Assembly (NCBI GenBank): GCA_040752415.1
Contig: JBFMGU010000023.1
Coordinates: forward strand, 349 to 64,348
Length of the DNA: 64,000 nucleotides
Direction of reading: 5' to 3'
Origin: Myxococcota bacterium
Lineage (GTDB): Bacteria > Myxococcota > JACRCW01
The notes below the pieces were generated by a model, which was given only the letters and a program-made list of their open reading frames with translations, was not told the DNA's origin and did not search any database. The position numbers were made by a program, and so were the translations under genes. Positions 1-64,000 of the stretch are shown here, piece by piece. Numbering within the stretch: position 1 is the first letter of the stretch; each line of letters starts with the position of its first letter.

Positions 1-426
1 CGCGCCCACCTCCTCCGGGTGCCCCGAGAGCGACACCGACAGCTCCGCGCCCTTCAACACCGGAGTGGCCATCACCACGCCGTGTTCGCGCTGGTACGCG
101 TCGGAGCGCTCCTTGAACGCGGCGCGGATGTCCGGCGACGTCTCGAGGCGGTTGGGCGTGTACAGCGGCTGCAGCGCGAGCAGCGCGTCAAAGGAACGTC
201 GGGCCTCGTCGCGTTTCCCCAGGACGTGGAGAGACACGCCGCGGTACCAGTGCAGCTCCACCAGCCCGGCCTCGTCCAGCGTGGGAGAGCGCTCCGCCTG
301 CTCCAGGCGCGCCAGGGCCTGACGATATTCCGCGCGGGCAAAAGCCTCCTTGGCGGCGTCCAGGTCCGGGTTGGGACCAGCGCCCGCCAACAGCAGCACG
401 ACGAGACTGGGCAGGAAGGAAGCCAT
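1..426 (-). CDS. Secreted TPR-like protein (partial; 3' end lies beyond the window start)
   Basis: Minus-strand ATG at 426 gives MASFLPSLVVLLLAGAGPNPDLDAAKEAFARAEYRQALARLEQAE... with a hydrophobic signal-like N-terminus, TPR-like helical content and high GC3. It reaches position 1 without a stop and was found by reading the reverse strand rather than from the ORF track. The + strand ORF 19..519 is Arg-rich antisense. Confidence 0.5.
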   Translation of the reverse strand, partial: MASFLPSLVVLLLAGAGPNPDLDAAKEAFARAEYRQALARLEQAERSPTLDEAGLVELHWYRGVSLHVLGKRDEARRSFDALLALQPLYTPNRLETSPDIRAAFKERSDAYQREHGVVMATPVLKGAELSVSLSGHPEEVGA

Positions 427-515
427 GAGCGCGAGGGGCGCATCATGCCCCAGCGCCGTCTGGCCCCACAAGGTGAACCTGTCGCCGCGCCTCTGGCACG
501 TGGTACGAGAAGCGC

Positions 516-3230
516 ATGACGCTACGCCGCCTGATGCTGTTGACCGGGCTGCTGGTGGGGGGCCTGGCGTGCACGCCACCCGCTGGCCAATGTGAATCCG
601 ACGCGGACTGTGACAGCAGCCGCAACAATCACTGCGACCCCCAGGAGCGAACCTGCGCCCCTCGCGGCGGGTCCGGTCAAGCGTGTTTCTCCGACGGAAC
701 CTGCCTGTCCGGCTCCTGCGACGGCACCACCTGCGTCGGCGTCGCGACCTCCAGCTCGTCGGGGGGCGCGTCGTCCAGTGCCTCCGCGTCATCCAGCGCC
801 TCGTCGTCCGCGAGCTCCTCGTCCACGTCGTCCTCCAGTGCCAGCTCGTCGAGCAGCGGTGAGGCGTCGTCGGGAACCACGAGCTCCACATCCGGCAGCA
901 GCAACGGTGGCGGCACCAGCACCTCGTCCGTGGCGGCGAGCTCCAGCAGCGGCGTGACGTCGTCCAGTGCGGTGTCCTCCAGCAGCTCGTCATTCAGCAG
1001 CAGCAGCGGCGCGCCCTCCAGCTCCTCCAGCTCCTCCAGCTCGTCCTCCAGCAGCGGCGCGTTCTCCAGCTCCGCTTCCGCTGCCTCGTCGTCGTCCAGC
1101 TCGTCCAGCGCGTCCAGCTCGTCCAGTGCGTCATCCTCGTCGAGCAGCGGCGGCGCGGCCCCCACGCTCTCCGTCACCACCGACACCCCCACGGTGAGCG
1201 AGGACGTCGGCACCGTCACCGTCCGGGCCACGTTGACCGGCGCGTACAGTGGCACCGTCACCATCCCGTTCTCGGTGACCGGCAGCGCAACCTCGCCCTC
1301 CGACCACGACGTCACCAACGGCGAGCTGACGTTCACCGCCCCGGACACGGGGCAGCAGTTGGTCATCAACGTCGTCGACGACACCACCGGCGAGGCCACG
1401 GAAGGGCTCGTCCTCCTCTTCCAGCGGCCGGAGGGCGGCGCACCCGTGGTGGTAACCATCACCATCGTGGATGACGACGACAGCGTTGCCTCGCCCGAGG
1501 TGGAGCTGACCGGGCCGGGGATGGGCGACGAGATGACGGTCCGCACCGCGCTCTACCAGGGCTGGTGCGAATACGGCGCCACCGTGGCCATCACGTACAT
1601 CAACCAGCCCGCCGAGTTCGACGCCAGCGTGCCGGACGCCAATCCCGTCGACGTGGCCTGTGAGGAGTGCACCCCCGGCGAGCACCCGGAGTGCGGCACC
1701 GGTCCCAACCAGCGCGGCAAGTTCAGCTTCACGGTGGCCTACGCGGGACCGGTGGGGCCGCGGACCGTCGAGCTGCAGCAGACGGACCTCAACGGCAATG
1801 CGGGCGGCGTGGTGGCGCACACGGTCATGTACGCGCCGTTCCCCATCGAGCTGCGCTACCGGAAGGCCTCCAACCCCGACCCATCCGACCAGTTCGGGCA
1901 CAGCGTTGCCATCTTCGGGGACACCATGGTGGTGGGCGCGCCCCTGGAGGCCAGCTCGTCGACCACCATCAACGGCAACCAGGGAGACGACTCCGCGCCC
2001 GCCGCCGGCGCCGTCTACGTGTACGTGCACAACAACGGCCTGTGGTCGCAACAGGCGTACCTCAAGAGCCCCGTCAACAGCACGCAGGACAAGTTCGGCA
2101 CCAGCGTGGCCATCTTCGGCGACACCATCGTCGTGGGCGCGCCGGGGGACGACAACGGTACGGACCCCGTGGAGCCCGGACCTCCGCCGGTGCCGGGGAG
2201 CGCGATGCCCCAGCCGCCGCCGCTGGGCAAACCACGCTCGGGCTGTGCCCTGGTGTTCACCCGCAGCAACGGCGTGTGGACCTTCCAGAAGCGGCTGCGC
2301 GCCGACAACTACGAGGACGACGACGTGTTCGGCACCGCGGTGGCCATCTCCGGCGACACCGTTGCCGTGGGTGCCCCCGGCGAGGACAGCGGCACCTCGA
2401 CCATCAACCCCGACGACGACAGCGCCACCGACGCCGGCGCGGTCTACATCTTCACGCGCAGCGCCAACACCTGGACCCTGCAGCGCTACCTGAAGCCCGA
2501 TGTCGTCGGCGCGGGGGACGGCTTTGGCAGCGCGGTGGCGCTGGACGCGGACAACCTCGTCGTGGGCGCGCCCCTGGAGGACAGCGACGACGGGGATCCC
2601 AACAACAACACCGCGGACGCGGCGGGTGCGGCCTACGTGTTCACGCGGCAGCCCGGGACCGGCAACTGGTTCCCAACGGGCTATCTCAAGCCGGCGAATT
2701 CCGACGCCGGAGACAACTTCGGCGCCGCGGTGGCCATCTCCTTCGGGACCGCGGTGGTGGGCGCCCCCAATGAGGGCAGCAACGGCACCTCCCCGTTCGA
2801 CAACAGCGCCAACCAGGCCGGCGCGGCCTACGTGTTCCAGAGCAACGGCGGCCCGTGGATGCAGACGGGCTACCTCAAGGCAGGCAATACCGGGGCGGGG
2901 GACCGCTTCGGCACGTCGGTGGCGGTGCGCGGGCTGGGTGTGGCGGTGGGCGCGCCGTATGAGAGCGGAAGCGGCGTGGGCATCAACCCGCCGCTCGACG
3001 ACAACGCCGCGAACGCCGGCGCCGTCTACCTGTTCGCGCACCTGGACGGCACGTGGGTGCAGCGCACGTACCTCAAGGCGGTCAACACCCAGGGTGGCGA
3101 CCGGTTCGGGGCCGCCGTGGCCATGGCCAACACGGACCTGGTGGTGGGCGCCCCCGACGAGGACAGCGCCACCAACGACCCGCAGAACAACGGCGCGGAG
3201 GAATCCGGGGCGGCGTGCGCGGTGCGCTGA
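516..3230 (+). CDS. Secreted FG-GAP (integrin-alpha-like beta-propeller) repeat protein with a Cys-rich N-terminal module and a long Ser/Ala/Thr-rich linker
   Basis: The 904-aa ORF has a signal peptide (MTLRRLMLLTGLLVGGLA) and a Cys-rich segment (CESDADCDSS...CDGTTC). A Ser-rich low-complexity stretch of roughly 140 aa follows. There are then at least 9 repeats of the FG-x-[ST]VA-x-x-GD-x-x-VVGAP ... GAVY[VIL]F pattern typical of FG-GAP repeats. Confidence 0.8.
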   Translation: MTLRRLMLLTGLLVGGLACTPPAGQCESDADCDSSRNNHCDPQERTCAPRGGSGQACFSDGTCLSGSCDGTTCVGVATSSSSGGASSSASASSSASSSASSSSTSSSSASSSSSGEASSGTTSSTSGSSNGGGTSTSSVAASSSSGVTSSSAVSSSSSSFSSSSGAPSSSSSSSSSSSSSGAFSSSASAASSSSSSSSASSSSSASSSSSSGGAAPTLSVTTDTPTVSEDVGTVTVRATLTGAYSGTVTIPFSVTGSATSPSDHDVTNGELTFTAPDTGQQLVINVVDDTTGEATEGLVLLFQRPEGGAPVVVTITIVDDDDSVASPEVELTGPGMGDEMTVRTALYQGWCEYGATVAITYINQPAEFDASVPDANPVDVACEECTPGEHPECGTGPNQRGKFSFTVAYAGPVGPRTVELQQTDLNGNAGGVVAHTVMYAPFPIELRYRKASNPDPSDQFGHSVAIFGDTMVVGAPLEASSSTTINGNQGDDSAPAAGAVYVYVHNNGLWSQQAYLKSPVNSTQDKFGTSVAIFGDTIVVGAPGDDNGTDPVEPGPPPVPGSAMPQPPPLGKPRSGCALVFTRSNGVWTFQKRLRADNYEDDDVFGTAVAISGDTVAVGAPGEDSGTSTINPDDDSATDAGAVYIFTRSANTWTLQRYLKPDVVGAGDGFGSAVALDADNLVVGAPLEDSDDGDPNNNTADAAGAAYVFTRQPGTGNWFPTGYLKPANSDAGDNFGAAVAISFGTAVVGAPNEGSNGTSPFDNSANQAGAAYVFQSNGGPWMQTGYLKAGNTGAGDRFGTSVAVRGLGVAVGAPYESGSGVGINPPLDDNAANAGAVYLFAHLDGTWVQRTYLKAVNTQGGDRFGAAVAMANTDLVVGAPDEDSATNDPQNNGAEESGAACAVR
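730..1170 (+). repeat. Serine-codon low-complexity DNA region (TCC/AGC/TCG repeats) inside the FG-GAP gene
   Basis: Direct reading shows imperfect iterations of gcc-tcg-tcg-tcc-agc type units. On the opposite strand they translate to Asp/Glu/Leu-rich antisense ORFs (677..1546, 1131..3041), which are artefacts. Confidence 0.7.
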
Positions 3231-3236
3231 GCTGCC

Positions 3237-4085
3237 TCAGCGGTGGAACTTCATCTTGCCGCTGATGGACGAGGGATAGGTCACGCCACCCACGCTGATG
3301 CTGCCGGTGACCTCGTACGGCACCTCGCTGAGCTTGAGCACGTCCTTGTAGTCGGCGCCCCAGTTCTGCTGGTCGATCTTGAAGCCCTGGGAGTAGCCCA
3401 CGCCGGCCTGCGGCTGGATGTTCTCGCCCTGCGCCAGCTTCTCCGTCTTCAGCTCCTTGCCGGCGATGACGACCTTGATGTCCCAGCTGTCCGCCTTCAC
3501 GATGAACGCGTTGGGGTTGTAGAGCACCAGGTCCAGCTCCACCTCGCCGGCGGCGCCGCCATCAATGCTGCTCATCTGCGCGTCCTTGACCTGCCCCTCC
3601 AGGAGCTTCGGGGTCGGGAAGTCGGTGACGCCGTCGACGGGGATCTTGCCCGCGCTGGTGGCCACCTCACCGGTGACCTTGAGCTTCGCCACGTCCAGCT
3701 TGGTGAACGCCAGGAACGCCTCGCCGGTGGGGTACTCCAGCGCAATCTCCACGGGGACCTCCGCGCTGCCGCCCGCGGGAGCCACGCTGCGCCGCGCCGG
3801 CTGCATGGCCCCCTTGAACGGTCCCAGCCCCTCGGGGGCGCCCTCGCCCTCGTAGGCCACCTCCACGCTGGCGCCCTGGATCTCCACGTCCTTGCCGCCC
3901 TGGTTGTCCACCACCAGCACCACGTACGCGGTGGCGCCGGTGAACGCGGCGTCCTTCATGTCCACGCGCGCGGCGCGGGCGCTGACATCCCCGGCGCTGC
4001 CACCCCCCTGCGCGCTCTTGCTGCTGCTGCACGCCACGACGGCGCAGAGACCCATCATGCAGACTGCACGCATTGCCATGCTCAT
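3237..4085 (-). CDS. Lipoprotein, hypothetical (possibly LEA_2/WHy-like tandem beta-sandwich domains)
   Basis: The N-terminus MSMAMRAVCMMGLCAVVAC has a lipobox (LCAVVAC). The body is a soluble beta-rich sequence with two internally similar halves. The gene is convergent with the FG-GAP gene. Confidence 0.55.
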   Translation of the reverse strand: MSMAMRAVCMMGLCAVVACSSSKSAQGGGSAGDVSARAARVDMKDAAFTGATAYVVLVVDNQGGKDVEIQGASVEVAYEGEGAPEGLGPFKGAMQPARRSVAPAGGSAEVPVEIALEYPTGEAFLAFTKLDVAKLKVTGEVATSAGKIPVDGVTDFPTPKLLEGQVKDAQMSSIDGGAAGEVELDLVLYNPNAFIVKADSWDIKVVIAGKELKTEKLAQGENIQPQAGVGYSQGFKIDQQNWGADYKDVLKLSEVPYEVTGSISVGGVTYPSSISGKMKFHR

Positions 4086-4103
4086 GACTTCACTCCTTGG
4101 CGC

Positions 4104-5054
4104 TCAACGCACCTTGCGGGTCTTGATGTTGAGGACCTGTTCCCGCATGGGGTCGGGGACCACCACGCGCACGCCGGGACTGAGGACGGAGGCGGTGGTG
4201 ACCACCTCGTCCACGTCGTAGCCGGGCAGGCGGCGGGGGTTCTCCTCCAGGTCCAGGAAGAACATGTCGAAGTGGATGGGGAGCAGGAACGTGGGGCGCG
4301 TGGCGGGGAGCAGTCGCTCCATCACCTTGTCCTTGGCGGAGGACGCCGCCAGCGAAAGCAGCAGCACGTCCACCTCGATCCCCTTGGGGAGGAACTGCGC
4401 CAGCTTCCCGCTGGACAGGTGCCCAATGCGGATCCCGTCGACGACAACGCGATAGAACAACGCTCCACCCATCTTGAACTGCGAGGCGCGCATGGGCGTG
4501 CCCTGCCGCGACTCCACCACGCCGGAGCTGGGAACCTTGCCAAAGCGCCACGTGCCGTGTCCGGCCTTCACCACGTCGACGAGCACGCCATCCACGTCAA
4601 TCAGCTCACCGCCGCCCACCACGTGGATGTTCTTGATGTCCACGCCGTGGGACTGCGCAATCTCACTGGTGGTGAGCGTGCCCACCAGCTGCGCGTTGTC
4701 CCGCTGCACCAGGTACGGCACGTCGACGAGATGGTCGTGGTGGCTGTGGCCCACGAGGACGAGATCGACCTTGGGCAGGTAGCGGTCAATGGCCTGCTTG
4801 TCGGGGCTGACGTTGCCGAAGATCACGCGCCCCAGGTGGTGGCGACTCACATACGGGTCAAACGCAATGGTCTTGTCATGCGTGCGCACCAGCGCGCCGG
4901 CGGCGCCCAGCCAGGTGACTGCCACCTCGCCGGGGGCAAGCTGGGGGCGTTCCGCGGGAAGGGGAGCGGGCGCGGGACCCGCGGGACGCAGGGCCTGCTG
5001 GATGCCACAGCCCCCCAGCGCCAAGCACGCCATTCCCACGACGAGCGGGCGCAT
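4104..5054 (-). CDS. MBL-fold metallo-hydrolase lipoprotein
   Basis: The sequence contains VLVGHSHHDHLVDVPYL, the HxHxDH metallo-beta-lactamase motif. I chose the start at MRPLVVGMACLALGGCG (lipoprotein signal, ATG at 5054). The track ORF 4104..5180 has an N-terminal extension without a signal peptide. The start overlaps the upstream stop (TGATG). Confidence 0.75.
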   Translation of the reverse strand: MRPLVVGMACLALGGCGIQQALRPAGPAPAPLPAERPQLAPGEVAVTWLGAAGALVRTHDKTIAFDPYVSRHHLGRVIFGNVSPDKQAIDRYLPKVDLVLVGHSHHDHLVDVPYLVQRDNAQLVGTLTTSEIAQSHGVDIKNIHVVGGGELIDVDGVLVDVVKAGHGTWRFGKVPSSGVVESRQGTPMRASQFKMGGALFYRVVVDGIRIGHLSSGKLAQFLPKGIEVDVLLLSLAASSAKDKVMERLLPATRPTFLLPIHFDMFFLDLEENPRRLPGYDVDEVVTTASVLSPGVRVVVPDPMREQVLNIKTRKVR

Positions 5055-5704
5055 CACGGCGTGACCCCGCTCTTGAGCTTGTAGGTGTTGGTTCCCACCG
5101 TGAACTGCACGAAGCCCTTGTTGGGAGCGAAGTACAGCTCGCGGTCGATGCGCTGGCCGCCCTCGGGGAAGATGCTCCACAGGATCTTGAACGCCTTGAA
5201 CGTTCCCGCCGCGGTGACCACGTTGTTCTCGTCCCCGACGGTGATCTCATGGCGCTCCTTCTTGCCGGGGGTGCGCTGGCCGTTGACCACGTCGGTGGTG
5301 GAGGACTCGCTGGAGTAGTTGGTGTTGGCCTTGACCTGGCGCTCCAGGATCCGGGGCGGGTTGTCGTAGTCGGTGCAGTTGGGGAGACAGTCGCCGACGC
5401 GCAGGAGGCGCATGGCCTCGATGGTGCTCTCGAAGAACACCGTCTCGACGATGGCGTTGGCCTGGTTCCGCTCCTCGCGCTGGTAGGCCACCTTGTCGGC
5501 GAAGGACTGGCTGGCCTTGAAGCTGTGCGTGGAGGTGGTGGGGCTGCCGCCGGTGGTGCTGGTGACGTCGTAGGTCAGCGTCTGCCCGTCGACGAGGCCA
5601 TAGAACTCCGCGGCCTTCTGGGGGCTGTCGGCGTTCTCGGGGGCGCATTCCACGCCCATGAGCACCAGGGGCGCGAGCACCGCGCAGAGTCTCCGCATCA
5701 ACAT
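5054..5704 (-). CDS. Secreted hypothetical protein
   Basis: The true start is ATG at 5704 (MLMRRLCAVLAPLVLMGVECAPE, signal peptide). The upstream part of track ORF 5054..6700 overlaps hemD in another frame and is spurious. The stop overlaps the MBL gene start. Confidence 0.55.
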   Translation of the reverse strand: MLMRRLCAVLAPLVLMGVECAPENADSPQKAAEFYGLVDGQTLTYDVTSTTGGSPTTSTHSFKASQSFADKVAYQREERNQANAIVETVFFESTIEAMRLLRVGDCLPNCTDYDNPPRILERQVKANTNYSSESSTTDVVNGQRTPGKKERHEITVGDENNVVTAAGTFKAFKILWSIFPEGGQRIDRELYFAPNKGFVQFTVGTNTYKLKSGVTP

Positions 5705-5766
5705 GGGTCCCTCCAGGCAAAACGGGAGAGGCTCATTAGAGGTGGCGGGCGCGGGAGGGCAACTGC

Positions 5767-6513
5767 TCAGGGCGCTTGCGTCAGGGCGCGGACCACGGCG
5801 GACACCACCTGCGCGGGCGCGGGCCCCTCCGCCACGACGTCCGCGGGCAACCCCAGCTCCCCCCAGGCCGCCGACGTGGTCCGTCCCGGCGCCACCCGTT
5901 TGACCCGCCCCAACAACTCGACGGGCACCAGCGTCACCAACGTGCGCACCGCCGAGGGGCTCATGCACACCACCGCGTCGACCCGCCCCTCGCGCAGGGC
6001 CTGCACCACGGGCGCGGGAACCTCGGTTGCGGGAACCGTGCGGTACGCTTCCACGACGTCGACCGTGGCCCCCCGCGCGCGCAGCCCCTCGGCCACGGCC
6101 GGCTCGGCGAGATTGCTGGTGGGCAACAGGAAGCGTGCTCCGGTGACGTCCATGCTCTCGGCGAGCGCGGCGGCCAGGTCGGCTCCGTCGGGTGCGTCGC
6201 GGATGGGCAGCGGGGTGAGCCCGGCGGAGACCGCTTCCTGGCGCGTCCGCCCCGCCAAAGTGACGACGGGAAATCCCGCGGGCAGCCGCCCCGCCACGCT
6301 GCGCACCCCGCGTGGGCTGGTGAGCAGCACGGCGCGGTAGCGTGACAGCGACGCGAGTGCGCCTTCCAGCTCGTCGGGATGCGCGGGCGGAGCGAAGTGG
6401 ATCATCGGCGCCACCAGCACCTCCGCGCCTTCCGCCTGCAGCAATGGGGTCAGCGCGTCGTCGTCGAGCGGGCGCGTGGACAGCACGGTGCGCCCCCGCA
6501 GTGCACCGCTCAC
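5767..6513 (-). CDS. hemD: Uroporphyrinogen-III synthase (HemD)-like protein
   Basis: Two-lobe HemD-like sequence (…RTVLSTRPLDDD…VLLTSPRGVRS…DVVEAYRT…AVVCMSPSAV). A GTG start at 6513 overlaps the upstream stop (GTGA). The ATG at 6609 would give an Arg-rich extension. Confidence 0.6.
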   Translation of the reverse strand: MSGALRGRTVLSTRPLDDDALTPLLQAEGAEVLVAPMIHFAPPAHPDELEGALASLSRYRAVLLTSPRGVRSVAGRLPAGFPVVTLAGRTRQEAVSAGLTPLPIRDAPDGADLAAALAESMDVTGARFLLPTSNLAEPAVAEGLRARGATVDVVEAYRTVPATEVPAPVVQALREGRVDAVVCMSPSAVRTLVTLVPVELLGRVKRVAPGRTTSAAWGELGLPADVVAEGPAPAQVVSAVVRALTQAP

Positions 6514-7694
6514 TGCCGCAACCCCAGCTCGAACCAGGTGAATGCGCCCAGCGCTCCCGGCCCGCGCTCTCGTCGGACGTCGCCGCTGCCGCCCACGGAA
6601 AGCCGCCACCGCACCACGCGCGCCAGCGCCACCCGCACCTCCGCGGCAAAAGCCCGGACCACGCCCAGCTCGTCGAGCGCGCCCACGCGGTGCGGGTCAT
6701 TCAGCACGCAAAGGTGCGCACTCAGGCCTACGTACAGGTTCTGGAGCGGCAGGATTCCCGCGTGCGCGTGACCCGCCACGTACCTCTCGCTGCGCCACTC
6801 TCCCCACGCGGCGCCGGGCACGTTGACGGTGTACGGGTTCATCCCGCCGATGACGGTGCGCGAGATGTCGTCCTCGTCGTGGCCGTAGCCCGCGTCACCC
6901 TGCAAGCCCACCCACAGCCTGCGCGCCAGCGGCACCCCGGCCAATCCGCGCGCGGAGATGCGTCGGGGAAACTCCCCCGCCTCGACGGTGTTGCGCGGAT
7001 CCACCGGCCCGCCCTTGTACCCGCCGAAGGAGCGGCTGAAGGCGCGCACATCCATTCCCGCCTCCAGCATCGCCGCCATGCCGCGGTGCAGGCCCAGGCC
7101 GCCCTCGTCGGGACGGAGGTCATGCCACTTGAGGCGCGCCCGCGGCTCCAGCGCCAGGAACGGCGCGGGGATCCGCCAGTTGCGGTCGGTGTTGGGTCCG
7201 GGGGTGAACACCCAGCCGCGCCCCCCCAGCTCCCCCTCCACCGTGAGCCGATTCAGCACGGTGTAGGAAGCCCGCCCGCCGGTCATGGCGTACGAGGCGG
7301 TGTACCCGCGCTCCGGGTGGTTCACGCCGTCGTGGAGCTGGTTGAGGCTGACCTGCGCAAAGCCCAGCTCGGCGCGGGAGAACAGGCCCACGCTCAGGCC
7401 CGGCGCGCCCACGTTGTACGCGTCCAGGCCGGCGGCCAGCGTGTCGGTGTTGAACTCCGCGGACAGGGCCACGTTGGGCCGCCAGAAACCCAGCCAGCGC
7501 CAGGCCGCGCGCGCCACCCCGTAGCTGGGCGTCTTCTGCCGGGGCGGGAGCCCCCAGGGGAGCGCGTAGATGCCCGTGCCCTCCGCGCCCGCGTCCAGCC
7601 CCGCGGCCATCTCCAGCTCATGCACATCCGCCCGCGCCCCGCCCGCGAGCAGCAGGACCGCCAGGACCGGCAGGCCGACGAGGTGTCGCCGCAT
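6510..7694 (-). CDS. Secreted / outer-membrane hypothetical protein
   Basis: A signal peptide starts at MRRHLVGLPVLAVLLLAGGARA (ATG at 7694). The sequence is Gly/aromatic-rich and beta-like. It is the first gene of a four-gene minus-strand operon (6510-7694, hemD, 5054-5704, 4104-5054). Confidence 0.55.
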   Translation of the reverse strand: MRRHLVGLPVLAVLLLAGGARADVHELEMAAGLDAGAEGTGIYALPWGLPPRQKTPSYGVARAAWRWLGFWRPNVALSAEFNTDTLAAGLDAYNVGAPGLSVGLFSRAELGFAQVSLNQLHDGVNHPERGYTASYAMTGGRASYTVLNRLTVEGELGGRGWVFTPGPNTDRNWRIPAPFLALEPRARLKWHDLRPDEGGLGLHRGMAAMLEAGMDVRAFSRSFGGYKGGPVDPRNTVEAGEFPRRISARGLAGVPLARRLWVGLQGDAGYGHDEDDISRTVIGGMNPYTVNVPGAAWGEWRSERYVAGHAHAGILPLQNLYVGLSAHLCVLNDPHRVGALDELGVVRAFAAEVRVALARVVRWRLSVGGSGDVRRERGPGALGAFTWFELGLRQ

Positions 7695-7804
7695 CCCCAC
7701 TCCATGTCCGGCGCCTCCCCCCAGGGTCAAGCGCGGCCTCCCCGCGGGATCCACCCCATGGAGGTTCCCACCGGCTCCCATGTGTGATACACGCGCGCCC
7801 CCTC

Positions 7805-8295
<491 letters not shown>

Positions 8296-8296
<1 letters not shown>

Positions 8297-8637
8297 TGGA
8301 ACTCGTCAAGACGACGTCGCACGAGGAGCTGCCCGAGGTGAGCATTGACGGCTACTGGCCGCCCGAGAGCGCGCCGGCCCGTCCCTCGCTGGCCAGCCTG
8401 CTGGACCACCTGCCGCGTCCCCGGACCCAGGCTCCCGCGGCGGCGCCCCGGCTGCGTCCCGCGGTGGACCTGCTGGCGGATTGGCTGGTCACCTACGGCT
8501 CCGGCATGGACCCCACGCCCATGAGCGGCTCCATGGTGGAGCGGTACCTCAAGGAGACCAGGCCCGCGACGCAGACCTCTCGCGGTGAAGGGCCTTTTGC
8601 TTCGCTGCTGCGCTCGGCGCGTGCGGAGGTCGTGTGA
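8296..8637 (+). CDS. Hypothetical 113-aa protein inserted between nuoJ and nuoK
   Basis: ATG at 8296 overlaps the nuoJ stop (TGATG) and its stop overlaps the nuoK GTG start (GTGTGA). GC3 is high, there is no TM segment, and the sequence is Pro/Ala-rich ([31 protein letters not shown]...). Confidence 0.45.
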
Positions 8638-8936
8638 TTCCCGTCGGGTACTACCTGGTGCTGAGCGCGGTCCTGTTCTGCATTGGCGGCGTGGGCGTCA
8701 TCACCCGTCGCAACGCGATTGTGGCGTTCATGAGCGTGGAGATCATGCTGAACGCCGCCAACCTCGCGTTCATCGCGTTCTCCCGACAGCACGGGAACAT
8801 GAACGGCCACATCGTGGCGTTCTTTGTCATGGCGGTGGCCGCCGCGGAGGCCGCGGTGGGTCTGGCCATCATCATCCAGGTCTTCCGACGGAAAGCCACC
8901 GTCAACCTGGACGAGCTGCGCGAGCTCCGCGGCTGA
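8634..8936 (+). CDS. nuoK: NADH-quinone oxidoreductase subunit K
   Basis: (V/M)[48 protein letters not shown]... is canonical NuoK/ND4L. GTG start. Confidence 0.9.
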
Positions 8937-8963
8937 GTCCTTCGGCCAGATCACACATCCCTG

Positions 8964-9536
8964 TCAGTTCGCCCCCGAACCCACGGCCAGCATCGGGTTC
9001 GCCGGCCAGTGCTCATCCGTCGGCACGATGCCACGCTCACGCATCAATGCGAACGGGGCGGGCCACAGCCGATCATGAGCATCGAGGGCGGTGCCGTCCT
9101 CCCGCAGTGGTGCGCAGATCTCGTCGCAGTCGAAGACCAGAGTGCGAGTACCCGCGACGACGAGAACCCGCCGCATCCCCTGGCTGCAACGAGGGCAGTC
9201 TCCCCACCGCGCAGTGATGACCTCGCCCACCCGCCGGTCGACCTGGGTCATGAACTCGGCAGGGTCGACGACGTGAGCAGGACCTCGCAACGCGTCGACA
9301 AACGCTGCAAGCGACAACGGCGAGTAACAGAAATCGACGACAGGCAAATGGACCAACGCGTCCAACGCGCCCCAGTGCGGCAGTCGAGACGGCAGCGCCT
9401 TCGAGATCCGTAGCCCCTCAGTGCGAATCCAGTCCTTCGTGACATTCAGGACAGACGCGGCATCCGTCTCGGGCAGTTGGAGCACCTGGCCCGCCAACTG
9501 CGACCACGCGCGACGGACCCGGGTGGCCATGTCCAT
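8964..9536 (-). CDS. Hypothetical protein (Cys-containing, possible metal-binding)
   Basis: 190-aa ORF with high GC3, containing CPRCSQG...DCDEIC. No family recognised. Confidence 0.45.
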   Translation of the reverse strand: MDMATRVRRAWSQLAGQVLQLPETDAASVLNVTKDWIRTEGLRISKALPSRLPHWGALDALVHLPVVDFCYSPLSLAAFVDALRGPAHVVDPAEFMTQVDRRVGEVITARWGDCPRCSQGMRRVLVVAGTRTLVFDCDEICAPLREDGTALDAHDRLWPAPFALMRERGIVPTDEHWPANPMLAVGSGAN

Positions 9537-9548
9537 GTGTCGTCGTGA

Positions 9549-9821
9549 TCAGACGCCCAGCAGCTTCAGCGCGCGGGCCAGCGCGGTGACGTGGTCGCGG
9601 TGCACGGTCTCGTTGGCAAGGGCCCGCGCCAGCTCCACGATCGCCTTGGCGGCGCGCTTGAGGGCACGGTCAACCTTGGAGGAGGACGTCGCCGCACGCT
9701 TCCCCGCCTTGCCCGGGCGCGCTCCCCGCGACGCCGCCTTGCGCTTCGGCGGGTTCTTCCGCGCCGGCTGCTTGCGGGTGGTGCTCCGGCTCTTCCCTGC
9801 TGGCTTCCGACGTGCGGCCAT
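9549..9821 (-). CDS. Small basic (Lys/Arg-rich) histone-like / nucleoid-type protein, hypothetical
   Basis: 90 aa with a highly basic N-terminus (MAARRKPAGKSRSTTRKQPARKNPPKRKAASRGARPGKAGKRAATSS), reminiscent of H1-like bacterial DNA-binding tails, and a helical C-terminus. Confidence 0.5.
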   Translation of the reverse strand: MAARRKPAGKSRSTTRKQPARKNPPKRKAASRGARPGKAGKRAATSSSKVDRALKRAAKAIVELARALANETVHRDHVTALARALKLLGV

Positions 9822-9959
9822 GAAGTGATCTCCTCGTCGTCGTCGGACGCTAGCAGGTCCCGGCGGGCAGCGTCTTGCGCTCCGCGGTCACGAGGGGGCC
9901 ACGCGCAAGCCGCGACCGCGCACTTCGGTGGGACCGGCCTGGCGTTGTAGGGTGGCCGC

Positions 9960-11996
9960 ATGGCACGCGTCGTCCTTCTGCTCGCCGTCACGCTCACGCT
10001 GGGTGCAACGTCTTCCGCCTGCGGCGGTGCCAAGGCGCGGGAGCTGGACTCCTATGGCGGCCAACGCATCGACCCCTCCCGCTACGTCGACGCACCCGCC
10101 GTCATGCTGCTGGAGGAAGTGGAGCTGACCTACGCGTTCGACCCCGGTCGCTTCCAACCCTACGCGGAGCTCCGTCGTCACCGGCGCATCCAGATCCTCA
10201 CCGATGAGGCGCGCAAGCGGTTTGGCCGCGTCTACGTGCCCATGACCCGTCGGGCGGAGCCGCGCGCCATCCAGGCCCGCCTCATCCACCCCGACGGCGA
10301 GAGCAAGGAGCTGGACAACACCACGCTGGACTTCAACCGCTTCTCCGGCTCCGACAAGGCCGCCGGTCTCTACCAGGAGCCCGCCGCCAAGGCGTTTGCC
10401 GTCCCCGGCCTGCGCGTGGGCGACGTCATCGACTACCAGTCCATCCACATCATCCGCGACCCGCGCTGGGTGGAGCCGCTCGTCGCCGGCGAGGGGCTGC
10501 ATGACCTGCCCATCAAGGAAGCGCGCCTCTCCGTGGTGCACGCGCCCGGCTACGACGTGGACTACCGCGTCACGGTGCGCGGGGACCTCATCGAGATGGC
10601 GCCCGAGCGCGTGCCGGCCCGCATCTTTGACCCGGTGAAGGGCGACAACTCCGAGCTCGACGCCACCCGTTTCATCTGGCTGTTCACCGACCTGCCCGCC
10701 ACCTTCCCCGAGCCCCGCGGCAGCACCGCGCTGGCGGCCGCCACGCAGGTGCATGTGCAGTTCAAGCGCTACACGCCGCCGGGCAGCAGCAAGAGCTTCC
10801 TGGGCTACAGCACGTGGGAGGACGTGGCGGCGTGGTACCGCGAGCTGATGGGCCCGGTGGACAAGGGTGGGCAGTCGCTGGCGCCGGACGCGGCGGGCGG
10901 GCGCACCAAGCGCGACAAGCTCAAGGCGGTGCAGAAGGGCTGCGGACAGATGCAGCTGCTGGATCTCGACGTGAACCTGGGCGCGCTCAAGCCCCACAAG
11001 GCGGGCGAGATTGCCAGCGCCAAGAAGGGTGACAGCAAGGACCTGGCGCAGGCCTGTCTGTCCGCCACGCGCGCGGCGAACCTGGATGCGTTCCCGGTGC
11101 TGGTGGCCCGTCGGAGTCACCGTCCGCGCGTGCCCGACCTGCCCACCCCCGCCGCGTTCGATCACGTCATCATCGCCGTGCCCGGCGCCGGCCAGTACGA
11201 CTACTTCGACCCCGCGGGACTGGGCGCGCCCGTCGGGCGACCGTTGCCCTTCAGCCAGGGTGGCGACGGAATCGTGGTCCGCCCCGACGGCATCGAGCGG
11301 GTCATCATCCCCGAGGACAAAGCGGAGCAGAACACGCGTGAGGTGACCTACAAGCTGGTGCTCGGCGTGGACGGCATGGTCGAGGGCAATGCCAGCTTCA
11401 AGCTGGTGGGCCAGGACGTGGCGTTCGTGCGGCAGGCCATGCGCGAGCTCAAGGGGGAGGAGCAGTACCGCGCGCTCAGTGAGTGGCTGTGCGGCGGGGA
11501 GCAGAAGCTGCCGTGGACGGAAGCGCAGCTGCAGGGAGGGGAGGATCCCGACGAGCCCGCGCGCCTGCTGGTGACCTTTGGCAAGGCGCCGCTGGGCGGT
11601 GTGCAGGACAAGCTGGCGCTGCGCATGGCCGAGCTGCTGGGCAAGCCCTACCCGTTCCTGTGGCGCGACGGACGGCTCACGCCGGTGGACCTGGGCTACC
11701 GCATGACCGAGCGCGTGACGGCCAGCGTGCTGATGCCGGAAGGCCACGGCGTGCGCGGGCGCCCGGCGGATCTTGTCGACGAGAACGCGATGGCGAAGGT
11801 GGAGCAGCGCTACGCGGTGGCGGATGGCTCGTTGTGGTTGCGGCGGGAGCGCGTGCAGAAGGAGGCGTTCATCCCGCGCCAGCGCTACGACGAGCTCAAG
11901 GACATCTACCAGCGCATCTGGAGCAACCTCTCCCAGTCCGCGCCGGTGCTGCCCGGTGGTGAACGCGGCCGCGACTACGGCTCCGACCCCTTCTGA
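9960..11996 (+). CDS. Large lipoprotein, hypothetical (possibly DUF3857/transglutaminase-like family)
   Basis: Lipobox LTLGATSSAC, 678 aa with coding-like composition. The opposite-strand ORF 9888..11747 is an antisense artefact. Confidence 0.6.
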   Translation: MARVVLLLAVTLTLGATSSACGGAKARELDSYGGQRIDPSRYVDAPAVMLLEEVELTYAFDPGRFQPYAELRRHRRIQILTDEARKRFGRVYVPMTRRAEPRAIQARLIHPDGESKELDNTTLDFNRFSGSDKAAGLYQEPAAKAFAVPGLRVGDVIDYQSIHIIRDPRWVEPLVAGEGLHDLPIKEARLSVVHAPGYDVDYRVTVRGDLIEMAPERVPARIFDPVKGDNSELDATRFIWLFTDLPATFPEPRGSTALAAATQVHVQFKRYTPPGSSKSFLGYSTWEDVAAWYRELMGPVDKGGQSLAPDAAGGRTKRDKLKAVQKGCGQMQLLDLDVNLGALKPHKAGEIASAKKGDSKDLAQACLSATRAANLDAFPVLVARRSHRPRVPDLPTPAAFDHVIIAVPGAGQYDYFDPAGLGAPVGRPLPFSQGGDGIVVRPDGIERVIIPEDKAEQNTREVTYKLVLGVDGMVEGNASFKLVGQDVAFVRQAMRELKGEEQYRALSEWLCGGEQKLPWTEAQLQGGEDPDEPARLLVTFGKAPLGGVQDKLALRMAELLGKPYPFLWRDGRLTPVDLGYRMTERVTASVLMPEGHGVRGRPADLVDENAMAKVEQRYAVADGSLWLRRERVQKEAFIPRQRYDELKDIYQRIWSNLSQSAPVLPGGERGRDYGSDPF

Positions 11997-12541
11997 CCGC
12001 CCCCCACCTCCAGCACCTTCTGCACGGCGGTGCGGCCAGCCAGGTCGCCCGCCACGCTCCCCACCACGCTGCCAATCAGCCCCCCGGCCAGGGTTCCCAC
12101 CACCGGGACGGGAATGAGCACACTGCCCAGCGCCGCGCCGGCGTAGCCCCCACCCGCGCCGCCCACCAGGCCGGTGGCATGGCCGCCCAAGCGCGTCAGC
12201 GCCTCGCTGGGCTTGATCTGGCCTTTGACCACCCGGGCCCCCTCCCGCACGGCGTCCACGGCCAGCAGCGCCGCTCCGGCCGCCACCAGGGGCCGGCGCG
12301 CCAGGCCAGCGGCCACCTTGCCCAGGAGGTTCTCCCCGGCCCGCCGGGCCACCTCCCGTGCGGCATGCGGGGCGCCCACGCTGACCGCGGTCTTGGTGGC
12401 ACCGTCGGTGACCACGGCGCGCACGCGTTTCTGCGCCCGCTCGGGGATGCTGCCCTTCTGCGCGGGGCGGTCACGCTCGGTGGCCACCAGGTTTCCCACC
12501 GCCAGGCCGCCCTGCAGCAAGGTGTCCTTGAGGATGCTCAT
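11975..12541 (-). CDS. Hypothetical protein with a Gly-zipper-like C-terminus
   Basis: Start chosen at MSILKDTLLQGG (ATG 12541). The C-terminus GLVGGAGGGYAGAALGSVLIPVPVVGTLAGGLIGSVVGSVAGDLAG is glycine-zipper like. Confidence 0.5.
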   Translation of the reverse strand: MSILKDTLLQGGLAVGNLVATERDRPAQKGSIPERAQKRVRAVVTDGATKTAVSVGAPHAAREVARRAGENLLGKVAAGLARRPLVAAGAALLAVDAVREGARVVKGQIKPSEALTRLGGHATGLVGGAGGGYAGAALGSVLIPVPVVGTLAGGLIGSVVGSVAGDLAGRTAVQKVLEVGGGQKGSEP

Positions 12542-12661
12542 GTTCGGAAGCTCCCGGAAGGCCGGAGTCCGGCCGGCCCCCAGCCTAACAACGCGCGGGC
12601 CGCCCGTCCGGTTCTTCCCCACAGCATAGGCAGGCCCCCACCGGCACGCACCTCCCGGGGC

Positions 12662-14017
12662 TCAGGTGCCCTCGGGGTGCTCGCCCAACAGGTGCTCCAC
12701 GAACCGGGTGTCATACCGGCCGGAGATGAAGTCCGGGTGCTCCAGCGCCTTCCGGTGGAACGGGATGTTGGTCTTGATCCCCGCCACCACGTACTCCGCC
12801 AACGCGCGCCGGCTGCGACGCAGCGCCTGGTCGCGGTCCCGGCCAAAGCAGACCAGCTTGGCAATGAGGCTGTCGTAGTTGGGGAGGACCTGGCACTCCG
12901 TGTAGGCCATGCCGTCCACCCGCACGCCCACGCCGCCGGGCTCGTGGTAGCCGGTGATGACGCCGGGGCTGGGCGCAAAGGTCACCGGGTCCTCGGCGTT
13001 GATGCGGTACTCGAAGGCGTGGCCGCGCCAGGAGACGTCGTCCTGCTTGAACTGCAGGGTGGCGCCGGTGGCCAGCCGGATCTGCAGCGCGCAGATGTCG
13101 ATGCCGGTGACCTGCTCGGTGATGGGGTGCTCCACCTGGATGCGGGTGTTGACCTCCATGAAAAAGAGGTTGCCCTTCTCATCCATGATGAACTCGACGG
13201 TGCCCACGCTCTGGTAGCCCACCTCCTTGAGCGCCTTGCAGATGAGCGCACCAATCTCCATGCGCTTTTCCATGCTGATGGCGGGGCTGGGGCACTCCTC
13301 GATGATCTTCTGGTGCCGGCGCTGCACGCTGCACTCACGCTCGCCCAGGTGGATGATGTTGCCGTGCTTGTCGGCAATGACCTGGAACTCGATGTGACGC
13401 GGGTTCTCGATGAAGCGCTCCAGGTAGACCTCACCGTTGCCAAAAGACGCCTGCGCCTCCGCCACGGCGGTGAGGAACACGCGCTCCAGCTCGGCGCGGT
13501 TGCGCACCACCTTCATCCCGCGACCACCACCACCCGCGGCCGCCTTGAGGATCACCGGGAAGCCGATCTCGTCGGCGGCGCGGACCGCGTCGGCGGCGTC
13601 CACCAGCGCGTGCTTGGTGCCTGGCAGGATGGGCAGCCCCGCGGCGGTCATGGCGGCGCGCGCGCTCACCTTGTTGCCCAGCAGGCGGATGTTCTCCACC
13701 GTGGGGCCAATGAAGGTGATCCCGCAGCTCCGACACACCTCCGCGAACTCCGCGTTCTCGGAGAGGAAACCGTAGCCGGGGTGGATGGCGTCGGCGCCGG
13801 TGATCTCCGCGGCGGCCAGCAGCGCGGGGACGTTGAGGTAGCTGTCGCGTGCGGCGGGCGGGCCAATGCACACGGCCTCATCCGCGAACTTCACGTGCAG
13901 GCAGTGCACATCCGCGGTGGAGTAGACCGCCACGGTCTTGATGCCCAGGTCGCGGGCGGCGCGGATGATGCGCAGCGCAATCTCGCCGCGGTTGGCAATG
14001 AGGATCTTCTCGAACAT
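12662..14017 (-). CDS. accC: Acetyl-CoA carboxylase biotin carboxylase subunit
   Basis: [33 protein letters not shown]...[14 protein letters not shown]..., a full-length biotin carboxylase of 451 aa. Confidence 0.95.
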
Positions 14018-14055
14018 GGAGGAGTCCCTGGGACTTGGGGGAGACGTGGCTGCAC

Positions 14056-14577
14056 TCAGGCCGGGACGATGCGGAACAGCTTCTGGCCGAACTCCACCGG
14101 CGTGGCGTTCTCCACGTAGATCTCCGCCACCTTGCCATCCACGTCGGCTTCAATCTCGTTCATGAGCTTCATGGCCTCGATGATGCACAGCGTCTGGCCC
14201 TTCTTCACCGTCGCCCCCACCTGCACGAACGGCGCGGCCTCCGGGCTGGGCGCGCGGTAGAAGGTCCCCACGAACGGGCTCTTGACGACGTGACCACCCG
14301 TCTCCGCGGCGGGCGCCGGGGCGGGGGCGGCGGCATGTGCGGCGGCGGGGGCGTGCGCAGGAGCGTGGGCCACCACCGGCGCGGGCGCGGCATGCACCAC
14401 CGCACCACCCTTGCCCAGGCGGATGCGGACGCGTTCGTCCTCGAAGTCCAGCTCGGTCAGGCCGGACTTCTGGAAGAGGTCCACCACGTCACGCAGGAGC
14501 TGGATGCCCTGGTCCTGACCGGAAGCGCGGGTGGAGGCGGAGGTGGCTCGACGGACCTTCTGGCGGGTCTGTGCCAT
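14056..14577 (-). CDS. accB: Biotin carboxyl carrier protein of acetyl-CoA carboxylase
   Basis: C-terminal biotinyl domain with [18 protein letters not shown] and an Ala/Pro-rich linker. Start at MAQTRQK (ATG 14577); the track ORF is 5'-extended. Confidence 0.9.
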
Positions 14578-14686
14578 GGGAGCTTTCCTGTTGGCTTGAG
14601 AGGAGGCGGAGCGCCGCCCAGGGACCGCGGCCTCGTCGGCACCAAGGCCTGCCGCGCGTCCCTGGGAGCTTGTGGTTTGCGGGGAT

Positions 14687-15250
14687 TCAGCCTTCCACGC
14701 GGCTGACGTACTCGTGGCTGCGGGTGTCCACGCGGATGGTGTCGCCTTCATTGACGAACAGCGGGACGTTGAAGGTGGCGCCGGTCTCCAGCGTGGCGGG
14801 CTTGGTGGCACCGCTGACGGTGTCGCCGCGCACGCCCGGGTCGCACTTGGTGACCTTGAGCTCCACGAAGTTGGGCAGGTCAATGCCAATGGCGCGACCG
14901 TTGAAGAACAGCAGCGTGACCTTCATCTCCGGCTTCAGGAAGTCCGGGGCGTCGCCCAGGTACTCCTTGGCCACCTGGTGCTGCTCGAAGGTCTTGACGT
15001 CCATGAAGTGGAACGCGTCGCCGTCGGTGTAGAGGAACTGGACATCGTCCTCGGAGGTGTCGGGCTTCTTGACCTTGTCCCCAGCCTTGAAGGTGGGATC
15101 AATGACCCGGCCCGTGGTCAGGCTCTTGAGCTTGGTGCGCACGAACGCGCCGCCCTTGCCCGGGTTCACGTGCTGGAAGTCCACGATGACGTAGGGGTCG
15201 CCATCGATCTCGATCTTCAGTCCCTTGCGGAAATCCTGGGTAGAGTACAT
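14687..15250 (-). CDS. efp: Elongation factor P
   Basis: [42 protein letters not shown]..., a canonical 187-aa EF-P with ATG at 15250. The efp-accB-accC order is common. Confidence 0.95.
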
Positions 15251-15501
15251 TGCAGCCGTTCCTTCCTTGTTCCGACGGAAACTCCCGCAGGGCTTACGCG
15301 CCGTGGGGGGCGCCCGCACGTCCCTGGCGCGCAGGGAGGCTCAGGCGGGGCGTGCGGGGTACCCCAAGACGGCGGCCGCTTTCAACCTTCGGCGTGACCC
15401 TCGCGTGGCCCGGACCACCGGACGTGGCCTGGGACGCAGAAGTGGCGCCTGGCTCAGCCCTTCAGCCTGGGACGGGATGGGGGATGGGGATGGAGCGTTG
15501 T

Positions 15502-15867
15502 TCAGGCCAGCTCAGCCACGAGCCGCGGCGAGATGACGCGCAGGAGGTAGCGTCCCTTGCCGAAGTTGCCGTGGGGCTCCATGAGGAGCGCCACGAAGTA
15601 CTCGTCGGTGACCGGCCGGACGATGGCGGTCAGCTCATGGCCTTCCACCACCAGTTCCTTGAGGTTTCCGCTCTTGAGTCCGGCGGTGGACTGGCGGACC
15701 TGGTTGAGCAGGCCGGTGAGCTCCACGGTGGAGTTCATCACCTCCCGCTCCACGCTGCTCTCCGTCTCGTAGGTCTCGATGGCGATGCCGTCATGACCCA
15801 TGAGGGTGCACAGCAGGGCGCCAGGAACCTCGGAGACCGCGCGTTCAAGGTGTTCTTTGAATGCCAT
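15502..15867 (-). CDS. Roadblock/LC7 domain protein (MglB-like fold)
   Basis: 121 aa, MAFKEHLERAVSEVPGALLCTLMGHDGIAIETYE... The family call rests on size and composition. Confidence 0.65.
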   Translation of the reverse strand: MAFKEHLERAVSEVPGALLCTLMGHDGIAIETYETESSVEREVMNSTVELTGLLNQVRQSTAGLKSGNLKELVVEGHELTAIVRPVTDEYFVALLMEPHGNFGKGRYLLRVISPRLVAELA

Positions 15868-15900
15868 GGGTGCGCCCTGGAGGGTTCCGCGAGGGGATGA

Positions 15901-16755
15901 TCACGGACCAGCGGTGGTGGAGATGCAGCGGCCGGTGCAGTACGGCAGCTGCGGGTCGCAGGTGCACTCCTCGATGTCCTGGTCCGGGAAGCACTGCGCG
16001 CCGGTCCGCTCCGCCACCGTGCCCACCGCCACGGTCTGGCAGGCGTCGTCGATGGCGGCGCAGTTCTTGATGCGGCCCTGGGTGAGCTTGAGACGGAAGG
16101 TCATCTCATTGCTGGTCACGCGCTGGCCCTGCCCGTCCACGCCCTCCAGCGACACGTAGGCGATGACCTGGAAGCCCTCCGGCCGGATGATGGCCTTCTT
16201 GACCGTGGGGTCCCGGAACAGCTCCAGGGCGCGCTCCGGTGCCAGGATCACGGCGGTGACGGCCTGGCGGTCGCCGGTGTTGATGTTGCCGGTGGCCGGC
16301 GTGCTGGTCCCGGTCAAGAGACCCTCAATGGGCTCGTTGGCGTAGCGGGCGCGCACGCTGGCGGGCTGCTTGGGATACTCGTAGCGCACCTTGGCGCCAA
16401 TCAGCTTGACCTGATTGGTGTTGTTGCTGCCGTACTGGCCGTTGTAGTTGGGCGCCCCCTGCGTCCCGGGCTTGTACGCGTTGTTGGGCAGCGTATTCTC
16501 GACGTCCAGAACAGCCACGTACTGATTTGCGTTCTGCTGGCCGTCGCCCAGCTCCATCTCGCCCTCAATCATGAAGGCGGTGCCACCCGCGGCGAACACG
16601 CAGTTCGCGCCGGGGGGAATCACGCCGCGAACCACGAGACCCGAACCGCCCTGGGGTCCCAGGTACACACCAAAGATCTGCTGGTTGAGACATCCCGTGG
16701 TGGCCACCGCCAGCCCTGCCGCCACAACCTGCTTCCATGCGCTGCGGGAGTTCAT
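15901..16755 (-). CDS. Lipoprotein, hypothetical (downstream of pilQ)
   Basis: MNSRSAWKQVVAAGLAVATTGC lipobox with a Gly/Asn/Thr-rich beta-like body. ATG at 16755. Confidence 0.6.
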   Translation of the reverse strand: MNSRSAWKQVVAAGLAVATTGCLNQQIFGVYLGPQGGSGLVVRGVIPPGANCVFAAGGTAFMIEGEMELGDGQQNANQYVAVLDVENTLPNNAYKPGTQGAPNYNGQYGSNNTNQVKLIGAKVRYEYPKQPASVRARYANEPIEGLLTGTSTPATGNINTGDRQAVTAVILAPERALELFRDPTVKKAIIRPEGFQVIAYVSLEGVDGQGQRVTSNEMTFRLKLTQGRIKNCAAIDDACQTVAVGTVAERTGAQCFPDQDIEECTCDPQLPYCTGRCISTTAGP

Positions 16756-16851
16756 TGGTTCTCCTCAGGCGCGGGAGCCCAGCAAGGGTCCCGTGCTCAG
16801 CCGGCCACGTCCAAGCGCCCGGCGTCCTTCATCCGACTGCACCGACTGCGG

Positions 16852-19578
16852 TCACTCACCCTTGCCCAGATCCGTGTTGCTGACGCTGGCCTGCCGACGA
16901 TTCACGATTCGCGGCGTGATGAAGGCCAGCAGTTCCTTACGCTCGTCGTTCTTGTCCTGCGCCTTGAAGAGCCACCCGATGACCGGCAGGCTGCCAAAGA
17001 ACGGGCTGCGCCGGTACTGCTCGGAGTAGTTGCGCGTGTAGATGCCACCCACCACGGTGGTCTCGCCGTCGCGCACCATCACCTCCGTGTCCGCCTCCTT
17101 CTTGGTGAACGCGGGCACGCCCTGCACCTGGCGGGCAAAGTCTGGAGCGTTGTTGGTGACCTTCAGCTTCATGAGCACGCTGCCATCCGCGGTGACGTGC
17201 GGGGTGACCTCGAGCTCGAGAGCGGAGGGAATCAGCTGGGTCTGCACGCCGGCCGCGCTGACGCGAGCCACCGGGATGTCCACGCCCTGGCTGATCTTGG
17301 CGGTCTTGTTGTCCAGCGTGGCAACCTTGGGCGAGCTGACGATCTTGATCTGACCGTCAGCCTCCGCAGCGCTGAGACGCAGGTTGACGTTGAGCGTGTT
17401 GCCAATGGAGCCGAACGAGAAGCCCAACGCGCTGGCCCCCGGGCCACCGGCGTTGGCCGGCAGGTTCACCGCGTAGTTGGACGGGCCCACCACGCCGGGA
17501 TCCGCCAAACCACCGCGCAGGGCACCGGGGTCGTCCGCACCGCCGGAGGTGGCGATGTTGTGCGGGAAGATGAGGCCCGTGGGGTTGCCGTTGGCGTCCG
17601 AGAAGTTGAGACCGTAACCCCACTGGATACCGAGCGTGCGGCTGTAGGAGCTGGTGGCTTCCACAATGCGCGCCTCGATGAGGACCTGCGGGGTCTGGGT
17701 GTCCAGCGTGCGGACCAGCTTCTCCGCCTGCACCAGGTTGTCGCGGATGTCTTCCACGATGATGACGTTGGTGCGCTTGTCCACGGTGGCCTTGCCACGC
17801 GGCGAGAGCAACGCCTGGACCTGCGGCAGCATCTCGGTGGCGTTGGCGTAGTTCACCGGCAGCAGCTTCACGATGGTGGGCTCCGCCACCACGCGACGCT
17901 GGGCCTCCGCGTCCCGGATCTCCTTCTCCAGCTGCAGCACCTTCTGCGGAGCCACGCGGATGATGTTGCCCTGCTTCTCCTGGCCCAGGCCCTTGACCTT
18001 CAGGATGATGTCCAGCGCCTGGTCCCAGGGCACGTTGCGCAGCTTGATGGTGACCGTGCCCTTCACCTCGTCGGAGGCGATGATGTTGAGCTTGCTGACC
18101 TCCGCAATGAGGCGCAGCACGTTCAGGATGTCCGCGTCCTTGAGGTCAATGGTGATCTTCTTGCCGGTGTAGCGACGATCCGCTGGCGTGCCCTGACGGG
18201 ACAGGCTCACCGCTTCCACCGCGTAACCGGCGGCGCGGGTGGCGGTGCTGTCGGTCTGGGCGGTGGGGGCGCTGCGCGCGGGGCGCGGGTCCTGGGCGCG
18301 GAAGTCCCAGTACAGCGCGTCGCCACGGGCCCACACGCGGTGCTCCACGCCGTTGGACAGGTCCACCGCCACCTTCACCACGCCGGGCTGGTCGGGGTCA
18401 CGGAAGGTGGCCACCGACTGCACCGGACCGGCAAACGCCGTGGTGTCCAGGCTGCGCTCCAGGGTGGCGGGCAGGTCCGCGCCGCTCAGCTCCAGGACCT
18501 TGAGACGGGGGTTGTCGGTGGTGAGGCGGTGCTCCGCGTTGCCATCCAGCGCGATCTTCAGGCGGTAGAAGCCACCCTTGTCATCGAAGCGGACGTCCTT
18601 CACCTCCGCGCGCTTCTCCTCGCGCTTGGGCTCCTGCGCCGGCTCGGCGGCGGGAGCGGGCTTCTCCTCGACGGGAGCCGCGGCCTGCGCCACCTGCTCG
18701 CTCTTCTGCTCGGGGGCGGCGGCGGCCACGGCGGGGTTCTCCGCGGGGCGCGGCGTGCTGCCAAAGGCCACGGTCAGGCCCTCCTCGCTGGTGGCCACGT
18801 CAAAGCTGGGCAGCGTGTCGCTGCGGGCGTCAAACACCACGCGGACGTGGGTGTCATGCTTGCCCAGGCGGATGCGGGACAGCGGGCCGACCTTGAGATT
18901 GGGCAGCTTCCTGGGCGCGGACTTGATGCCGTAGAGGTCCACCACCAGGCGCGTGGGGTTCTGCACTTCCTGCACCTCGTAGCGCTCCACCGGCCCGTCG
19001 GTCTGCAGGGTGAGCAGCGCCCCGCCGTTCTTCTGGGTGGCGCGCACGGCCAGCAGCTTGGTGGCGTGGTGCTCACTGGGAGCTCCCTCCACCACGATGG
19101 GCTCGTCCGCCTTCTTCTCCGGCGCGGCGGCCACGGCCTCCGGCTCCTTCTGCGCGGCGGGCTGCGGCGCGGCGGCGGCCTGGCGGCCCTCCAGCAGCGT
19201 CACCACCACCGCGGTGCCCTCCGCCTTGACGTCAAAGGGCACGTCGCGGTTGAGGCCCACCACCACGCGGCCGATGGGGTGGGCGGGGTCCTTGAACTGG
19301 CTCGCGGTGATCATGGCCACGTCGCCCTGGCTGGACTCCACCGGCGCGCTCACGGCGCTGACGTCGGCGCCGGCCAGGTCCACCACCACGCGGGGCGGCT
19401 GCCCCAGGCGGAAGACGGTGAAGGTGGGCTCGCGGGTGCCCTGGATGACCACGCGGGTGGGCGTGCCGGACTCCACCTTGATCCCGGTGATGACGTTGGC
19501 TTCCGCCGCCAGCACGGGGGTGACCGCGGTGGTGGCCAGCGCAACCGTCACCAGGGTGTGCAAACGCGGGAATGACAT
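16852..19578 (-). CDS. pilQ: Type IV pilus secretin PilQ
   Basis: It has a signal peptide and three N-terminal AMIN-like repeats (…RVVIQGTREP…, …LLTLQTDGPV…, …RLKIALDGN…), then N0/N1 domains. The secretin C-domain follows (…IEARIVEATSSYSRTLGIQWG…VSSPKVATLDNKTAKISQG…ELLAFITPRIV). ATG at 19578; an alternative GTG is at 19587. Confidence 0.95.
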   Translation of the reverse strand: MSFPRLHTLVTVALATTAVTPVLAAEANVITGIKVESGTPTRVVIQGTREPTFTVFRLGQPPRVVVDLAGADVSAVSAPVESSQGDVAMITASQFKDPAHPIGRVVVGLNRDVPFDVKAEGTAVVVTLLEGRQAAAAPQPAAQKEPEAVAAAPEKKADEPIVVEGAPSEHHATKLLAVRATQKNGGALLTLQTDGPVERYEVQEVQNPTRLVVDLYGIKSAPRKLPNLKVGPLSRIRLGKHDTHVRVVFDARSDTLPSFDVATSEEGLTVAFGSTPRPAENPAVAAAAPEQKSEQVAQAAAPVEEKPAPAAEPAQEPKREEKRAEVKDVRFDDKGGFYRLKIALDGNAEHRLTTDNPRLKVLELSGADLPATLERSLDTTAFAGPVQSVATFRDPDQPGVVKVAVDLSNGVEHRVWARGDALYWDFRAQDPRPARSAPTAQTDSTATRAAGYAVEAVSLSRQGTPADRRYTGKKITIDLKDADILNVLRLIAEVSKLNIIASDEVKGTVTIKLRNVPWDQALDIILKVKGLGQEKQGNIIRVAPQKVLQLEKEIRDAEAQRRVVAEPTIVKLLPVNYANATEMLPQVQALLSPRGKATVDKRTNVIIVEDIRDNLVQAEKLVRTLDTQTPQVLIEARIVEATSSYSRTLGIQWGYGLNFSDANGNPTGLIFPHNIATSGGADDPGALRGGLADPGVVGPSNYAVNLPANAGGPGASALGFSFGSIGNTLNVNLRLSAAEADGQIKIVSSPKVATLDNKTAKISQGVDIPVARVSAAGVQTQLIPSALELEVTPHVTADGSVLMKLKVTNNAPDFARQVQGVPAFTKKEADTEVMVRDGETTVVGGIYTRNYSEQYRRSPFFGSLPVIGWLFKAQDKNDERKELLAFITPRIVNRRQASVSNTDLGKGE

Positions 19579-19696
19579 GGCTCTCACTCTCCTCTTGTCT
19601 CAACCACGGCCCTCATCCGGCCCTGACGCGCATTCCGCCCAATCCGGACCCCGTGGCCCGGCTGCTTGCTGCAACAACACTTCCGTCCGCAGATGC

Positions 19697-20218
19697 TCAA
19701 CGCGGACCCGTGACGTCTTCCTCGGGAATCTTCAACGGCACCAGGTGTGAGACGCGACGACCCGTGAAGTCGCGGAACTCCTCCTGGATGATGATCTCAC
19801 CACGACGGATGTGCTTCACCTGGCCCCAGTGCTTGCCCATCAGGGTGCCCACCTTGACCACGTGGCCCTGCCCCGTGGGGTCCTCGACCATGGCGGTGGG
19901 CGTGGCCGTCCCCACGATCACCGCCACCAGCTTGAGCTGGTCAATGTCAAAGCGCTGCAGCTCGCTCTGGGTCTTCATCTGGTCATCCAATTCCTCCACC
20001 TCGGCGAAGTAGGTGCGGAACGGATCACGCTTGCCCACGGCGTTGTACGTGTAGACCACCGGCGCCTCGCCGGCGGGGATGGGCAACCCGATGGAGGCCG
20101 CGGCGGCTTCCTGCGCCTTGGCCTGGGGCTTGGGTGCGTCTTCCTGGCCTTCATCACAGGCCGCCGCCGTCATCAGCACAGGGAGCACCAGCGCGGCGGT
20201 CAGGAGGCGTGATTTCAC
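19697..20218 (-). CDS. pilP: Type IV pilus assembly lipoprotein PilP
   Basis: A GTG at 20218 gives VKSRLLTAALVLPVLMTAAAC (lipobox). The ATG at 20308 would add 30 residues ahead of the signal peptide and is less likely. The C-terminal PilP beta-domain is present. Confidence 0.8.
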   Translation of the reverse strand: MKSRLLTAALVLPVLMTAAACDEGQEDAPKPQAKAQEAAAASIGLPIPAGEAPVVYTYNAVGKRDPFRTYFAEVEELDDQMKTQSELQRFDIDQLKLVAVIVGTATPTAMVEDPTGQGHVVKVGTLMGKHWGQVKHIRRGEIIIQEEFRDFTGRRVSHLVPLKIPEEDVTGPR

Positions 20219-20317
20219 GTCGGGGCTCCCTCTTCTCTGGGCCAAGGCATTACCACCACGCCCAAGCTCCGTCAGATTTTCTGCCAGATCAGCATGGCGC
20301 TTGTTCATGGCAGCACC

Positions 20318-20929
20318 TCACTGCGCCGCGGCGGCGACGTTGCCTTCCAGGAAGCGATAGGTGGTGGCGAGGTATTCGCCCTGGAGGACGATCTTCTTGT
20401 TCACCACGCGCGGGCTGCGCAGCTGGATCTGCGTGACGTTGACGATGCGGGGCATCTTGCTGAGACGGTCCAGGAACACCGCCACCTCGTGGTAGCTGCC
20501 CTCCACGGCCATCTTCACCGGCACGGAGCTGAACGCGCCCTTCTGCTGCTCACCCGACAGCTCAAAGCGCTTGACGACGAGACCGGACTGCTGGCCTTCA
20601 TACGCGACGTCCCGCATGAGCTTGGGGATCTCCGCCTGCGTGGGCAGCTGCTCCTGGGCTTCCTTCACCTGCTGCTTGAGCCGCTCGACCTCGCGCTTGT
20701 AGGTGGTGAGGTTGGCCGCCTGCTGCTGCTTCTCCAAGAGCTTCTTCTCCACCTTCTGCAGCCGGCCCGGCGGGTCCTCGGTGGGATTGGACAGCTCCTT
20801 GAGCAGCGTCATCTGGCCGTCCACCACCAGGAACCAGTCCAGGCCTGCCATCAAGAGCAACGCCCCCAGGAGCCCACCCAGCTTGTGCTGCAGGGGGATC
20901 TTCGTGAATTTCTCGAGAAACTGTTCCAC
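20318..20929 (-). CDS. pilO: Type IV pilus assembly protein PilO
   Basis: Single N-terminal TM segment followed by a coiled coil, at the expected position between pilN and pilP. Confidence 0.85.
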   Translation of the reverse strand: MEQFLEKFTKIPLQHKLGGLLGALLLMAGLDWFLVVDGQMTLLKELSNPTEDPPGRLQKVEKKLLEKQQQAANLTTYKREVERLKQQVKEAQEQLPTQAEIPKLMRDVAYEGQQSGLVVKRFELSGEQQKGAFSSVPVKMAVEGSYHEVAVFLDRLSKMPRIVNVTQIQLRSPRVVNKKIVLQGEYLATTYRFLEGNVAAAAQ

Positions 20930-20944
20930 GACGAGCCTCCCGCC

Positions 20945-21490
20945 TCAGATGGCGTAGTTGACGTTGGTGGTGAGCTGGAAGCGGAAGGTCTGAAGGCCCT
21001 TCTGCGGGACGTTCTCGGTGTACTTGAGCTGCACGTTGGTGAAGTGCGGGCTCTTCTCCAGGGCCTTCAGGAACTCGCTGACGTCGGCCATCTCCAGCCC
21101 GAAGCCCTGGATGGTGGCCACCCCGCCGTTCTCCTGGAAGCTCTCAATCCAGACGCGCTTGGGGATGCCGGTGGCGAGCGCGTCCAGCACCTTCACCGGA
21201 CCGCTCTTGCCCTTCTCCAGCTCCTCGATGACCTTCAGCTGGGCCAGGAGCTTCTGCTTCTGGGCCTCATACTGGTTCACCTCACCAATGATCTTCTCCA
21301 GGCGGGCGACCTCGGCCTCCTGGCGCTGGATTTCCTCCTGCAGCGCGTCGATGTCGCCGTCGACCTTGAAGTTGTAGCCAACCATGATGAACAGCGCGAG
21401 CGCCAGCGTCATCCCCATGAGGATGACCTGCTGCAGGCCGGTTTCCCGCTTGCGCGCCTGTTTGACCGGCAGAAGGTTGATGCGAATCAT
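20945..21490 (-). CDS. pilN: Type IV pilus assembly protein PilN
   Basis: MIRINLLPVKQARKRE... is the PilN signature N-terminus, followed by a TM segment and coiled coil. Confidence 0.9.
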   Translation of the reverse strand: MIRINLLPVKQARKRETGLQQVILMGMTLALALFIMVGYNFKVDGDIDALQEEIQRQEAEVARLEKIIGEVNQYEAQKQKLLAQLKVIEELEKGKSGPVKVLDALATGIPKRVWIESFQENGGVATIQGFGLEMADVSEFLKALEKSPHFTNVQLKYTENVPQKGLQTFRFQLTTNVNYAI

Positions 21491-21511
21491 CGTCGTGACT
21501 CCTTCCGACCG

Positions 21512-22573
21512 TCAGCGGTCATTGCCCTTGCGCAGCGCCAACCCCACGCTCACCGCGGCCATGGGTCCGATGTTCTTGAGGAACGCAGGGTCGAACCCGC
21601 CGCGACCCGAGACGTCGATGTTCTTGAACGGGTCCATCACCTCGATGGGGATGCCCACCTTGGCTTCCAGCGTCTTGCTCAGCGCGGGGACCTTGGCGGT
21701 GCCGCCGCTGAGGTAGATGCGGTTGATCTGGGTGTCCGCGCTGGTGGCGGCAAAGAAGTCCAGGGAGCGCTGGATTTCATTGGCCAGCGTCTCACTGACC
21801 TGCTGCATCACGCGCTCCACTTCCTGCGGCACCACGCTGTCCGCCTCCGCGCCGCCGCCACCGACCTTGAGCGCTTCCGCCTCGTCGTAGGAGACGTTGA
21901 GCTGCTTCTGGATCTCGTCGGTGTAGGCGTTGCCGCCCATGGAGATGTCACGCGTGAAGGCGCTCACGCCGTTGCTGATGACGTTGATGTTGATGACGGA
22001 GGCGCCCACGTTGACCAGCACCACCGTCTCACCGGCGGGGATGCCGTAGTTGAGCTCGAACTGGTTCTGGATGGCAAAGGCGTCCACGTCCACCACCACC
22101 GGCGTCAGCCCCGCCTCCATGACCACCGAGGTGTAGTCGTTGATCATGTCCTTCTTGGCAGCCACCAGCAGCACGTCCATCTGGCCCTGGCCGTTGTCGC
22201 GGTTGAGCGTGTAGTGGTCGATGTTGACGTCGTTGATGTCGAAGGGGATGTACTGCTCCGCCTCCCACTTCAAGGATTCCTCCAGCTCCTCCTCCGTCAT
22301 CTGCGGCAGGTTGATCTTCTTGAGGATCACGGAGTGACCGGAGACGGAGAGCGCCACTTCCTTGTTCTTGATCTTCTGGCTCTGCAGCAGCTCCCGGATG
22401 GCGTCGACGATGGCGGTGCTGTTCATGAGCGCCCCGTCGACGATGGCCTCCGGTGGCAGCGGAATCATGCCGAAGCTCTGGAGGGCCACGCCCTTCTTGC
22501 CCTCCTTGACCACGCACACCTTGATGGACGAGGAGCCGATGTCCAGCCCCACCGCGTTCTTGCCCTTTGCCAT
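21512..22573 (-). CDS. pilM: Type IV pilus assembly ATPase-fold protein PilM
   Basis: MAKGKNAVGLDIGSSSIKVCVV... with an actin-like fold, 353 aa. Confidence 0.95.
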   Translation of the reverse strand: MAKGKNAVGLDIGSSSIKVCVVKEGKKGVALQSFGMIPLPPEAIVDGALMNSTAIVDAIRELLQSQKIKNKEVALSVSGHSVILKKINLPQMTEEELEESLKWEAEQYIPFDINDVNIDHYTLNRDNGQGQMDVLLVAAKKDMINDYTSVVMEAGLTPVVVDVDAFAIQNQFELNYGIPAGETVVLVNVGASVININVISNGVSAFTRDISMGGNAYTDEIQKQLNVSYDEAEALKVGGGGAEADSVVPQEVERVMQQVSETLANEIQRSLDFFAATSADTQINRIYLSGGTAKVPALSKTLEAKVGIPIEVMDPFKNIDVSGRGGFDPAFLKNIGPMAAVSVGLALRKGNDR

Positions 22574-22576
22574 GGC

Positions 22577-22846
22577 CTAGCCCTCCTGGCCTTCCGCGTC
22601 GGGGTCGGCTGACTCCGTCGCCTCGTCGTCGTTGGTGGACGGACCGAAAACGCGGTCCTTCTCTTCAATGGTCATGCCAAGCGCCAGGATGATCTTGCGC
22701 TTGGTGTCCATGCGGCAGCTCTTGCCCGCCTCCACGCGGTCCACGGTGAGCGCGGAGAGTCCGGCCTTGCGGGCCAGCTCCGCCTTGCTCATCAGCCGCG
22801 CCTCCCTCAGCGTCCGCACATTGTTGTTTTTGCGCTGCTCAGCCAT
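22577..22846 (-). CDS. XRE-family helix-turn-helix DNA-binding protein, co-transcribed with pilMNOPQ
   Basis: Start at MAEQRKNNNVRTLREARLMSKAELARKAGLSALTVDRVEAG (ATG 22846), a classic HTH_XRE. The stop lies 3 bp before the pilM start. Confidence 0.7.
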   Translation of the reverse strand: MAEQRKNNNVRTLREARLMSKAELARKAGLSALTVDRVEAGKSCRMDTKRKIILALGMTIEEKDRVFGPSTNDDEATESADPDAEGQEG

Positions 22847-23293
22847 GCACGCTCCAGATGCCCCCGCCGCGGCCCACGCGCTCCCATCCGCAGGAGCGTA
22901 GGTCCCGCCCAAGCTGCATGTCAAGATTAGGTGAGGCGATTTGATGCATCATTGAAGCAAAGTGATAGGCAATTGATGGGTGTTTGATGTGTTGACAACT
23001 CCAAACGGCGGCGGATGGTGGTGCGGGGTTCCTCCTGGTGCCTGACGGGGGGACCCTGGACCCTTGCGGAATGCTAGGGGCGGAAGGCACGGCGTCGGAA
23101 ATTTTTGGCCGTGCGCCGCGGAGAAATCCCCACCGCCGAGGAGGGCGCGGGGCGGGTGGTGACGTCGTGGGGAGGCGGCGGGGCGCGCTCTGGTGCGGGC
23201 GGTGGCGCCCTCCCCCGGGCCCACACAAAGGGCTTGCCTGGCGGGCGGCTGGGTGGGGTATCCCGCTGAGGGACCTCCCGCCAGGAGCAACGC
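22847..23293. promoter_or_regulatory. Divergent intergenic control region (pil operon vs purine nucleoside phosphorylase) with an AT-rich island
   Basis: 22921-23000 is AT-rich in a ~70% GC context. It holds a perfect 10-bp palindrome TGATGCATCA (22942-22951) and three TTGATG motifs (22941, 22973, 22984). A TTGACA hexamer sits at 22992-22997. Confidence 0.5.
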
Positions 23294-24118
23294 ATGCCGC
23301 TGGGCTACGACCAGATCCAATCCGCGCGCGCCTTCATCAAGGACCGACTGGGCCCGGCGTCACCCGAGGTGGGGCTGGTGCTGGGCAGCGGTCTGGGCGC
23401 CTTTGCCGACGCGCTCAGCGACCTGGCCATCCCCTACGGCTCCATCCCGCACTTCCCGGTCTCGTCGGTGGAGGGGCACAAGGGACGTCTGGTGGCGGGC
23501 AAGGTGCGGGGGCGACCGGTGGTGGTGATGCAGGGCCGCGTGCACGGCTACGAGGGCTATGACCCCGCCGACGTGGTGTTCCCGGTGCGTGTGCTCTGCG
23601 CATTGGGCGTGAAGGTCATGGTGCTCACCAACGCCGCGGGCGGCATCAACCCGGCCTTCAAGCCGGCGGACCTCATGCTGCTCACCGACCACCTGAACCT
23701 CACCGGCAAGAGCCCGCTCACCGGCCCCAACGACAGCCGCCTGGGCACCCGCTTCCCGGACATGAGCGCCATCTACCCGCGCGCCCTGCAGGAGAAGGCG
23801 CACGCCGCCGCCAAGGGGTTGGGCTTCTCGCTGCAACAGGGCGTCTACGCCGGCCTCAACGGACCGCAGTACGAGACGCCGGCGGAGATCCGGATGTGTC
23901 GCGCGCTGGGTGCCGACGCGGTGGGCATGAGCACCGTGCACGAGGCGATTGCGTGCGTGCACATGGGCGTGCCGGTGCTGGGCATCTCCTGCATCACCAA
24001 CCTGGCCGCCGGCATCAGCGCCACGCCGCTCTCCCACGACGAGGTGAAGGACACCGCCAAGCAGGTGGAGACGCGCCTGGCCTCGCTGCTCACCGAGCTG
24101 TGCACCGCGCTGCCGTGA
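23294..24118 (+). CDS. Purine nucleoside phosphorylase (trimeric PNP/MTAP family)
   Basis: MPLGYDQIQSARAFIKDRLG...VLGSGLG...MSTVHEAIA...TNLAAG, the PNP family I signature. Confidence 0.9.
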   Translation: MPLGYDQIQSARAFIKDRLGPASPEVGLVLGSGLGAFADALSDLAIPYGSIPHFPVSSVEGHKGRLVAGKVRGRPVVVMQGRVHGYEGYDPADVVFPVRVLCALGVKVMVLTNAAGGINPAFKPADLMLLTDHLNLTGKSPLTGPNDSRLGTRFPDMSAIYPRALQEKAHAAAKGLGFSLQQGVYAGLNGPQYETPAEIRMCRALGADAVGMSTVHEAIACVHMGVPVLGISCITNLAAGISATPLSHDEVKDTAKQVETRLASLLTELCTALP

Positions 24119-24630
24119 AGGTGGAACCAGGTCCCCCCTCGTCGGAAGCGGTGCGCGCCACGACGGTGGAAGCGTGGATTGCCGCCATTGCCACCGGGTG
24201 GGCGCTGCCCGGCTCGTGGGAGGGCTGGGCGGTGGGTGAGTTGGAGCGCCTGAGCGCGCCGCCGGTGTGGCTCGTCGACCTGGCGTGCACCACGCGCGCG
24301 GAGGATGCGCTGTGGGCGTTGCACCAGGGGCGGGGCCGGAACGCGCCGACGAGCGCACGCGACGACGGCATCCGCCTGCACCTGGGCATGCGCTACCTGG
24401 CCTTCCTGGACGGGAAGGTGGAGCTCGGTGAGCTGCTGCGGGAGCTGGGCGAGCACACCGACCGCCACAACGTCGACGATCCGAGCTGCGAGGCCTTTGG
24501 GGGCCTGCTGACGCGGCTCGACGGTGGCGCGGAGGAGAAGGAGATTCGCAGTGAGCTGGCGGTGTTGTTGGGAGGCCAGCGGGAGGAGGCGGCGCGGGCG
24601 CTCTCGGAGTTGGCACTGCGCCTGGAGTGA
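24115..24630 (+). CDS. Hypothetical protein
   Basis: GTG at 24115 overlaps the PNP stop (GTGA). It is the C-terminal portion of track ORF 23896..24630. Coding-like GC3. Confidence 0.45.
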   Translation: MKVEPGPPSSEAVRATTVEAWIAAIATGWALPGSWEGWAVGELERLSAPPVWLVDLACTTRAEDALWALHQGRGRNAPTSARDDGIRLHLGMRYLAFLDGKVELGELLRELGEHTDRHNVDDPSCEAFGGLLTRLDGGAEEKEIRSELAVLLGGQREEAARALSELALRLE

Positions 24631-24644
24631 CGTCGGGGACGTGC

Positions 24645-24965
24645 TCAGTCCCGCAGCTTCTCCTCCAGCCGGCGGATGCGCTCCTCATGGTCGCGCACGG
24701 TGCTGCCCAGGGGCCCCACGAGGACGTGGTCGACGCGGTCCGAGAGGCGGTTGACCTCCTTCACCAGCATGCCGGTGAGCTGCAGCGACTCCCGCGCCAC
24801 GCCGGTCAGCTCGGCGAGCTGGGTGCTCATGCGAATCTGGTGCTGCGCCAGCTGGTCAACGCGCTGGTTGGTCTGGTCCAGGCGCTCATTGGTCTGGTCC
24901 AGGCGCTGGTTGGTCCCGCGCAGCGCGTCGCGGATTTCCTTGAGGATTTCCGTGTTGAGGTCCAT
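24645..24965 (-). CDS. Small coiled-coil protein with heptad repeats
   Basis: Start MDLNTEILKEIRD (ATG 24965). It contains RLDQTNERLDQTNQRVDQLAQ, encoded by three 21-bp tandem DNA units (24861-24923). Confidence 0.5.
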   Translation of the reverse strand: MDLNTEILKEIRDALRGTNQRLDQTNERLDQTNQRVDQLAQHQIRMSTQLAELTGVARESLQLTGMLVKEVNRLSDRVDHVLVGPLGSTVRDHEERIRRLEEKLRD

Positions 24966-25156
24966 GCAACGGACGGTAGCCAGCGGGGTGCCACACCGCA
25001 ACGTTGGCGACGACGCGAAGGGAGCGAACCGCGGCGCAGTCCGGGGTGGCATGGGCGCGAACACGGACACGCCGGAACGCATCGGGGAACCGGCGCGTGC
25101 ACCGCACCGGCTACGCCGATACGGCACCAACGACCGCGCTGGACCCGAGCGATTGA

Positions 25157-26251
<1,095 letters not shown>

Positions 26252-26355
26252 GCCGGCCTCACCGCGGCTCCACGGGGGGATGGATGGGACACGCTGCCCA
26301 TGCCATCCCCTCGCTGCATCTCCCCCTCCCCTCTCCTCACAAGGGTTAACGCATC

Positions 26356-27546
26356 ATGACCATTCGCTACGTGGATGACTCCGGCGTGCAGCTGGAAGGC
26401 AAGCGCGTCTTCTGTCGTGTGGACTTCAACGTGCCCATGGAGGGCCGCACCATCACCGACGACGAGCGCATCACCGCCGCCATTCCCACCATCAACATGC
26501 TGCGGGAAAAGGGCGCGCGCATCCTCCTGGCCAGCCACCTGGGAAGGCCCAAGAAGCGTGAGCCGGGCAGCAGCCTGGAACCGGTGGGCGCGCGCCTGGC
26601 CGAGCTGCTGAAGACGGAAGTCAACTTCATTGATGACTGCATTGGCGACGGGGTGCGCAAGCTGGCGGGGCAACTCAAGAACGGACAGGTGCTGTTGCTG
26701 GAGAACCTCCGCTTCCACCCCGAGGAGGAGAAGGACGACGACAACTTTGCCAAGGCGCTGGCCCAGAACGCCGACGTCTACGTCAATGACGCCTTTGGCG
26801 CCGCGCACCGCGCGCACGCGTCCGTCCACGCCATCACGCACCACCTCACCGACCGCTATGCCGGCCTGCTCATGCGCAAGGAGGTGGAGAGCCTCTCCCG
26901 CGTGACCACCAACCCGCAGAAGCCGTTCGTGGCCGTCCTGGGCGGTGCCAAGGTCAGTGACAAGATTGCCGTCATCAACCAGCTGATGAACAAGGTCGAC
27001 AAGCTGATGATCGGCGGAGCCATGGCCTACACGTTCCTCAAGGCGGCGGGCCTGGAGGTGGGCGCTTCCCGCGTGGAGGAGGACCGGCTCAAGCTGGCCG
27101 AGCAGATCCTCAAGAACGCCAAGGAGAAGCACATCGAGCTGCTGCTGCCCACCGATCACGTGGTGGCGGAGAAGTTCGACGAGAACGCGCCGCCCACGAC
27201 GGTGGAGGGCAACATCCCCGCCGGCCAGATGGGCCTGGACATTGGGCCCAAGACCCGCGCGCGGTACGCCGAGGCGCTCAAGGGCGCGAGGACGGTGTTC
27301 TGGAACGGACCGCAGGGCGTGTTCGAGTGGAAGAACTACGCCGAAGGGACCCTGGCCGTGGCGCGTGCGGTGGCGGATGCCACGGGCGCGGGCGCGTTCA
27401 CCGTCGTCGGCGGAGGCGACAGCGTCTCGGCGGCCAAGACCGCGGGCGTGGAGAAGAAGATCAGCCACATCAGCACCGGCGGCGGCGCCTCGCTCGAGCT
27501 CATCGAGGGCAAGGAGCTGCCGGGTATCAAGGCGCTGGACCGCTGA
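26356..27546 (+). CDS. pgk: Phosphoglycerate kinase
   Basis: MTIRYVDDSGVQLEGKRVFCRVDFNVPMEG...ASHLGRP..., 396 aa. Confidence 0.95.
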   Translation: MTIRYVDDSGVQLEGKRVFCRVDFNVPMEGRTITDDERITAAIPTINMLREKGARILLASHLGRPKKREPGSSLEPVGARLAELLKTEVNFIDDCIGDGVRKLAGQLKNGQVLLLENLRFHPEEEKDDDNFAKALAQNADVYVNDAFGAAHRAHASVHAITHHLTDRYAGLLMRKEVESLSRVTTNPQKPFVAVLGGAKVSDKIAVINQLMNKVDKLMIGGAMAYTFLKAAGLEVGASRVEEDRLKLAEQILKNAKEKHIELLLPTDHVVAEKFDENAPPTTVEGNIPAGQMGLDIGPKTRARYAEALKGARTVFWNGPQGVFEWKNYAEGTLAVARAVADATGAGAFTVVGGGDSVSAAKTAGVEKKISHISTGGGASLELIEGKELPGIKALDR

Positions 27547-27612
27547 GGTTGGAACAACGGGGCCCGTCGCCACCGCGCGCGGCGCGGCCCCTTTCCACGA
27601 CGAGGAAGCACC

Positions 27613-28380
27613 ATGGCCACTCGCAAGCCTTTTGTCTGCGGCAACTGGAAGATGCACAAGAACCTCTCCGAGACCCGCGCCCTCTGCGCCGAGCTGCGTG
27701 GCGCGCTGAACGGTGTCTCCGGCGTGGAGGTGGCCGTGGCGCCGGTGTTCGTGGGCGTCACCGCGGCGGTGGAGGCGCTCAAGGGCACCAGCGTGGGCGT
27801 CAGCGCGCAGGACTGCCACCACGAGACGCAGGGCGCCTTCACCGGCGAGGTGAGCGCGAGCCAGCTGTTCGACGCGGGCTGCCGCTACGTGATCCTGGGG
27901 CACAGCGAGCGTCGGGCAATGTTTGGCGAGAGCGATGCCGGCGTGAGCAAGAAGGCCGCCGCGGCGCTGGCCGTGGGGCTGAACCCCATTGTCTGCGTCG
28001 GTGAGACGCTGGCCGAGCGCGAAGCGGGCAGGACGCTGGACGTGGTCACCACCCAGGTGCGTGGCAGCCTGGCCGACGTGGACCCCATGCTCGCCCCGCG
28101 CGTCACCGTGGCGTACGAGCCGGTGTGGGCCATTGGGACTGGTCGCAATGCCACCGCGGCGCAAGCCCAGGAAGTGCACGCGCACATCCGCAAGCTGCTG
28201 CGCGAGAAGTACCAGGGCGCCGCCGACCAGATGCGCATCCAGTACGGCGGCTCCGTGAAGCCGGACAACGCCGCGGAGCTCATGGCGGAGCAGGATGTGG
28301 ACGGGGCGCTCGTCGGTGGCGCCTCGCTGAAGGCGGACAGCTTCGTGGCCATTGTGAAGGCCGCCGCCGCACGACGCTGA
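27613..28380 (+). CDS. tpiA: Triosephosphate isomerase
   Basis: MATRKPFVCGNWKMHKN...ILGHSERR...VAYEPVWAIGTG..., 255 aa. Confidence 0.95.
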   Translation: MATRKPFVCGNWKMHKNLSETRALCAELRGALNGVSGVEVAVAPVFVGVTAAVEALKGTSVGVSAQDCHHETQGAFTGEVSASQLFDAGCRYVILGHSERRAMFGESDAGVSKKAAAALAVGLNPIVCVGETLAEREAGRTLDVVTTQVRGSLADVDPMLAPRVTVAYEPVWAIGTGRNATAAQAQEVHAHIRKLLREKYQGAADQMRIQYGGSVKPDNAAELMAEQDVDGALVGGASLKADSFVAIVKAAAARR

Positions 28381-28483
28381 CAGCGCTGCGACCGCTGACG
28401 CTGGACCTCACGCTGGGCAAGACCACGGTGGAAGGGCGCGGAAACGTCCGCTAAGGCTAGGGTCCGTTGTCGCCAGCCGAGGG

Positions 28484-30187
28484 GTGCACGTGTTCGGTCA
28501 ACCGCCCGCCTTCCCGCCCGCACGCGCGCCCAGCTACGACTACGACTTCGTCGTCGTGGGGTCCGGTTTTGGGGGCAGCGTCTCCGCGCTGAGGTTGAGT
28601 GAGAAGGGGTACAAGGTCCTCGTCGTCGAGATTGGCAAGCGCTGGCGCCGCGAGGACTTCCCGCGCACCAACATGAACGTGCGCAAGAGCCTCTGGATCC
28701 CCAAGCTCCTCTGCTACGGCATCCAGCGCCTCTCCCTGCTGCGCGACGTGCTCATCCTCAGCGGCGCCGGCGTGGGCGGAGGAAGCCTGGTCTACGCCAA
28801 CACGCTCCTCGTCCCGCCCGACGTGGCGTTCGAGCGCGGAGGCTGGCCACGCGACATCCCGTGGAAGGACACGCTGGCGCCGCACTACCAGACCGCCAAG
28901 CGCATGCTCGGTGTCACCGCGAATCCGCACCTGTTCGAGGGAGACCTGGCGCTGCTCGACTATGCCAAGTCGCTGGGCAAGGAGGACACGTTCCACAAGA
29001 CCAACGTGGGCGTGCTGTTTGGCGACGGACCGGGACAGGACGTGGGAGACCCGTTCTTCGGCGGCGAGGGACCCGCGCGCACCACCTGCAACCTGTGCGG
29101 CGGGTGCATGGTGGGGTGCCGCTTCGGGGCGAAGAACACGCTGGACAAGAACTACCTGTTCTTCGCCGAGAAGCTGGGCGCGGAGATCCTGCCGGAGACG
29201 CGCGTGCGCCTGCTGGAGGAGCGCACCGACGGCGGATACGCCGTGCACGTGGAGAAGAGCACCAGCGTGCTGTTCAAGCAGCGTCGCGTCATCACCGCGC
29301 GACAGGTGGTGCTCAGCGCGGGCGTGCTTGGCACCGTGGACCTGCTCCTGCGCAGCCAGGAGAAGGGCGTCCTCAAGCGGCTCTCTCCGACGCTGGGACA
29401 GCAGGTGCGCACCAACAGCGAAGCCATCCTCGGCGCGAGCGCGCGCAAGACCGAGAAGGATTTCTCCCGCGGGATTGCCATTGCCAGCGGGTTCTATCCG
29501 GACCCGGATACGCACATCGAGATCGTCCGCTATTCGCGCGGGTCGGACGCGTTGGCGCCGTTGGCCACGCTTATCACCGACGGAGGCGGTGGCGTGCCGC
29601 GTCCCATCCGGTGGCTGGGGAACGTCGTGAAGCACCCGGTAGACTTCCTCCGGACGCTGGTGCCGTTCGGGTGGGCCAGGAAGACCGCGATCCTCCTCGT
29701 CATGCAGACCATCGACAGCTCCATGCGGCTGGTACGCAGGCGGCGGTGGTTGTGGCCGTTCAGCCGCTCGCTGACCAGCGAGGCGTCGCCGGGGCAGCCG
29801 CCGATTCCCACGTACATTCCGTCGGGGAATGAGGCCGCGCGGCAGGTGGCGCAGCGCATTGGCGGTTACGCGCAGAGCGCGATCAACGAGGTGCTGCTGG
29901 ATGTCCCCACGACGGCGCACATCCTCGGTGGCGCGTGCATGGGATCCTCGCCGCAGGATGGCGTGGTGGATGCGCAGAACCGCGTGTTCGGGCACCAGGG
30001 GCTCTACGTCATCGACGGGAGCGCCATTCCGGGGAACCTGGGCGTGAATCCCAGCCTCACCATCACGGCGATGGCGGAACACGCCATGAGCCATGTGCCG
30101 CTCAAGGACGGCGTCACCGAGCTGAAGGCGCTGCCGCCGCAGGCGCGCGCCGCGACCAGCGACGTGAAGAGCGCGGTGCAGGCGTAA
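28484..30187 (+). CDS. FAD-dependent GMC-family oxidoreductase (cholesterol-oxidase-like)
   Basis: DFVVVGSGFGGSVSALRL (Rossmann FAD motif)…LSGAGVGGGSLVYAN…GLYVIDGSAIPGNLGVNP, with GTG start. Confidence 0.8.
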   Translation: MHVFGQPPAFPPARAPSYDYDFVVVGSGFGGSVSALRLSEKGYKVLVVEIGKRWRREDFPRTNMNVRKSLWIPKLLCYGIQRLSLLRDVLILSGAGVGGGSLVYANTLLVPPDVAFERGGWPRDIPWKDTLAPHYQTAKRMLGVTANPHLFEGDLALLDYAKSLGKEDTFHKTNVGVLFGDGPGQDVGDPFFGGEGPARTTCNLCGGCMVGCRFGAKNTLDKNYLFFAEKLGAEILPETRVRLLEERTDGGYAVHVEKSTSVLFKQRRVITARQVVLSAGVLGTVDLLLRSQEKGVLKRLSPTLGQQVRTNSEAILGASARKTEKDFSRGIAIASGFYPDPDTHIEIVRYSRGSDALAPLATLITDGGGGVPRPIRWLGNVVKHPVDFLRTLVPFGWARKTAILLVMQTIDSSMRLVRRRRWLWPFSRSLTSEASPGQPPIPTYIPSGNEAARQVAQRIGGYAQSAINEVLLDVPTTAHILGGACMGSSPQDGVVDAQNRVFGHQGLYVIDGSAIPGNLGVNPSLTITAMAEHAMSHVPLKDGVTELKALPPQARAATSDVKSAVQA

Positions 30188-30331
30188 CTCGCTGAGACGA
30201 AGGAAAGCGGTGTTCTGACCGCGCTCCCAAAGCGCTGCGCGCGCGGCGACGTCGACGGAAAGGACGCGGAGCGGGGACGCTGGACGCATTGGACGGAGCA
30301 AGAGCGGTACTTCATACCGCAGTCCGAAAGT

Positions 30332-30365
30332 GCGGGCCCGAGCTTCCCGGTGTCCATGGGCCCGC
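30332..30365. terminator. Candidate bidirectional terminator hairpin between convergent GMC-oxidoreductase and glgA genes
   Basis: GCGGGCCC at 30332-30339 pairs with GGGCCCGC at 30358-30365, an 8-bp GC stem. The loop is long at 18 nt, so the call is tentative. Confidence 0.3.
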
Positions 30366-30388
30366 ACGTGGTGTTGTCGACGAGCAGT

Positions 30389-31852
30389 TCAGCCCTTGCG
30401 GTTCAGATAGTGCTGGTAGAGACCCAAGTACGCCTCCGCGGAACGCTGCCAGCTGAAATCCCGCGACATCCCGTTGTGGACCAACTTCGTCCACAGGTAC
30501 GGGTCCCGGTAGCAGCGCGCGGCCCAGCGCACCGTCTCGCGCAGCGCGTGTGGCGACGCCTCGTCAAAGCCGAAGCCGTTGGCCCATTCCGCGTTGTGTC
30601 CGTCAAAACCCACCACCGTGTCCTTCAATCCGCCCACCCGACGCACAATCGGCGGCGTGCCGTAGGCCAGGCTGTACATCTGGTTCAAACCACACGGCTC
30701 AAACCGGCTGGGCATCAGGAACGCATCCGCTCCCGCTTCAATCAGGTGCGCCAGCTCGTCGGAGAAGCCCACGAAGCCCCAGAAACGGCCGCGCGCCTGG
30801 TAGCTGAACTTGTGCACCTCCCCCTCGAGCGCGGGCTCGCCGGAGCCCAGGAACACCATGCGGATTCCGTCGGCCAGCAGGTCCCACAACACCGGGAAGA
30901 GCATGTCATAGCCCTTCTGCCGCGTGAGCCGACCCACCACGCCAATCACCAAGCCGCGGTCATCCCGGTCCATCCCCGCCATGGACAACAACGCGCGACG
31001 GTTCTTCAGTTTCCCCTCGGGATGACGCGCGTCGTAGTTGTACGGGATCTTCTTGTCCAACGTGGGATTCCACACGCGCGAGTCAATCCCGTTCAGGATG
31101 CCGTGCACGTCCGGCCCGCGATAACGAATCGCCCAGTCCAGGCCGAATCCGCCGTCGCTCGTCGAGATTTCATGCGCGAAGGTGGGGCTCACCGCGGTGA
31201 TGGCATCCGCCGCCATGAGCCCGCCCTTCATCAGGTTCAGCGCGCCGTCCCACTCCAGCCCCGGCCACACGCTCGCCGGCAAGCCCAGGCCGTGGAACAT
31301 GCCCGGGTCGTAGATGCCCTGGTAGGCCATGTTGTGCACGGTCAGCACGGTGACGGTGCGCTGGAACTGCCAGTCGCGGGGCTCGTCCCACTTCACCGCC
31401 ATGGGCGCCAACGCCATGTGCCAGTCATGCGCGTTCAGCACGTCCGGGATGAGGTTCTGCTGGCGCATGCACTCCATCACCGCGCGCACAAAGAACGCAT
31501 AGCGCTGCAGCCCGTCGTCGACACCGTAGAAGGAGCTGTAGATCTGCGCGCGGTCAAAGAACTGGTCCGCGGCGATCATGAACACCGGCACGGTGCTGTC
31601 CGGCAGGTGCGTCTTCAAGAGCGCAAACTCGTGACGACGGAAACCCAGGTCGATGTGCATGTTGCCCACGACCACTTCCGGCGGCGTGCCGCGGCGCTCC
31701 AGGTGCTGGCGGACCTGGCGGTAGTACGGCATCCACACGTGGACGTCGTGACCCAGGGCCTTCTGCGCCACCGGCAGCGCGCCCACCACGTCCCCGAGGC
31801 CACCGGTCTTGGCAAATGGACTGACTTCCGCCGCCAGGTGCGCGATTCTCAT
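30389..31852 (-). CDS. glgA: Glycogen synthase
   Basis: MRIAHLAAEVSPFAKTGGLGDVVGALP...NAHDWH..., 487 aa. Confidence 0.95.
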   Translation of the reverse strand: MRIAHLAAEVSPFAKTGGLGDVVGALPVAQKALGHDVHVWMPYYRQVRQHLERRGTPPEVVVGNMHIDLGFRRHEFALLKTHLPDSTVPVFMIAADQFFDRAQIYSSFYGVDDGLQRYAFFVRAVMECMRQQNLIPDVLNAHDWHMALAPMAVKWDEPRDWQFQRTVTVLTVHNMAYQGIYDPGMFHGLGLPASVWPGLEWDGALNLMKGGLMAADAITAVSPTFAHEISTSDGGFGLDWAIRYRGPDVHGILNGIDSRVWNPTLDKKIPYNYDARHPEGKLKNRRALLSMAGMDRDDRGLVIGVVGRLTRQKGYDMLFPVLWDLLADGIRMVFLGSGEPALEGEVHKFSYQARGRFWGFVGFSDELAHLIEAGADAFLMPSRFEPCGLNQMYSLAYGTPPIVRRVGGLKDTVVGFDGHNAEWANGFGFDEASPHALRETVRWAARCYRDPYLWTKLVHNGMSRDFSWQRSAEAYLGLYQHYLNRKG

Positions 31853-31978
31853 GCGTGCCTATCCCGTGCCCCCGTCCACCAACGTGGGCGCATGGTTGCC
31901 ACGACACACCCGCCTGCCACAACCGCGCGGGGGGCGTGTCGACGAAAAATGAGGGTTACGACGAAGTGCGGCGTGGGC

Positions 31979-32977
31979 TCAGTGGCCCTCCGCCTCCAGC
32001 CAGCGCTCGGCGTCAATGGCGGCCTGGCACCCGCTGCCCGCGGCGGTGATGGCCTGGCGGTAGTAGCTGTCCTGCACGTCGCCACAGGCGAACACGCCGG
32101 AGATGTTGGTCATGGTGGCACCCTTGGCGCCGCCGCGCGTCTTCAGGTAGCCGGAGGCATCCATGTCCAGCACGCCCTTGAAGAGCTCCGTGTTGGGCTT
32201 GTGACCAATGGCCACGAACACGCCACCCGTCGGGAGATCCTTCGACTCACCGCTCTTCACGTTCTTGATCTGCACGCCATTGACGAAGCCCTGGTCGTCG
32301 AACAGGTAGCGCGTGATCACGGTGTCCCACATGAACGCGATCTTGGGATTGGCCTTGGCACGGTCCTGCATCACCTTGCTGGCGCGCAGCGTGTCCCGAC
32401 GGTGGACCACGGTGACCTTGGTGGCGAAGCGGGTGAGGAAGCTGGCCTCCTCCATGGCCGTGTCGCCACCACCCACGACGAGGAGGTCCTTGCCGCGGAA
32501 CAGCGCGCCGTCACAGGTGGCACAGGCGCTGGCGCCACGGTTCTGCGCCTTGTCCTCACCCTCCACGCCCAGCCACTGCGCATTGGCGCCGGTGGCGATG
32601 ATGATGCTCTTGGCGTAGCGCACCTCGTCGTCGGCCTCCACGCGGAAGGGGCGCTTGCTGAAGTCCACGCGCGTCACGTTCTTGCTGATGATCTCCGTGC
32701 CAAAGCGCAGCGCCTGGGCCTTGAAGTTCTCCATCAGCTCCGGGCCGCTGATGCCCTTGGGGAAGCCGGGGTAGTTCTCCACGTCGGTGGTGATCATGAG
32801 CTGGCCGCCGGGAATGTTGGGCACGTCGCCCTCGAACATCAGCGGCTGGAGGTTGGCGCGGCTGGTGTAGAGCGCCGCGGTGTAACCGGCGGGGCCGGAG
32901 CCAATGATGATGACGTTGCGGACCGCGTCCTTGGGGGGATGAGCGAGGGGGGCGGGAGAGGAAGAAGACTGACCCAT
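31979..32977 (-). CDS. trxB: Thioredoxin reductase
   Basis: VIIIGSGPAGYTAALY...CATCDG (redox CxxC)...GVFACGDV, with an N-terminal Ser-rich extension. Confidence 0.95.
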   Translation of the reverse strand: MGQSSSSPAPLAHPPKDAVRNVIIIGSGPAGYTAALYTSRANLQPLMFEGDVPNIPGGQLMITTDVENYPGFPKGISGPELMENFKAQALRFGTEIISKNVTRVDFSKRPFRVEADDEVRYAKSIIIATGANAQWLGVEGEDKAQNRGASACATCDGALFRGKDLLVVGGGDTAMEEASFLTRFATKVTVVHRRDTLRASKVMQDRAKANPKIAFMWDTVITRYLFDDQGFVNGVQIKNVKSGESKDLPTGGVFVAIGHKPNTELFKGVLDMDASGYLKTRGGAKGATMTNISGVFACGDVQDSYYRQAITAAGSGCQAAIDAERWLEAEGH

Positions 32978-33113
32978 GATGAACCTCGGACGGCCCCGTC
33001 CGGACCTGCGCGGCCAGGGGCGGGAGCGTTGGCTGGCGGGGGTTCTAGACGGGTGCCGCGCCCGGCGCCACCGGGTCCGGGCGGATCAGCGCTTTTCCGT
33101 CGTCACCGGGGGA

Positions 33114-36100
33114 TCAGTGGTGGTGATCGAACGCCTGGAAGACGCGGCGGATGTCCGCGGCCTGGCCGCGCACCGGCTTGCGGATGAGGTCCTGCAGGCG
33201 CAGGGGACCCTGGACCTCCACGCCTTCCATCACCGGGCGCTCGCGCGACCAGGGCACCGTGGGCACCGGCCGCTCGACAGGCTGGAAGAGCGCATCGGCC
33301 TCCGGCGCGTCGTACTGGCCGTTGCCGTCGACGTCGACGAACACGGGGTTGGTGAGCGCGAACGGCGTCACGGTGAACTTCAGCGCGGGACGGAGGTTTC
33401 CGTACGGGTTACCACCAAAGCCCAGCGAGCCGGCAATGGCGCCAATGGCGTCGTTGAACAGCAGGGACGGCTCATCCAGCGGCGTGACGACGGGGAAGAG
33501 GCTGTCCCCACCGTGGACCTCCACGTTGATGAAGCTGTCCTCACCCGCGGGCAGCACCACCCGCTCGGCGAACGGGAAGATGCGCTGGTCCACCGGGATC
33601 TCCAACGTCTTCACCGCACGCCCCCCCGCGAAGATCGTGAGCGTCGTGGGACGCACCCACGGCGCGGTGCGCACCTCACCCCGCACCTCGACCGTTCCGT
33701 CGGAATCCGGCGCCACCACGCTGCCCATGGCCCCGCCCTGGACCTGCACGGTGACGAAGGGGCCGTTGGTCATGAGCACGTCCATGGAACGCAAGCTGGA
33801 TACCAGGCCCTGCGCGTCCAGGCGCCCGGGCACGTCGCTGCCGGTGCGCAGGTAGGTGCGGGGATAGCCGGCCTCGTCGTAGAGCGCCTTGTGGCTGTCA
33901 CTGTTGGCCACGCCGGTGGGCTTCACGCCCAGGCGCAGCAGCTTGAACCAGTCGTCGATGACGCCGGGGAATGCGATCTTTCCCTCGCCGTCGCGCATGG
34001 GCTGACCTGGGGCGGGAATGGCAATCCCGGACTCCGGCAGCGGCAGCGGCGGGGGCGGGAGCGGGTCGGGCACGACGTAGGTGTGGAAGTACTCGAAGTG
34101 CTTGCCGTTGAGGACCTCCAGCGTGTCGAACTGGAAGCTGAAGTTCTCCTTGGCGAAGTTGGGATAGTTCAGGGTGTTGACGCCGAGCACCGGGTCGGTC
34201 TGCCCCTCGACGACGGCCGTCTCCTGGTCCCACACGAACTGGTTGAAATACCCGAGGATGGAGTCGCGCGGGTGGTTGACCTGCACCAGCGTGTCGGCGG
34301 GGGAGAGCTGGCCCATGCCCTTGAGCGCGTCGAAGATCTGGCCCGGCGTGCGCGAGGACCACTCGAAGGAGCCGTGCGTGGCGGGCGCGGTGTCGTAGCG
34401 CAGCGGGTAGCCGTTGAAGTGCCCCATCTCCAGCGTGGTGAGCTCCAGGCCGATGAAGCTGTTCATCCAGCTGTTGAGACCGAGCTCCGAGATCGTGGGG
34501 GCGTAGTCGGTCACGTAGTTGTGGTCGGTGCTGACCATGACCTCGATGCCCTCGGCGGCGTAGCTGACGACGCGCGGCTCGATGGCCAGGGAGCTGTCGA
34601 TGCTGTTGACGGAGTGGATGTGGAAGTCCGCGCTGACGTACCCGCTGGTGTCCACCACGCGACGCAACGTGGCCCGCACGTCGCTGACCACGCCGGGGAG
34701 GAGCTCCACCCGCGTCACGCTGAGGTCATACTCCGGGCCGCGGCTGACGAAGACGTCGTAGGTGCCGGGCTTCACGTGGGCGGACACCGCGCCGTCGTGG
34801 GTGATGAAGGCGTCCTCGATGTAGCGGCGCGTCAGCGGATCGTCGTCGTCGGGGATGAAGTCGGTGGTGCGCCAATCCTCGCCGATGCTGAGGTCAAACA
34901 GGTGGGACTTGGGATCCCGGCCCAGCTGGTCCGTGGCGTAGCTGGCCACCAGGGTGACCTTGGCGGGGAGCGGTGCGCCGTTCTCGTCGTTGATGACCAC
35001 GTTGAGGATGGCGGGCGGGGTGACCTTGATCTCCTGGAAGGTCTTGTTGCCGGCGGTGACGGTGACCTTGACAGGCGTGGTGGGGTCGCGCCCCGGCGCG
35101 GTGACGAGCACGCGGTAGTCCCCCGGCGGGAGCGGGATGGTGAAGTTGCCGCCGTCACGCGGGGTGGCCTGGCTCACCGGCTCACCATTGGCATCCAGCA
35201 CGATCACCGACGAGCCCTCGATCTCCGCAAGTGTGAGCCCGTCGAGGACGCGGCCGGTGAGCTCCCCGGTGGTGGTGCCGCGCACGCGGTAGACCTCCGA
35301 CGCAATGGACGCGATGTCCCCGTTCCCCACGACGAAGTAGCGCGTGAAGGAGAAGCTGCTCTCCTCCTCGATCTTGGGCGGGCCCTGCGTGTGGAAGACG
35401 CCGGTGAACGCGCTGGCGATGAACGGGATGAGCATGCGACCGGGCTGCGCGCGCTCCCCGTAGAGTGCGTCGTGCGCCGCCACGAAGTTCTTCTCCGGCT
35501 CCGCGGTGGGCATGAACAGGCCGTAGGAGACGTGCTCGCCCTGGCTGGCAATGAAGTCGGTGATGAGGCCGGGCAGCGCGGGCAGCGCCACCGGCTGCTT
35601 GTAGCGCTCCTCGAGCTGGTAGCGGAGGTCGAAACCGCCGTCGCCGGGGGCGAAGACGTGGTTGCCCGCGCCGAAGAGCAGCACGTCGCCAAACGGGATG
35701 TCCAGGTTGATGTCCTGGAATTTCACGCCCTGGAACTTGTGATCGGTGATGCCGTCGTTGAAGACGGTGGTGGTGACCTCGATGGTGCGACCATTCGCCG
35801 GCAGCCGGTACACGTTCTGGAAGCGCAGGTTGGCCGGGTCGACGAGGGTGTTGTTGATGGTCTCCGTCAGGAAGATGAACTGGTTGGAGTACCCGCGCAC
35901 GATCACCGCGGCGGAGCCGTCGCCCTGGTCGGGGAGGATCTCCATGGCGGGCTCACCGGTGGCCCAGGGCAACGGCTCCATGGCGACGAGGAAGAACGCC
36001 GGGAACATCTCCGCGAAGTTGTCCTGTCCATTGGGACCGTCCTCCTCGCCGGGAGGCAGGGGCCGCTGGATGTCCGCGTCGATGAGGCTGCCGCCGTAGA

Positions 36101-36314
36101 CGCCGAAGCCGCGGGAGAACCCGGGACCCTGGATGATGAACCGCGCGTCGCCGTTCTCGAGGAGGTAGTCGCCGAAATCGCCCAGCGCGTGGGGACCACC
36201 AATGAGGTCCTTCTTGCTGGCAATCTGACGGGCGCGTGCCCCCTGCTTGGCGCCGGGCGGCGTGCAGGAGAGCGCGGTGACGACGAGGGCAAGAGCGAGA
36301 TTCAGGCGGCGCAT
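33114..36314 (-). CDS. Large lipoprotein with PHP-like metal-dependent phosphoesterase motifs and carboxypeptidase-regulatory-like beta domains, hypothetical
   Basis: Start MRRLNLALALVVTALSC (ATG 36314, lipobox). It contains SADFHIHSVNSIDS...VMVSTDHNY His motifs typical of PHP/CehA-type metallo-enzymes, in 1066 aa. The + ORF 32976..36344 is antisense. Confidence 0.7.
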   Translation of the reverse strand: MRRLNLALALVVTALSCTPPGAKQGARARQIASKKDLIGGPHALGDFGDYLLENGDARFIIQGPGFSRGFGVYGGSLIDADIQRPLPPGEEDGPNGQDNFAEMFPAFFLVAMEPLPWATGEPAMEILPDQGDGSAAVIVRGYSNQFIFLTETINNTLVDPANLRFQNVYRLPANGRTIEVTTTVFNDGITDHKFQGVKFQDINLDIPFGDVLLFGAGNHVFAPGDGGFDLRYQLEERYKQPVALPALPGLITDFIASQGEHVSYGLFMPTAEPEKNFVAAHDALYGERAQPGRMLIPFIASAFTGVFHTQGPPKIEEESSFSFTRYFVVGNGDIASIASEVYRVRGTTTGELTGRVLDGLTLAEIEGSSVIVLDANGEPVSQATPRDGGNFTIPLPPGDYRVLVTAPGRDPTTPVKVTVTAGNKTFQEIKVTPPAILNVVINDENGAPLPAKVTLVASYATDQLGRDPKSHLFDLSIGEDWRTTDFIPDDDDPLTRRYIEDAFITHDGAVSAHVKPGTYDVFVSRGPEYDLSVTRVELLPGVVSDVRATLRRVVDTSGYVSADFHIHSVNSIDSSLAIEPRVVSYAAEGIEVMVSTDHNYVTDYAPTISELGLNSWMNSFIGLELTTLEMGHFNGYPLRYDTAPATHGSFEWSSRTPGQIFDALKGMGQLSPADTLVQVNHPRDSILGYFNQFVWDQETAVVEGQTDPVLGVNTLNYPNFAKENFSFQFDTLEVLNGKHFEYFHTYVVPDPLPPPPLPLPESGIAIPAPGQPMRDGEGKIAFPGVIDDWFKLLRLGVKPTGVANSDSHKALYDEAGYPRTYLRTGSDVPGRLDAQGLVSSLRSMDVLMTNGPFVTVQVQGGAMGSVVAPDSDGTVEVRGEVRTAPWVRPTTLTIFAGGRAVKTLEIPVDQRIFPFAERVVLPAGEDSFINVEVHGGDSLFPVVTPLDEPSLLFNDAIGAIAGSLGFGGNPYGNLRPALKFTVTPFALTNPVFVDVDGNGQYDAPEADALFQPVERPVPTVPWSRERPVMEGVEVQGPLRLQDLIRKPVRGQAADIRRVFQAFDHHH

Positions 36315-36533
36315 GGAGGACCCCGGAAAGCCTCCGGTTTGTAGACCCGCCGCGCGCCCGGCACCAGTCCAGCGACGTTCTCCTTTCGACATTTCCGTCC
36401 CGCGCGGCCAAGGTCACGCTTGCTGGACGCGGGCGTTGCTCGTCGTCAGCAGGGCGGATTGTCGTCGGTCTTGACAGGTAGGATGTGCGCTCCTAGCGTC
36501 GCCCACCTGTCCTCTTTCCTCGGAGAGCGTCCC

Positions 36534-36785
36534 ATGACCCGCATCAATCCGAATCAGGTTGCCAACAAGGCCGTCAGCCAGGCCCTGGACAACGGTGTCT
36601 CCGTGCAGACGCTGCGCCAGAACGGCGTGGCCCTGCTGACCAAGCAGCTGCAGATGGACGGCATCCTGCCGCCGGGGATGAGCCAGCAGCAGCTGGACCA
36701 GGTGCGCATGGCGCTGGCCCTGGCCATTGAGCAGCTTGCCGCCAACACGCAGCCCGCCGACGTCACCGGTGGTGTGACGGCCTGA
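36534..36785 (+). CDS. Small helical protein (84 aa), candidate scaffold/precursor peptide of the downstream operon
   Basis: MTRINPNQVANKAVSQALDNGVSVQTLRQNGVALL...ANTQPADVTGGVTA, ATG at 36534. A GC hairpin plus T-run follows at 36798-36838. Confidence 0.5.
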   Translation: MTRINPNQVANKAVSQALDNGVSVQTLRQNGVALLTKQLQMDGILPPGMSQQQLDQVRMALALAIEQLAANTQPADVTGGVTA

Positions 36786-36797
36786 ACCAGTTTCCTC

Positions 36798-36838
36798 CGT
36801 CGGTACCCGCCTTCCTCGCGGGTCCCGACGTTTCCCCC
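36798..36838 (+). terminator. Stem-loop plus T-run (attenuator/partial terminator) between the small protein gene and the enzyme genes
   Basis: CGTCGG(36798-803)/CCGACG(36825-830) and inner ACCCGC(36805-810)/GCGGGT(36818-823), loop CTTCCTC, followed by TTTCCCCC. Confidence 0.4.
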
Positions 36839-36852
36839 GACGGAATCCCCGC

Positions 36853-37350
36853 ATGCCAACCGAGCCGTCCGAGAAGGACCTGCAGCTTGCGCAGGACATC
36901 CTGAACATCTTTGACCAGCAGGACGAGAGCGGCGAGTACCTCTTCCCTGACGAGGAGGTCCGTCACGTCCTGCCCCTGTTGATCCTGGGCTCCGGCCTCA
37001 AGCCCGACGAGTGCAGCCCCGCGGTGCAGGAAGTGCTGGGCGAGTTTGCGCAACTGGCCGGCCTGGACATGAAGGCCTCCGCCGACGAGATCAGCGCGCA
37101 GGTGAAGGCGTTCTACGAGGAGTACCCGCCGGATGAGACGCTGCTGGGCGGCTTGCAGGCGCTGCTGCGCGAGAACGCGGCAGGAATGCAGGAGCTGGCC
37201 AACAAGGCCGCGCAGCGCGTGACGGGGCGGGAGGAAAGCAACGTTCCGCTCTCGGCGCGCAAGCCTGAGAAGGGCGCCGTCAAGGGTGGTGCGCTGGCCC
37301 GCATGAACGTCGACGGCGCGATGAAGAAGAAGGACGCGAAGAAGAAGTGA
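36853..37350 (+). CDS. Acidic helical hypothetical protein (165 aa) with a Lys-rich C-terminus
   Basis: MPTEPSEKDLQLAQDILNIFDQQDESGEYLFPDEE...KKKDAKKK. Its stop overlaps the next gene start (TGATG). Confidence 0.55.
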   Translation: MPTEPSEKDLQLAQDILNIFDQQDESGEYLFPDEEVRHVLPLLILGSGLKPDECSPAVQEVLGEFAQLAGLDMKASADEISAQVKAFYEEYPPDETLLGGLQALLRENAAGMQELANKAAQRVTGREESNVPLSARKPEKGAVKGGALARMNVDGAMKKKDAKKK

Positions 37351-38729
37351 TGTCCGTGCGCGCCCCGACGCGGCGTCTCCCCGAGGATGAAGGCCGGCTG
37401 GCCGCATTCCGCGAGGCGCTGACACGACACGAGGGCGAAGCTGTGGACGCGGTGGAACGCGCGCGCGAGTCCCTGGCCAAGCGAGACCTGCTGCTGCTGG
37501 AGAATCCCGGCGTTCCGCTCCGGCCGCTGTTCATCCCGCGCTCGCGTCTGCAGGCGATCTGCGGCGCGCTGCACCAGAACATGCTCGCCCTGGGGCGCAA
37601 GCTGGACGCGCTTCTCGACGATCCCGCTGCTCTCGAGGAGGCGCTCCCGTTGCCGCGCGAGTGGTGGGACGCCTTGGACGCGCGTGCGAGCCTGCGTCAT
37701 CCCGACTTTGGCCTGGTGCTCCGCCCCGACGGCTTCCTCTACGACGACGCGTTCCTGCTGACCGAGCCCAACATGGGCAACGGCTACCTCATCAGCTGCA
37801 CGTATCCCGACGCAGTGCACGAGGTGTTCGCAAGCTCGCCGGTGTTCGCGTCGCTGGGGTGGGACCCGCATGCGCTGGTGCAGCGGCCTTTGATGCACAT
37901 CCGGAAGATGCTGCGGCGCAAGGTTCCGTCGACGACGACGCGACCGCGCATCGCGCTGCTCTGGCATCACGGCGAGCACGAGATCATCCGTGAATGGAAC
38001 GAGCGCACCCAGGGCATCCTGCGCTACGTGCCGGAGATCCTGCGCCAGGACGGCTGGGACGTGGTGTTCGCGCACGAGGACGAGCTTTCCGTCGACGACG
38101 AGGGAAACGCGCGCCTCAAGGGCGACCAGCGCGTGGACGTGGTGTTCCAGATCCCCATCGGCACGTTCTTCCTCTACGAACCCGCGCGTTTGTCGACGGA
38201 CCTGGCGCATCTCCGCGGTCCCAGCGTGGGAAACGCGCCGCTGCTGCAGCCGCTGGTCCACGTTGGCATCGACAAGGGCACCATGCCCCTGATGGGCACG
38301 CAGGACTGCTGGCCCACGACGACACCCGACGGATTCCGCGTGGACCTGGTCCCCACGCACTACCCCACGCCTGAGCGCGCCGCGGAATACCGGATGCGCA
38401 AGGACGCCTGGGTGCTGAAGCGCAGCTTCGAGGGGAAGGATACGCACGTGGGCTGCGCCACGCATGGTCGAGTCTGGAACCGCACGCTGCAGACGGCGTT
38501 GAGCACGGCGGAGTACGTCATGCAGCCGTACGTGCCCATGAGCGTGGCGGACATTCCCGTCGTCATGGATGGGCGCGTGGAGTGGGTGGAGAGCAGCGTG
38601 GAGCTGTCCCTGCTGATCATCGACGGTGCGTTCGCCGGTGGCTTCGCGCGGTTCCTGCCGGCTGCCGACGGAGTGGTGCTCTCCCCTCCCCCGCCCGGCA
38701 TGGGATTCACCCTGGTGATGGACGTGTGA
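37350..38729 (+). CDS. Glutathionylspermidine-synthase-like / circularly permuted ATP-grasp family ligase (paralog 1)
   Basis: LLLLENPGVP resembles the LLExNADTP motif of GspS/YgiC-type enzymes, and DAWVLKRSFEGKDTHVG resembles their YVVKPxxxREGxxV ATP-binding loop. 459 aa. Confidence 0.65.
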   Translation: MSVRAPTRRLPEDEGRLAAFREALTRHEGEAVDAVERARESLAKRDLLLLENPGVPLRPLFIPRSRLQAICGALHQNMLALGRKLDALLDDPAALEEALPLPREWWDALDARASLRHPDFGLVLRPDGFLYDDAFLLTEPNMGNGYLISCTYPDAVHEVFASSPVFASLGWDPHALVQRPLMHIRKMLRRKVPSTTTRPRIALLWHHGEHEIIREWNERTQGILRYVPEILRQDGWDVVFAHEDELSVDDEGNARLKGDQRVDVVFQIPIGTFFLYEPARLSTDLAHLRGPSVGNAPLLQPLVHVGIDKGTMPLMGTQDCWPTTTPDGFRVDLVPTHYPTPERAAEYRMRKDAWVLKRSFEGKDTHVGCATHGRVWNRTLQTALSTAEYVMQPYVPMSVADIPVVMDGRVEWVESSVELSLLIIDGAFAGGFARFLPAADGVVLSPPPPGMGFTLVMDV

Positions 38730-38732
38730 TGC

Positions 38733-41183
38733 ATGCGTGAAGCGCCGCCTCTCGTCGCGTTGGAGCATGGCTGGTCCCTGTGGCCGACCTTCGAGCTTCG
38801 CGGCGCAGGCTTCCCGGTGGCGCTCCTCGATCCGCTGCATCATGCACCGCTGATTGAAGCCGTGACGACGGTGGAAGCCGCCCGTTCCCGTGCCAGTGAG
38901 CTGCGGGCCGTGGCGATGCGTGCGCTGCAAACCGCGCGGCAGTCCAGTGGCGACCGCAAGGCGTGGAACGCGTTCACCGACGAGGTGCGGCGCGGCACCC
39001 GAAACGTGACGACGGGGAGTCCGGAGGTGGACCCTGCCCTCCGCGCCCTCGATCACGCCCGCGACGAGCTGGCCAACGCGGAAGCGGCGGTGGAATCCGC
39101 GTGGGCCGCGTGCCTCGAGACCACCGACGCGAAGCTGCGGGAATGCGCGCTGTCGTCGGATTTTCGCCGGGCCGTGTTGTTGCAGAACCGCGGCGCGCTT
39201 TCCGGCGGCATCGACGCGTGGCTGCGCACAACACCGGGTACCGAGGATCACACCGCGCGGCGTGCGCGTCTCGCCGTCACCAGCTACCTGCAGCGCTACA
39301 CGACGAAGAATGACACAGTGGGCTTCTTTGGTCCGGTGGGCTGGGGCCATTTTGTCGACGACGCCAACGCGCTGACCCAGCGGGCGGGCCCCGCGCTCGT
39401 GGACCGGACTGCGGTGCACCTGGAGCCGTGGGCTGTTGCCGCGGTGGCGGATGCGGTGCTTCCGTCGGTGATGGACCGCCTGGTTCCTACGCTGTCACCC
39501 CGCGTGCGCCTCGAGGGAACCGAGCTTCACGGCGTTCCCACCCGCTCGCTGCGAGGGACACGCACGCTCACGCCGGCCATGCGCGAGTTGCTGGAACGGG
39601 TGGACGGTCGGCGGACCTACGCGGAGATCGCCGGTGACGACGAGAAACGCGCACGGGTACAGGAGCTGGTGCAGCAAGGGGTCGTCCGGCTGCGACTTGA
39701 TGTGCAGGTCACCACGTCTCCACAGGACGCACTGTGTCGGCAGCTGGACGCGCTCGGCGCGGTCGAGGCGAGGAACACGGTCCGCAGCTTCACCGGCGCC
39801 CTCGATGCGGTGCAGGCCCACGTCCACGACGACAAATCGCTGGGCCCTGCGCTGCAGACCCTGGACGAGCGCTTTGCCTCCATCACCGGGCGCGAGGCCA
39901 CGCGACATGCCGGTCAGACCTACGGGAGCCGCACACTGATCTACGTGAACTGTCGGCGAGATCACGAGCTGCATCTGGGCAAACCGGTCCTGGCCGCATT
40001 GCGTTCACCGATGAGCTTGCTTCTCGTCGCTGCGCGGTGGTTCACCTACGAGGTCTCCCGCGGCTTCCTGCGCGAGCTGCACAAGATCCACGCCAGCCTC
40101 TCGCGCGTCATGGGCCCGCGCGTTCCGCTGCTGCACGTCTATCACCGTCTCATTCCGCTCTTCGCGCATCCTCCCGCCACGTTCATCGCCGACGCGCGTC
40201 GACGCACGGAAGCCCGCTGGACCGAAGTGCTGGCGCTGCCGGATGGGGAGGCACACGTCGTGGAGCTGGATGCGTCCACGCTGGGCCCGCGCGTCCGGGA
40301 TGCCTTTGCTGCTCCGCACCCGGGCATGCCCAGCGCGCGACACCACTGCCCGGATGTCCTGTTCTGTCGTCGTGAGGATGGCTCCTTGATGCCGGTTCTC
40401 GGCGAGATCCACGCCGGTGTGAACACGCTCGCCGTGCTGCAAGCGGTGGACATGTCGCGGGATGCGGACGAGTTGCGGGCGCTCTACCGTCGGGACCTTC
40501 CGCCGCCGGTGGTCTCCGAGCTGCAGCACGAGGACTACGCACTGTGCGCGCATGACTCCCTGCTCGACGCGGGCGATCTCCACGTGGACACGGGCTCTCG
40601 TTACATCTCGTGGCTTCCGCCGGAGCGCACGGTGCTGCTGTCGGACCTGGATCTCGTCGTAGAGGACGGGTTCCTGCGTGTGCAGTCCAACCGCGACGGC
40701 TCCGTATTCGACGCGCTCCACCTGCTCGAGCGCATGGTCCGCCTCAACGCCACCACCGAGTTCCACCTGCCCGTGCGCGCCCCGCACCAGCCGCGTGTCG
40801 TCGTCAATGGCGTGGTGCTGATCCGGGAGACGTGGACCCTGCAGCGGGACGCGTTCGAGTCGTTGGTCGACGCCACCGGTCCCGCGCGCATGCGGGCGGC
40901 GCACGCGTTGCGCCACACGCACGGAATGCCGCGTCACCTGTTCGCGCGAACGCCCGGGGAGCACAAGCCGCTGTACGTCGACGTGGAATCTCCGGCGAGC
41001 CTGGAGGTGCTGGTGCGTGCGCTGCGCGAGGCGCCCTGGGTCAAGCTCTCGGAGATGCTCCCCGCGCCGGAGCACGCGTGGCTTCTGGATGCGCGTGGGC
41101 AGCGGTATGTGTCGGAGTGTCGGATGGTGGCGGTGGACCCGGTGCCCGCGCGCCCGATCTCCGTGGAGGAAGCGCTGGCATGA
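38733..41183 (+). CDS. LanB N-terminal (glutamylation) domain-like protein lacking an elimination domain: candidate PEARL (peptide-aminoacyl-tRNA ligase)
   Basis: 816 aa. The N-terminus WSLWPTFELRGAGFPVALLDPL and the internal TKNDTVGFFGPVGWGHF resemble the Lant_dehydr_N conserved core. No SpaB_C-like C-terminal domain or partner ORF is present nearby. Confidence 0.65.
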   Translation: MREAPPLVALEHGWSLWPTFELRGAGFPVALLDPLHHAPLIEAVTTVEAARSRASELRAVAMRALQTARQSSGDRKAWNAFTDEVRRGTRNVTTGSPEVDPALRALDHARDELANAEAAVESAWAACLETTDAKLRECALSSDFRRAVLLQNRGALSGGIDAWLRTTPGTEDHTARRARLAVTSYLQRYTTKNDTVGFFGPVGWGHFVDDANALTQRAGPALVDRTAVHLEPWAVAAVADAVLPSVMDRLVPTLSPRVRLEGTELHGVPTRSLRGTRTLTPAMRELLERVDGRRTYAEIAGDDEKRARVQELVQQGVVRLRLDVQVTTSPQDALCRQLDALGAVEARNTVRSFTGALDAVQAHVHDDKSLGPALQTLDERFASITGREATRHAGQTYGSRTLIYVNCRRDHELHLGKPVLAALRSPMSLLLVAARWFTYEVSRGFLRELHKIHASLSRVMGPRVPLLHVYHRLIPLFAHPPATFIADARRRTEARWTEVLALPDGEAHVVELDASTLGPRVRDAFAAPHPGMPSARHHCPDVLFCRREDGSLMPVLGEIHAGVNTLAVLQAVDMSRDADELRALYRRDLPPPVVSELQHEDYALCAHDSLLDAGDLHVDTGSRYISWLPPERTVLLSDLDLVVEDGFLRVQSNRDGSVFDALHLLERMVRLNATTEFHLPVRAPHQPRVVVNGVVLIRETWTLQRDAFESLVDATGPARMRAAHALRHTHGMPRHLFARTPGEHKPLYVDVESPASLEVLVRALREAPWVKLSEMLPAPEHAWLLDARGQRYVSECRMVAVDPVPARPISVEEALA

Positions 41184-42385
41184 GCGAGAACCGCAGTCGC
41201 GCCGCCCGCGTGGTGGCCGAGGCCACGCCGCACTACCTGGAAGCGCGTCGACGTGGGCTGATGCACGTGACGCTGGAGAAGCGCGACGGCAAACGCGTGA
41301 CGCTCCCGGGCGGACGCACTGTCACGGAGTTCATCAACTGCTCCTACCTGGGACTGGACACGCATCCCGGCGTGGTGCGCGCTGCGCAGAAAGTGGTGGA
41401 GGACTGGGGCGTGCACTTCTGCTGCGCGCGCAGCCGTTTCTCCATTGGTCCCAACCGTGAGCTCGAGGAGGCGTTGGGGAGCTGGATGGGCGGGCGCGCC
41501 ATCACGTTCCCGTCGGTGACGGCGACGCATCTCAGTGTGATGCCACTCCTGGCGTCGGGCGCGCTGTATGGCGACGGACAGCCCATGCGCCTGGTGTTCG
41601 ACCGCTTCGCGCACGCGTCCATGGCGTCGTTGAAGGCGATGCTGCGTGAGCACGCGCGCGTGGAGACCATTGAACACAACGACCTGGATGCGCTGGAAAC
41701 GCAGATGCAGGACGCGCGCTCCGTCGGGGAGAGGCCGGTCTACATCGCGGACAGCGTGTACAGCATGGGCGGGCGGTGTCCGCTGACGGAGGTCCTCTCG
41801 CTGGCCCAGCGCTACGACGCGCGCCTGTATCTCGACGACGCACACGGCACCTCGATCTTCGGTCCGCAGGGTCAGGGCCCGGTGTTCGAGGCGCTGGGTG
41901 GGAAGATCCCGGAGCACGTGGTCTTCACGTACTCACTGTCCAAGGGTTTCGGCACCAACGGCGGCGGGGTGCTCCTCCCGACGAGGGCGCAGGAAGACGT
42001 GGTGCGCCTGTTCGGGCAGACCTACGCGTTCAGCGCCTCGCTGGATTTCTCGATCATCGCCGCGGCGCAGGCGTCCCTCGCGCTTCACGTCGACGGGACG
42101 GTGGAACGGTTGCAGCGCACGCTGCGTGAACGGGTGGCCTTGTTTGATTCGCTGGTGCCCGGACGCCAGGAGGGGTTCAGCCCCATCCGCATGGTGCGTA
42201 TGCGCACCCCGGAGCACGCCCTCGACGTGGCGGAGCGGTTGATCGGGCTCGGGTACTTCGTGACGGTGGCCATGTTCCCCGTGGTCCCACGTGACGCTCC
42301 GCAGCTCCGCCTCTGTCTTTCCGTGGGACACTCGGAAGGCGACATCCGCGGGCTGGTTGCCGCGCTGAAGGAAGCCGGTGCATGA
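41180..42385 (+). CDS. PLP-dependent alpha-oxoamine synthase family enzyme (8-amino-7-oxononanoate synthase / serine palmitoyltransferase-like)
   Basis: FINCSYLGL...DDAHGTSIFG...FTYSLSKGFGTNGGGV, the PLP-lysine motif of the AONS family. ATG at 41180 overlaps the previous stop (ATGA). Confidence 0.85.
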   Translation: MSENRSRAARVVAEATPHYLEARRRGLMHVTLEKRDGKRVTLPGGRTVTEFINCSYLGLDTHPGVVRAAQKVVEDWGVHFCCARSRFSIGPNRELEEALGSWMGGRAITFPSVTATHLSVMPLLASGALYGDGQPMRLVFDRFAHASMASLKAMLREHARVETIEHNDLDALETQMQDARSVGERPVYIADSVYSMGGRCPLTEVLSLAQRYDARLYLDDAHGTSIFGPQGQGPVFEALGGKIPEHVVFTYSLSKGFGTNGGGVLLPTRAQEDVVRLFGQTYAFSASLDFSIIAAAQASLALHVDGTVERLQRTLRERVALFDSLVPGRQEGFSPIRMVRMRTPEHALDVAERLIGLGYFVTVAMFPVVPRDAPQLRLCLSVGHSEGDIRGLVAALKEAGA

Positions 42386-43635
42386 CCACGCTGCGCAACG
42401 TCGTCACGCGTTCCGCGGCGGCCATTGTTGACGCGCTGGAGAACGCGCGCACCCAGCACCAACTTGGCGGGCTGCCCATGCTTGCCGCGCCCGTGGTGGT
42501 CCCACGCCAGGAGCGCACCCGACTGGCGCGGATTGCCGAGCTGTTGCGCACCGCGTTGCTCCGACTGCGTGGCGACGATCCCTGGCCCGGTGACGTCCCA
42601 CGCCCACCCCACTTTGACGACCTGCTCTCGTCGGAGCCGCGCAACCTTCCTCCGCTTGGCGCATGCCGCTTTGACGCCCTCTACGATCCCGCGAGCGGCG
42701 CCCTGTCCTTCGTCGAGGTGCAGGCGGGAGATCCTTCGGGTGCGCCGTGGGTGGACGGCATTGTCGCGGCGCTCTCGTCGGTGCACGTGCTGGAACCCTG
42801 GATGAAGCACGCGGATCACCTGATCCCGGCGCACCTGCGTCACGTCCAGCGCACCTATCGCGAAGTGTGGCGCGGCCAGGATGACCCTCTCGTCGCGTTC
42901 ATCAACGAGGACGGCAGCTTCGTCCGCAGCGACCACGAGCTGTGGGCCCACCTGTTCCGTCGTCACGGAGTGCGCGCCGTCTGTGCGGATCCCCGCGCGT
43001 TCACCTGGGACGGCGCTCACGCGCACCTCGACGGGCACACGGTGGACCTGGTGATCCGCGACTCCCACGACGAGCTCACCATCTCCCCCGGTCCCGACGC
43101 CACCCGCCCCTTACGCTCCGCGCTGCAGGCCGGTCTGCCGCGGTTCAATCCGTTCGCGGACGTCTGGTTCGACGACAAGACCTGCTTCGTGGACCTGTGG
43201 CACCACGCGGACCGCTTTCCCGCCGAGGAGCGCGAGCTCATCCGACGACACATTCCCCGCACGGAGCGTGTGACGCCGGACCTCACGGAGTACCTGCGCC
43301 AACACCGGGAAGACTGGGTGCTGAAGCCCGCCGATGGTTACGGCGGCTTTGGCATCGTGGTGGGCCGTGACGTCGACGATTCGCGCTGGAGCGCGGCCCT
43401 GGAGGAGGCACTGCGCAAGCGCACGGTGGCGCAGTTCTACGTGGACGTGCCGCGCGTGGCGGTGGCGCGAACCCGGGCTCACGACGTGGAATGGCGCGAC
43501 CAGCACCTCACGGTGAGCCTGTGGTGCCACGGCGGGGAGTTCTCAGGCGCCTACGCGCGCGCGGGGGACGGCAAGGTGGTGAACGTGCACCAGGGCGGCG
43601 GAATCGGCCCCGTGGTCTTCACCGACGAGTGGTGA
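42382..43635 (+). CDS. Glutathionylspermidine-synthase-like / circularly permuted ATP-grasp family ligase (paralog 2)
   Basis: SFVEVQAGDPSGAP and EDWVLKPADGYGGFGIVVG ... VVNVHQGGGIGPV motifs. ATG overlaps the upstream stop (ATGA). 417 aa. Confidence 0.65.
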   Translation: MTTLRNVVTRSAAAIVDALENARTQHQLGGLPMLAAPVVVPRQERTRLARIAELLRTALLRLRGDDPWPGDVPRPPHFDDLLSSEPRNLPPLGACRFDALYDPASGALSFVEVQAGDPSGAPWVDGIVAALSSVHVLEPWMKHADHLIPAHLRHVQRTYREVWRGQDDPLVAFINEDGSFVRSDHELWAHLFRRHGVRAVCADPRAFTWDGAHAHLDGHTVDLVIRDSHDELTISPGPDATRPLRSALQAGLPRFNPFADVWFDDKTCFVDLWHHADRFPAEERELIRRHIPRTERVTPDLTEYLRQHREDWVLKPADGYGGFGIVVGRDVDDSRWSAALEEALRKRTVAQFYVDVPRVAVARTRAHDVEWRDQHLTVSLWCHGGEFSGAYARAGDGKVVNVHQGGGIGPVVFTDEW

Positions 43636-45387
43636 TCACTCCGCGCCCATCCACGCCTTGCGCAGCTCCACCTGCTCGGCGGGAGCGTTCTCACGACGCT
43701 TGAGGTACGCACAGGTCTGCGGCGCGGGCGCCAACGTCACCGTCGCGGTGCGCAGCTCATCACGACGGAAGAAGTGCACCTCCTTGGCCTCACCCGGCTT
43801 CATCTCCTCCAGGCGCGCCATGAAGTTCCCGTCGGCAACCCGCCAGCCACCGAGCGCCACCAGCTGATCTCCCGGCCCCACGCCCGCCGTCGCCGCCGGA
43901 CCACCCGGGTGCACGTTCTGCACGGTGCCGTCGCGCTTGATGGCTGCGCCGAAGAACGGCCGGGAGGCACCGTTGCCCTTGCCGGGGGTACCGCCTTTGT
44001 CGTCGGCGCCTTCGGGCGCGCGCGTGAGATACTCCAGCCCGACGGAAGCAAGGTGCTCGGCCAGCGGCAGCTCCTCACGCGAACGCACCGTCAGGTCAAA
44101 GAACGACTTCAGCGAGCGACCGGCAACCTCCGCCGCCGCGGCTTCCACCTCGCCCTCCTCGAGCCCCTCGCCGCGGTCCTGCGTCCACTTCCACAGGAGG
44201 CGCATGACGTCGTCAAGAGACTTCTTCCCGCTGCTCTCCTTGCGCAGCAGCAGGTCCAGGCACAACGCCACCAGCTCACCCTTCAGGTAGTAGCTGATGG
44301 TGCTGTTCACGGTGTGCTCGTCCTGCCGGTAGTACTTCACCCACGCATCCAGCGACGACTCCTCGAGGCTGTGCGCCTTGCGCCCCGGCGTCTGGTTGAG
44401 CTGCGTGCTGAGCTCACCAAGCACGGTGAGGTAGCGGTCCGCCGTCATCAACCCCGCGCGACGCGTGTTGAGGTTGTCGTAGTAGCTGGTGAAGCCTTCC
44501 ATGGCCCACAGCAGCCTCGTCGGGTTTTCGCGCGTGTAGTCGTAGGGGCTGAACGCCTTGGGCTTGATGCGCTTGACGTTCCAGAGATGGAAGTGCTCGT
44601 GCGTCACCAGCGTGAGGAAGCTCTCGTATTCCTTCTCAGGACGGAACGCGAAGCGGGGATAGAGCAGCGCCGTGGAGTCGCGGTGCTCCAGGCCGCCGCG
44701 GCCGCTGTCGGTGAGATGCGTGATGAACAGGTAGCGCTGGTAGGGCAGCCCGCCGAACACCTGCGCGTTCTGCTCGACGAGCTTCGGCAGATCCGCCACC
44801 AGCTTCTGCTCGTCCTCGTTGCCGCGGTTCCACAGCACCAGCTCATGCGGAATGCCGCGCACGGAGAATGACAGCGTGCGGTGCGTCCCCATCTCCACGG
44901 GACAGTCCACGAGGTGATGGAAATCCTCCGCCTCGAACTGGTTCTCCGACGTGGAAGGCAACGTGGTGGCCACCTTCCATCCCGCGGGCGGATGGATGGA
45001 CAGCGTGCAGCGACGTGCCTCCGCGCCCTCCGGCACCATGAACAGGGACACGCCGTTGAAGAAGCCGTGCGTGTTGTCCAGGTGCGCGGTGCGCACGGTC
45101 AGCTCATGCGCGTAGACGCGGTAGCTGACGGTGAGGTCGCCGTTGGCGTCGGAACGCAGCTCCCACTGGTGCGGGGAGACCTTGGTGGCGGTGACGTTGC
45201 CGCCCGCGCGCGTGGCCTGCAGTCCCTCCACGTGTCGACCGTGCTCACGCAGCAGGTAGCTCCCCGGCGTCCAGCGCGGGAAGTTGAGTCGCACCACGGA
45301 GGGCGCGTCCTTCAGCAGGAGCGTGACGTGGAAGAGGTGGGAGTTGGGGTCCGGGACGTGGACGCTGTACGCAAGCGGTGCGGGCAT
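43636..45387 (-). CDS. M61 family glycyl aminopeptidase with a C-terminal PDZ domain
   Basis: HEHFHLWN (HExxH) with downstream Glu, plus a PDZ-like C-terminus (…HPGGPAATAGVGPGDQLVALGG…). The stop abuts the stop of the upstream + operon with 0-bp spacing. Confidence 0.85.
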   Translation of the reverse strand: MPAPLAYSVHVPDPNSHLFHVTLLLKDAPSVVRLNFPRWTPGSYLLREHGRHVEGLQATRAGGNVTATKVSPHQWELRSDANGDLTVSYRVYAHELTVRTAHLDNTHGFFNGVSLFMVPEGAEARRCTLSIHPPAGWKVATTLPSTSENQFEAEDFHHLVDCPVEMGTHRTLSFSVRGIPHELVLWNRGNEDEQKLVADLPKLVEQNAQVFGGLPYQRYLFITHLTDSGRGGLEHRDSTALLYPRFAFRPEKEYESFLTLVTHEHFHLWNVKRIKPKAFSPYDYTRENPTRLLWAMEGFTSYYDNLNTRRAGLMTADRYLTVLGELSTQLNQTPGRKAHSLEESSLDAWVKYYRQDEHTVNSTISYYLKGELVALCLDLLLRKESSGKKSLDDVMRLLWKWTQDRGEGLEEGEVEAAAAEVAGRSLKSFFDLTVRSREELPLAEHLASVGLEYLTRAPEGADDKGGTPGKGNGASRPFFGAAIKRDGTVQNVHPGGPAATAGVGPGDQLVALGGWRVADGNFMARLEEMKPGEAKEVHFFRRDELRTATVTLAPAPQTCAYLKRRENAPAEQVELRKAWMGAE

Positions 45388-45456
45388 GGTGCGCTCATAG
45401 GCCGTGCGCGGCCGGAGGCAAGCTTAGTGGGAGGCTTGAGGGAATTGGCAAGGTGC

Positions 45457-46746
45457 TCACGCCGGCTTCACGGGCTGCTTCACCGACGTGGCAATGAACG
45501 CGCTGAGCAGGAGGATGAGGCCACCGGCAAGGTACGGCGCCTGGTAGCCCAGCTGCTCGAAGAGGATTCCACCGAAGACCGGCCCCATGGCCCGCGCCAA
45601 CGCCGCCAGCGACTGCCCGAGGCCAAGCGTGCCGCCCTGCTCGGTGGGATCCGCACTCTGGGAGAGCAGGCTGCTCATCGACGGATTCACGAGCCCATTG
45701 GCGCTGCTCATGAGGAGCACCACCGGGAACGTCATGGCGTAGCTCGGCGCAAAGGGCAGCAGCGCGAACGCCAACGCGTTGCACGCGAGCCCGGTGATGA
45801 GCAGCTTCCGCTCACCGAAGCGTCGCGCCAGCTTGCCAATGAGCCCGCCCTGGATGATCGCGGAGATCACACCCACGAGGACGAGGAAGAGCCCGGTGAG
45901 CTTGGATGCTTCCGCCGCCGCCGCGGGGGTTCCCGGCGTGGCCGCCACAAAGCGCCGCTCGACGAGAAGCCCGAAGGTGGCCTCCATCTTGGACCACCCC
46001 AGCAGCACCACGAAATACAGCGCGAGCAACACGCCCACGTTGGGCCGCTGGCTGGCGCGCTTGAGCGCATCCAGGGACAACCGTCGTCGTGACGTGGGCG
46101 CGGGGTGCGTCCCCTTCTTGAGGCTCTCCGGGAGCACCACCAACGCGAACACGAAGTCGACGAGCGCGAGCCCCCCCGCCACGAAGGCCGGCAGCGACGC
46201 GTGATTGAACAGCGCGTTCGGATCACCGCCGCTGAGGTGCTCCCCCAACGACGCGGCGGCCGCGCCCACACCGGGCCCGATGATGAACCCGAAGCCGAAT
46301 GCCATGCCGAGGAGGCCCATGCCCTTGGCGCGGTTCTCGGGCGTGGTGACGTCGGCAATGTAGGCCTGCGCGGTGGGAATGTTGGCGTTGCCAATGCCGG
46401 AGAGGATGCGACACGCGAACAGGAGCGCCAGGCTGTTCACCAGGCCCAGCAGCCCGTAGCCCACCGCGCTCATCAACACGCTGACCAGGATCACCGGGCG
46501 TCGACCAATGCGGTCGGAGAGCCGCCCCCACGCCGGCGCGAACACGAACTGCATCAACGAGTACGACGCCCCCAGCGCCGTCACGACGGTGGGCGTGGCG
46601 CCGAACTGCTCCGCGTAGAACGGGAGGATGGGGATGATGATCCCGAAGCCCAGCAGGTCCAGGAACACCGTGAAGAAGATGACGAACAGCGGGCTGCGTC
46701 CGACGGGAGCAGCACCCGGGGCAGACTTCGTTTCGGTCGCGACCAC
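45457..46746 (-). CDS. MFS transporter (Tet/TCR-like, 12 TM)
   Basis: …SPLFVIFFTVFLDLLGFGIIIPILPFYA…GRLSDRIGRRPV… MFS motif A. Start assigned to a GTG near 46746; the track ORF 45457..46953 has an Arg-rich 5' extension. Confidence 0.8.
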   Translation of the reverse strand: MVATETKSAPGAAPVGRSPLFVIFFTVFLDLLGFGIIIPILPFYAEQFGATPTVVTALGASYSLMQFVFAPAWGRLSDRIGRRPVILVSVLMSAVGYGLLGLVNSLALLFACRILSGIGNANIPTAQAYIADVTTPENRAKGMGLLGMAFGFGFIIGPGVGAAAASLGEHLSGGDPNALFNHASLPAFVAGGLALVDFVFALVVLPESLKKGTHPAPTSRRRLSLDALKRASQRPNVGVLLALYFVVLLGWSKMEATFGLLVERRFVAATPGTPAAAAEASKLTGLFLVLVGVISAIIQGGLIGKLARRFGERKLLITGLACNALAFALLPFAPSYAMTFPVVLLMSSANGLVNPSMSSLLSQSADPTEQGGTLGLGQSLAALARAMGPVFGGILFEQLGYQAPYLAGGLILLLSAFIATSVKQPVKPA

Positions 46747-47010
46747 GACGGGAAGGTAGACCAGAGCAGGGGTGGCCAGCGCAAGCACGCGCCGCGACGG
46801 TCCGGTCGCCGTTCGTCGACGAGAGGCCGGATGCGCGCGGCATCGTCCCGACGTCGACGCGAGCCCGTCGGCCCTCACCCCACCGTTCCCGTTCGCGCGT
46901 CGAGGCCAGCGTTGCGGCGACGGATGCGGCGAATCCGCGTTGGTTCTCCGCAAGAGGTGCGGATAATCGGTTGAGGTTTCTCCGCCCCCGGGGAATATTC
47001 ACCGCACACC

Positions 47011-48126
47011 ATGCGGAGAAGCGGCTACATCTGGGACCTGGACACTTGGCCGACCTTCCGATGGGAGGCCGCGTCCTTGTTGGAGCCTCTTGCGGAAGCG
47101 CGCCATCTGCAGGGGCGTCTGCTGGGCCGCATGTCCGAGCTGGGATTCGACCTCCAGCGTGAGGCCCACGTCCAGGCCCTGACGACGGAAGCCGTGAAGA
47201 CCTCCGAGATCGAGGGTGAGCACCTGAACGTGGAGAGCGTGCGCTCGTCGCTGGCGCGGAGGCTGGGCGTTCCCTGGGCGGGCTCCGAGGTGGTGGACCG
47301 CAAGGTGGAAGGCGTCGTGGAGATGATGCTCGACGCCACCAGCAACTTCGCCGCCCCGCTGACCGCGCGCCGGCTGTTCGGCTGGCATGCCGCGCTGTTC
47401 CCGACGGGATACTCCGGGATGCACCGGATCATCGTCGGTGGCTGGCGTGATGATCGGGAAGGTCCGATGCGCGTGGTGTCCGGGCCGCTGGGCCATCAAC
47501 GCGTGCACTACGAAGCACCACCCGCCACGCGCCTCGACGAGGAAATCAACCGGTTCCTGGAGTGGTTCAACGCGCCCATGGTGGGCGACGGTGTGCTCCG
47601 CAGCGGAATCGCGCACCTGTGGTTCCTGACCATTCATCCCTTTGAGGACGGAAACGGACGCATCGCGCGTGCGATTGCCGACCAGGCGCTCGCCCAATGC
47701 GAGGGTGCCGCCAACAGGTTCTACAGCGTCTCACGGCAGATCAACGCGGAGCGCAAGACCTACTACGACGTGCTCGAGCGCACCCAGCAGGGCGACGGCG
47801 ACATCACCGCGTGGCTGCAGTGGTACCTCGCGTGCTTCTCCCGCGCCCTGACCAGCGCGGACGTGGTGGCGGGTCAGGTCTTGCGCAAGGCTTCGTTCTG
47901 GAAGCGTCACGCGGACAAATCCATCACCGAGCGGCAGCGAAGGGTGCTCAACCGCTTCCTCGACGGATTCGAAGGCAAGCTCACGGCAAGAAAGTGGGCC
48001 GCGTTGGGGAAATGTTCCGTCGACACCGCGCAAAGGGACATCCAGGCGCTGCTGGAGCTGGACATGCTCCGCAGACTCCCAGGCGGCAGCAAGAACACCG
48101 CCTATGAGCCGGCATGGGAGACCTGA
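47011..48126 (+). CDS. Fic/DOC family protein
   Basis: HPFEDGNGRIARA (the Fic HPFx[DE]GNGR motif) plus a C-terminal winged-helix-like region. Confidence 0.9.
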   Translation: MRRSGYIWDLDTWPTFRWEAASLLEPLAEARHLQGRLLGRMSELGFDLQREAHVQALTTEAVKTSEIEGEHLNVESVRSSLARRLGVPWAGSEVVDRKVEGVVEMMLDATSNFAAPLTARRLFGWHAALFPTGYSGMHRIIVGGWRDDREGPMRVVSGPLGHQRVHYEAPPATRLDEEINRFLEWFNAPMVGDGVLRSGIAHLWFLTIHPFEDGNGRIARAIADQALAQCEGAANRFYSVSRQINAERKTYYDVLERTQQGDGDITAWLQWYLACFSRALTSADVVAGQVLRKASFWKRHADKSITERQRRVLNRFLDGFEGKLTARKWAALGKCSVDTAQRDIQALLELDMLRRLPGGSKNTAYEPAWET

Positions 48127-48215
48127 GGCCTCGCTCACGACGTGAAAGCTCACGCCTCCGGCGCGTTCTGCGAAGCAGCCTCCGCGGGCTTCCCGCCCCT
48201 CTCCACGGGCTCCTT

Positions 48216-49148
48216 CTACTCCTTCTTCTCCGGGATCACCGCGCTCGCCACAATCGAGGCCACCAGCACCGAGACAATCACTCCCAGGCTCGCCGCCGGC
48301 GGGATGTGGATGTCCCAGATGCCCAGCAGCATCTTCACGCCCACGAACGAGAGCACGATTCCCAAACCCGTCTTGAGGAAGCGGAACAGGCCCACCCACC
48401 GCGCCAGCAGGAAGTACAGGCTGCGCAGGCCCATGATCGCGAAGATGTTCGACGTGAACACCACGAACGGGTCCGCGGTGATGGCAAAGATCGCCGGGAT
48501 GGAGTCCAGCGCGAAGATCACGTCGGAGAACTCCACCGCCAGCAGGCAGATGAACAACGGCGTGGCCATGCGCCGGCCGTTCTCCTCGACGAAGAACTTC
48601 ATTCCGTGCATCTGGCTCGTGGTGGGGATGATCTTCTGCGCCAGGCGCACCATGGCGTTCTGCTCCGGGTGCTCCTCCTCCTCGGCTTCCTTGGTGAACA
48701 GGATCTTGAGGCCGGTGAAGAGCAGGAACGCGCCAAACAGGTACAGCACCGCGTGGAAACGCTGCACCAGGGCGGCGCCGGCCAGGATCATGGTGATGCG
48801 CAGGATGAGCGCGCCCATGACGCCCCAGAAGAGCACGCGGTGCTGCAGCTCCTGCGGGATGCGGAAGGCGCTGAAGATGATGACGAAGACGAAGATGTTG
48901 TCGACGGAGAGCGAGTACTCGATGACCCAGCCGGTGAGGAACTCCAGCCCGATCTTGGCGCCGAACTTCAGCCACATGCCCGCGCCAAAACACAGCGCCA
49001 GGCTGACCCAGATGGCGGTGGTGCGCAGGGCCTGACGGGCGCCAATGACCTGCTGGCCCCGGTGCATGATGCCCAGGTCCAACGCCACCATCACCAGGAC
49101 AAACGCCAGGAAGCCGACCCACAGCGCAGGGGAGCCAACGGATTCCAT
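48216..49148 (-). CDS. TerC family integral membrane protein
   Basis: Multi-TM, with …EYSLSVDNIFVFVIIF… and …EFSDVIFALDSIPAIFAIT…, the paired TerC motifs. Confidence 0.9.
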   Translation of the reverse strand: MESVGSPALWVGFLAFVLVMVALDLGIMHRGQQVIGARQALRTTAIWVSLALCFGAGMWLKFGAKIGLEFLTGWVIEYSLSVDNIFVFVIIFSAFRIPQELQHRVLFWGVMGALILRITMILAGAALVQRFHAVLYLFGAFLLFTGLKILFTKEAEEEEHPEQNAMVRLAQKIIPTTSQMHGMKFFVEENGRRMATPLFICLLAVEFSDVIFALDSIPAIFAITADPFVVFTSNIFAIMGLRSLYFLLARWVGLFRFLKTGLGIVLSFVGVKMLLGIWDIHIPPAASLGVIVSVLVASIVASAVIPEKKE

Positions 49149-49250
49149 GTCCTCTCCAGGCCCCGGCCTCGTGGGCGGCGGGGCGGGAGCGCTCTAGCGG
49201 AGTGTGGAGGTGTTGCGCCACCACGCTCGGGCACCAGGTGGCGCGGGCGG

Positions 49251-49580
49251 TCAATCCGCGGCTGCGCGTTCCTCGGCCTCGGAGTCGCCGGATTCCGCCT
49301 GGGCCTCGTCCTCAAGGTCCAGCGCGTCGGAGGCAAAACGGGCGGCCACGGTCTCGGCCTGCAGCGCGCTGAGGATCACGTGGTCGCTGTCGGTGATCAC
49401 AATGGAGCGGGTCCGGCGCCCCTGCGTGGCATCCACGAGCTTCCCTGCGCTCTTGGCCTGGTCCTTGAGGCGCTTCATGGGCGCGGAGGCGGGCGAGACA
49501 ATGGCCACCACCCGGCCCTTGGGGACCACGTTTCCAAACCCCAGGTTCAACAGGGATAGCGACGAGATACCGTTCTTCAC
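49251..49580 (-). CDS. RemA-like (DUF370) small regulatory protein
   Basis: [73 protein letters not shown] closely parallels B. subtilis RemA. GTG start proposed at 49580. It is the only credible part of the 918-aa minus ORF 49251..52007. Confidence 0.7.
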
Positions 49581-49727
49581 GCCCCCGGACGCTAGGTCGC
49601 CGGGCGCGCGCGGGCAAACTTCTGCACCAACCCGCCCCAGGCCGCGCCACAGCCCCTTGACGCGGTCCGTCCGTGGGTCGGATGCGCTCCGGCGCCAGGT
49701 GGCGTTAGGCTTCCTGCCCACGCTGCC

Positions 49728-51998
49728 ATGTCCGCGAGCCCTTCCGACTTCGAGACCGTCACCCGCTCCGAGCACGGGACGCCATTCGGCAAGTATGAGC
49801 TGCTGCACCGTCTGGCGGTGGGCGGGATGGCGGAGATCTTCCGCGCCCGCTCCAACGCGCTGGGCGGCGTGATCCGCACCTGCGTCATCAAGCGGATCCT
49901 CCCGGAGCTGTGTGAGAACCGCCAGTTCGTCAGCATGTTCATCGACGAGGCGCGCATCCTCATCGGCCTGCACCATGAGAACATCGTGCGGCTGTATGAC
50001 TTCGGGCAGGTCGACGGCAGCTACTACATGGCCCTGGAGTTCGTGTCCGGTTGTGACCTGGTGGCGGTGCTGGAGCGCATCTACCGCAACGGCCAGGGCA
50101 TGCATCCGCTGGCGGCGGCGTGGGTGGGGCGCGGCCTGTGTGAGGGGCTGCACCACGCGCACATCCAGCAGGACGCCGCGGGCCGCCCCCTGGGCATCGT
50201 CCACCGCGACGTCAGTCCCCACAACGTGCTCCTCAGCTGGGAGGGCGACGTCAAGGTCACCGACTTCGGCATCGCGCAGGCCAAGCACAAGCTGACCCTC
50301 ACCACGCCGGGCACGGTGATGGGCAAGTTCGCGTACATGGCGCCGGAGCAGGCCGCCGGCACCAAGGTGGACGCGCGCGCGGACGTGTTCGCCGTGGGCG
50401 TGGTGCTGCACGAGGCGCTGGCGGGTCAGCGGCTGTTCGCGGGCTCCACGCCCATTGAGACCATTGGCAAGCTCATGCACCAGCAGGTGCAGCCGCCCTC
50501 GACGGTGAAGCCGGGGATCCCGCGGGAGCTGGACCAGGTGGTGATGCGCGCGCTGGAGAAGGATCCGGCGGCGCGCTTCCAGAGCGCGGAGGAGATGGGC
50601 GCGGCGTTGCTGGACGCCATGGGGCGCGCGGGCGGCTACACCGTTGAGGAGTTCAGGACCTACCTCGAGCAGATGATGATGGTGGACCCGTCCGCCGTGG
50701 AGAAGCGGGACGGCACCCAGAGCCTGCGCGCCAAGGTCCCTGCCCCCGCCAAGCGCCCCGCCACCGCGCCGCGCGTGGCCACCGGCGTCACCCCGGACAA
50801 GGAGCTGGGTCGCCTGGCCCAGAGCCTGCGACAGGACCCCAACGTCTGGACCCTGGTGGCCATGGGCGCGCGCCACCTGGAGCTGGGCAGGAAGGAGCTG
50901 GCGGCCAGCGCGTTCCGGGTGGCGGCGGGCGCGTTTGCCTTCCGCGGTCTGCTCATCCAGGCGCTGGTGGCGCACGAGCGCGCGCGTCCCCTCATCACGC
51001 CCGAGCAGCGCGAGGAGGACATCAACTTCCTGATCTCCCTGCGCCAGGCCAACCTGGCCGTGCTGGACCAGTTCATCTCCCGCGTCGACGTGGGCGGCTT
51101 CTATGAGCTGCTCCGCCGCGCCGACGAGGAGGCCTTTGGTGAGAACAGCGCCTCCACGCGCATCCTCACGCCGGTGCCGCTGTACGGCACGGTGGCTCCC
51201 TCGGACCTGCCGCGGTTGCTGGGCGTGGCGCGCGTGCGTCGCTATGCGCCGGGCCAGGTGATCGTGCGGGAGGGTGAAGAGGGAGACACGCTGTTTGCCG
51301 TCGGTGAGGGGCGCGTGGTGGTGTACTGCAAGCCGCCGGCGGAAGCGCGCAGTGCCGAGGACCGCGTGTATCTCTCGTCGCTGAGCGAGGGCGACTTCTT
51401 CGGTGAGTTCGGCTTCCTCTCCGGTGAGCCGCGCACCGCCAGCGTGGAGGCCGTGCTGGCCACCTGGGTCCTCGAGATCGACCGCAGCCAGGTGGAGGAG
51501 CTGGTCGCCCTCAGCCCGGAGATGGCGGGGCCGCTGCTGGACTTCTACAAGGCGCGCGTCGTTGAGCTGCTGATGGCCAAGAGCCCGCTGTTCGCGCCGC
51601 TGCCGCCGGAGGATCGTCGCCACCTGCTGAGCAGGGCGCGGCCGCTGCGCTACAAGGACAACGAGATCATCATCCAGGAAGGCGACGACGGCGACGCGTT
51701 CTTCTTCATCAAGCAGGGAGAGGTGGAGGTCTTCAGCGAGCGCGCCGGCATCCCCATCTTCATCAACAAGCTGCGGGAGGGGCAGTTCTTCGGGGAGATT
51801 GCGGCCATCAAGGGCACGCGTCGCACCGCCAGCATCCGCGCCATGGGCGACGTGGAGCTGCTCACCTTCTCCCGCGCCGACCTCCAGGCCCTCATCGAGA
51901 AACGGCCGCAGCTGCGCGCTTTGCTCGAGGCCGCCATCATCGACCGCGTCACCGAGGCGGTGGAGCAGGTGAAGGCCGCCACGGAGCTGCTGCGCTGA
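49728..51998 (+). CDS. Ser/Thr protein kinase with two C-terminal cyclic-nucleotide-binding domains
   Basis: Hanks kinase motifs (GGMAEIF…, [23 protein letters not shown]) are present. Two cNMP-binding cores follow ([19 protein letters not shown] and [19 protein letters not shown]). Confidence 0.9.
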
Positions 51999-52012
51999 CG
52001 CGCGCACCGACT

Positions 52013-52492
52013 ATGTTCCCCACCATGCCGCGCCTCTCCCTCCTCCTTGGCACCCTGCTCCTCGTCCTGGCCTGTGAGTCGGACCAGAAGGCGCAGCGCA
52101 AGGATGAGAAGCTCCCGCCGCTGCGGCCCCCCGCCGAGAACCTCTTCTGCGCCGTGGGTGGTGACGACGGCGTGGGCATGCCGCCCAAGCCCACCACGCC
52201 GGAGCAGCTGTCCAAGGAGGAGGTGGACCAGGTCTGGGTGCCGCGCAGCAAGGTGCTGCTGGAGTGCTACGAGGACCGCGTCCGTCGGGGCTACGCCATC
52301 AAGGGGCACGTGGGGCTGCGCTTCTTCGTCAACGAGAAGGGCTTCGTTCAGCAGATGTGCCTCGTCGAGGATGAGACCGGCGACAGCGAGCTCATCAACT
52401 GCATCTTCGGCGAGGTGGGCACCTGGAAGTTCCCGGAGAGGCCCGCGCGCACGGAGGTGCGTCGGCGGTTGACCTTCAAGCTGCCCAAGTGA
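52013..52492 (+). CDS. Lipoprotein, hypothetical
   Basis: MPRLSLLLGTLLLVLAC lipobox, 159 aa, coding-like. Confidence 0.55.
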   Translation: MFPTMPRLSLLLGTLLLVLACESDQKAQRKDEKLPPLRPPAENLFCAVGGDDGVGMPPKPTTPEQLSKEEVDQVWVPRSKVLLECYEDRVRRGYAIKGHVGLRFFVNEKGFVQQMCLVEDETGDSELINCIFGEVGTWKFPERPARTEVRRRLTFKLPK

Positions 52493-52598
52493 GGGGGAAA
52501 CCCCGGAAAGGAAGTCAGAAGGCGACTCCGCGACGACGGCGGGAGCACCTTCTGACTTCTGTATTCTGACTTCTGACTTCCTCTCCAGGGGTTTCCCC
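52493..52598 (+). other. Nested inverted-repeat element with tandem TTCTGACTTC copies (candidate structured RNA / complex terminator)
   Basis: The outer stem pairs GGGGAAACCCC (52494-52504) with GGGGTTTCCCC (52588-52598). The inner stem pairs GAAGTCAGAAGG (52511-52522) with CCTTCTGACTTC (52548-52559) around a 25-nt loop. Three overlapping copies of TTCTGACTTC at 52550, 52564 and 52571 offer alternative pairings. Confidence 0.5.
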
Positions 52599-52656
52599 GC
52601 CCCAGCAGTTGACGTCGTGCCCGCGGGGAGTTCTCTTGCGGCCAACTCGGAGGCCC

Positions 52657-53664
52657 ATGATGCGCGCGCTACCCCTCGCCCTGTCCCTGCTGCTCGTCGC
52701 TGCCGCGGCCCACGCCAAGAAGGCCGTCCCGTGTCAGCCCAAGGCCACCATCCAGGCGGGTGCGGGCAGTCGCGCGGTGGCGTGGCTGCCGGATGGCAAG
52801 ACGCTGCTCACCGGCCACACCGACGGAACCGTGCGCACGTGGGCCGCCAGCGGCAAGCCCGGCAAGGTCCTCAAGGGGCACACCGCGGAGGTCTACGCGC
52901 TGGCCGTCAGCCCCGACGGAAAATGGGCCGCCAGCGGCGCGGAGGACAAGAAGATCGTCCTGTGGGACCTCAAGGCGGGCAAGCAGCACGCGGTGCTGGC
53001 GGGACATGAGAACACGGTGCGCTCGCTGGCCTTCACGCCGGATGGTGCCACGCTGCTCAGCGCGTCGTTGGATCGCCAGCTGGGTCGCTGGGACGTCAAG
53101 AGCGGGAAGCTGGACAAGATGCTGGGCGGACAGGCCTGCGTGCTGATGGGCGTCGCCACCAGCAAGGGCACGTTGAGGGACGGGAGCCCGCTGGCCGGGA
53201 CCGCGTGCAATGACGGGCTGGTCCGGGTGTGGAACCTGCGCACGGGCAAGCCGCAATTCGCGCTGGAGGGACACCAGGGGGAGGTGCACGCGGTGGCGTT
53301 CTCCCCGACGGCAGAGGAGACCAACCACGCCATGGCCAGCGGCGACAACGACGGTAACGTCATCATCTGGGACGTGCAGGCAAGCAAGGCGCGTCAGACC
53401 ATGGAGAACGCGGGCTGGACGGACGCGGTGGTCTTCTCCCCCGACGGGAAGCTGCTCATCAGCTCCGGCAATGACATGGCCGCCAAGGGCCTCTTCAAGG
53501 TCTGGGACGTGGAGACCGGCAAGCTCCTCAATGAGCAGTTCCCCCACGACGGAAACATCGGCGGCATCGCCATCTCCCCCGACGGCAAGACCCTGGCCAC
53601 CGCGAGCATGGACGAGACCATCAAGCTCTGGGACGTGGAGAAGCTGAAGAAGGGCTGCGGCTGA
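52657..53664 (+). CDS. Secreted WD40-repeat protein
   Basis: Signal peptide MMRALPLALSLLLVAAAAHA, then about 7 WD repeats (…GH.…V…AFSPDG…W D/N). Confidence 0.8.
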   Translation: MMRALPLALSLLLVAAAAHAKKAVPCQPKATIQAGAGSRAVAWLPDGKTLLTGHTDGTVRTWAASGKPGKVLKGHTAEVYALAVSPDGKWAASGAEDKKIVLWDLKAGKQHAVLAGHENTVRSLAFTPDGATLLSASLDRQLGRWDVKSGKLDKMLGGQACVLMGVATSKGTLRDGSPLAGTACNDGLVRVWNLRTGKPQFALEGHQGEVHAVAFSPTAEETNHAMASGDNDGNVIIWDVQASKARQTMENAGWTDAVVFSPDGKLLISSGNDMAAKGLFKVWDVETGKLLNEQFPHDGNIGGIAISPDGKTLATASMDETIKLWDVEKLKKGCG

Positions 53665-53705
53665 AGTAGACCCGCAAGACGTTGCGACCAAGCGAGGTTC
53701 TTCTC

Positions 53706-54011
53706 ATGAGCCCTGAAGCCAAGAAGATCCTGGACGAAGCCCTGCGCCTTCCTCCCGCGGTGCGCGAGGAGCTGGCTCACCTGCTCTGGGATAGCATTGA
53801 TGAATTCGGGGATTCCGAGGTGGAACAGGCCTGGATCCAAGAGGCGCTTCGACGGATCGCGCAGGCGGATCGCGACGGCATCACCTACGGGCCCGACGTT
53901 CTGGACGAGGCGCTGAGAGAAGAACTCGACAAGCGCTCGAAGGAGATCGAGTCCGGCGAGGTCCAAGGCATCCCCTGGGAAGAGGTCCGCAGGAACCTTC
54001 GCAAGGGGTGA
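53706..54011 (+). CDS. Putative addiction-module antitoxin (TIGR02574-like), apparently orphan
   Basis: MSPEAKKILDEALRLPPAVREELAHLLWDSIDE… matches the antitoxin family that pairs with RelE/ParE. No toxin ORF follows. Confidence 0.6.
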   Translation: MSPEAKKILDEALRLPPAVREELAHLLWDSIDEFGDSEVEQAWIQEALRRIAQADRDGITYGPDVLDEALREELDKRSKEIESGEVQGIPWEEVRRNLRKG

Positions 54012-54032
54012 TTCCGAGCTCGAAGGAACCGC

Positions 54033-54296
54033 TCAGGTGATGTTGCCGCTGCGCTCCAGCACGGTGTGCCCCGCCCCCGTGGCGGCAGCCTTGGCGTCGT
54101 CCATGAGCACGCCTTCAAACCGCCGCACCACGCGCGCGCCGTCCACCACCGTCACCACTTCCACGTAGGTCACGCGCCCCACCACCACCGGCCCCTCGCG
54201 CCCCTGCGGCCGCACCTCGTCCACCGCGCGCAGGATGAGTCGCTGCGGCTTCAGCCCCTGCAGGTAGGTCGTCAGCTCGGGGAGGGCGCCGTCCAT
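54033..54296 (-). CDS. Small hypothetical protein (87 aa)
   Basis: ATG at 54296 (MDGALPELTTYLQGLKPQRL…) with high GC3. It is the C-terminal credible part of track ORF 54033..54677. Confidence 0.4.
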   Translation of the reverse strand: MDGALPELTTYLQGLKPQRLILRAVDEVRPQGREGPVVVGRVTYVEVVTVVDGARVVRRFEGVLMDDAKAAATGAGHTVLERSGNIT

Positions 54297-54504
54297 GGGC
54301 GCGCCAGCTAACGGATGCGGACGGGCCGGGCAAGGCACGCACGTGGGCTCTGGCGCCACGGCCCCAAAACGGGCATAACCCGCCCCCCTTCCCGTCCCCG
54401 CGCGCTTGCGCCGTGGGCAGGGACCGGGGAATGACGGGAATCCCGTCCCGCCTGCCCGTCGTTGGGAGCCATGAGCCCGCGAGGGGGAAGGCCACGGATT
54501 CCCC

Positions 54505-55314
54505 ATGGAGAATGACTTGAAGAAGGACCCTGCCCCCAAGTTCCAGCCGCCGCCCGGACCCCTCCCCGCCCACGTGGCCATCATCATGGACGGGAATGGC
54601 CGCTGGGCGCAGCAGCGCGGGGCCTTGCGCCTGGTGGGGCACCGGGAGGGCGCGCGCAGCGTCCGTCGCATCACCACCTACGCGCGTGAGATCGGCATCC
54701 GCTACCTCACGCTCTACGCCTTCAGCAGTGAGAACTGGCAGCGCCCCGAGCCGGAGGTGGCCGGCCTCATGATGCTCCTGCGCGACTATCTCCTCGAGGA
54801 GCGCGCCACCATCCTGGACAACAACATCCGCCTCACCACCATCGGCAACACCGACAGCCTCCCCGCCTTCGTCCAGGACCCGCTGGTGGAGCTGATGCGT
54901 GACAGCAGTGAGTGCGACGGCATGACCCTCACGCTCGCGCTGTCCTACGGCGGTCGCCAGGAGCTGGTGCGCGCGTGTCAGTCGCTGGCGGCAAGCGTTG
55001 CGCGCGGGGAGCTCAAGCCGGAGAGCATCACCGCGGAGACGCTGGCCAACCGCCTGGACACCGCGGGCATGCCCGACCCGGATCTCCTCATCCGAACCTC
55101 CGGCGAGATGCGCGTGAGCAACTTCATGCTCTGGCAGCTGGCCTACGCGGAGCTCTACGTCACCGAGACCCTGTGGCCGGACTTTGACGAGGAGGCCTTC
55201 AACACCGCGCTGGCCGCCTACCAGCGCCGCTCCCGCCGGTTTGGCCTCACCGGGGAGCAGGCGCGGGACAAGCAGCGCGCGGGTCGAGCGGCCCCTCCGG
55301 GCCCGGCGCGCTGA
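54505..55314 (+). CDS. uppS: Undecaprenyl-diphosphate synthase (cis-isoprenyl transferase)
   Basis: HVAIIMDGNGRWA…YLTLYAFSSENWQRP…RTSGEMRVSNFMLWQ. Confidence 0.9.
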   Translation: MENDLKKDPAPKFQPPPGPLPAHVAIIMDGNGRWAQQRGALRLVGHREGARSVRRITTYAREIGIRYLTLYAFSSENWQRPEPEVAGLMMLLRDYLLEERATILDNNIRLTTIGNTDSLPAFVQDPLVELMRDSSECDGMTLTLALSYGGRQELVRACQSLAASVARGELKPESITAETLANRLDTAGMPDPDLLIRTSGEMRVSNFMLWQLAYAELYVTETLWPDFDEEAFNTALAAYQRRSRRFGLTGEQARDKQRAGRAAPPGPAR

Positions 55315-55358
55315 CTCACGTTGGCAGCGGGACGGGTTGCCCCTAGATTGCGCCGCCC

Positions 55359-56207
55359 GTGAACCGGAACCTCCTCATCCGCATTGCCACAGCGGTCGTC
55401 GCCGTCCCGCTGCTCATCCTGTTCCTGGAGCTGGGCGGGCTGTTCGTCAGCGTCGGGCTGCTGGTGGCCGCGGCGCTCGCCGCCTACGAGTACTTCGCCG
55501 TGGTGGCCAAGGATGACCGGCTCACGCAGGCGGTCGGGGTGGCCGCGGCCGCGTCGCTGGCGGCCATCAGCACCTGGGGCCCGCTGATGCCCGTGCGCAG
55601 TGAGGCGCGCATGTCCTCCGCCACGCTGCTGCTGGTGATGGTGGTGCTGATGTGCGTGGCGGCGTTCTTCCTGGTGCGTAGCGGGGAGATGACCACCGCG
55701 TGGCCCCGCCTGGCCATGTTGGTGGGCGGCGCGCTGTACACCGGCCTTCCGCTCTCGTTCCTGGCGCGCCTGCGCGAGATCCCGGAGGAAGGTCGACTCT
55801 GGTGCTACCTGCCCATGGTCCTGACGTGGGGCAATGACACCTTCGCGTATTTCTGCGGTCGCGCGTTCGGGAAACACAAGCTGGCGCCGGCCATCAGTCC
55901 CGGGAAGACGTGGGAAGGCGCCATGGGCGCGGCGTTCCTGACGGTGGGTGCGGCTTTCGTGTGGCGCGCCGTGGCCATGCCCTCCCTCACCGTGGCCGAC
56001 TGCGTGGGCCTGGGGCTGGGCATCAGCCTGCTGGGCCCCATTGGCGACCTCACCGAGAGCGTCTGGAAGCGCAGCGCCGGCATCAAGGACAGCGGCACCA
56101 TGATTCCCGGGCACGGCGGACTGCTGGACCGCATTGACGCGCTCATGTTCACCGCGCCCTACCTGTACTTCTTCGCCGAGTTCCTGCACCCCTGGCGTCC
56201 GTTCTGA
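55359..56207 (+). CDS. cdsA: Phosphatidate cytidylyltransferase
   Basis: Multi-TM with …SPGKTWEG… and …GDLTESVWKRSAGIKDSGTMIPGHGGLLDRIDA…, the CdsA signature. GTG start. Confidence 0.9.
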   Translation: MNRNLLIRIATAVVAVPLLILFLELGGLFVSVGLLVAAALAAYEYFAVVAKDDRLTQAVGVAAAASLAAISTWGPLMPVRSEARMSSATLLLVMVVLMCVAAFFLVRSGEMTTAWPRLAMLVGGALYTGLPLSFLARLREIPEEGRLWCYLPMVLTWGNDTFAYFCGRAFGKHKLAPAISPGKTWEGAMGAAFLTVGAAFVWRAVAMPSLTVADCVGLGLGISLLGPIGDLTESVWKRSAGIKDSGTMIPGHGGLLDRIDALMFTAPYLYFFAEFLHPWRPF

Positions 56208-56280
56208 CCGCTGGGACGCGTGGGACAAGTCCGCCACCCCACCCGGGCTGGCAACGCCCCGCCCTGAAACCACCGCAACC

Positions 56281-56490
56281 ATCCCGGGCAACGCACCCGC
56301 CATCCAGGCAAAGTGGCCGCCATGCTTGCCTGGGATATCACCATGCTTGCCTGGGATAAGACCCACCTTGCCTGGGATCGCAGCTACCTTGCCCGGGACC
56401 GCATCAATACTGCCTGGGATTTCTCCCATCTTGCCTGGGCCATCACCCACCTTGCCTGATCAAACCACCACCATGCCTGGTGTGCGAGGA
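56281..56490. repeat. Array of 10 contiguous 21-bp units with core TTGCCTGGGAT (first two units inverted)
   Basis: Units start at 56281, 56302, 56323, 56344, 56365, 56386, 56407, 56428, 56449 and 56470. Units 3-10 carry (c)TTGCCTGGGA(t) and units 1-2 carry the reverse complement ATCC(C/A)GGGCA. No frame gives Myxococcus-like codon usage. Confidence 0.7.
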
Positions 56491-56672
56491 GGCGTGCCGG
56501 GAAGGCCAAGCGCCACCCATGGAGCGCATGGCTGCTCCCCGTGGGCCCATGGGTGACCAGCCGGGCGTGCCGGGGTGCGCGTTCTTGAAGGTGGGTGGGT
56601 TCCGCGGAGCCGCAGCGAGGTACCTGCAGGGGTTTTGGACGGTTTCAGGCCTTGCACCAGGCAATCCGGCAC

Positions 56673-57095
56673 TCACTTGCCGCCCAGCAGCCGGTCCGCC
56701 TCCTCTTCCAGGCCGGGCCGCTCCAGGCCGCCGCGCAGCATGATGGTGACGTCCTCGAACTCGTAGGGGGAGAACTCCAGCGTCGGGTACGCCTCGCGGT
56801 CGCCCTCCAGCCATTCCTCGAGGACGCCGTCCAGGAAGTCCAGCAGCAGGTCCACGCTGGCGCCGCGCGGGCGCACGTCCTTCTTCTCCACCTGCGCTTC
56901 AAAGCGGAACACGTCGTCACCGGTGTGCACCAGGAAGCTCATCGTGTCGTGGACCTCGTCCTCCACGTGCACCACCTCCACGCGCTCATCCTTCTGGAGC
57001 TTGCCCTTGTGGCGCTTGCGGATCAGCTCTTCCACGCGCGTCTTCTCGTCGGCCCTCACCACCGCCTCCTCCGTCGCGCCCACGCGCCGCGACAC
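56673..57095 (-). CDS. Acidic hypothetical protein
   Basis: 140 aa with high GC3 and a GTG start at 57095. No family recognised. Confidence 0.5.
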   Translation of the reverse strand: MSRRVGATEEAVVRADEKTRVEELIRKRHKGKLQKDERVEVVHVEDEVHDTMSFLVHTGDDVFRFEAQVEKKDVRPRGASVDLLLDFLDGVLEEWLEGDREAYPTLEFSPYEFEDVTIMLRGGLERPGLEEEADRLLGGK

Positions 57096-57103
57096 TCCCC
57101 GGC

Positions 57104-57730
57104 GTGGTCTACCCCAAGCAAGCGGCAGGGTCAGGGCTTCCCCGGCCCTCCCCCCGCGTAGTAGCGCCTGGGGACGTCGTGAAGGATCCCCGCCCTGACT
57201 TCAGCAAGGCCCTGGACCGCCTGGTGGTGGACGTCACCCGGCGCGTGCCCCAGCTTGGCCACGTGCGCCCCAGCGAAATCCTCGTCGTGGCCGGAGCAGC
57301 CAAGGACACCAGCCGTGCCACCATCCGCACCCTGGAGGTGCCGGTCACGGTGGAGGGACACCGTCGCCGCTTCGAGGTCACCCTCCGCCCCCTCTTCTTC
57401 CTGGACGCCAACGGGCTCGGCCGCCTGGTCACGCTGATGCACGAGCTCCACCACATCAGCCCCGCCGGCGCGGGGTTGGCGGCGGAGCGTCGTCACGGGG
57501 CGGCGGAGGGGGACTTTGACGACCACGTGGAGTCGCTGGCCCGGAACTACTGCCAGGTGGCGCCCATGGCCGTGCTGGCCCCGCTGGGGCACCACGGGGA
57601 GGTCCTGTGTCGACAGTGGCGCATCCGCCCGGGTGCCACCGGACCGGCGCGCCGCTATTCGGACCAGCACCTCTTCCTGGGGCCGGTGTTGATGCAGACG
57701 CCCCGTCGCGAGAGAACGGGATGGTGGTGA
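57104..57730 (+). CDS. Hypothetical protein with HExxH motif (possible metal-dependent hydrolase)
   Basis: …LVTLMHELHHISPAG… It lies upstream of rapZ; the start is uncertain (GTG 57104). Confidence 0.45.
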   Translation: MVYPKQAAGSGLPRPSPRVVAPGDVVKDPRPDFSKALDRLVVDVTRRVPQLGHVRPSEILVVAGAAKDTSRATIRTLEVPVTVEGHRRRFEVTLRPLFFLDANGLGRLVTLMHELHHISPAGAGLAAERRHGAAEGDFDDHVESLARNYCQVAPMAVLAPLGHHGEVLCRQWRIRPGATGPARRYSDQHLFLGPVLMQTPRRERTGWW

Positions 57731-57836
57731 CGCTCATGACGCAGCAGGCCAAACCGGACGGGAGCAGGGGTTGGAGGGCCGTGGTCGGTGCCCCCATCAT
57801 CGCCGCGGGCTGGGCCTTTGAGATGGGTGCACCGTG

Positions 57837-58715
57837 ATGCGGGTGGTGGTGGTCAGCGGGCTGGCGGGGGCGGGCAAGAGCACCGCGGCACGGGCCCTGG
57901 AGGACATGGGCTTCTTCTGCGTGGACAACCTCCCCGCGGCGCTCATGGGCACCCTGGTCAACCTGGCGGAGAGCAGCGGGCAGGTGAGCCAGGTGGCGCT
58001 CGTCGTCGACGCGCGGGAGGGGAAGTTCCTGGAGCCCTTCCCGGAGAGCTTCCAGCGCCTCAAGGCCACCGTCCCCGACGCCACCCTGCTCTACCTGGAG
58101 GCCCGCGACGAGGTCCTGTTGCGCCGCTACAGCGAGACGCGACGTCGTCACCCGCTGGCGCCGGAGGGGGGCAGCGTGGCGGAGGGGATTGCGCGGGAGC
58201 GCGCCATCCTCGCGCCCATCAAGGACCTCGCCGACCAGGTCATCGACACCTCGCCCTACAGCGTGCACGAGCTGAAGGCGCTGGTGATGGAGCGTTTTGG
58301 CAGCCCGGCGCAGAAGACGCTGGCCATCACGCTGCTGTCGTTCGGGTTCAAGAACGGGCTGCCGCCGGAGCTGGACCTGTGCGCGGACGTGCGCTTTTTG
58401 CCCAACCCCTTCTTCGTCGACGAGCTGCGGGCGGGCACGGGCCTGGACGCGCCGGTGAGCCGCTACGTGCTGGACCGACCCGCGGCCGGGGAGTTCCTGG
58501 ACCGCTACACGGATCTCCTGAAGTTCCTGCTCCCGGCGTATGCGACGGAGGGGAAGCGCTACCTCACCATCGGCGTCGGGTGCACGGGTGGGCAGCACCG
58601 TTCCGTGGCCATCACGGCGGAGCTGGCGCGTCGACTGGAGGCCGCCGGCTTCAACGTGCGCGTGCGACACCGGGAGCTGACGGGGAAGCGGGGAGCGGGA
58701 GGCGGTGATGGCTGA
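57837..58715 (+). CDS. rapZ: RNase adapter protein RapZ (P-loop NTPase)
   Basis: MRVVVVSGLAGAGKSTAARALEDMGFFCVDNLP…, Walker A plus RapZ C-domain. Confidence 0.9.
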   Translation: MRVVVVSGLAGAGKSTAARALEDMGFFCVDNLPAALMGTLVNLAESSGQVSQVALVVDAREGKFLEPFPESFQRLKATVPDATLLYLEARDEVLLRRYSETRRRHPLAPEGGSVAEGIARERAILAPIKDLADQVIDTSPYSVHELKALVMERFGSPAQKTLAITLLSFGFKNGLPPELDLCADVRFLPNPFFVDELRAGTGLDAPVSRYVLDRPAAGEFLDRYTDLLKFLLPAYATEGKRYLTIGVGCTGGQHRSVAITAELARRLEAAGFNVRVRHRELTGKRGAGGGDG

Positions 58716-58992
58716 GTTGACGCGGGACTTGCTGATCCAGAATGAGCTGGGTCTGCACGCGCGGGCCGCGGCGCAGCTGGTGAACCTGGCGGGCAAGCAC
58801 AAGCCGGACCTGCACCTCCGACGCGAAGACCTGGAGGTCAACGGCAAGAGCATCATGGGCGTGCTCATGCTGGCGGCGGCCAAGGGCACCACCGTGACGG
58901 CGCGCGCGGTGGGCGAGGATGAGGCCGCGCTGCGCAACCTGCTGGACGAGATCGAGCGGCTGGTGAACAACAAGTTCGGGGAGGGGAAGTAA
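58708..58992 (+). CDS. ptsH: Phosphocarrier protein HPr
   Basis: MAELTRDLLIQNELGLHARAAAQLV…, active-site His in GLHARA. It overlaps the rapZ end. Confidence 0.9.
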   Translation: MAELTRDLLIQNELGLHARAAAQLVNLAGKHKPDLHLRREDLEVNGKSIMGVLMLAAAKGTTVTARAVGEDEAALRNLLDEIERLVNNKFGEGK

Positions 58993-58995
58993 TCC

Positions 58996-60843
58996 GTGGT
59001 GAAGAAACCGCCCGCCGGGAGCGCCAGGGGCCCCGAGGACACCGCGTCCGAGGGAGAGGGACTGGTGCGTCGCAAGCTGACGGGGATTGGCGTCAGTCCC
59101 GGCGTGGCCATTGGCAACGCGTACCTCCTGGACCGGGCCCACCTGCATTTCCCCAAGCGCCACGTCACCGCGCAGGAGGTGGACGCGGAGCTGGCCAAGC
59201 TGGACCAGGCGCTGGCCAAGTCGGTCAACCAGCTGCAGGAGATGGCGGACCGCGTGAAGGGGCCGCTGGGTGAGGACCACTCGCTGATCCTGCAGGCGCA
59301 CATCCTGATGCTGAAGGACCCGCACCTCGTCGACGTGGCGCGGGACGCCATCCGCAAGGATCACCAGAACGCGGAGTGGGCGCTGCGGCGCGCGGTGGCC
59401 ACCGTCAAGCAGACCTTTGACTCGCTCTCCGACGAGTACTTCCGGGAGCGCCGCAGCGACGTGGACTTCGTGGGCGACCGCGTGCTGCGCAACCTGATGG
59501 GCCAGCAGGCGGACGTGCCGGAGAGCCTGCCCAAGGACGCCATCGTGGTGGCGCGGGACCTCTCGCCCGCGGACACCCTCAGCCTGGCGCGCCAGCAGCT
59601 GCGCGGCTTTGTCACGGAAGTGGGCGGGCCAACCAGCCACACGGCCATCCTGGCGCGCGCGCTGTCCATTCCCGCCGTGGTGGGCGTGGAGGGCGTGAGT
59701 GAGCTGCTGGGGAGCGGGGACGCGCTGATCGTCGACGGGAGCCGCGGTGAGGTGCTGATTGCGCCGAGCCGGATGGTGGTGGCCAAGTACCGGGGCATCC
59801 GTCGCCAGCATGAGTTGGCCAACGAGGAGCTGAGCGCGCTGCGGGATGCGCCGGCGGTGACCCTGGACGGGCGCCTCATCCGGATGACCGCCAACATCGA
59901 GCTGGACGAGGAGATCCCGCACGCCATGGCCGCGGGTGCGGAGGGCGTGGGCCTGTACCGCACGGAGTACCTGTTCCTGCATCACCGTCGGGTGCCCACG
60001 GTGGAGGAGCACACGGAGAGCTACACCGCGGTGGCGCAGGGCATGGGCGGCAAGCCCGCCGTGGTGCGCACCTTCGACCTCGGCGGTGACAAGCTCCTCC
60101 CCGGCGGCCAGCTGCTCGCGGAGCACAGCAACGCACTGGGCCTGCGCGCCATCCGTCTGGCGGTGAAGGAGCCGCTGGTGATGCTGACGCAGCTGGAGGG
60201 GATCCTGCGGGCCAGCGCACACGGGCCGCTGCGCATCATGTTGCCCATGGTGGGGAGCGTGGAGGAGCTGCGCCAGGCCAAGCTGATGATCGACGAGTGC
60301 AAGGAGAAGCTGCGCGTGGCCGGCGTCCCGTTCGACGAGCGGATCCCGGTGGGCATGATGATCGAGCTGCCGAGCGCGGTGTGGGTGGCGGAGCACCTGG
60401 CCAAGGAGTGCGACTTCTTCTCCATCGGCACCAATGACCTGATCCAGTACAGCCTCGCCGTCGACCGCCACAACGAGCACGTGGCGCACCTCTACCAACC
60501 GCTGCACCCCGGCATCCTGCGCGCGCTGCACCACACGGTGACGGCGGCGCACGCCGCGGGCATCCGCGTGTCCATGTGCGGGGAGATGGCCGCGGAGGCC
60601 GCGTACGCCGGCGTGCTCTTGGGCCTGGGCCTCGACGAGCTCTCCATGCCCGCCATGGCCATCCCGCGCGTGAAGCACACCATCCGTCACTGGAAGCAGA
60701 CGGACGCGGTGCGGCTGGTGAAGGAGCTGCTTGAGTGCGCCACGGCCAAGGACGTGGAGGTCCTGCTGGTGAGCAACCAGCCCGAGGTGGAGCTCCACCC
60801 CATGGCGCTGAAGCCCAGCGTCGCGCCCGCTGGCTCCGCCTGA
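58996..60843 (+). CDS. ptsI: Phosphoenolpyruvate-protein phosphotransferase (PTS Enzyme I)
   Basis: …GGPTSHTAILARAL… (phospho-His) and …GTNDLIQY…CGEMA… PEP-utilising domains. Confidence 0.9.
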   Translation: MVKKPPAGSARGPEDTASEGEGLVRRKLTGIGVSPGVAIGNAYLLDRAHLHFPKRHVTAQEVDAELAKLDQALAKSVNQLQEMADRVKGPLGEDHSLILQAHILMLKDPHLVDVARDAIRKDHQNAEWALRRAVATVKQTFDSLSDEYFRERRSDVDFVGDRVLRNLMGQQADVPESLPKDAIVVARDLSPADTLSLARQQLRGFVTEVGGPTSHTAILARALSIPAVVGVEGVSELLGSGDALIVDGSRGEVLIAPSRMVVAKYRGIRRQHELANEELSALRDAPAVTLDGRLIRMTANIELDEEIPHAMAAGAEGVGLYRTEYLFLHHRRVPTVEEHTESYTAVAQGMGGKPAVVRTFDLGGDKLLPGGQLLAEHSNALGLRAIRLAVKEPLVMLTQLEGILRASAHGPLRIMLPMVGSVEELRQAKLMIDECKEKLRVAGVPFDERIPVGMMIELPSAVWVAEHLAKECDFFSIGTNDLIQYSLAVDRHNEHVAHLYQPLHPGILRALHHTVTAAHAAGIRVSMCGEMAAEAAYAGVLLGLGLDELSMPAMAIPRVKHTIRHWKQTDAVRLVKELLECATAKDVEVLLVSNQPEVELHPMALKPSVAPAGSA

Positions 60844-60847
60844 GGAA

Positions 60848-63019
60848 TCAATCCACGCAGTAGTGCACCACCACGTCGTGCTCGGTGCCGCGCTGGAGCT
60901 CCTCACACGGCGCCCCGTACAGCTCCACCCCGCGCTCCCCCACGAGATCCCACCCCGCGCGCCGCGCCGGATCCCGCTGCACCACCACGCCATCCAGCGT
61001 GACCTCGACAAGCGCGGGATCATTGGGCGCATCCTCGATGACGAACCGGCACGCGCGGTTGTGCAGCACGATGTCGGTCATGTCCTGCGTCAGCTCCTGC
61101 GCGTTCTCGGGGTGGTAGTACGGCGTCCCGTTCCCGGCGTTGGTCCCGCCCGCGGTGGCCATGCTCTTGAGCACGTTGTCGAGCTCCTGCACCGTGAACT
61201 CGTCGGTGTCGGTGATCCCCGGGAGGCCCACCACGTAGGTGCGCACCCCCTGCCCCGCCACGTCGGAGATGGCGCTGATGGTCCCGCCGTCATCCAGGCA
61301 CAGCTCCGCGGTCTCCCAGCACCCGCCCGGCGTATCCGGACAATTGCACGCCGAGGGGTCCAGGGACGCGTTGCAGTTTGGTGCTCCGTCGGTGGCCAGC
61401 AGCACCAGCGTGGTGGTGTCGGACGGATTGAGCACCAACCAATCGCGCACCAGGGACATGGTGGGGCCAATGGGCGTGCCGCCCCCGGGTCCCGTCGACG
61501 CCAGCGCCTCGGAGATCAACGCCGCGTTCCCCACCGCCGGCTCCACCGCCACGATTCCCGCCTCACACCGCGGACACCCCGACGGCGGCGAGGGCGAATC
61601 ACAGCCCAGGAACGGATTGCCCGCCGGGAACAGCACCAGCCCGAAGGCCGCGTCCTGGTCCAGCCGCGTGGTGACCTCGCGCAAAGCGTCCACGGCGGCA
61701 TCCCAGCGCGTCATCGTGCCCAGGTCGTCGGCCATGGACCCGCTCTTGTCGACGACGAGCAGCACCCGCAGCGGCGCGGCGTCGGTGATCTGCAGCTGCT
61801 CGTCGCGACACTCGCCGGTGGGCGGCACGCACACGCCATCGGCCACCGTGACGGTCTGTCCCGCCATGATCGGCACGTCGAAGTCGCGGTGGAGCTCACC
61901 CTTGTCCACGTCGATGTGGATGTTCCCCGGCTGCAGCCCGGCCAGGTGGAAGCGGCCCGCCTCGTCGGTGTGATCCAGGTATTCGCGCCCGTCCTGCACG
62001 GTGCGCGCGGTGGCCCCCACCAGCCAGCCGCCCACCAGCGGATCACACAGCTGCCCGCGCACGTCGCCGGTGGTCTCCCGCGGAGGCACGGGACACTCCG
62101 CCTGCGGCTGCAACAGCGTGGTCTGCCCCGACGTCACCGTGGCCTGCAGCGTCATGCTCTCCCCGCCCCCGCGCACTTCCAGGGTGTGCTCCCCCGGCGG
62201 CACGCCCTCGATGAGGAAGTGTCCTTCCACGTCGGTGAGGTCCTGCAGCGTGCTCCCGTCGTTGAGACGAATGGTGGCCAGCGCGAGCGCCCACGGCCCG
62301 GTGCCGTTGGTGGCGCACAGCCTTCCCTCGACGACGCCCGTGTTGGACGGATCAAACGGCCTGCAGTTCCCGCCCAGCTCCAGCCGCGTCACCTCGCCCG
62401 CCTCCACGTGCACGGGGTAGCTGCGCTGGAACCCGTCGCCGGTGACGGTGAGCAGGTGATCTCCCTCGCTGACCTCGTCCAGCGCGAAGTAGCCGCCCTG
62501 GTCCGTGGTGGTGCGGTGCTCCTCCCCTGCGTTCGACGTCACCACCATCGCGGCCCCACCCAGCAGCCGCCCGGTGTGCCGGTTGCAGACCTGCCCCTGG
62601 ATCCCACCCTTGCCGGGCGCCAGCGGGAAGTCGATGCACGCGCCGTCCAGCAGCTCCACGGTCTGCCCGTCGGACAGCGTCATGCTCTCCTGGCGGTCGG
62701 TCTGCGGCGCCGCCCCGTCGACGCGGTGGATGACGCGCAGCGTGATCTCCCCCGCGGGCACGTTGGCCAGCTCGGCCTTCCCGTTGGCGTCGCTGGTGGC
62801 GGAGAGCGTGTTGCCCTTGGCTTCCACCTCCAGGGTCTGACCCGGGGCGGGCTGACCGCTCACGGGGTGACACAGCCGGGCCCGCACGGTGCCGGGCAGG
62901 CGCGCCACGCCAAAGTCCTCGTCGCACTGGCAGCTGGCGAAGGGAGCGCCCAGCAGGGCCACCAACGCCACAAGGCGCGCGGGGAAGCGCGGGTGGGAAC
63001 GCAGGGCTGCAGGGAACAT
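60848..63019 (-). CDS. Secreted VWA-domain protein with multiple carboxypeptidase-regulatory-like beta-sandwich repeats
   Basis: Start MFPAALRS… (ATG 63019) with signal LVALVALLGAPFASC. There are repeated …GRLC/GQVC…G…beta modules, and a VWA core LLVVDKSGSMADD…LLATDGAPN. Confidence 0.8.
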   Translation of the reverse strand: MFPAALRSHPRFPARLVALVALLGAPFASCQCDEDFGVARLPGTVRARLCHPVSGQPAPGQTLEVEAKGNTLSATSDANGKAELANVPAGEITLRVIHRVDGAAPQTDRQESMTLSDGQTVELLDGACIDFPLAPGKGGIQGQVCNRHTGRLLGGAAMVVTSNAGEEHRTTTDQGGYFALDEVSEGDHLLTVTGDGFQRSYPVHVEAGEVTRLELGGNCRPFDPSNTGVVEGRLCATNGTGPWALALATIRLNDGSTLQDLTDVEGHFLIEGVPPGEHTLEVRGGGESMTLQATVTSGQTTLLQPQAECPVPPRETTGDVRGQLCDPLVGGWLVGATARTVQDGREYLDHTDEAGRFHLAGLQPGNIHIDVDKGELHRDFDVPIMAGQTVTVADGVCVPPTGECRDEQLQITDAAPLRVLLVVDKSGSMADDLGTMTRWDAAVDALREVTTRLDQDAAFGLVLFPAGNPFLGCDSPSPPSGCPRCEAGIVAVEPAVGNAALISEALASTGPGGGTPIGPTMSLVRDWLVLNPSDTTTLVLLATDGAPNCNASLDPSACNCPDTPGGCWETAELCLDDGGTISAISDVAGQGVRTYVVGLPGITDTDEFTVQELDNVLKSMATAGGTNAGNGTPYYHPENAQELTQDMTDIVLHNRACRFVIEDAPNDPALVEVTLDGVVVQRDPARRAGWDLVGERGVELYGAPCEELQRGTEHDVVVHYCVD

Positions 63020-63227
63020 GGGCCACTCCCGGGGGCGGAAGGAGCGTGAACCTAACACCGGCCCCCCCACCGCGCGACGCAGCCTCGACGTCGACGCCCG
63101 CGCCGGCGCTCTCAGGGGCACGCCGACACCGGGCGTTGGATTCACGCGGGTAGGGGAGAACGTTTCGGCGCCCCAGCGTGGGGACCGACCCCTCCGACGA
63201 CCAACCGCAGAGAGCGGTGGTGCGGGA

Positions 63228-63443
63228 TTACTCTTCCTTCTCGTCCGGCGCGGCGCGCTCGCTGGCGTCGTAGCCCTCGCTGTTCACGGAGGGGAACCGC
63301 GTGATCTCCGCCCGGGCAATGCGCCACGCCTGCTGCACGATCCAGGAGAGCGACCGGTCCTGCCGGTTGGCCTCCTGCTGGATCTCCCGCAGCATTTCCT
63401 CGGGGAAGTACAGGGATTGCTTACGCTTGTCGGAGCTGGCCAT
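63228..63443 (-). CDS. Ribbon-helix-helix (CopG/Arc-like) small DNA-binding protein
   Basis: MASSDKRKQSLYFPEEMLREIQQEANRQDRSLSWIVQQAWRIA…, an RHH pattern, divergent from rpoZ. Confidence 0.6.
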   Translation of the reverse strand: MASSDKRKQSLYFPEEMLREIQQEANRQDRSLSWIVQQAWRIARAEITRFPSVNSEGYDASERAAPDEKEE

Positions 63444-63600
63444 GCATTCCCTCAATGACGACAGATGTAAGGCACCGTAAGTCCTCGTGCCGACGTCGGT
63501 CAAACGCTTTCGTGACCTCGCGTGCGGATGGGCGGGCTCTTGATTCCGGACGGCCGCCCCCGTAAGAGCGTCGGTCCGTTTTCCTCCGCAGGATACCGCC

Positions 63601-63861
63601 ATGGCTCGCGTTACCGTTGAAGACTGTCTGAACTACGTCCCCAACCGCTTCGCACTGGTGCTTCTGGCCACCGGCCGCACGCGCCAGCTGCTGAAGGGCT
63701 CGCGCCCGCTGGTGCCGCACGCCAAGAACAAGGAGGCGGTGCTCTCGCTGCGCGAGATCGCGTCGGGCCGCGTGCACTTTGACCGTGACGTGAACGAGGT
63801 CCTGGCCGCCAAGCTCTCGGATCTGCGCACGCAGACCACGGTGGGCCAGAGCAACTTCTGA
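63601..63861 (+). CDS. rpoZ: DNA-directed RNA polymerase subunit omega
   Basis: [30 protein letters not shown]…. Confidence 0.9.
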
Positions 63862-63870
63862 GCGTGATCC

Positions 63871-64000
63871 ATGGCTGATGGGCCGCCGCGGGGCGCCGAA
63901 CCCGCCAAGAACGCGCCCCTGCTGGCGGCCCAAGGCCTCAAGGCCAAGAAATCCTTCGGGCAGAACTTCCTGGAAGATCAGGGAGCGCTGCGTCGCATTG
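63871..64000 (+). CDS. rsmA: 16S rRNA (adenine1518/1519-N6)-dimethyltransferase (partial, 5' end only)
   Basis: …KKSFGQNFLEDQGALRRI matches the RsmA/KsgA N-terminus. It runs off the window. Confidence 0.65.
   Translation, partial: MADGPPRGAEPAKNAPLLAAQGLKAKKSFGQNFLEDQGALRRI

Follow-up and report, generated by a model that had tools for sequence, protein, structure and literature searches.

Results

Organization of the locus

The window analysed in this study comprises 64,000 nucleotides of a Myxococcota contig. Six consecutive ORFs (g1 to g6) were confirmed on its plus strand between positions 36534 and 43635 (Table 1). Their GC3 values lie between 0.83 and 0.90 (0.83 for g1) in a genome of 68% GC, so the six frames look like real genes.

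Table 1. Genes and signals of the g1-g6 operon
Feature	Position	Strand	Description
possible promoter TTGACA-17 nt-TAGCGT	36471..36499	+	weak candidate, direct sequence reading
ribosome-binding site GGAGAG	~36522-36527	+	precedes g1
g1	36534-36785	+	83 aa; small peptide, candidate scaffold/carrier
GC-rich hairpin followed by GUUU	36798..36830	+	g1-g2 spacer
g2	36853-37350	+	165 aa; no assigned family
g3	37350 (or GTG 37347)-38729	+	459/460 aa; GspS/glutathione-synthetase-type circularly permuted ATP-grasp amide ligase
g4	38733-41183	+	816 aa; PEARL-like, LanB glutamylation-type fold
g5	41180-42385	+	401 aa; PLP-dependent alpha-oxoamine synthase (AONS/BioF-KBL family)
g6	42382-43635	+	417 aa; second GspS-like circularly permuted ATP-grasp amide ligase

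The tight coupling of the genes claimed in the preliminary description holds for g2/g3 (TGATG overlap), g3/g4 (3-nt gap), g4/g5 and g5/g6 (both ATGA overlaps), but not for g1 and g2, which are separated by a 67-nt spacer containing the hairpin. The candidate promoter, 35 nt upstream of g1, falls below the threshold in a consensus scan. On the upstream side the operon is limited by a divergent gene coding for 1092 aa, while downstream an M61 peptidase gene lies on the minus strand, stop-to-stop with g6 (0 nt). Neither a riboswitch nor a tRNA was found in the window. An anti-phage defence system was considered and rejected (no PADLOC match), as was a horizontally acquired island, given the flat GC content over the region and the housekeeping nature of the neighbouring genes (pilMNOPQ, gap, pgk, accC, ptsI).

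Distribution of the enzyme set

The g3-g6 enzymes occur together in 41 non-redundant loci of Myxococcota, Acidobacteriota and Alphaproteobacteria, including those of cultured Rhizorhabdus and Sphingomonas strains, and are arranged in three gene orders (layouts I to III). g4 is present in all 41 loci, g6 in 37 and g5 in 35; at least four of the g5/g6 misses are explained by contigs that end early. In nearly all loci g4 comes immediately after g3, while in most of them g5 is not adjacent to g4. The co-occurrence test proposed earlier was positive for the four enzymes, but not for a six-gene block: g2 was detected in only 10/41 loci and the gene order varies. What is conserved is the g3-g4 pair together with g5, g6 and a small peptide, in variable order, and the persistence of three gene orders in three phyla points to selection on the enzyme set rather than on synteny. 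The layout III loci additionally encode a Zn-ADH, a 2OG oxygenase and an alpha/beta hydrolase, tailoring enzymes of the kind usually seen in biosynthetic clusters.

None of the neighbours of the operon in the window (MFS, Fic, 1092-aa and M61 genes) is found in any other related locus. The M61 gene does abut the operon, as had been noted, but given its convergent orientation and its absence elsewhere it does not belong to the system, and the suggestion that it encodes the releasing enzyme was rejected. No protease, transporter or enzyme forming acyl-CoA is conserved with the gene set.

The PEARL-like protein g4

The only Pfam domain detected in g4, even at E<=10, is Lant_dehydr_N. The elimination domain SpaB_C (PF14028), sought as a possible cryptic domain, is absent from g4 at the same threshold, from the ten flanking genes (~8-10 kb) and from ten larger, more distant genes of the window; moreover, the 41 loci share no extra gene of the elimination-domain type. 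In the literature it is by the absence of SpaB_C that PEARLs are told apart from dehydratases (PMC11212132). A class I lanthipeptide or thiopeptide dehydratase was rejected, the examined region containing no SpaB_C and the flanks no cyclase (Pfam). A PqqD-like, peptide-binding RRE (RiPP recognition element) is embedded in g4. The closest solved structures are those of TbtB and GodF, both glutamylation-only proteins, which match the g4 model along its entire length. No PEARL was among the fold-search matches; according to a review, no PEARL structure is available in the PDB, and TbtB would therefore be expected to rank first whether or not g4 is a PEARL.

In TglB the PEARL ATP-site residues are D542, E564 with a conserved His, and E801/R803 (PMC11117183, PMC11962472). 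The presumed counterparts in g4 (D541, E558-x-H560 and E795-x-R797) are invariant in 36/36 orthologues, and the ExH-to-ExR spacing is 237 residues in both proteins; the match is one of motif and spacing rather than of direct alignment, and the HMMER alignments of g4 with TbtB end before the C-terminal ExR region. By these sequence features g4 is a PEARL-like protein, of the LanB glutamylation type without an elimination domain, and a putative ligase, in agreement with its first description. The next relatives of g4 (30-34% identity) are encoded beside NRPS genes or fused to a thioesterase.

The ATP-grasp ligases g3 and g6

The paralogy of g3 and g6 originally proposed was established over their full length by comparison of g3 with the g6 family (hhalign probability 99.8%, E = 6e-28, ~390 columns); both have the GspS/glutathione-synthetase-type fold with its catalytic residues. 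The AF2 model of g3 (pLDDT 92.9) retrieved homoglutathione/glutathione synthetase, YjfC, YgiC, 3N6X, GspS, trypanothione synthetase and Cp1B as its top Foldseek matches (E 8e-15 to 1e-10, TM about 0.5-0.6), with RimK far below the GspS-type proteins. For g6, the family profile was aligned with the synthetase domain of E. coli GspS, which places R96/D98/E112/Q114/K266 on R316/D318/E330/N332/K498, residues that were checked in the E. coli Gss sequence. These g6 positions are conserved in 34-37/37 orthologues, the one matching N332 being Q/N within the family. In g3, R125, D127, E139, N141, K309, K357, Q392, E418 and R434 are invariant in 39-40/40 orthologues; the catalytic RxD...ExN...K constellation was assigned here by motif and spacing, the g3 profile being unaligned across that region.

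Pfam assigned neither protein on its own: g3 has no match to GSP_synth, CP_ATPgrasp_1 or CP_ATPgrasp_2, and the ATP-grasp matches of g6 are sub-threshold. Among 48 members of the g6 family, however, CP_ATPgrasp_2 was found in 30 (E<=0.001), CP_ATPgrasp_1 in 18 and GSP_synth in eight. Judged by these profile searches, g3 and g6 are divergent relatives of the GSP_synth/CP_ATPgrasp models rather than members of them. Their identification with the published "half-size PEARL-like" proteins was rejected (hhalign probability of g4 with g3 or g6 ~1%).

The alpha-oxoamine synthase g5

The assignment of g5 as a PLP-dependent alpha-oxoamine synthase was borne out by NCBIfam NF005697 (374 bits; cutoff 342) and by Pfam Aminotran_1_2, also above its cutoff, while the equivalog models of BioF, KBL, SPT and ALAS scored far below theirs. 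All 46 PDB relatives are AOS enzymes, and the best of them is Alb29 (8XHA; 188 bits versus 110 bits for E. coli BioF). The motifs HASM, DDAHG and SLSKG are present, and H145, D220, H222 and the PLP-binding K255 are invariant in 35/35 orthologues. Its motifs and scores mark g5 as an intact alpha-oxoamine synthase, a fold-type I PLP enzyme, of a separate and uncharacterised subfamily.

The small proteins g1 and g2

Neither Pfam nor NCBIfam contains a match to g1. The C-terminus of this peptide consists of a helix (LAANTQP) and a short tail with a GGVTA end; Cys residues and an EDWGE-like tail are absent. Orthologues in two related loci (L002 and L005) share ~38% identity overall, with an identical GVTA end. 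Counting the window, a small ORF directly precedes g3 or g2 in 31/41 loci, and its C-terminal tail is conserved within clades (GVTA, KP[LV]E, DRPV[E] and others). The final residue differs between clades (A, E, R or V), Glu being the most common among the carriers and Ala that of g1 in the window. A conserved Thr occurs in the helix-end motif of the layout I peptides and is absent from those of layouts II and III. The layout II peptides were found by direct reading of the g6-g3 spacers, ORF clustering being too noisy in high-GC DNA; in eight Archangium/Myxococcus-type loci no g1-like ORF was found. This set of tail-conserved small ORFs fits the role of a scaffold, and g1 is likely to be the scaffold peptide of the pathway. 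The preliminary description had overlooked the 83-aa gene in this capacity.

The g1-g2 hairpin has a minimum free energy of -25.4 kcal/mol (z = -2.8). In other loci the region after g1 contains a canonical terminator (L005), hairpins (L002) or no such structure (L009). Precursor-peptide genes commonly have a hairpin directly 3', and the one described here is possibly a partial terminator or attenuator that would set the ratio of peptide to enzymes.

No relative of g2 was detected in Pfam, NCBIfam or the PDB, even by a 55-sequence profile. It has homologues among 1.84 billion proteins (176 cluster representatives, E<=1e-3), a conserved DVRHxLPLL motif and a Lys-rich C-terminus.

Discussion

We showed that four enzymes with the folds and invariant catalytic residues of their families form a conserved set with a tail-conserved small ORF. 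The preliminary description had not recognised the combination from described pathways, and indeed no description of the g3-g6 combination was found in the literature searched, nor any report of such partner enzymes with a PEARL.

The interpretation that we favour, to which we would give about an even chance, is that the operon encodes a pearlin-like pathway, in which a small non-proteinogenic molecule is assembled on the C-terminal carboxylate of g1 by ATP-dependent amide ligations. The ribosomally made g1 would serve as the scaffold. By analogy with Alb29, which converts free L-Glu and acyl-CoA into aminoketones, g5 would supply an alpha-aminoketone as building block by condensing a free amino acid and an acyl-CoA. 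g3 and g6 would follow the chemistry of GspS and glutathione synthetase at a peptide C-terminus, each joining a carboxylate, activated as its acyl-phosphate, to an amine; in this way the scaffold would receive the aminoketone, another amine or amino acid, or both. The new C-terminus would then be phosphorylated by g4 and extended with a proteinogenic amino acid from aminoacyl-tRNA, and a protease encoded elsewhere would release the pseudopeptide and regenerate g1. The order of these steps and the nature of the building blocks are speculative.

This reading is supported by the D/ExH/ExR residues of g4, the absence of SpaB_C, the co-occurrence in 41 loci, the tail-conserved small ORF, the hairpin after g1 and the layout III tailoring enzymes. 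In the known pearlin pathways (TglA/TglB for 3-thiaglutamate; AmmA/AmmB and BhaA/BhaB for pyrroloiminoquinones) there is likewise a short LanB with an RRE and without an elimination domain, with ATP-site residues that those of g4 resemble in motif and spacing. Its co-encoded small peptide has a conserved C-terminus composed of a helix and a short tail, and the expected logic is the same, i.e. the building of a small molecule on the peptide C-terminus. In BhaA this helix and tail, paralleled in g1, are needed by the PEARL BhaB7. In contrast, the partner enzymes in these known pathways are MNIO (multinuclear non-haem iron oxidative) enzymes, flavoenzymes, a glycine oxidase or additional PEARLs, whereas here a single PEARL is accompanied by two GspS-like ligases and an alpha-oxoamine synthase, and no protease is encoded in the cluster. 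The scaffold peptides are, moreover, unrelated in sequence, and the present family is uncharacterised. Against the pearlin-like reading stand the eight loci lacking a g1-like ORF, the clade-variable last residue of the tail, the existence of small-molecule PEARLs, the NRPS-linked distant relatives of g4, and the lack of a conserved protease, transporter or acyl-CoA-forming enzyme.

Several of these points lead to an alternative that we judge unlikely but worth serious attention, namely that only free small molecules are involved. The acid bearing the aminoketone made by g5 would be extended by g3/g6 through amide bonds, g4 would transfer an amino acid from its tRNA to the carboxylate of a small molecule, and g1 would be a relic or would serve in regulation or in immunity/export. 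The capacity of PEARLs to act on small molecules had also been overlooked at first. SnaE (an NRPS-PKS pathway) and SinB1/SinB2 (sinefungin) are elimination-less LanB homologues working among non-RiPP enzymes; they show that some PEARLs take small molecules as substrates and leave a peptide encoded alongside untouched, and SinA, the RiPP-like peptide of the sinefungin cluster, is dispensable. The next relatives of g4 are likewise NRPS-linked or are fused to a thioesterase, GspS, glutathione synthetase and Cp1B all take small substrates, and eight loci have no detectable g1. However, our loci contain no NRPS/PKS or nucleoside machinery; instead, a tail-conserved small ORF keeps its place upstream of g3/g2 in three layouts and three phyla, g4 retains its peptide-binding RRE, and an attenuator-like hairpin lies 3' of g1.

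The ligases resemble GspS, YgiC, YjfC and eukaryotic glutathione synthetase in fold (Foldseek E down to 8e-15), in the RxD...Ex(N/Q)...K constellation and in the reaction to be expected at the C-terminal carboxylate of a peptide. They differ in sequence (about 13-16% identity), in having no amidase domain, in their Pfam status (no model for g3, and matches of g6 through family members only) and in lying within a biosynthetic operon that also encodes a PEARL. Ketomemicin-type pseudopeptide pathways pair an AONS-like enzyme with an ATP-grasp amide ligase, and the presence of an AOS alongside ATP-grasp ligases here likewise suggests a pseudopeptide with a ketone. Among solved stand-alone alpha-oxoamine synthases g5 is closest to Alb29; unlike Alb29 and ketomemicin-type systems, the present loci have no genes for the synthesis of a special acyl-CoA, their ligases belong to another ATP-grasp clade, and they encode a PEARL-like protein together with a candidate scaffold peptide.

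The acyl donor of g5 might not be an acyl-CoA but the activated C-terminus of the scaffold itself (an ATP-grasp acyl-phosphate or a PEARL peptidyl-tRNA ester), which we consider improbable. It is allowed by the lack of a conserved CoA ligase or ACP and by the translational coupling of g4, g5 and g6 in the window. An overlapping and equally doubtful possibility is an amino-group carrier logic of the LysW type. A dicarboxylic amino acid would be attached through its alpha-amine to the carrier C-terminus by an ATP-grasp ligase, and after activation of the distal carboxylate the alpha-oxoamine synthase would perform the Claisen condensation on the carrier-bound acyl group. The hallmarks of LysW systems are RimK/LysX-type ligases and a carrier that combines a zinc ribbon with an acidic, EDWGE-like tail. 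As in LysW, the C-terminal carboxylate of a small protein, often that of Glu (the last residue of most carriers), could be loaded by an ATP-grasp ligase, and two such ligases occur here alongside the same coupling of g4/g5 and g5/g6, yet without a CoA ligase or ACP for the acyl donor. On the other hand, g1 has neither zinc ribbon nor EDWGE tail and ends in Ala, the ligases are of the GspS and not the RimK/LysX type, and the kinase/reductase/aminotransferase set is missing. Furthermore, Alb29, the nearest solved relative of g5, takes free L-Glu and acyl-CoA, and g5 is not beside g4 in most loci.

It is very improbable that g4 is a split-LanB-type Glu-tRNA-dependent glutamylase that esterifies a Ser/Thr of g1 (e.g. 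the Thr in LAANTQP) for processing by the other enzymes: TbtB and GodF are its closest solved structures and the layout I motif conserves the Thr, but the rank of TbtB is uninformative for a PDB devoid of PEARL structures, no locus examined has an elimination partner in or near it, g4 keeps the D/ExH/ExR residues ascribed to ATP use by PEARLs, and the Thr motif is missing in the layout II and III peptides.

To conclude, the operon most likely builds a small molecule on a peptide end, and its product is probably a pseudopeptide with a ketone group, a motif common among protease inhibitors. If the scaffold C-terminus were the donor for g5, an alpha-aminoketone would be formed at the end of a ribosomal peptide; such a PLP-dependent Claisen condensation would be the first on a scaffold of the RiPP type and would open a new route to peptide ketones. 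Few pearlin pathways are known so far, and each has yielded new enzymology; to these our analysis adds an uncharacterised family with a wide distribution (41 loci from Myxococcota, Acidobacteriota and Alphaproteobacteria), in which the small ORF with its clade-specific C-terminal tails offers a direct experimental handle. PEARLs have been proposed to descend from the GspS-like type of ATP-grasp enzyme (PMC11117183). In view of this proposed descent, the constant pairing of a PEARL with a GspS-like ligase makes both chemistries comparable side by side in one pathway.

Organization of the operon

Re-examination of the sequence bore out the gene map, translations and junction sequences given for the operon (genes g1 to g6) in the preliminary description. 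The g2 and g3 genes share a TGATG overlap, g3 and g4 are separated by 3 nt, and ATGA overlaps join g4 to g5 and g5 to g6. The translational coupling proposed for the whole set does not extend to g1 and g2, between which lies a 67-nt spacer where a GC-rich hairpin of 12 bp (dG -25.4 kcal/mol, z -2.8) precedes GUUU. GC3 is 0.83-0.90 in each of the six frames, with an overall GC content of 68%.

Location of the operon genes and of downstream genes in the window
Feature	Position	Strand	Description
g1	36534-36785	+	small peptide, 83 aa
g2	36853-37350	+	165 aa
g3	37350-38729	+	ATP-grasp ligase, 459 aa (460 aa from GTG 37347)
g4	38733-41183	+	PEARL-like protein, 816 aa
g5	41180-42385	+	alpha-oxoamine synthase, 401 aa
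g6	42382-43635	+	ATP-grasp ligase, 417 aa
Gene pair	43636-46953	-	M61 glycyl aminopeptidase (PDZ domain) and MFS transporter, convergent to the operon
Gene group	47011-53664		Fic/DUF4172 protein, TerC membrane protein, Ser/Thr kinase with two cNMP-binding domains, WD40 protein

The window derives from a Myxococcota MAG, and the operon sits among ordinary genes of the chromosome (those for type IV pili together with gap, pgk, accC and ptsI); no GC anomaly was detected across the operon region. Its upstream boundary is a divergent gene encoding a 1092-aa protein. The M61 peptidase gene does abut g6, as had been reported, but it lies on the minus strand, stop-to-stop with g6. Among the related loci, the M61 peptidase, the MFS transporter, the Fic protein and the 1092-aa protein occur in the window only. 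The genes from Fic to WD40 appear to have no relation to the operon.

The PEARL-like protein

Lant_dehydr_N was the sole Pfam match of g4 (1.6e-22), while the LanB elimination domain SpaB_C (PF14028) was absent from the protein even at E ≤ 10. No SpaB_C gene was found within about 8-10 kb of the operon, nor in ten larger, more distant window genes that were scanned; g4 is thus, as first proposed, a LanB-like protein devoid of the elimination domain and with no split partner nearby. The full-length LanBs MibB, MadB and NisB match it through their N-terminal domains only. A word-indexed search of 5.8 billion sequences yielded 34 homologues at E ≤ 1e-5, and AlphaFold2, given 32 of them, produced a confident model (pLDDT 93.3). 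Moreover, the family profile recognized residues 253-325 as a PqqD-like RiPP recognition element (RRE; E 2.6e-4).

Peptide aminoacyl-tRNA ligases (PEARLs) are distinguished from dehydratases by a neighbourhood without an elimination domain and by extra residues for ATP-dependent phosphorylation (PMC11212132), which in the PEARL TglB are D542, E564 with a conserved His at +2, and E801/R803 (PMC11117183, PMC11962472). In g4, D541, E558-x-H560 and E795-x-R797 are invariant (36/36 orthologues), and the ExH-to-ExR spacing of 237 residues equals that of TglB, a correspondence drawn from motif and spacing only. As far as sequence can tell, g4 is PEARL-like in its neighbourhood without an elimination domain, and for the ATP residues the likeness is one of form only.

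Relatives of g4 at 30-34% identity (locus L004, 8886-22574; proteins P0027 and P0028) have a luciferase-like monooxygenase and a large NRPS as neighbours or, in Micromonospora, carry a fused thioesterase domain, and they probably work as small-molecule PEARLs. In Sphingomonas sp. MMS24-J45 (locus L036, 11113-13445) the g4 gene consists of two overlapping ORFs, which a frameshift or faulty sequencing would explain; the copy of Rhizorhabdus sp. FW153 (L034) is intact.

The ATP-grasp ligases

Searched singly, neither g3 nor g6 gave a match that passed in Pfam, NCBIfam or PDB sequence searches. BLAST detected a weak match between them over the C-terminal 160 residues (E 7e-9), whereas their family profiles (hhalign) align over about 390 columns (probability 99.8%, E 6e-28), and the two are therefore full-length paralogues. 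In the g6 family (n = 48), CP_ATPgrasp_2 was recognized in 30 members, CP_ATPgrasp_1 in 18 and GSP_synth in 8. The model of g3 (pLDDT 92.9) matched homoglutathione and glutathione synthetases, YjfC, YgiC, 3N6X, GspS, trypanothione synthetase and the E-64 ligase Cp1B in a fold search (E 8e-15 to 1e-10). The g6 profile places R96/D98/E112/Q114/K266 over the catalytic R316/D318/E330/N332/K498 of the E. coli GspS synthetase domain, residues that were checked in the E. coli sequence. Their counterparts in g3 (R125/D127/E139/N141/K309; D-to-E spacing of 12, as in GspS) were assigned by motif and spacing, in a region outside the profile alignment. Since these residues are kept in essentially all orthologues, the original assignment of both proteins as GspS-like ATP-grasp ligases is right, although g3 and g6 are divergent outliers of this clade.

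The 53,442-bp contig encoding P0123 carries an 87-aa ORF, a g3-like ligase and, on the opposite strand, two g6-like ligases, with no PEARL or oxoamine synthase. It is a reduced variant of the cluster.

The alpha-oxoamine synthase and g2

The identification of g5 as an alpha-oxoamine synthase was corroborated by a score above the cutoff of the uncharacterised NCBIfam subfamily NF005697 and by the HASM, DDAHG and SLSK(255) motifs, which are intact and invariant; the protein scored far below the cutoffs of the BioF, KBL, ALAS and SPT equivalogs. Its closest solved relative is Alb29 (8XHA; 188 bits, compared with 110 bits for E. coli BioF), which converts L-glutamate and several acyl-CoAs into aminoketones (PMC11906848). 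For g2, 176 cluster representatives were found at E ≤ 1e-3, and no link to Pfam families or solved structures was detected.

Conservation of the gene set

A total of 41 non-redundant loci were collected through homologue look-ups and a single g3-profile scan covering 185,579 species genomes. All contain g4, while g6 is present in 37 and g5 in 35, at least four of the misses being due to contigs cut short; g2 was detected in only 10/41. In nearly all loci g4 directly follows g3; a minus-strand gene separates the two in the eight loci of the Archangium/Myxococcus type, and L039 has g4 on the other strand.

Three layouts were distinguished. The first (g1 g2 g3 g4 g5 g6) is that of the window, L002, L005 and L014, with g6 displaced in L006, L009 and L024. 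The second (g5 g6 [peptide] g3 g4) is found in many Myxococcaceae. The third (g5, Zn-ADH, 297-aa gene, g6, alpha/beta hydrolase, 2OG oxygenase, small protein, g3, g4) occurs in Thermoanaerobaculia and Alphaproteobacteria, including the cultured Rhizorhabdus sp. FW153 and Sphingomonas sp. MMS24-J45. In the latter (L036, 4533-9627) the insert between the oxoamine synthase and g3 encodes a Zn-dependent dehydrogenase, the 297-aa protein, an Abhydrolase_3 hydrolase and a 2OG-Fe(II) oxygenase, and homologous stretches are present in L016, L018, L019, L021, L026, L034, L035 and L037. The retention of the gene set across phyla, despite rearrangement, is strong evidence of one functional system.

The complete layout I cluster of L014 lies on a contig (JBBCJA010000024.1) binned, unlike all other hosts, as Selenomonadaceae, which may reflect mis-binning or horizontal transfer. 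In Sphingomonadales (L036, 223-3233; also L034 and L037), the BioF-like gene is directly preceded by two avidin-family genes and one for an aspartyl protease of the pepsin type. By analogy with streptavidin and stravidin, this arrangement hints at biotin metabolism as a possible target of the product.

The small peptide and the proposed pathway

Overall, g1 and its counterparts in L002 and L005 show about 38% identity, yet LAA(N/G)TxP recurs in them and the GVTA end is the same. Other layout I loci carry syntenic ORFs of 90-113 aa ending in GLLE, GRPLE, GPVA or GPVR. Layout II loci encode Pro/Lys-rich peptides of 50-57 aa (MxKRIGP...GWxP...KP(L/V)E) within the short spacer from g6 to g3, and in layout III there are proteins of about 105-120 aa or peptides of about 40 aa, with the ends DRPV, DRPVE, GRPIE, RTVVE, PLE or GTE. 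A small ORF at a fixed position, best conserved at its extreme C-terminus, looks like a PEARL scaffold peptide, and the helix and short tail of g1 parallel the features of the scaffold peptide BhaA that the PEARL BhaB7 needs.

In the Archangium-type loci with no recognisable g1, a 154-aa ORF (6930-7394 in L023) whose tail is Gly-rich and acidic (...GGGGGGDMPEDGHIPPPGDDDAPF) stops precisely where g5 begins; it may encode the carrier in this subgroup.

We consider the chances about even that the operon specifies a pearlin-like pathway, in which a small molecule is built on a scaffold peptide. The scheme builds on the observed folds, invariant catalytic residues, conserved gene set, conserved peptide tail and lack of an elimination domain. 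In such a pathway, g4 would add a proteinogenic residue from aminoacyl-tRNA, g3 and g6 would form amide bonds via acyl-phosphates at the peptide C-terminal carboxylate, as do their nearest structural relatives, and g5 would join an amino acid and an acyl-CoA into an alpha-aminoketone. An unlinked protease would then release a ketone-containing pseudopeptide; the layout III hydrolase and, in sphingomonads, the pepsin-like protease may be candidates for this step.

The chief weakness of the scaffold model is that no g1-type ORF was found in the eight Archangium/Myxococcus-type loci. Alternatively, the enzymes might act on free small molecules only, like the PEARLs SnaE and SinB1/B2, a reading that would leave the conserved peptide tails aside and that we regard as unlikely, if still a serious competitor. 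More doubtful is a LysW-like carrier logic, in which the acyl group used by the oxoamine synthase would be bound to the carrier; Alb29, the closest solved relative of this enzyme, uses acyl-CoAs. Least probable is that g4 is a Ser/Thr glutamylase.

The partner enzymes and scaffold peptides of the pearlin-like scheme differ from those of every characterised pearlin, NRPS-PEARL or sinefungin pathway and, to our knowledge, from those of ketomemicin pathways. No published description of this gene combination was found in the full-text literature searched. Rather than a categorically new system, the cluster is a good lead for genome mining.

Follow-up and report, generated by a model that had tools for sequence, protein, structure and literature searches.

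To our knowledge, only a handful of PEARL, or pearlin, pathways have been characterised, in which 3-thia-amino acids or pyrroloiminoquinones are made on carrier peptides, and we know of no means by which the amino-acid specificity of a PEARL, or the chemistry downstream of it, can yet be predicted from sequence. Amino-group carrier proteins (AmCPs) have a zinc-ribbon body and are served by ATP-grasp enzymes of the RimK/LysX type. In the operons of lanthipeptides and other RiPPs, attenuator hairpins are found after precursor genes, as they are after nisA.

Described pearlin pathways include TglA/TglB (3-thiaglutamate), TmoA/TmoB (3-thiahomoleucine) and AmmA and BhaA with their PEARLs (pyrroloiminoquinones) (PMC11962472, PMC11117183, PMC9303977), and an NRPS-PKS-associated PEARL has also been characterised (PMC11212132). 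The substrate of all characterised PEARLs is a peptide C-terminus or a vinylogous carboxylate (PMC11962472, PMC11117183). The PEARL-specific residues of the ATP site have been assigned as D542, E801 and R803 in TglB (PMC11962472, PMC11117183), and dehydratase-type split LanBs are reported to have Tyr and Leu in place of the PEARL Asp and Arg (PMC11117183). The helix that binds the tRNA 3'-CCA harbours Y205 and R208 in BhaB7, with an N-terminal Arg at R34 of BhaB7 and R10 of TglB (PMC11962472). AmCPs tether via the gamma-carboxylate of a C-terminal Glu (PMC9303977).

The operon studied here, found in a window of 64,000 nucleotides (the whole stretch of DNA that was analysed), resembles the pearlin pathways in that the gene for a small ribosomal peptide (gene 1) sits beside that for a LanB-N-only enzyme (gene 4). 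In the peptide, a helix is followed by a conserved C-terminal segment whose carboxylate is free, the enzyme has the residues of the PEARL ATP and tRNA-CCA sites together with an internal RRE-like segment, and the AF2 model of gene 1 matches the mode in which BhaA-Ala is bound, a helix followed by an extended tail (PMC11962472). In contrast to the pearlins, gene 1 encodes 83 residues of an unannotated family with a predicted folded three-helix body, and is larger than both TglA (50 residues; PMC9016710) and BhaA (about 40 residues, as numbered in PMC11962472). The operon also contains two glutathionylspermidine (GSP)-synthase-like ATP-grasp paralogs, an AONS-like PLP enzyme and a helical protein of acidic character, and the published PEARL clusters compared contain none of these; the enzyme set around the putative gene 1 carrier was not seen there and appears to be new relative to them. 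Unlike characterised pearlin clusters (PMC9303977), a protease and a transporter are not conserved in the cassette. Gene 1 resembles the AmCPs LysW/ArgW and Vzb22 in plan, as a small globular protein that is extended at its C-terminus and would hold a building block in amide linkage while ATP-grasp and PLP enzymes work on it (PMC9303977), but it ends in Ala, lacks Cys and belongs to a cluster that includes a PEARL, with Glu ends appearing in its type-B relatives only. The cassette brings together an enzyme of the PEARL type, ligases of the ATP-grasp type, a PLP enzyme of a kind that forms C-C bonds and a candidate carrier whose C-terminal tag of four residues is sharply defined, and could reveal new tRNA-dependent C-terminal chemistry.

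A six-gene cassette

The operon occupies positions 36534-43635 of the + strand in a Myxococcota MAG, with gene 1 at its head, and encodes in order the small protein, an acidic protein, an ATP-grasp-like paralog, the LanB-N-only enzyme, an AONS/BioF-like PLP enzyme and an ATP-grasp-like ligase (Table 1). Genes 1 and 2 are separated by 67 nt, the sole real spacer in the operon, and at the other four junctions the neighbouring genes overlap by 4 nt or stand 3 nt apart; the start of gene 3 overlaps the stop of gene 2. The tentative promoter lies in a 141-nt divergent intergenic region and was missed by our consensus scan because its -10 element matches at 3/6 positions only. In L001, TTGACA-17-TATCCA is found at the equivalent relative position.

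Table 1. Positions of the operon genes and associated features in the window
Feature	Position	Strand	Basis
Tentative promoter: TTGACA (36471-36476), 17-nt spacer, TAGCGT (36494-36499)	36471..36499	+	Read from sequence, inference only
Shine-Dalgarno-like GGAGAG, 6 nt 5' of the gene 1 ATG	36522..36527	+	Read from sequence
Gene 1, candidate carrier/scaffold peptide, 83 aa	36534..36785	+	Translation, homolog searches, alignment, AF2 model
Codons for invariant G80-V81-T82-A83, predicted extension/modification site	36771..36782	+	16/16 aligned sequences
GC-rich stem-loop with an interrupted 12-bp stem (6+6 bp) and a loop of 7 nt, 12 nt 3' of the gene 1 stop	36798..36830	+	Folding
TTTCCCCC tract after the stem, three U's only, not a canonical terminator tail	36831..36838	+	Read from sequence
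Gene 2, candidate adaptor/partner, 165 aa	36853..37350	+	Alignment, low-confidence model
Gene 3, divergent gene 6 paralog (ATP-grasp-like), 460 aa	37347..38729	+	hhalign, BLASTP
Gene 4, small LanB-type enzyme with PEARL-type residues, 816 aa	38733..41183	+	Pfam, family profile, invariant columns
Gene 5, alpha-oxoamine synthase (BioF/Kbl/SPT)-like PLP enzyme, 401 aa	41180..42385	+	Pfam Aminotran_1_2, NCBIfam
Gene 6, divergent ATP-grasp/glutathionylspermidine-synthase-like amide ligase, 417 aa	42382..43635	+	Sub-threshold Pfam, PDB profiles

The same succession of genes, g1-g2-g3-g4-g5-g6, recurs on independent metagenome contigs (L001/L003, L004, L005, L007/L008 and L009/L010/L016), the PEARL-like enzymes of these cassettes being 41-54% identical, and its 5' part is present in L014 and L015; the operon is thereby conserved across metagenomes of Myxococcota. 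Gene 1 is the first cassette gene in every recovered type-A locus whose contig spans the 5' end of the cassette. The flanking genes vary among loci, and the six genes are therefore taken as the unit. We had considered an M61 peptidase gene (43636-45387) and MFS genes adjoining the copy in the window as further members, and rejected them since their counterparts are absent from all other loci; across the loci compared, the conserved cassette contains no protease and no transporter. A scan of GTDB genomes with the single PEARL-like protein gave no match, and an alignment-based scan did return matches.

Wider relatives of the cassette come in two gene orders. In eleven loci examined, g2 or g3 is immediately preceded by a small ORF, with which it is often translationally coupled; among the wider relatives examined, no small ORF was found in L100 or in the truncated L096. 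The C-termini of these small ORFs (GPVA, GIGLLE, RPLE, KPVE, RDSE) co-vary with the divergence of the enzymes, and Glu occurs as the last residue only in the distant type-B small peptides.

Gene 1 and its C-terminus

Gene 1 starts with ATG at 36534, stops with TGA at 36783-36785 and encodes a protein that ends in …TQPADVTGGVTA. The positions that the sequence-only reading had given for two small ORFs and a hairpin were confirmed, gene 1 being 83 aa plus a stop and gene 2 being 165 aa. On the strength of its GGAGAG element, a GC3 of 0.81, the existence of homologs and a dN/dS of 0.14, we judge gene 1 to be a genuine coding gene. The dN/dS value comes from L004 vs L007, the sole unsaturated pair; the ratio is uninterpretable in other pairs because the strong GC3 bias saturates synonymous sites.

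The family is tiny and unannotated, amounting to about 20 sequence clusters found in NCBI, ENA and Logan data only, and gene 1 itself has no Pfam or NCBIfam match. An exhaustive search of its profile against 1.84 billion representatives gave 11 matches, 2 of them spurious longer proteins. P0057 and P0058, which from their sequences look like a fasciclin-like protein and a peptidoglycan-binding repeat protein, were rejected as spurious profile matches, and P0003 (L002) was discarded because the copy is chimeric or broken. JGI metagenomes contained no match to a degenerate DNA pattern written for LAANT…GVTA-stop.

Conservation of the C-terminal residues across orthologous clusters had been put forward in the sequence-only reading as a means of checking the idea of a scaffold peptide, and it is borne out: GVTA-stop is present in 16/16 aligned homologs, which are 33-59% identical. 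The linker before it varies in both length and sequence, and LA(A/S)NT is found 7-12 residues further upstream. Four distant small members of the family end in PGVTA, AGVTA, DGVTA and GGATA. The codons used for the motif vary by locus (GGT GTG ACG GCC, GGC GTC ACC GCC or GGC GTC ACG GCG), and since it is the third positions that differ, selection acts on the peptide and not on the DNA.

The AF2 model of gene 1 (pLDDT 76) has helices at residues 6-19, 24-42 and 51-72, followed by a flexible or disordered tail of 11 residues (73-83) with a pLDDT below 50. A Foldseek comparison of this model with the PDB returned only noise (all E > 2) and no fold match.

Gene 4, its partners and the carrier model

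Gene 4 matches Lant_dehydr_N (PF04738) in Pfam with an E-value of 1.6e-22. A search with the protein itself (phmmer) found no match in the PDB and a family profile was needed, which matched TbtB (6ec7) with an E-value of 3.6e-20 and revealed a PqqD-like RRE segment inside the enzyme (E 0.01). Its key residues are R23, Y185/R188, D541, E558/H560, R698, F737 and E795-x-R797. Among 22 relatives, down to 28% identity, D541, E795 and R797 are invariant and E558/H560 are conserved; Y185 and R188, which lie in a YLQRY motif, are likewise invariant, R23 is nearly so and R698/F737 are conserved. By motif, spacing and numbering, rather than by direct alignment, these positions almost coincide with D542/E801/R803 of TglB and lie near D558/E575/R715/F755/E813/R815, R34 and Y205/R208 of BhaB7. 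Gene 4 thus appears, from its sequence, to carry residues of the PEARL type and not of the dehydratase type, and a peptide-ligase activity is predicted for it.

The neighbouring genes were characterised to varying degrees. Gene 5 reaches 374 bits against PRK07505 of NCBIfam (cutoff 342) and also matches bioF with an E-value of 1.6e-48, below the cutoff for that family. Sub-threshold Pfam matches for gene 6, seen in several members, are exclusively to ATP-grasp families, and its best three PDB profile matches, all of them non-significant, are 3n6x (a putative GSP synthase, E 0.053), the ATP-grasp ligase Cp1B and propionyl-CoA carboxylase alpha. Gene 3 is related to gene 6 both when the family alignments are compared (hhalign probability 99.4%, E 1e-21, 383 columns) and by BLASTP (E 7e-9); against Pfam and the PDB its profile found nothing meaningful, and it has no ATP-grasp family match of its own.

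Gene 2 belongs to a family of acidic proteins of 130–170 aa across the cassettes. In its alignment an acidic helical N-domain, about 110 aa long, is conserved, and the basic tail that follows is variable; it has no Pfam match, and there is a faint EF-hand-like match to calmodulin (E about 0.3). The sequence-only reading had offered this protein as a second candidate scaffold or as a RiPP-recognition partner. Neither suggestion finds support: the C-terminal tail is not conserved, and a single-sequence AF2 model of low confidence (pLDDT 55) is all-helical, where an RRE would be expected to form a winged helix of about 90 aa with a three-stranded sheet, with the RRE-like PqqD segment located instead inside the PEARL-like enzyme itself. 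Since the N-domain is conserved and the tail variable, gene 2 is likelier to be a partner than a C-terminal substrate.

The idea that gene 1 is a scaffold or carrier for the LanB-like enzyme has gained from the analysis, given that gene 1 is always first in a conserved cassette, that GVTA is invariant and that the residues of the enzyme are PEARL-type. We consider it probable that gene 1 is a carrier or substrate. In the model that we propose, its three-helix body and flexible tail would present the free Gly-Val-Thr-Ala carboxylate; gene 4 would phosphorylate the carboxylate of Ala83 with ATP and then condense it with an aminoacyl-tRNA, giving the peptide plus one residue. The ATP-grasp-like products of genes 3 and 6, and the PLP enzyme of gene 5, may then elaborate the appended residue while it is amide-tethered, with gene 2 as a helical acidic accessory that is probably an adaptor and would not have its own C-terminus modified. 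Gene content, synteny, the invariant C-terminus, the conserved catalytic motifs and the stability of the hairpin are observations; the enzyme responsible for the tail, the residue added, the chemistry that follows and any influence of the hairpin on transcript levels are matters that we infer. For the explanation as a whole, in which a gene 1 carrier, a gene 4 ligase, the partner enzymes and the hairpin form one PEARL carrier operon, our confidence is moderate, and we are evenly divided on whether gene 1 is specifically the protein that the PEARL extends.

A more specific proposal, which we offer as speculative, is that this is an uncharacterised PEARL pathway in which a folded carrier is extended at its GVTA-COOH and the added residue is rebuilt by two GSP-synthase-like ligases and an alpha-oxoamine synthase, with the P-[L/V]-E sister peptides as a second substrate class. 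Possible chemistry would be acyl-phosphate activation followed by PLP-dependent C-C bond formation, which would leave an alpha-amino-ketone at the C-terminus or an amino acid with a lengthened chain. As the cassette has no conserved protease, what it makes may be the modified protein and not a released small molecule. A sister clade of short basic peptides that end in P-[L/V]-E could be acted upon by the same enzyme set, and both the GVTA tail and the P-L/V-E tails of this clade could serve as protein-labelling tags, a use demonstrated with BhaA (PMC11962472).

One alternative keeps gene 1 as a C-terminal substrate or carrier but assigns the C-terminus to genes 3 and 6, a LysW/LysX- or RimK-like scheme that would have the PEARL-like enzyme act later or on another carboxylate. 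The ATP-grasp/GSP-synthase-like character of these two genes makes it conceivable, and it is an observation against the carrier model as we have framed it that they could equally be the enzymes that act on the C-terminus. The position of the small ORF, directly upstream of g2 or g3 and often translationally coupled in the cassettes examined other than L100 and the truncated L096, fits this arrangement too, as does the terminal Glu of the type-B small peptides, which is shared with amino-group carrier proteins (PMC9303977). However, gene 4 appears to keep every residue for carboxylate phosphorylation and tRNA-CCA binding, every characterised PEARL modifies either the C-terminal end of a peptide or a carboxylate that is vinylogous (PMC11962472, PMC11117183), and gene 3 does not match an ATP-grasp family by itself. 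We regard this alternative as unlikely.

If gene 1 is instead not a substrate at all, it could be a helical accessory, regulatory or immunity protein whose C-terminus is a protein-protein docking motif. The predicted three-helix folded body would suit such a role, the cassette has no dedicated protease, and in type-B loci (e.g. L012) PEARL-like, ATP-grasp-like and AONS-like genes are present without a GVTA protein, an observation that also counts against the carrier model. Against this, conservation peaks in the four residues that directly precede the stop and follow a linker whose length varies, which is the typical pattern of a free-carboxylate substrate, and each relative examined, save L100 and the truncated L096, has a small ORF with a clade-specific C-terminus. 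A non-substrate role is in our estimation distinctly unlikely. A class I lanthipeptide-type system, with gene 1 as a LanA whose Thr82 is glutamylated and dehydrated, is highly improbable: NCBI and Pfam do label gene 4 a 'lantibiotic dehydratase' and Thr82 is invariant in the GVTA clade, but Lant_dehydr_C, the elimination domain, was matched by none of the six operon proteins and LanC is also absent from the operon, gene 1 has no Cys, the reported PEARL-specific Asp/Arg pair is present in place of the dehydratase Tyr/Leu, and gene 1 relatives ending in LLE, PLE or PVE have no Ser/Thr near the end.

The hairpin between genes 1 and 2

Beside the chemistry of the cassette, the question of the hairpin is a minor one. 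The sequence-only reading had described an attenuator made of a hairpin and a T-run. The stem is real, with an outer stem of CGTCGG (36798-36803) and CCGACG (36825-36830) around an inner stem of ACCCGC (36805-36810) and GCGGGT (36818-36823), and it is both the MFE and the centroid structure at -22.2 kcal/mol. Compared with dinucleotide shuffles its z-score is -3.43 for the 67-nt spacer and -4.88 for a 51-nt core, with 0/200 shuffles as stable, and among all the 45-nt segments of the window, which is 68% GC, its stability ranks near the 2nd-3rd percentile (segment mean -13.4, sd 4.2, 1st percentile -23.7). The hairpin is hence beyond what composition predicts yet not extraordinary. It had no match in Rfam at the gathering or a relaxed threshold, and its arm is not a repeat family within the window.

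The T-run fared less well, since it holds only three T's. The hairpin was passed over by a terminator scan with a threshold of 5 or more T in 8 bases, the tail after the stem being UUUCCCCC, and the scan found 4 canonical terminators in 33000-46000 against 4.5 expected, no excess over chance. Five orthologous lineages (L001, L005, L007/8, L014 and L015) have a spacer of 0-16 nt or a gene overlap and no such hairpin, and in the close relatives L004 and L007 the whole spacer is present in one and absent in the other. Judged from these loci, the hairpin does not appear to be a conserved part of the system. As with the nisA-type attenuators, a stem-loop stands between a small first gene, which it directly follows, and a tight array of enzyme genes; the lack of a real U-tract and the absence of the element in five orthologous lineages set it apart from them.

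An attenuator is for these reasons a plausible, lineage-specific and unproven reading. The most plausible function of the hairpin would be to uncouple gene 1 from the enzyme genes, which could come about by partial termination or by shielding a processed gene 1 transcript at its 3' end, and that it raises the ratio of gene 1 to enzyme transcript is possible, though we suggest it tentatively. A recycled carrier would have no obvious need for excess mRNA. We place slightly more belief than disbelief in the alternative that the hairpin has no attenuator role and either acts as a stabiliser, of the 3' end or in processing, or is a selectively neutral GC-rich structure that lies within a lineage-specific insertion, with translation setting the expression of gene 1 relative to the enzymes. 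The UUU tail, the reduced or overlapping junctions of the five lineages, the L004/L007 difference and the chance-level count of canonical terminators all fit this alternative, as does the fact that many coding windows of the genome are equally stable. On the other side, the hairpin fills the operon's sole sizeable spacer, and 4/5 of the long spacers (those of the window, L004, L009 and L095) hold stable, mutually unrelated hairpins with z-scores of -2.6 or lower; the 70-nt spacer of L097 has no significant structure. The values outside the window are -2.8 in L004, -2.6 in L009 and -3.8 in L095, where a 15-bp stem is followed by UGGUGUUUUG, a proper U-tract.

Gene order is conserved and flanks are not

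In the window, which has a GC content of 68%, GC3 framing together with ORF lists outlines six co-directional genes, with a divergent gene on their 5' side and the convergent gene of an M61 peptidase on their 3' side (see table). Genes 2 and 3, 4 and 5, and 5 and 6 each overlap by 4 nt and genes 3 and 4 are 3 nt apart, so that the hairpin in the 67 nt between genes 1 and 2 occupies the only real spacer of the operon. Re-reading of the sequence reproduced exactly the positions that the sequence-only reading had assigned to gene 1, the stem-loop and gene 2, and a Shine-Dalgarno-like GGAGAG can be read 6 nt 5' of the gene 1 ATG.

Positions of features in the window and at homologous loci on other contigs (L numbers)
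Feature	Locus	Position	Strand	Remark
Divergent upstream gene	window	33114-36392	-	flanks operon 5'
Gene 1	window	36534-36785	+	83 aa plus stop; C-terminal end …TQPADVTGGVTA
Stem-loop	window	36798-36830		CGTCGG/CCGACG and ACCCGC/GCGGGT, 7-nt loop
TTTCCCCC	window	36831-36838		directly after stem
Gene 2	window	36853-37350	+	165 aa
Gene 3	window	37347-38729	+
Gene 6	window	42382-43635	+
M61 peptidase	window	43636-45387	-	convergent; flanks operon 3'
MFS transporter	window	45457-46953	-
Fic/DOC family protein	window	47011-48126	+
Gene 1 fragment (P0003)	L002	1-569		short ENA contig
Gene 2, tail GGGWAPKR or GSGWSPKK	L004	2867-3256
Gene 2, tail GGGWAPKR or GSGWSPKK	L005	137-529
Gene 2, tail GGGWAPKR or GSGWSPKK	L007	4122-4511
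Gene 6-like ATP-grasp	L011	7392-8783	-
LanB-like gene	L011	10001-12574	+	35% identical
Large NRPS	L011	from 12646
Type-B-like small ORF	L012	5065-5220
Type-B-like small ORF	L034	8452-8598
Type-B-like small ORF	L048	8294-8509
Type-B-like small ORF	L057	8305-8481
Type-B-like small ORF	L098	5278-5649
Type-B-like small ORF	L101	~1230-1679

The order from gene 1 to gene 6 is kept on contigs whose PEARL-like proteins are 41-54% identical to that of gene 4 (L003, with L001 from the same sample; L004; L005/L006; L007/L008; L009/L010/L016), and L014 and L015 carry the 5' part of the cassette. The flanking genes are different at every locus, and we therefore regard the six genes, which include neither a protease nor an exporter, as the unit. 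Apart from two weak, distant matches to the upstream gene, the other loci hold no counterpart of that gene, the M61 peptidase or the MFS transporter, and the latter two were dropped as candidate releasing protease and exporter. The product of the M61 gene is a glycyl aminopeptidase that carries a PDZ domain; the gene itself ends at the first base after the gene 6 stop (zero intergenic gap), and the MFS gene follows. About 3 kb past the operon is the gene for the Fic/DOC family protein, which has DUF4172 as its N-terminal domain and appears unrelated.

Wider relatives of the enzyme set, drawn from a GTDB-wide scan and a metagenome scan with gene 3, come in two orders: type A, as in the window (additional loci L018/L097 and L095), and type B, g5-g6-small-(g2)-g3-g4 (L012/13, L034, L048, L098 and L101). 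L100 has the order g2-g5-g6-g3-g4, and L057, like L068 and L074, has gene 5 and genes 3-4 with gene 6 not detectable. The loci derive from Myxococcota, Acidobacteriota/Thermoanaerobaculia and one alphaproteobacterial MAG. A small ORF lies directly 5' of gene 2 or gene 3 in eleven of the wider-relative loci examined and was not seen in L100 or the truncated L096.

The small proteins

Neither the gene 1 nor the gene 2 protein has a Pfam or NCBIfam match. Matches to gene 1 numbered three in the first search (5.8 billion proteins), 17 in a profile search and 11, two of them spurious, when 1.84 billion representatives were searched exhaustively with an HMM; the family is rare. The alignment of 16 homologues (33-59% identity) shows two invariant elements, the terminal G-V-T-A and the motif LA(A/S)NT, separated by 5-12 residues that differ in sequence and number from one homologue to the next. 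Four more distant members end in PGVTA, AGVTA, DGVTA and GGATA. The third positions of the GVTA codons are not the same between loci, which places the constraint on the peptide rather than on an overlapping DNA signal, and dN/dS is 0.14 for the only unsaturated pair. An AlphaFold2 model built from the homologue alignment predicts helices at residues 6-19, 24-42 and 51-72 (pLDDT 70-84) with a disordered tail at 73-83, and a PDB search with this fold returned no relative. The L002 copy matches residues 29-72 at 77% identity, is joined to an unrelated N-terminus that is transposase-like by eye (MGCRYAGIDWASDKHDV…) and differs at its C-terminus; either the assembly is chimeric here or the copy has been disrupted.

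The C-termini of the small ORFs in the wider relatives are clade-specific: GPVA in L095, GIGLLE in L018/L097, and RPLE, KPVE or RDSE on the short Pro/Lys/Thr-rich peptides of type B. The L098 protein, with a gene 1-like helical N-terminal part and a P/T/K-rich linker ahead of …KPGWSPGNKPGRPLE, links the two kinds of small protein. The type-B peptides are basic, 48-60 aa long and often overlap the gene 3 start by 4 nt; they may represent a second class of substrate, one that ends in Glu.

Both small proteins had been put forward as candidate scaffolds. This holds up for gene 1, with its invariant GVTA end and constant association with the enzyme set, and not for gene 2, whose C-terminal tail varies in length and sequence (KKKDAKKK, GGGWAPKR, …KKKAGDDEG) and which accordingly is no substrate of the conserved-C-terminus kind. 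In gene 2 it is the N-terminal ~110 residues that are conserved (AQ-x2-L-x2-FD-x-QD-x2-G-x3-F-x-D-x2-VRH-x-LPL…). A low-confidence model made from the single sequence shows an all-helical protein whose tail is disordered, and residues 7-60 (36853-37020; FD-x-QD-x2-G-x3-F-x-D-x2-VRH) faintly match calmodulin EF-hand pairs with a non-canonical loop (E about 0.3), the sole hint from sequence. The RRE-like segment is located in gene 4, and we treat gene 2 as an accessory or adaptor protein. The Trp-containing gene 2 tails of three lineages (see table) resemble KPGW(S/T/K)PG near the end of type-B small peptides (L012, L048 and L098).

A PEARL-type enzyme and its partners

The conserved columns of gene 4 (816 aa) are invariant or nearly so among relatives down to 28% identity. 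They comprise R23 (R-G-A-G-F-P), Y185 and R188 (YLQRY-x2-KNDT-x-GFFGP), D541 (SPDV), E558 and H560 (LGE-x-H), R698, F737 and E795-x-R797 (SE-x-R). In known PEARLs, aminoacyl transfer needs BhaB7 R34 (TglB R10), the tRNA CCA end is bound by BhaB7 Y205 and R208, BhaB7 E575 binds the second Mg, BhaB7 R715 and F755 stack on the adenine, and the site for ATP and carboxylate phosphorylation is made up of TglB D542, E801 and R803 (BhaB7 D558, E813 and R815) (PMC11962472). The numbering is almost identical, the step 541→558 in gene 4 parallels 558→575 in BhaB7, and both have E-x-R. Because of this near match, made by numbering and spacing rather than by direct TglB or BhaB alignment, gene 4 is classed as PEARL-type; all the sequence-level PEARL features that we examined appear to be present. 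Built from 22 relatives, the family profile matches the split-LanB TbtB (E 3.6e-20) and includes a PqqD-like (RRE) segment (E 0.01). Genes 3, 5 and 6 are missing beside most of the other LanB-like relatives (26-37% identity), which sit in different contexts, such as an NRPS neighbour in L011. There the LanB-like gene adjoins the NRPS and a luciferase-like gene, with a gene 6-like ATP-grasp homologue nearby on the opposite strand, so the ATP-grasp/PEARL pairing occurs in an NRPS context too.

Gene 5 encodes an alpha-oxoamine synthase (BioF/Kbl/serine-palmitoyltransferase-like; above the NCBIfam PRK07505 cutoff). Gene 6 has sub-threshold matches only, all to ATP-grasp families (CP_ATPgrasp_2, GSP_synth, YheCD and GSH-S_ATP), and its best three PDB profile matches, none significant, are 3n6x (putative glutathionylspermidine synthase), ATP-grasp ligase Cp1B and propionyl-CoA carboxylase alpha. 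Gene 3 has no family match of its own and is a full-length paralog of gene 6 (hhalign 99.4%, E 1e-21). Of the two, gene 6 alone has kept recognisable ATP-grasp signatures (VLKPADGYGGFG and NVHQGGG among them); gene 3 may be a copy that has diverged or is non-catalytic.

The small gene always accompanies the enzyme set and its C-terminus co-varies with the enzymes, the pattern expected of a substrate or carrier. Gene 4 would phosphorylate the Ala83 carboxylate and couple an aminoacyl-tRNA to it, with gene 2 perhaps helping to recognise the helical body of gene 1. The tethered residue could then be remodelled by genes 3 and 6, as amide ligases acting via acyl-phosphates, and by gene 5 through a PLP-dependent Claisen-type condensation. 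Since the cassette has no conserved protease, the product may remain on the protein or be freed by a housekeeping peptidase. With two ATP-grasp-related proteins in the cassette, these rather than the PEARL might act on the tail, which we consider improbable beside the conserved PEARL residues of gene 4. That gene 1 is an accessory protein and not a substrate seems less probable still beside its invariant C-terminus. Lanthipeptide-type dehydration of Thr82 is very improbable; gene 4 matches Lant_dehydr_N and has no elimination domain. With gene 1 as carrier and gene 4 as ligase, the cassette would work in the same way as the pearlin pathway (PMC9303977, PMC11117183, PMC11962472), but differs in the size and fold of the carrier, its complete set of tailoring enzymes, the additional acidic protein and the lack of a protease. 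Literature searches on PEARLs with an oxoamine synthase, ATP-grasp enzymes or myxobacteria turned up no account of such a cluster.

The hairpin after gene 1

A GC hairpin followed by a T-run had been read as an attenuator ahead of the enzyme genes. The hairpin is stable: at -22.2 kcal/mol it is the predicted structure by both MFE and centroid, with z scores of -3.4 (whole spacer) and -4.9 (core) against dinucleotide shuffles, but among all 45-nt windows in this GC-rich DNA it ranks only at about the 2nd-3rd percentile. The T-run amounts to three T's, and the terminator scan made no call; Rfam gave no match and the hairpin arm is not a repeat. Between 33000 and 46000, four L-shaped (canonical) terminators were found against 4.5 expected, not above chance, and no canonical sigma-70 promoters against 0.5, so consensus scans are uninformative there and the missing U-tract is not decisive either way.

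Stem structures also occur in the spacers of L004 (57 nt; perfect 8-bp stem GGGACGCG/CGCGUCCC, z -2.8), L009 (56 nt; two stems, -33 kcal/mol, z -2.6) and L095 (98 nt; z -3.8). L097 (70 nt) has no significant structure, L014 (16 nt) has a 4-bp stem only, and no hairpin is present in L001 (7 nt), L005 (4 nt), L098 (3 nt), L007/L008 (0 nt) or L015 (overlap). Most of the lineages with a spacer have a hairpin there, but these hairpins have no sequence in common and the close relatives L004 and L007 differ by the whole spacer, which places the structure outside the conserved system. Such a distribution would fit lineage-specific tuning of the ratio of gene 1 to the enzymes, and equally a 3'-end-stabilising or neutral structure. 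At present we lean slightly towards a hairpin with no attenuator role, and a putative, lineage-specific attenuator is a tentative second choice. The L095 structure, a 15-bp stem and then UGGUGUUUUG, has the look of a genuine intrinsic terminator.

Follow-up and report, generated by a model that had tools for sequence, protein, structure and literature searches.

The locus described here raises the question of whether a short tandem repeat lying between the ends of two converging genes is a gene, a site for a DNA-binding protein, a functional RNA, or a by-product of sequence turnover. The window, by which we mean the whole 64-kb stretch (64,000 nt) that was analysed, comes from an uncultured Myxococcota MAG and has a G+C content of 68%. 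On one side of the repeat is cdsA (55359-56207; Pfam CTP_transf_1, E 3e-60), which comes after uppS; cdsA and uppS make membrane-lipid and cell-wall carrier precursors. On the other side is a gene for a 140-aa protein of unknown family (56673-57095, minus strand), whose stop faces the array. The 140-aa protein is 99% identical to the NCBI entry 'MAG: hypothetical protein AB2A00_06910 [Myxococcota bacterium]', and judging from this match the two are probably the same gene with different starts. The repeat had been placed in a convergent intergenic region after cdsA, and the gene map agrees: 465 bp separate the two stops. G+C is at its lowest in the neighbourhood within this intergenic spacer, where C exceeds G on the plus strand; no AT-rich stretch was found near the array, the minimum G+C in 120-nt windows being 0.59. 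The GC skew is negative (C>G, plus strand) over approximately 56160-56520 and then positive over approximately 56520-56640. From the skew, both converging transcripts would be C-rich and G-poor toward their 3' ends, as around Rho-dependent termination zones.

A 21-nt tandem periodicity had been reported for this region and was recovered by two methods. Tandem Repeats Finder returned an array at 56325-56458 (period 21, 6.4 copies, 72% matches, score 93). Identity at lag 21 was 0.65 over 56325-56513, while no lag exceeded 0.44 in 5000 shuffles, and nowhere else in the 64-kb window is the lag-21 signal as high as in the array. The initial annotation counted ten contiguous 21-bp units. The repeat is real, but its composition is different: six units are good, three more are decaying and extend to about 56513, beyond the end given in that annotation, and two cores are reversed. 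The forward units start at 56325, 56346, 56367, 56388, 56409, and 56430. Units 1-6 have 0, 0, 0, 2, 2, and 2 mismatches to the 12-nt core CTTGCCTGGGAT, and 0, 0, 0, 2, 1, and 2 mismatches to the 11-nt core that had been defined initially. Unit seven (56451) is shortened to CTTGCCTGA, and in units eight and nine (56472 and 56493) only xxTGCCxGG is left, in exact register. TGCC occupies the identical unit position in 9/9 units; window-wide it occurs at just 0.5% of positions.

The first two units had been described as inverted. Reverse-oriented cores do begin at 56281 and 56302, but their spacing is 20 nt, and the second (ATCCAGGCAA) has lost one base. The orientation flips at a junction from which the opposed copies diverge. 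A further inverted copy had been proposed near 56650. What is present there is the 8-mer CCAGGCAA (56657-56664), which is also found at 5713 and 23234 (either strand) and is attributable to chance. A search for the core elsewhere, as the initial annotation had advised, gave no more: the 11-mer with up to two mismatches was found 15 times in the window against 14.2 expected, with 7 of the 15 inside the array, so that it is at chance level elsewhere and there is no second copy of the motif in the 64 kb outside the array. With respect to REP and MITE elements, the 21-nt unit is not palindromic and other dispersed copies are absent within 64 kb. An origin of the unit from the 3' coding sequence of cdsA was considered (16 nt, 81% match) and judged to be a chance resemblance.

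Table 1. Positions in the window of the array, its parts, and associated features.
Feature	Position	Strand	Description
Array-bearing intergenic spacer	56208-56672		465 bp between cdsA and the 140-aa gene (convergent); lineage-specific
Two reverse-oriented cores	56281-56311	-	ATCCCGGGCAA at 56281-56291; ATCCAGGCAA at 56302-56311; spacing 20 nt
Two TGGC-N7-TTGC motifs	56288-56322	-	Sigma-54 -24/-12 spacing; within the reverse-oriented units, antisense to cdsA; suggestive only
Orientation-flip junction	56304-56333		CCAGGCAA, 14 nt, TTGCCTGG; copies diverge from about 56318
48-aa ORF, rejected as a gene	56313-56459	+	In phase with cdsA; MAAMLAWDITMLAWDKTHLAWDRSYLARDRINTAWDFSHLAWAITHLA
Six well-preserved 21-nt units	56325-56450	+	12-nt core CTTGCCTGGGAT and 9-nt variable spacer (consensus ATCACCCAC)
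Three decaying units	56451-56513	+	Exact register; CTTGCCTGA.., CATGCCTGG.., CGTGCCGGG..

The period of 21 nt is also the length of seven codons, and the possibility of a coding repeat was therefore considered. A frame reading xxxLPGI had been noted initially, together with its rare codons (ATA, TCA, CTT), and both are as described. In addition, the third frame contains an intact ORF of 48 aa that starts MAAMLAWDITMLAWDKTH... and reads as M-LAWDxxx heptads (LAWDxxx six times), with GTG/ATG starts and a TGA stop; 16 of its 18 spacer codons have C or G as the third base. Codon usage was scored in 126-nt pieces against a table derived from 21 long ORFs of the window with high GC3. On this scale real genes gave 0.64 +/- 0.23 log-odds per codon, with 0.25 as the 5th percentile, and wrong frames gave -1.43. 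All six frames of the array fall far below real genes. The best is that of the 48-aa ORF, at -0.13, which equals the score of its own antisense frame, and the LPGI frame scores -1.9 log-odds per codon. The 48-aa ORF uses the rare codons CTT, CAT, AAT, and ACT, the last of which occurs 0 times in approximately 8000 training codons. No Shine-Dalgarno sequence was found for it.

Protein searches pointed in the same direction. The LAWD peptide and the concatenated other five frames gave zero matches against 5.8 billion proteins. This collection includes the neighbouring gene of the MAG, indicating that the depositors' pipeline called no gene at the array. A phmmer search of the LAWD peptide against 1.84 billion representatives gave 14 matches (E 1e-7 to 8e-4), which are heterogeneous: LSWDVTN, YLAFDRK, a subtilase tail with SMAWDGG x13, and 14-residue LLWDxxxAxGDxxx repeats. 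No Pfam family covers the W-D repeats of these matches, and from their sequences we read them as probable low-complexity resemblance rather than homology. Long W-D tracts do occur in real-looking proteins, namely the subtilase with its 13 SMAWDGG heptads and two proteins with approximately 20 LLWDxxxAxGDxxx 14-mers (P0014, P0005, P0007).

The array could thus be taken to encode a small 48-aa heptad-repeat peptide, or to be the remnant of a W-D heptad-repeat protein. The ORF is intact and is the best-scoring frame, its spacer codons mostly end in C or G, and W-D heptad repeats are found in real proteins among the phmmer matches. Nonetheless, we consider a peptide highly improbable. The codon score is under the 5th percentile for real genes and is no better than the antisense score, rare codons recur, and a Shine-Dalgarno sequence, a word-sharing homologue, and a gene call in any frame are all missing; the phmmer matches are mixed low-complexity repeats. 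The pattern of variation is also the opposite of purifying selection on a protein: sites in the core at which a change would be synonymous are fixed, whereas in the spacer the first and second positions of codons vary. The third base of the Leu codon is T in 6/6 units and that of the Ala codon is C in 6/6. CTT, with a frequency of 1.9 per 1000 codons across the window's genes, is kept in 5/6 units. These fixed sites and the retained CTT argue for constraint on nucleotides, not on a peptide. A heptad-repeat protein gene was rejected on codon usage, homologues, and purifying selection, and the earlier view of the array as non-coding holds.

Constraint on the nucleotides is most evident in the comparison of the core to the spacer. 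Relative to the consensus of units 1-6, mismatches were found in 6/72 core cells (12 columns) and 17/54 spacer cells (9 columns), giving a Fisher p of 0.001, or approximately 0.014 once the post-hoc pick of the best 12-column block is allowed for; the core and spacer statistics draw on six to nine short units and on a split picked after seeing the data. Pairwise identity among units 1-3 is 36/36 in the cores and 11/27 in the spacers (p=4e-8), the spacers being near the 28% expected by chance. Over units 1-6 it is 84% in the core and 50% in the spacer, compared with 28% by chance. Despite the divergence of the spacers, there are no indels across nine successive units and the spacing is exactly 21 nt. 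The array is non-coding, with internal evidence of constraint on the core motif and on its helical phase. The excess conservation of the core, the lack of indels, and the reversed cores together speak for selection acting on a motif of 11-12 nt and on the distance between its copies. Since 21 bp corresponds to two helical turns and the constraint is at the nucleotide level, a DNA-level reading is the most economical.

The spacers themselves are not random. Columns 15, 16, 18, and 20 are largely kept, and this shared consensus points to common descent of the units. It also bears on the resemblance to a CRISPR array, in which constant repeats alternate with variable spacers and perfect repeats at one end give way to degenerate ones at the other. 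CRISPR repeats are about 23-55 nt long and are separated by unrelated spacers of similar length, whereas here the repeat is 12 nt and the spacers are 9 nt. The spacers are diverged copies of each other (50% identity against 28% by chance) rather than unique inserts, and no cas gene was seen among the scanned neighbours. A CRISPR array was rejected on these grounds, in agreement with the initial annotation.

The main rival to a functional site array is a functionless minisatellite, a 21-bp unit amplified by slippage in a spacer created by rearrangement and now decaying. Common descent of the units is what this explanation expects. It is also consistent with the orphan status of the array, with its position in a lineage-specific 465-bp spacer at a synteny break, and with the lack of partner genes or signals. 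The units decay progressively from 56325 to 56513, and this monotonic gradient from perfect to degenerate is equally expected of a neutral array growing at one end, which counts against the binding-site reading. Other features are difficult to reconcile with neutrality. Neutral decay should strike all 21 positions alike, yet in units 1-3 the cores are identical throughout and the spacers are not; zero indels occurred in nine units; and slippage does not make reverse-oriented cores. We regard a decaying minisatellite at a rearrangement junction as possible but on the whole unlikely.

The synteny break is seen in the relatives of the flanking genes. In a scan of 185,579 species genomes the closest cdsA relative has 75% identity and the next, from Anaeromyxobacter, 43%. 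An unrelated gene lies 2 bp downstream of the closest relative. For the 140-aa gene, the sole relatives share 51-53% identity; they retain rapZ-ptsH-ptsI nearby and have an M48 peptidase gene 20 bp downstream. In relatives, the gap at the equivalent gene end is therefore 2 bp for cdsA and 20 bp for the 137-aa homologue, compared to 465 bp here. The loci compared were 56208-56672 of the window, L001 4831-4850, and L081 4414-4435; their neighbours differ. Such short gaps and different neighbours indicate that the 465-bp spacer and its array are lineage-specific and lie at a synteny break. The source lineage is a lone MAG, and no orthologous array was found among the relatives compared.

Pfam assignments were made for the genes between 42.4 and 63.1 kb. 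They comprise an M61 peptidase, an MFS transporter, a Fic protein, a Ser/Thr kinase with cNMP domains, a WD40 protein, an antitoxin-like protein, uppS, cdsA, two unknown proteins, rapZ, ptsH, ptsI, and a CarboxypepD_reg/VWA protein. Those closest to the array are of common housekeeping types or of unknown function, and they are retained in relatives that have no array. No rep, par (parA/parM/parR-type), transposase, or integrase gene was found among those scanned, which cover approximately 14 kb upstream and 6 kb downstream of the array. The antitoxin-like protein (109 aa, 53682-54011) matches the Pfam addiction-module component 'Unstab_antitox' (E 2e-17) and is encoded just upstream of uppS, with no obvious toxin partner.

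A synteny break directly 3' of a conserved gene would also fit a relic of a mobile or replicating element, either a multi-site transposon end (Tn7/Mu type) or plasmid or phage iterons left at a rearrangement junction. Packed direct repeats of approximately 21 bp with opposed copies resemble multi-site transposon ends and iteron-plus-operator layouts. We consider such a relic very unlikely, given that mobility, replication, and partition genes are missing from the flanks, that there is no AT-rich region, and that the outermost units are the most degenerate, contrary to functional transposon termini. A blastn search against 72,556 plasmids and 50,697 phages gave no similarity. The Tn7-end reading failed on a defining feature.

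Pattern searches for similar arrays elsewhere returned coincidences. A scan of viral contigs at period 21 gave 9 matches, all of which were judged to be coding coincidences. Two candidates were followed up and rejected. The ends of giant-virus MAG contigs (L141 1-120 and L145 1-130) carry near-perfect 21-nt repeats of ACAGACGCCACTATGCCTGGG, read as TDATMPG heptads, that have only the 9-mer TGCCTGGGA in common with the array. In a phage Mu-F-like head-morphogenesis gene (L144 11368-11402), CAC CTT GCC TGG GAC occurs twice, 21 nt apart, giving HLAWDGMILAWDD; this is nearly an array unit, in the same frame, with dissimilar flanks, and is taken to be a coincidence. The metagenome scan was run at period 22 (12 N, not 11), and its 51 matches are unrelated 11/22-nt repeats.

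A function at the RNA level was also considered. The scans for sigma-70-type promoters and intrinsic terminators predicted none. Because no terminator separates the cdsA stop from the array, transcripts of cdsA probably extend into the repeats. The element might then work as a cdsA 3' UTR or small RNA, with UGCCUGGGAU motifs titrating an RNA-binding protein (a CsrB/CrcZ-type sponge), or through pairing of reversed and forward copies into a structure for processing or termination. GGA is found in each unit, the plus strand is C-rich and G-poor over 56160-56520, as around Rho-dependent termination zones, and the reversed cores pair with forward units in the predicted fold of the spacer RNA (z -2.1 to -2.35 relative to shuffles). 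These z-scores are modest, however, and no hairpin loop recurs that would present the motifs: GGA lies in a small hairpin only at unit 5. Rfam gave no match over the array at E<=1, no csrA-like ORF was found in the window, and known RNA sponges are not marked by a strict 21-nt spacing. An RNA element is accordingly quite unlikely in our estimation. A CsrB/RsmZ-type sponge RNA was rejected specifically, on the lack of a curated-family match and the single GGA hairpin. Type III toxin-antitoxin repeat RNAs have units of approximately 34-47 nt and lie directly upstream of a co-oriented toxin gene. Here the unit measures 21 nt and the gene that follows is convergent, and a type III antitoxin RNA was likewise rejected.

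The best explanation, which we hold tentatively and with somewhat less than even confidence, is that the repeat does not code for protein but lines up, in helical phase, recognition sites for a single sequence-specific DNA-binding protein. One asymmetric 11-12-bp site (TTGCCTGGGAT) would be presented per 21-bp unit, the sites for the one protein would repeat on one helix face, and two sites of opposite orientation would bound the array toward cdsA. We infer that the core would then be constrained through protein binding to DNA. A phased binding-site array had been proposed in the initial annotation. The conservation of the core over the spacer, the exact 21-nt phase, and the reversed cores fit that proposal. 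The binding-site reading is favoured by the reverse-oriented cores beside the array, which slippage alone cannot produce, and by the lack of any coding signal, protein relative, or RNA family. It is weakened by the absence of a candidate binder, partner gene, regulated gene, or second locus from our searches, by the fact that both flanking genes end at the array, and by the lack of a related array in the viral contigs, plasmids, and phages searched or of a second copy in the 64 kb. As to its role, we can offer guesses: it may serve a promoter in the reversed units that fires antisense to cdsA, as its upstream activating or operator array, or it may work as a protein roadblock where two transcription units converge.

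The architecture is closest to that of the RctB 12-mer array at oriCII and of BvgA arrays at 22-bp spacing. Vibrio cholerae oriCII has six direct RctB 12-mers whose phasing and spacing are functionally required (PMC4551981). In both cases six direct, asymmetric 12-bp sites are separated by unconserved spacers of approximately 9-10 bp and recur about every two helical turns. Unlike oriCII and plasmid iterons, the present array is accompanied by no initiator gene, DnaA box, or AT-rich unwinding region; it lies in a chromosomal housekeeping context, and its motif is unrelated. At least three direct repeats of approximately 17-22 bp in helical phase, as expected of iterons, are present (six good and three weak units, spaced exactly 21 bp), and an iteron-type replication origin was rejected for want of an adjacent rep gene and an AT-rich unwinding element. 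At Pptx, six BvgA~P dimers bind every 22 bp on one helix face (PMC7250471). The likeness lies in the approximately six protein-sized units, the two-turn spacing, and the unequal strength of the sites. BvgA sites are inverted heptad pairs that abut the -35 element upstream of an operon, whereas the core here is asymmetric, no sigma-70 promoter was found, and both neighbours end at the array.

Partition sites provide another comparison. ParR/parC-type centromeres are built from direct repeats of 10-20 bp, placed end to end, on which a cooperative protein filament would assemble. In contrast to these, the array has no adjacent parA/parM/parR-type gene and is not in a plasmid context. A tandem-repeat partition centromere was rejected because no gene for a partition ATPase or centromere-binding protein lies between 42.4 and 63.1 kb.

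One feature could connect the array to transcription. On the minus strand, the reverse-oriented units contain two sigma-54-like motifs, TGGCGGCCACTTTGCC and TGGCGGGTGCGTTGCC, 20 nt apart. The pattern sought in a sigma-54 promoter was GG-N10-GC within -24/-12 elements resembling TGGCAC-N5-TTGC. The site running from 56302 to 56287 matches 9/12 positions of the consensus and that from 56322 to 56307 matches 8/12, and sites this good occur about once per 4 kb by chance. TGGC-N7-TTGC is found 7 times in the window compared with 3.25 expected, and there are 32 sites of at least 9/12 in 128 kb. As seen from the minus strand, the forward array sits directly upstream of these motifs, where enhancer-binding proteins sit. 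TTGC is already part of the core, though, and downstream there is no gene, only the antisense strand of cdsA. PexR, a bEBP from Myxococcota, uses three to five tandem enhancer repeats upstream of sigma-54 promoters, and its sites are interrupted palindromes, CACCG-n6-CGGTG (PMC12754779). The present array shares with PexR the tandem sites in a Myxococcota intergenic region and TGGC-N7-TTGC at one end. It differs in that its sites are asymmetric rather than palindromic and abut the putative promoter, which matches 8-9 of 12 positions and has no downstream gene. No sigma-54 activator domain was seen among the scanned neighbours. A sigma-54 promoter with enhancer sites finds no backing in the gene content: only the cdsA antisense strand lies downstream, and a bEBP was not seen among the neighbours. 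A more elaborate scheme would have an undescribed Myxococcota DNA-binding protein load the array as a phased filament between the converging housekeeping operons, driving a sigma-54-type antisense promoter (the TGGC-N7-TTGC of the reversed units) that controls cdsA/uppS, or acting as a programmed roadblock that separates the transcription units. We regard this scheme as distinctly unlikely.

The array opens no major question. If it is a real binding platform, it would represent a new pair of regulator and site in a barely sampled Myxococcota lineage, and an unusual case of a phased protein array located between gene ends and not at an origin or promoter. For now it is one orphan locus from an uncultured organism, and it provides a well-characterised case of an intergenic repeat whose core and spacing are constrained.

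The only other 21-nt repeat in the window is coding. It consists of three copies at 24852-24915, read as NQRLDQT heptads, within a coiled-coil ORF on the minus strand (24645-25229). A TGGC-N7-TTGC motif is present at 25449-25463, approximately 220 nt upstream of this ORF and on the same strand.
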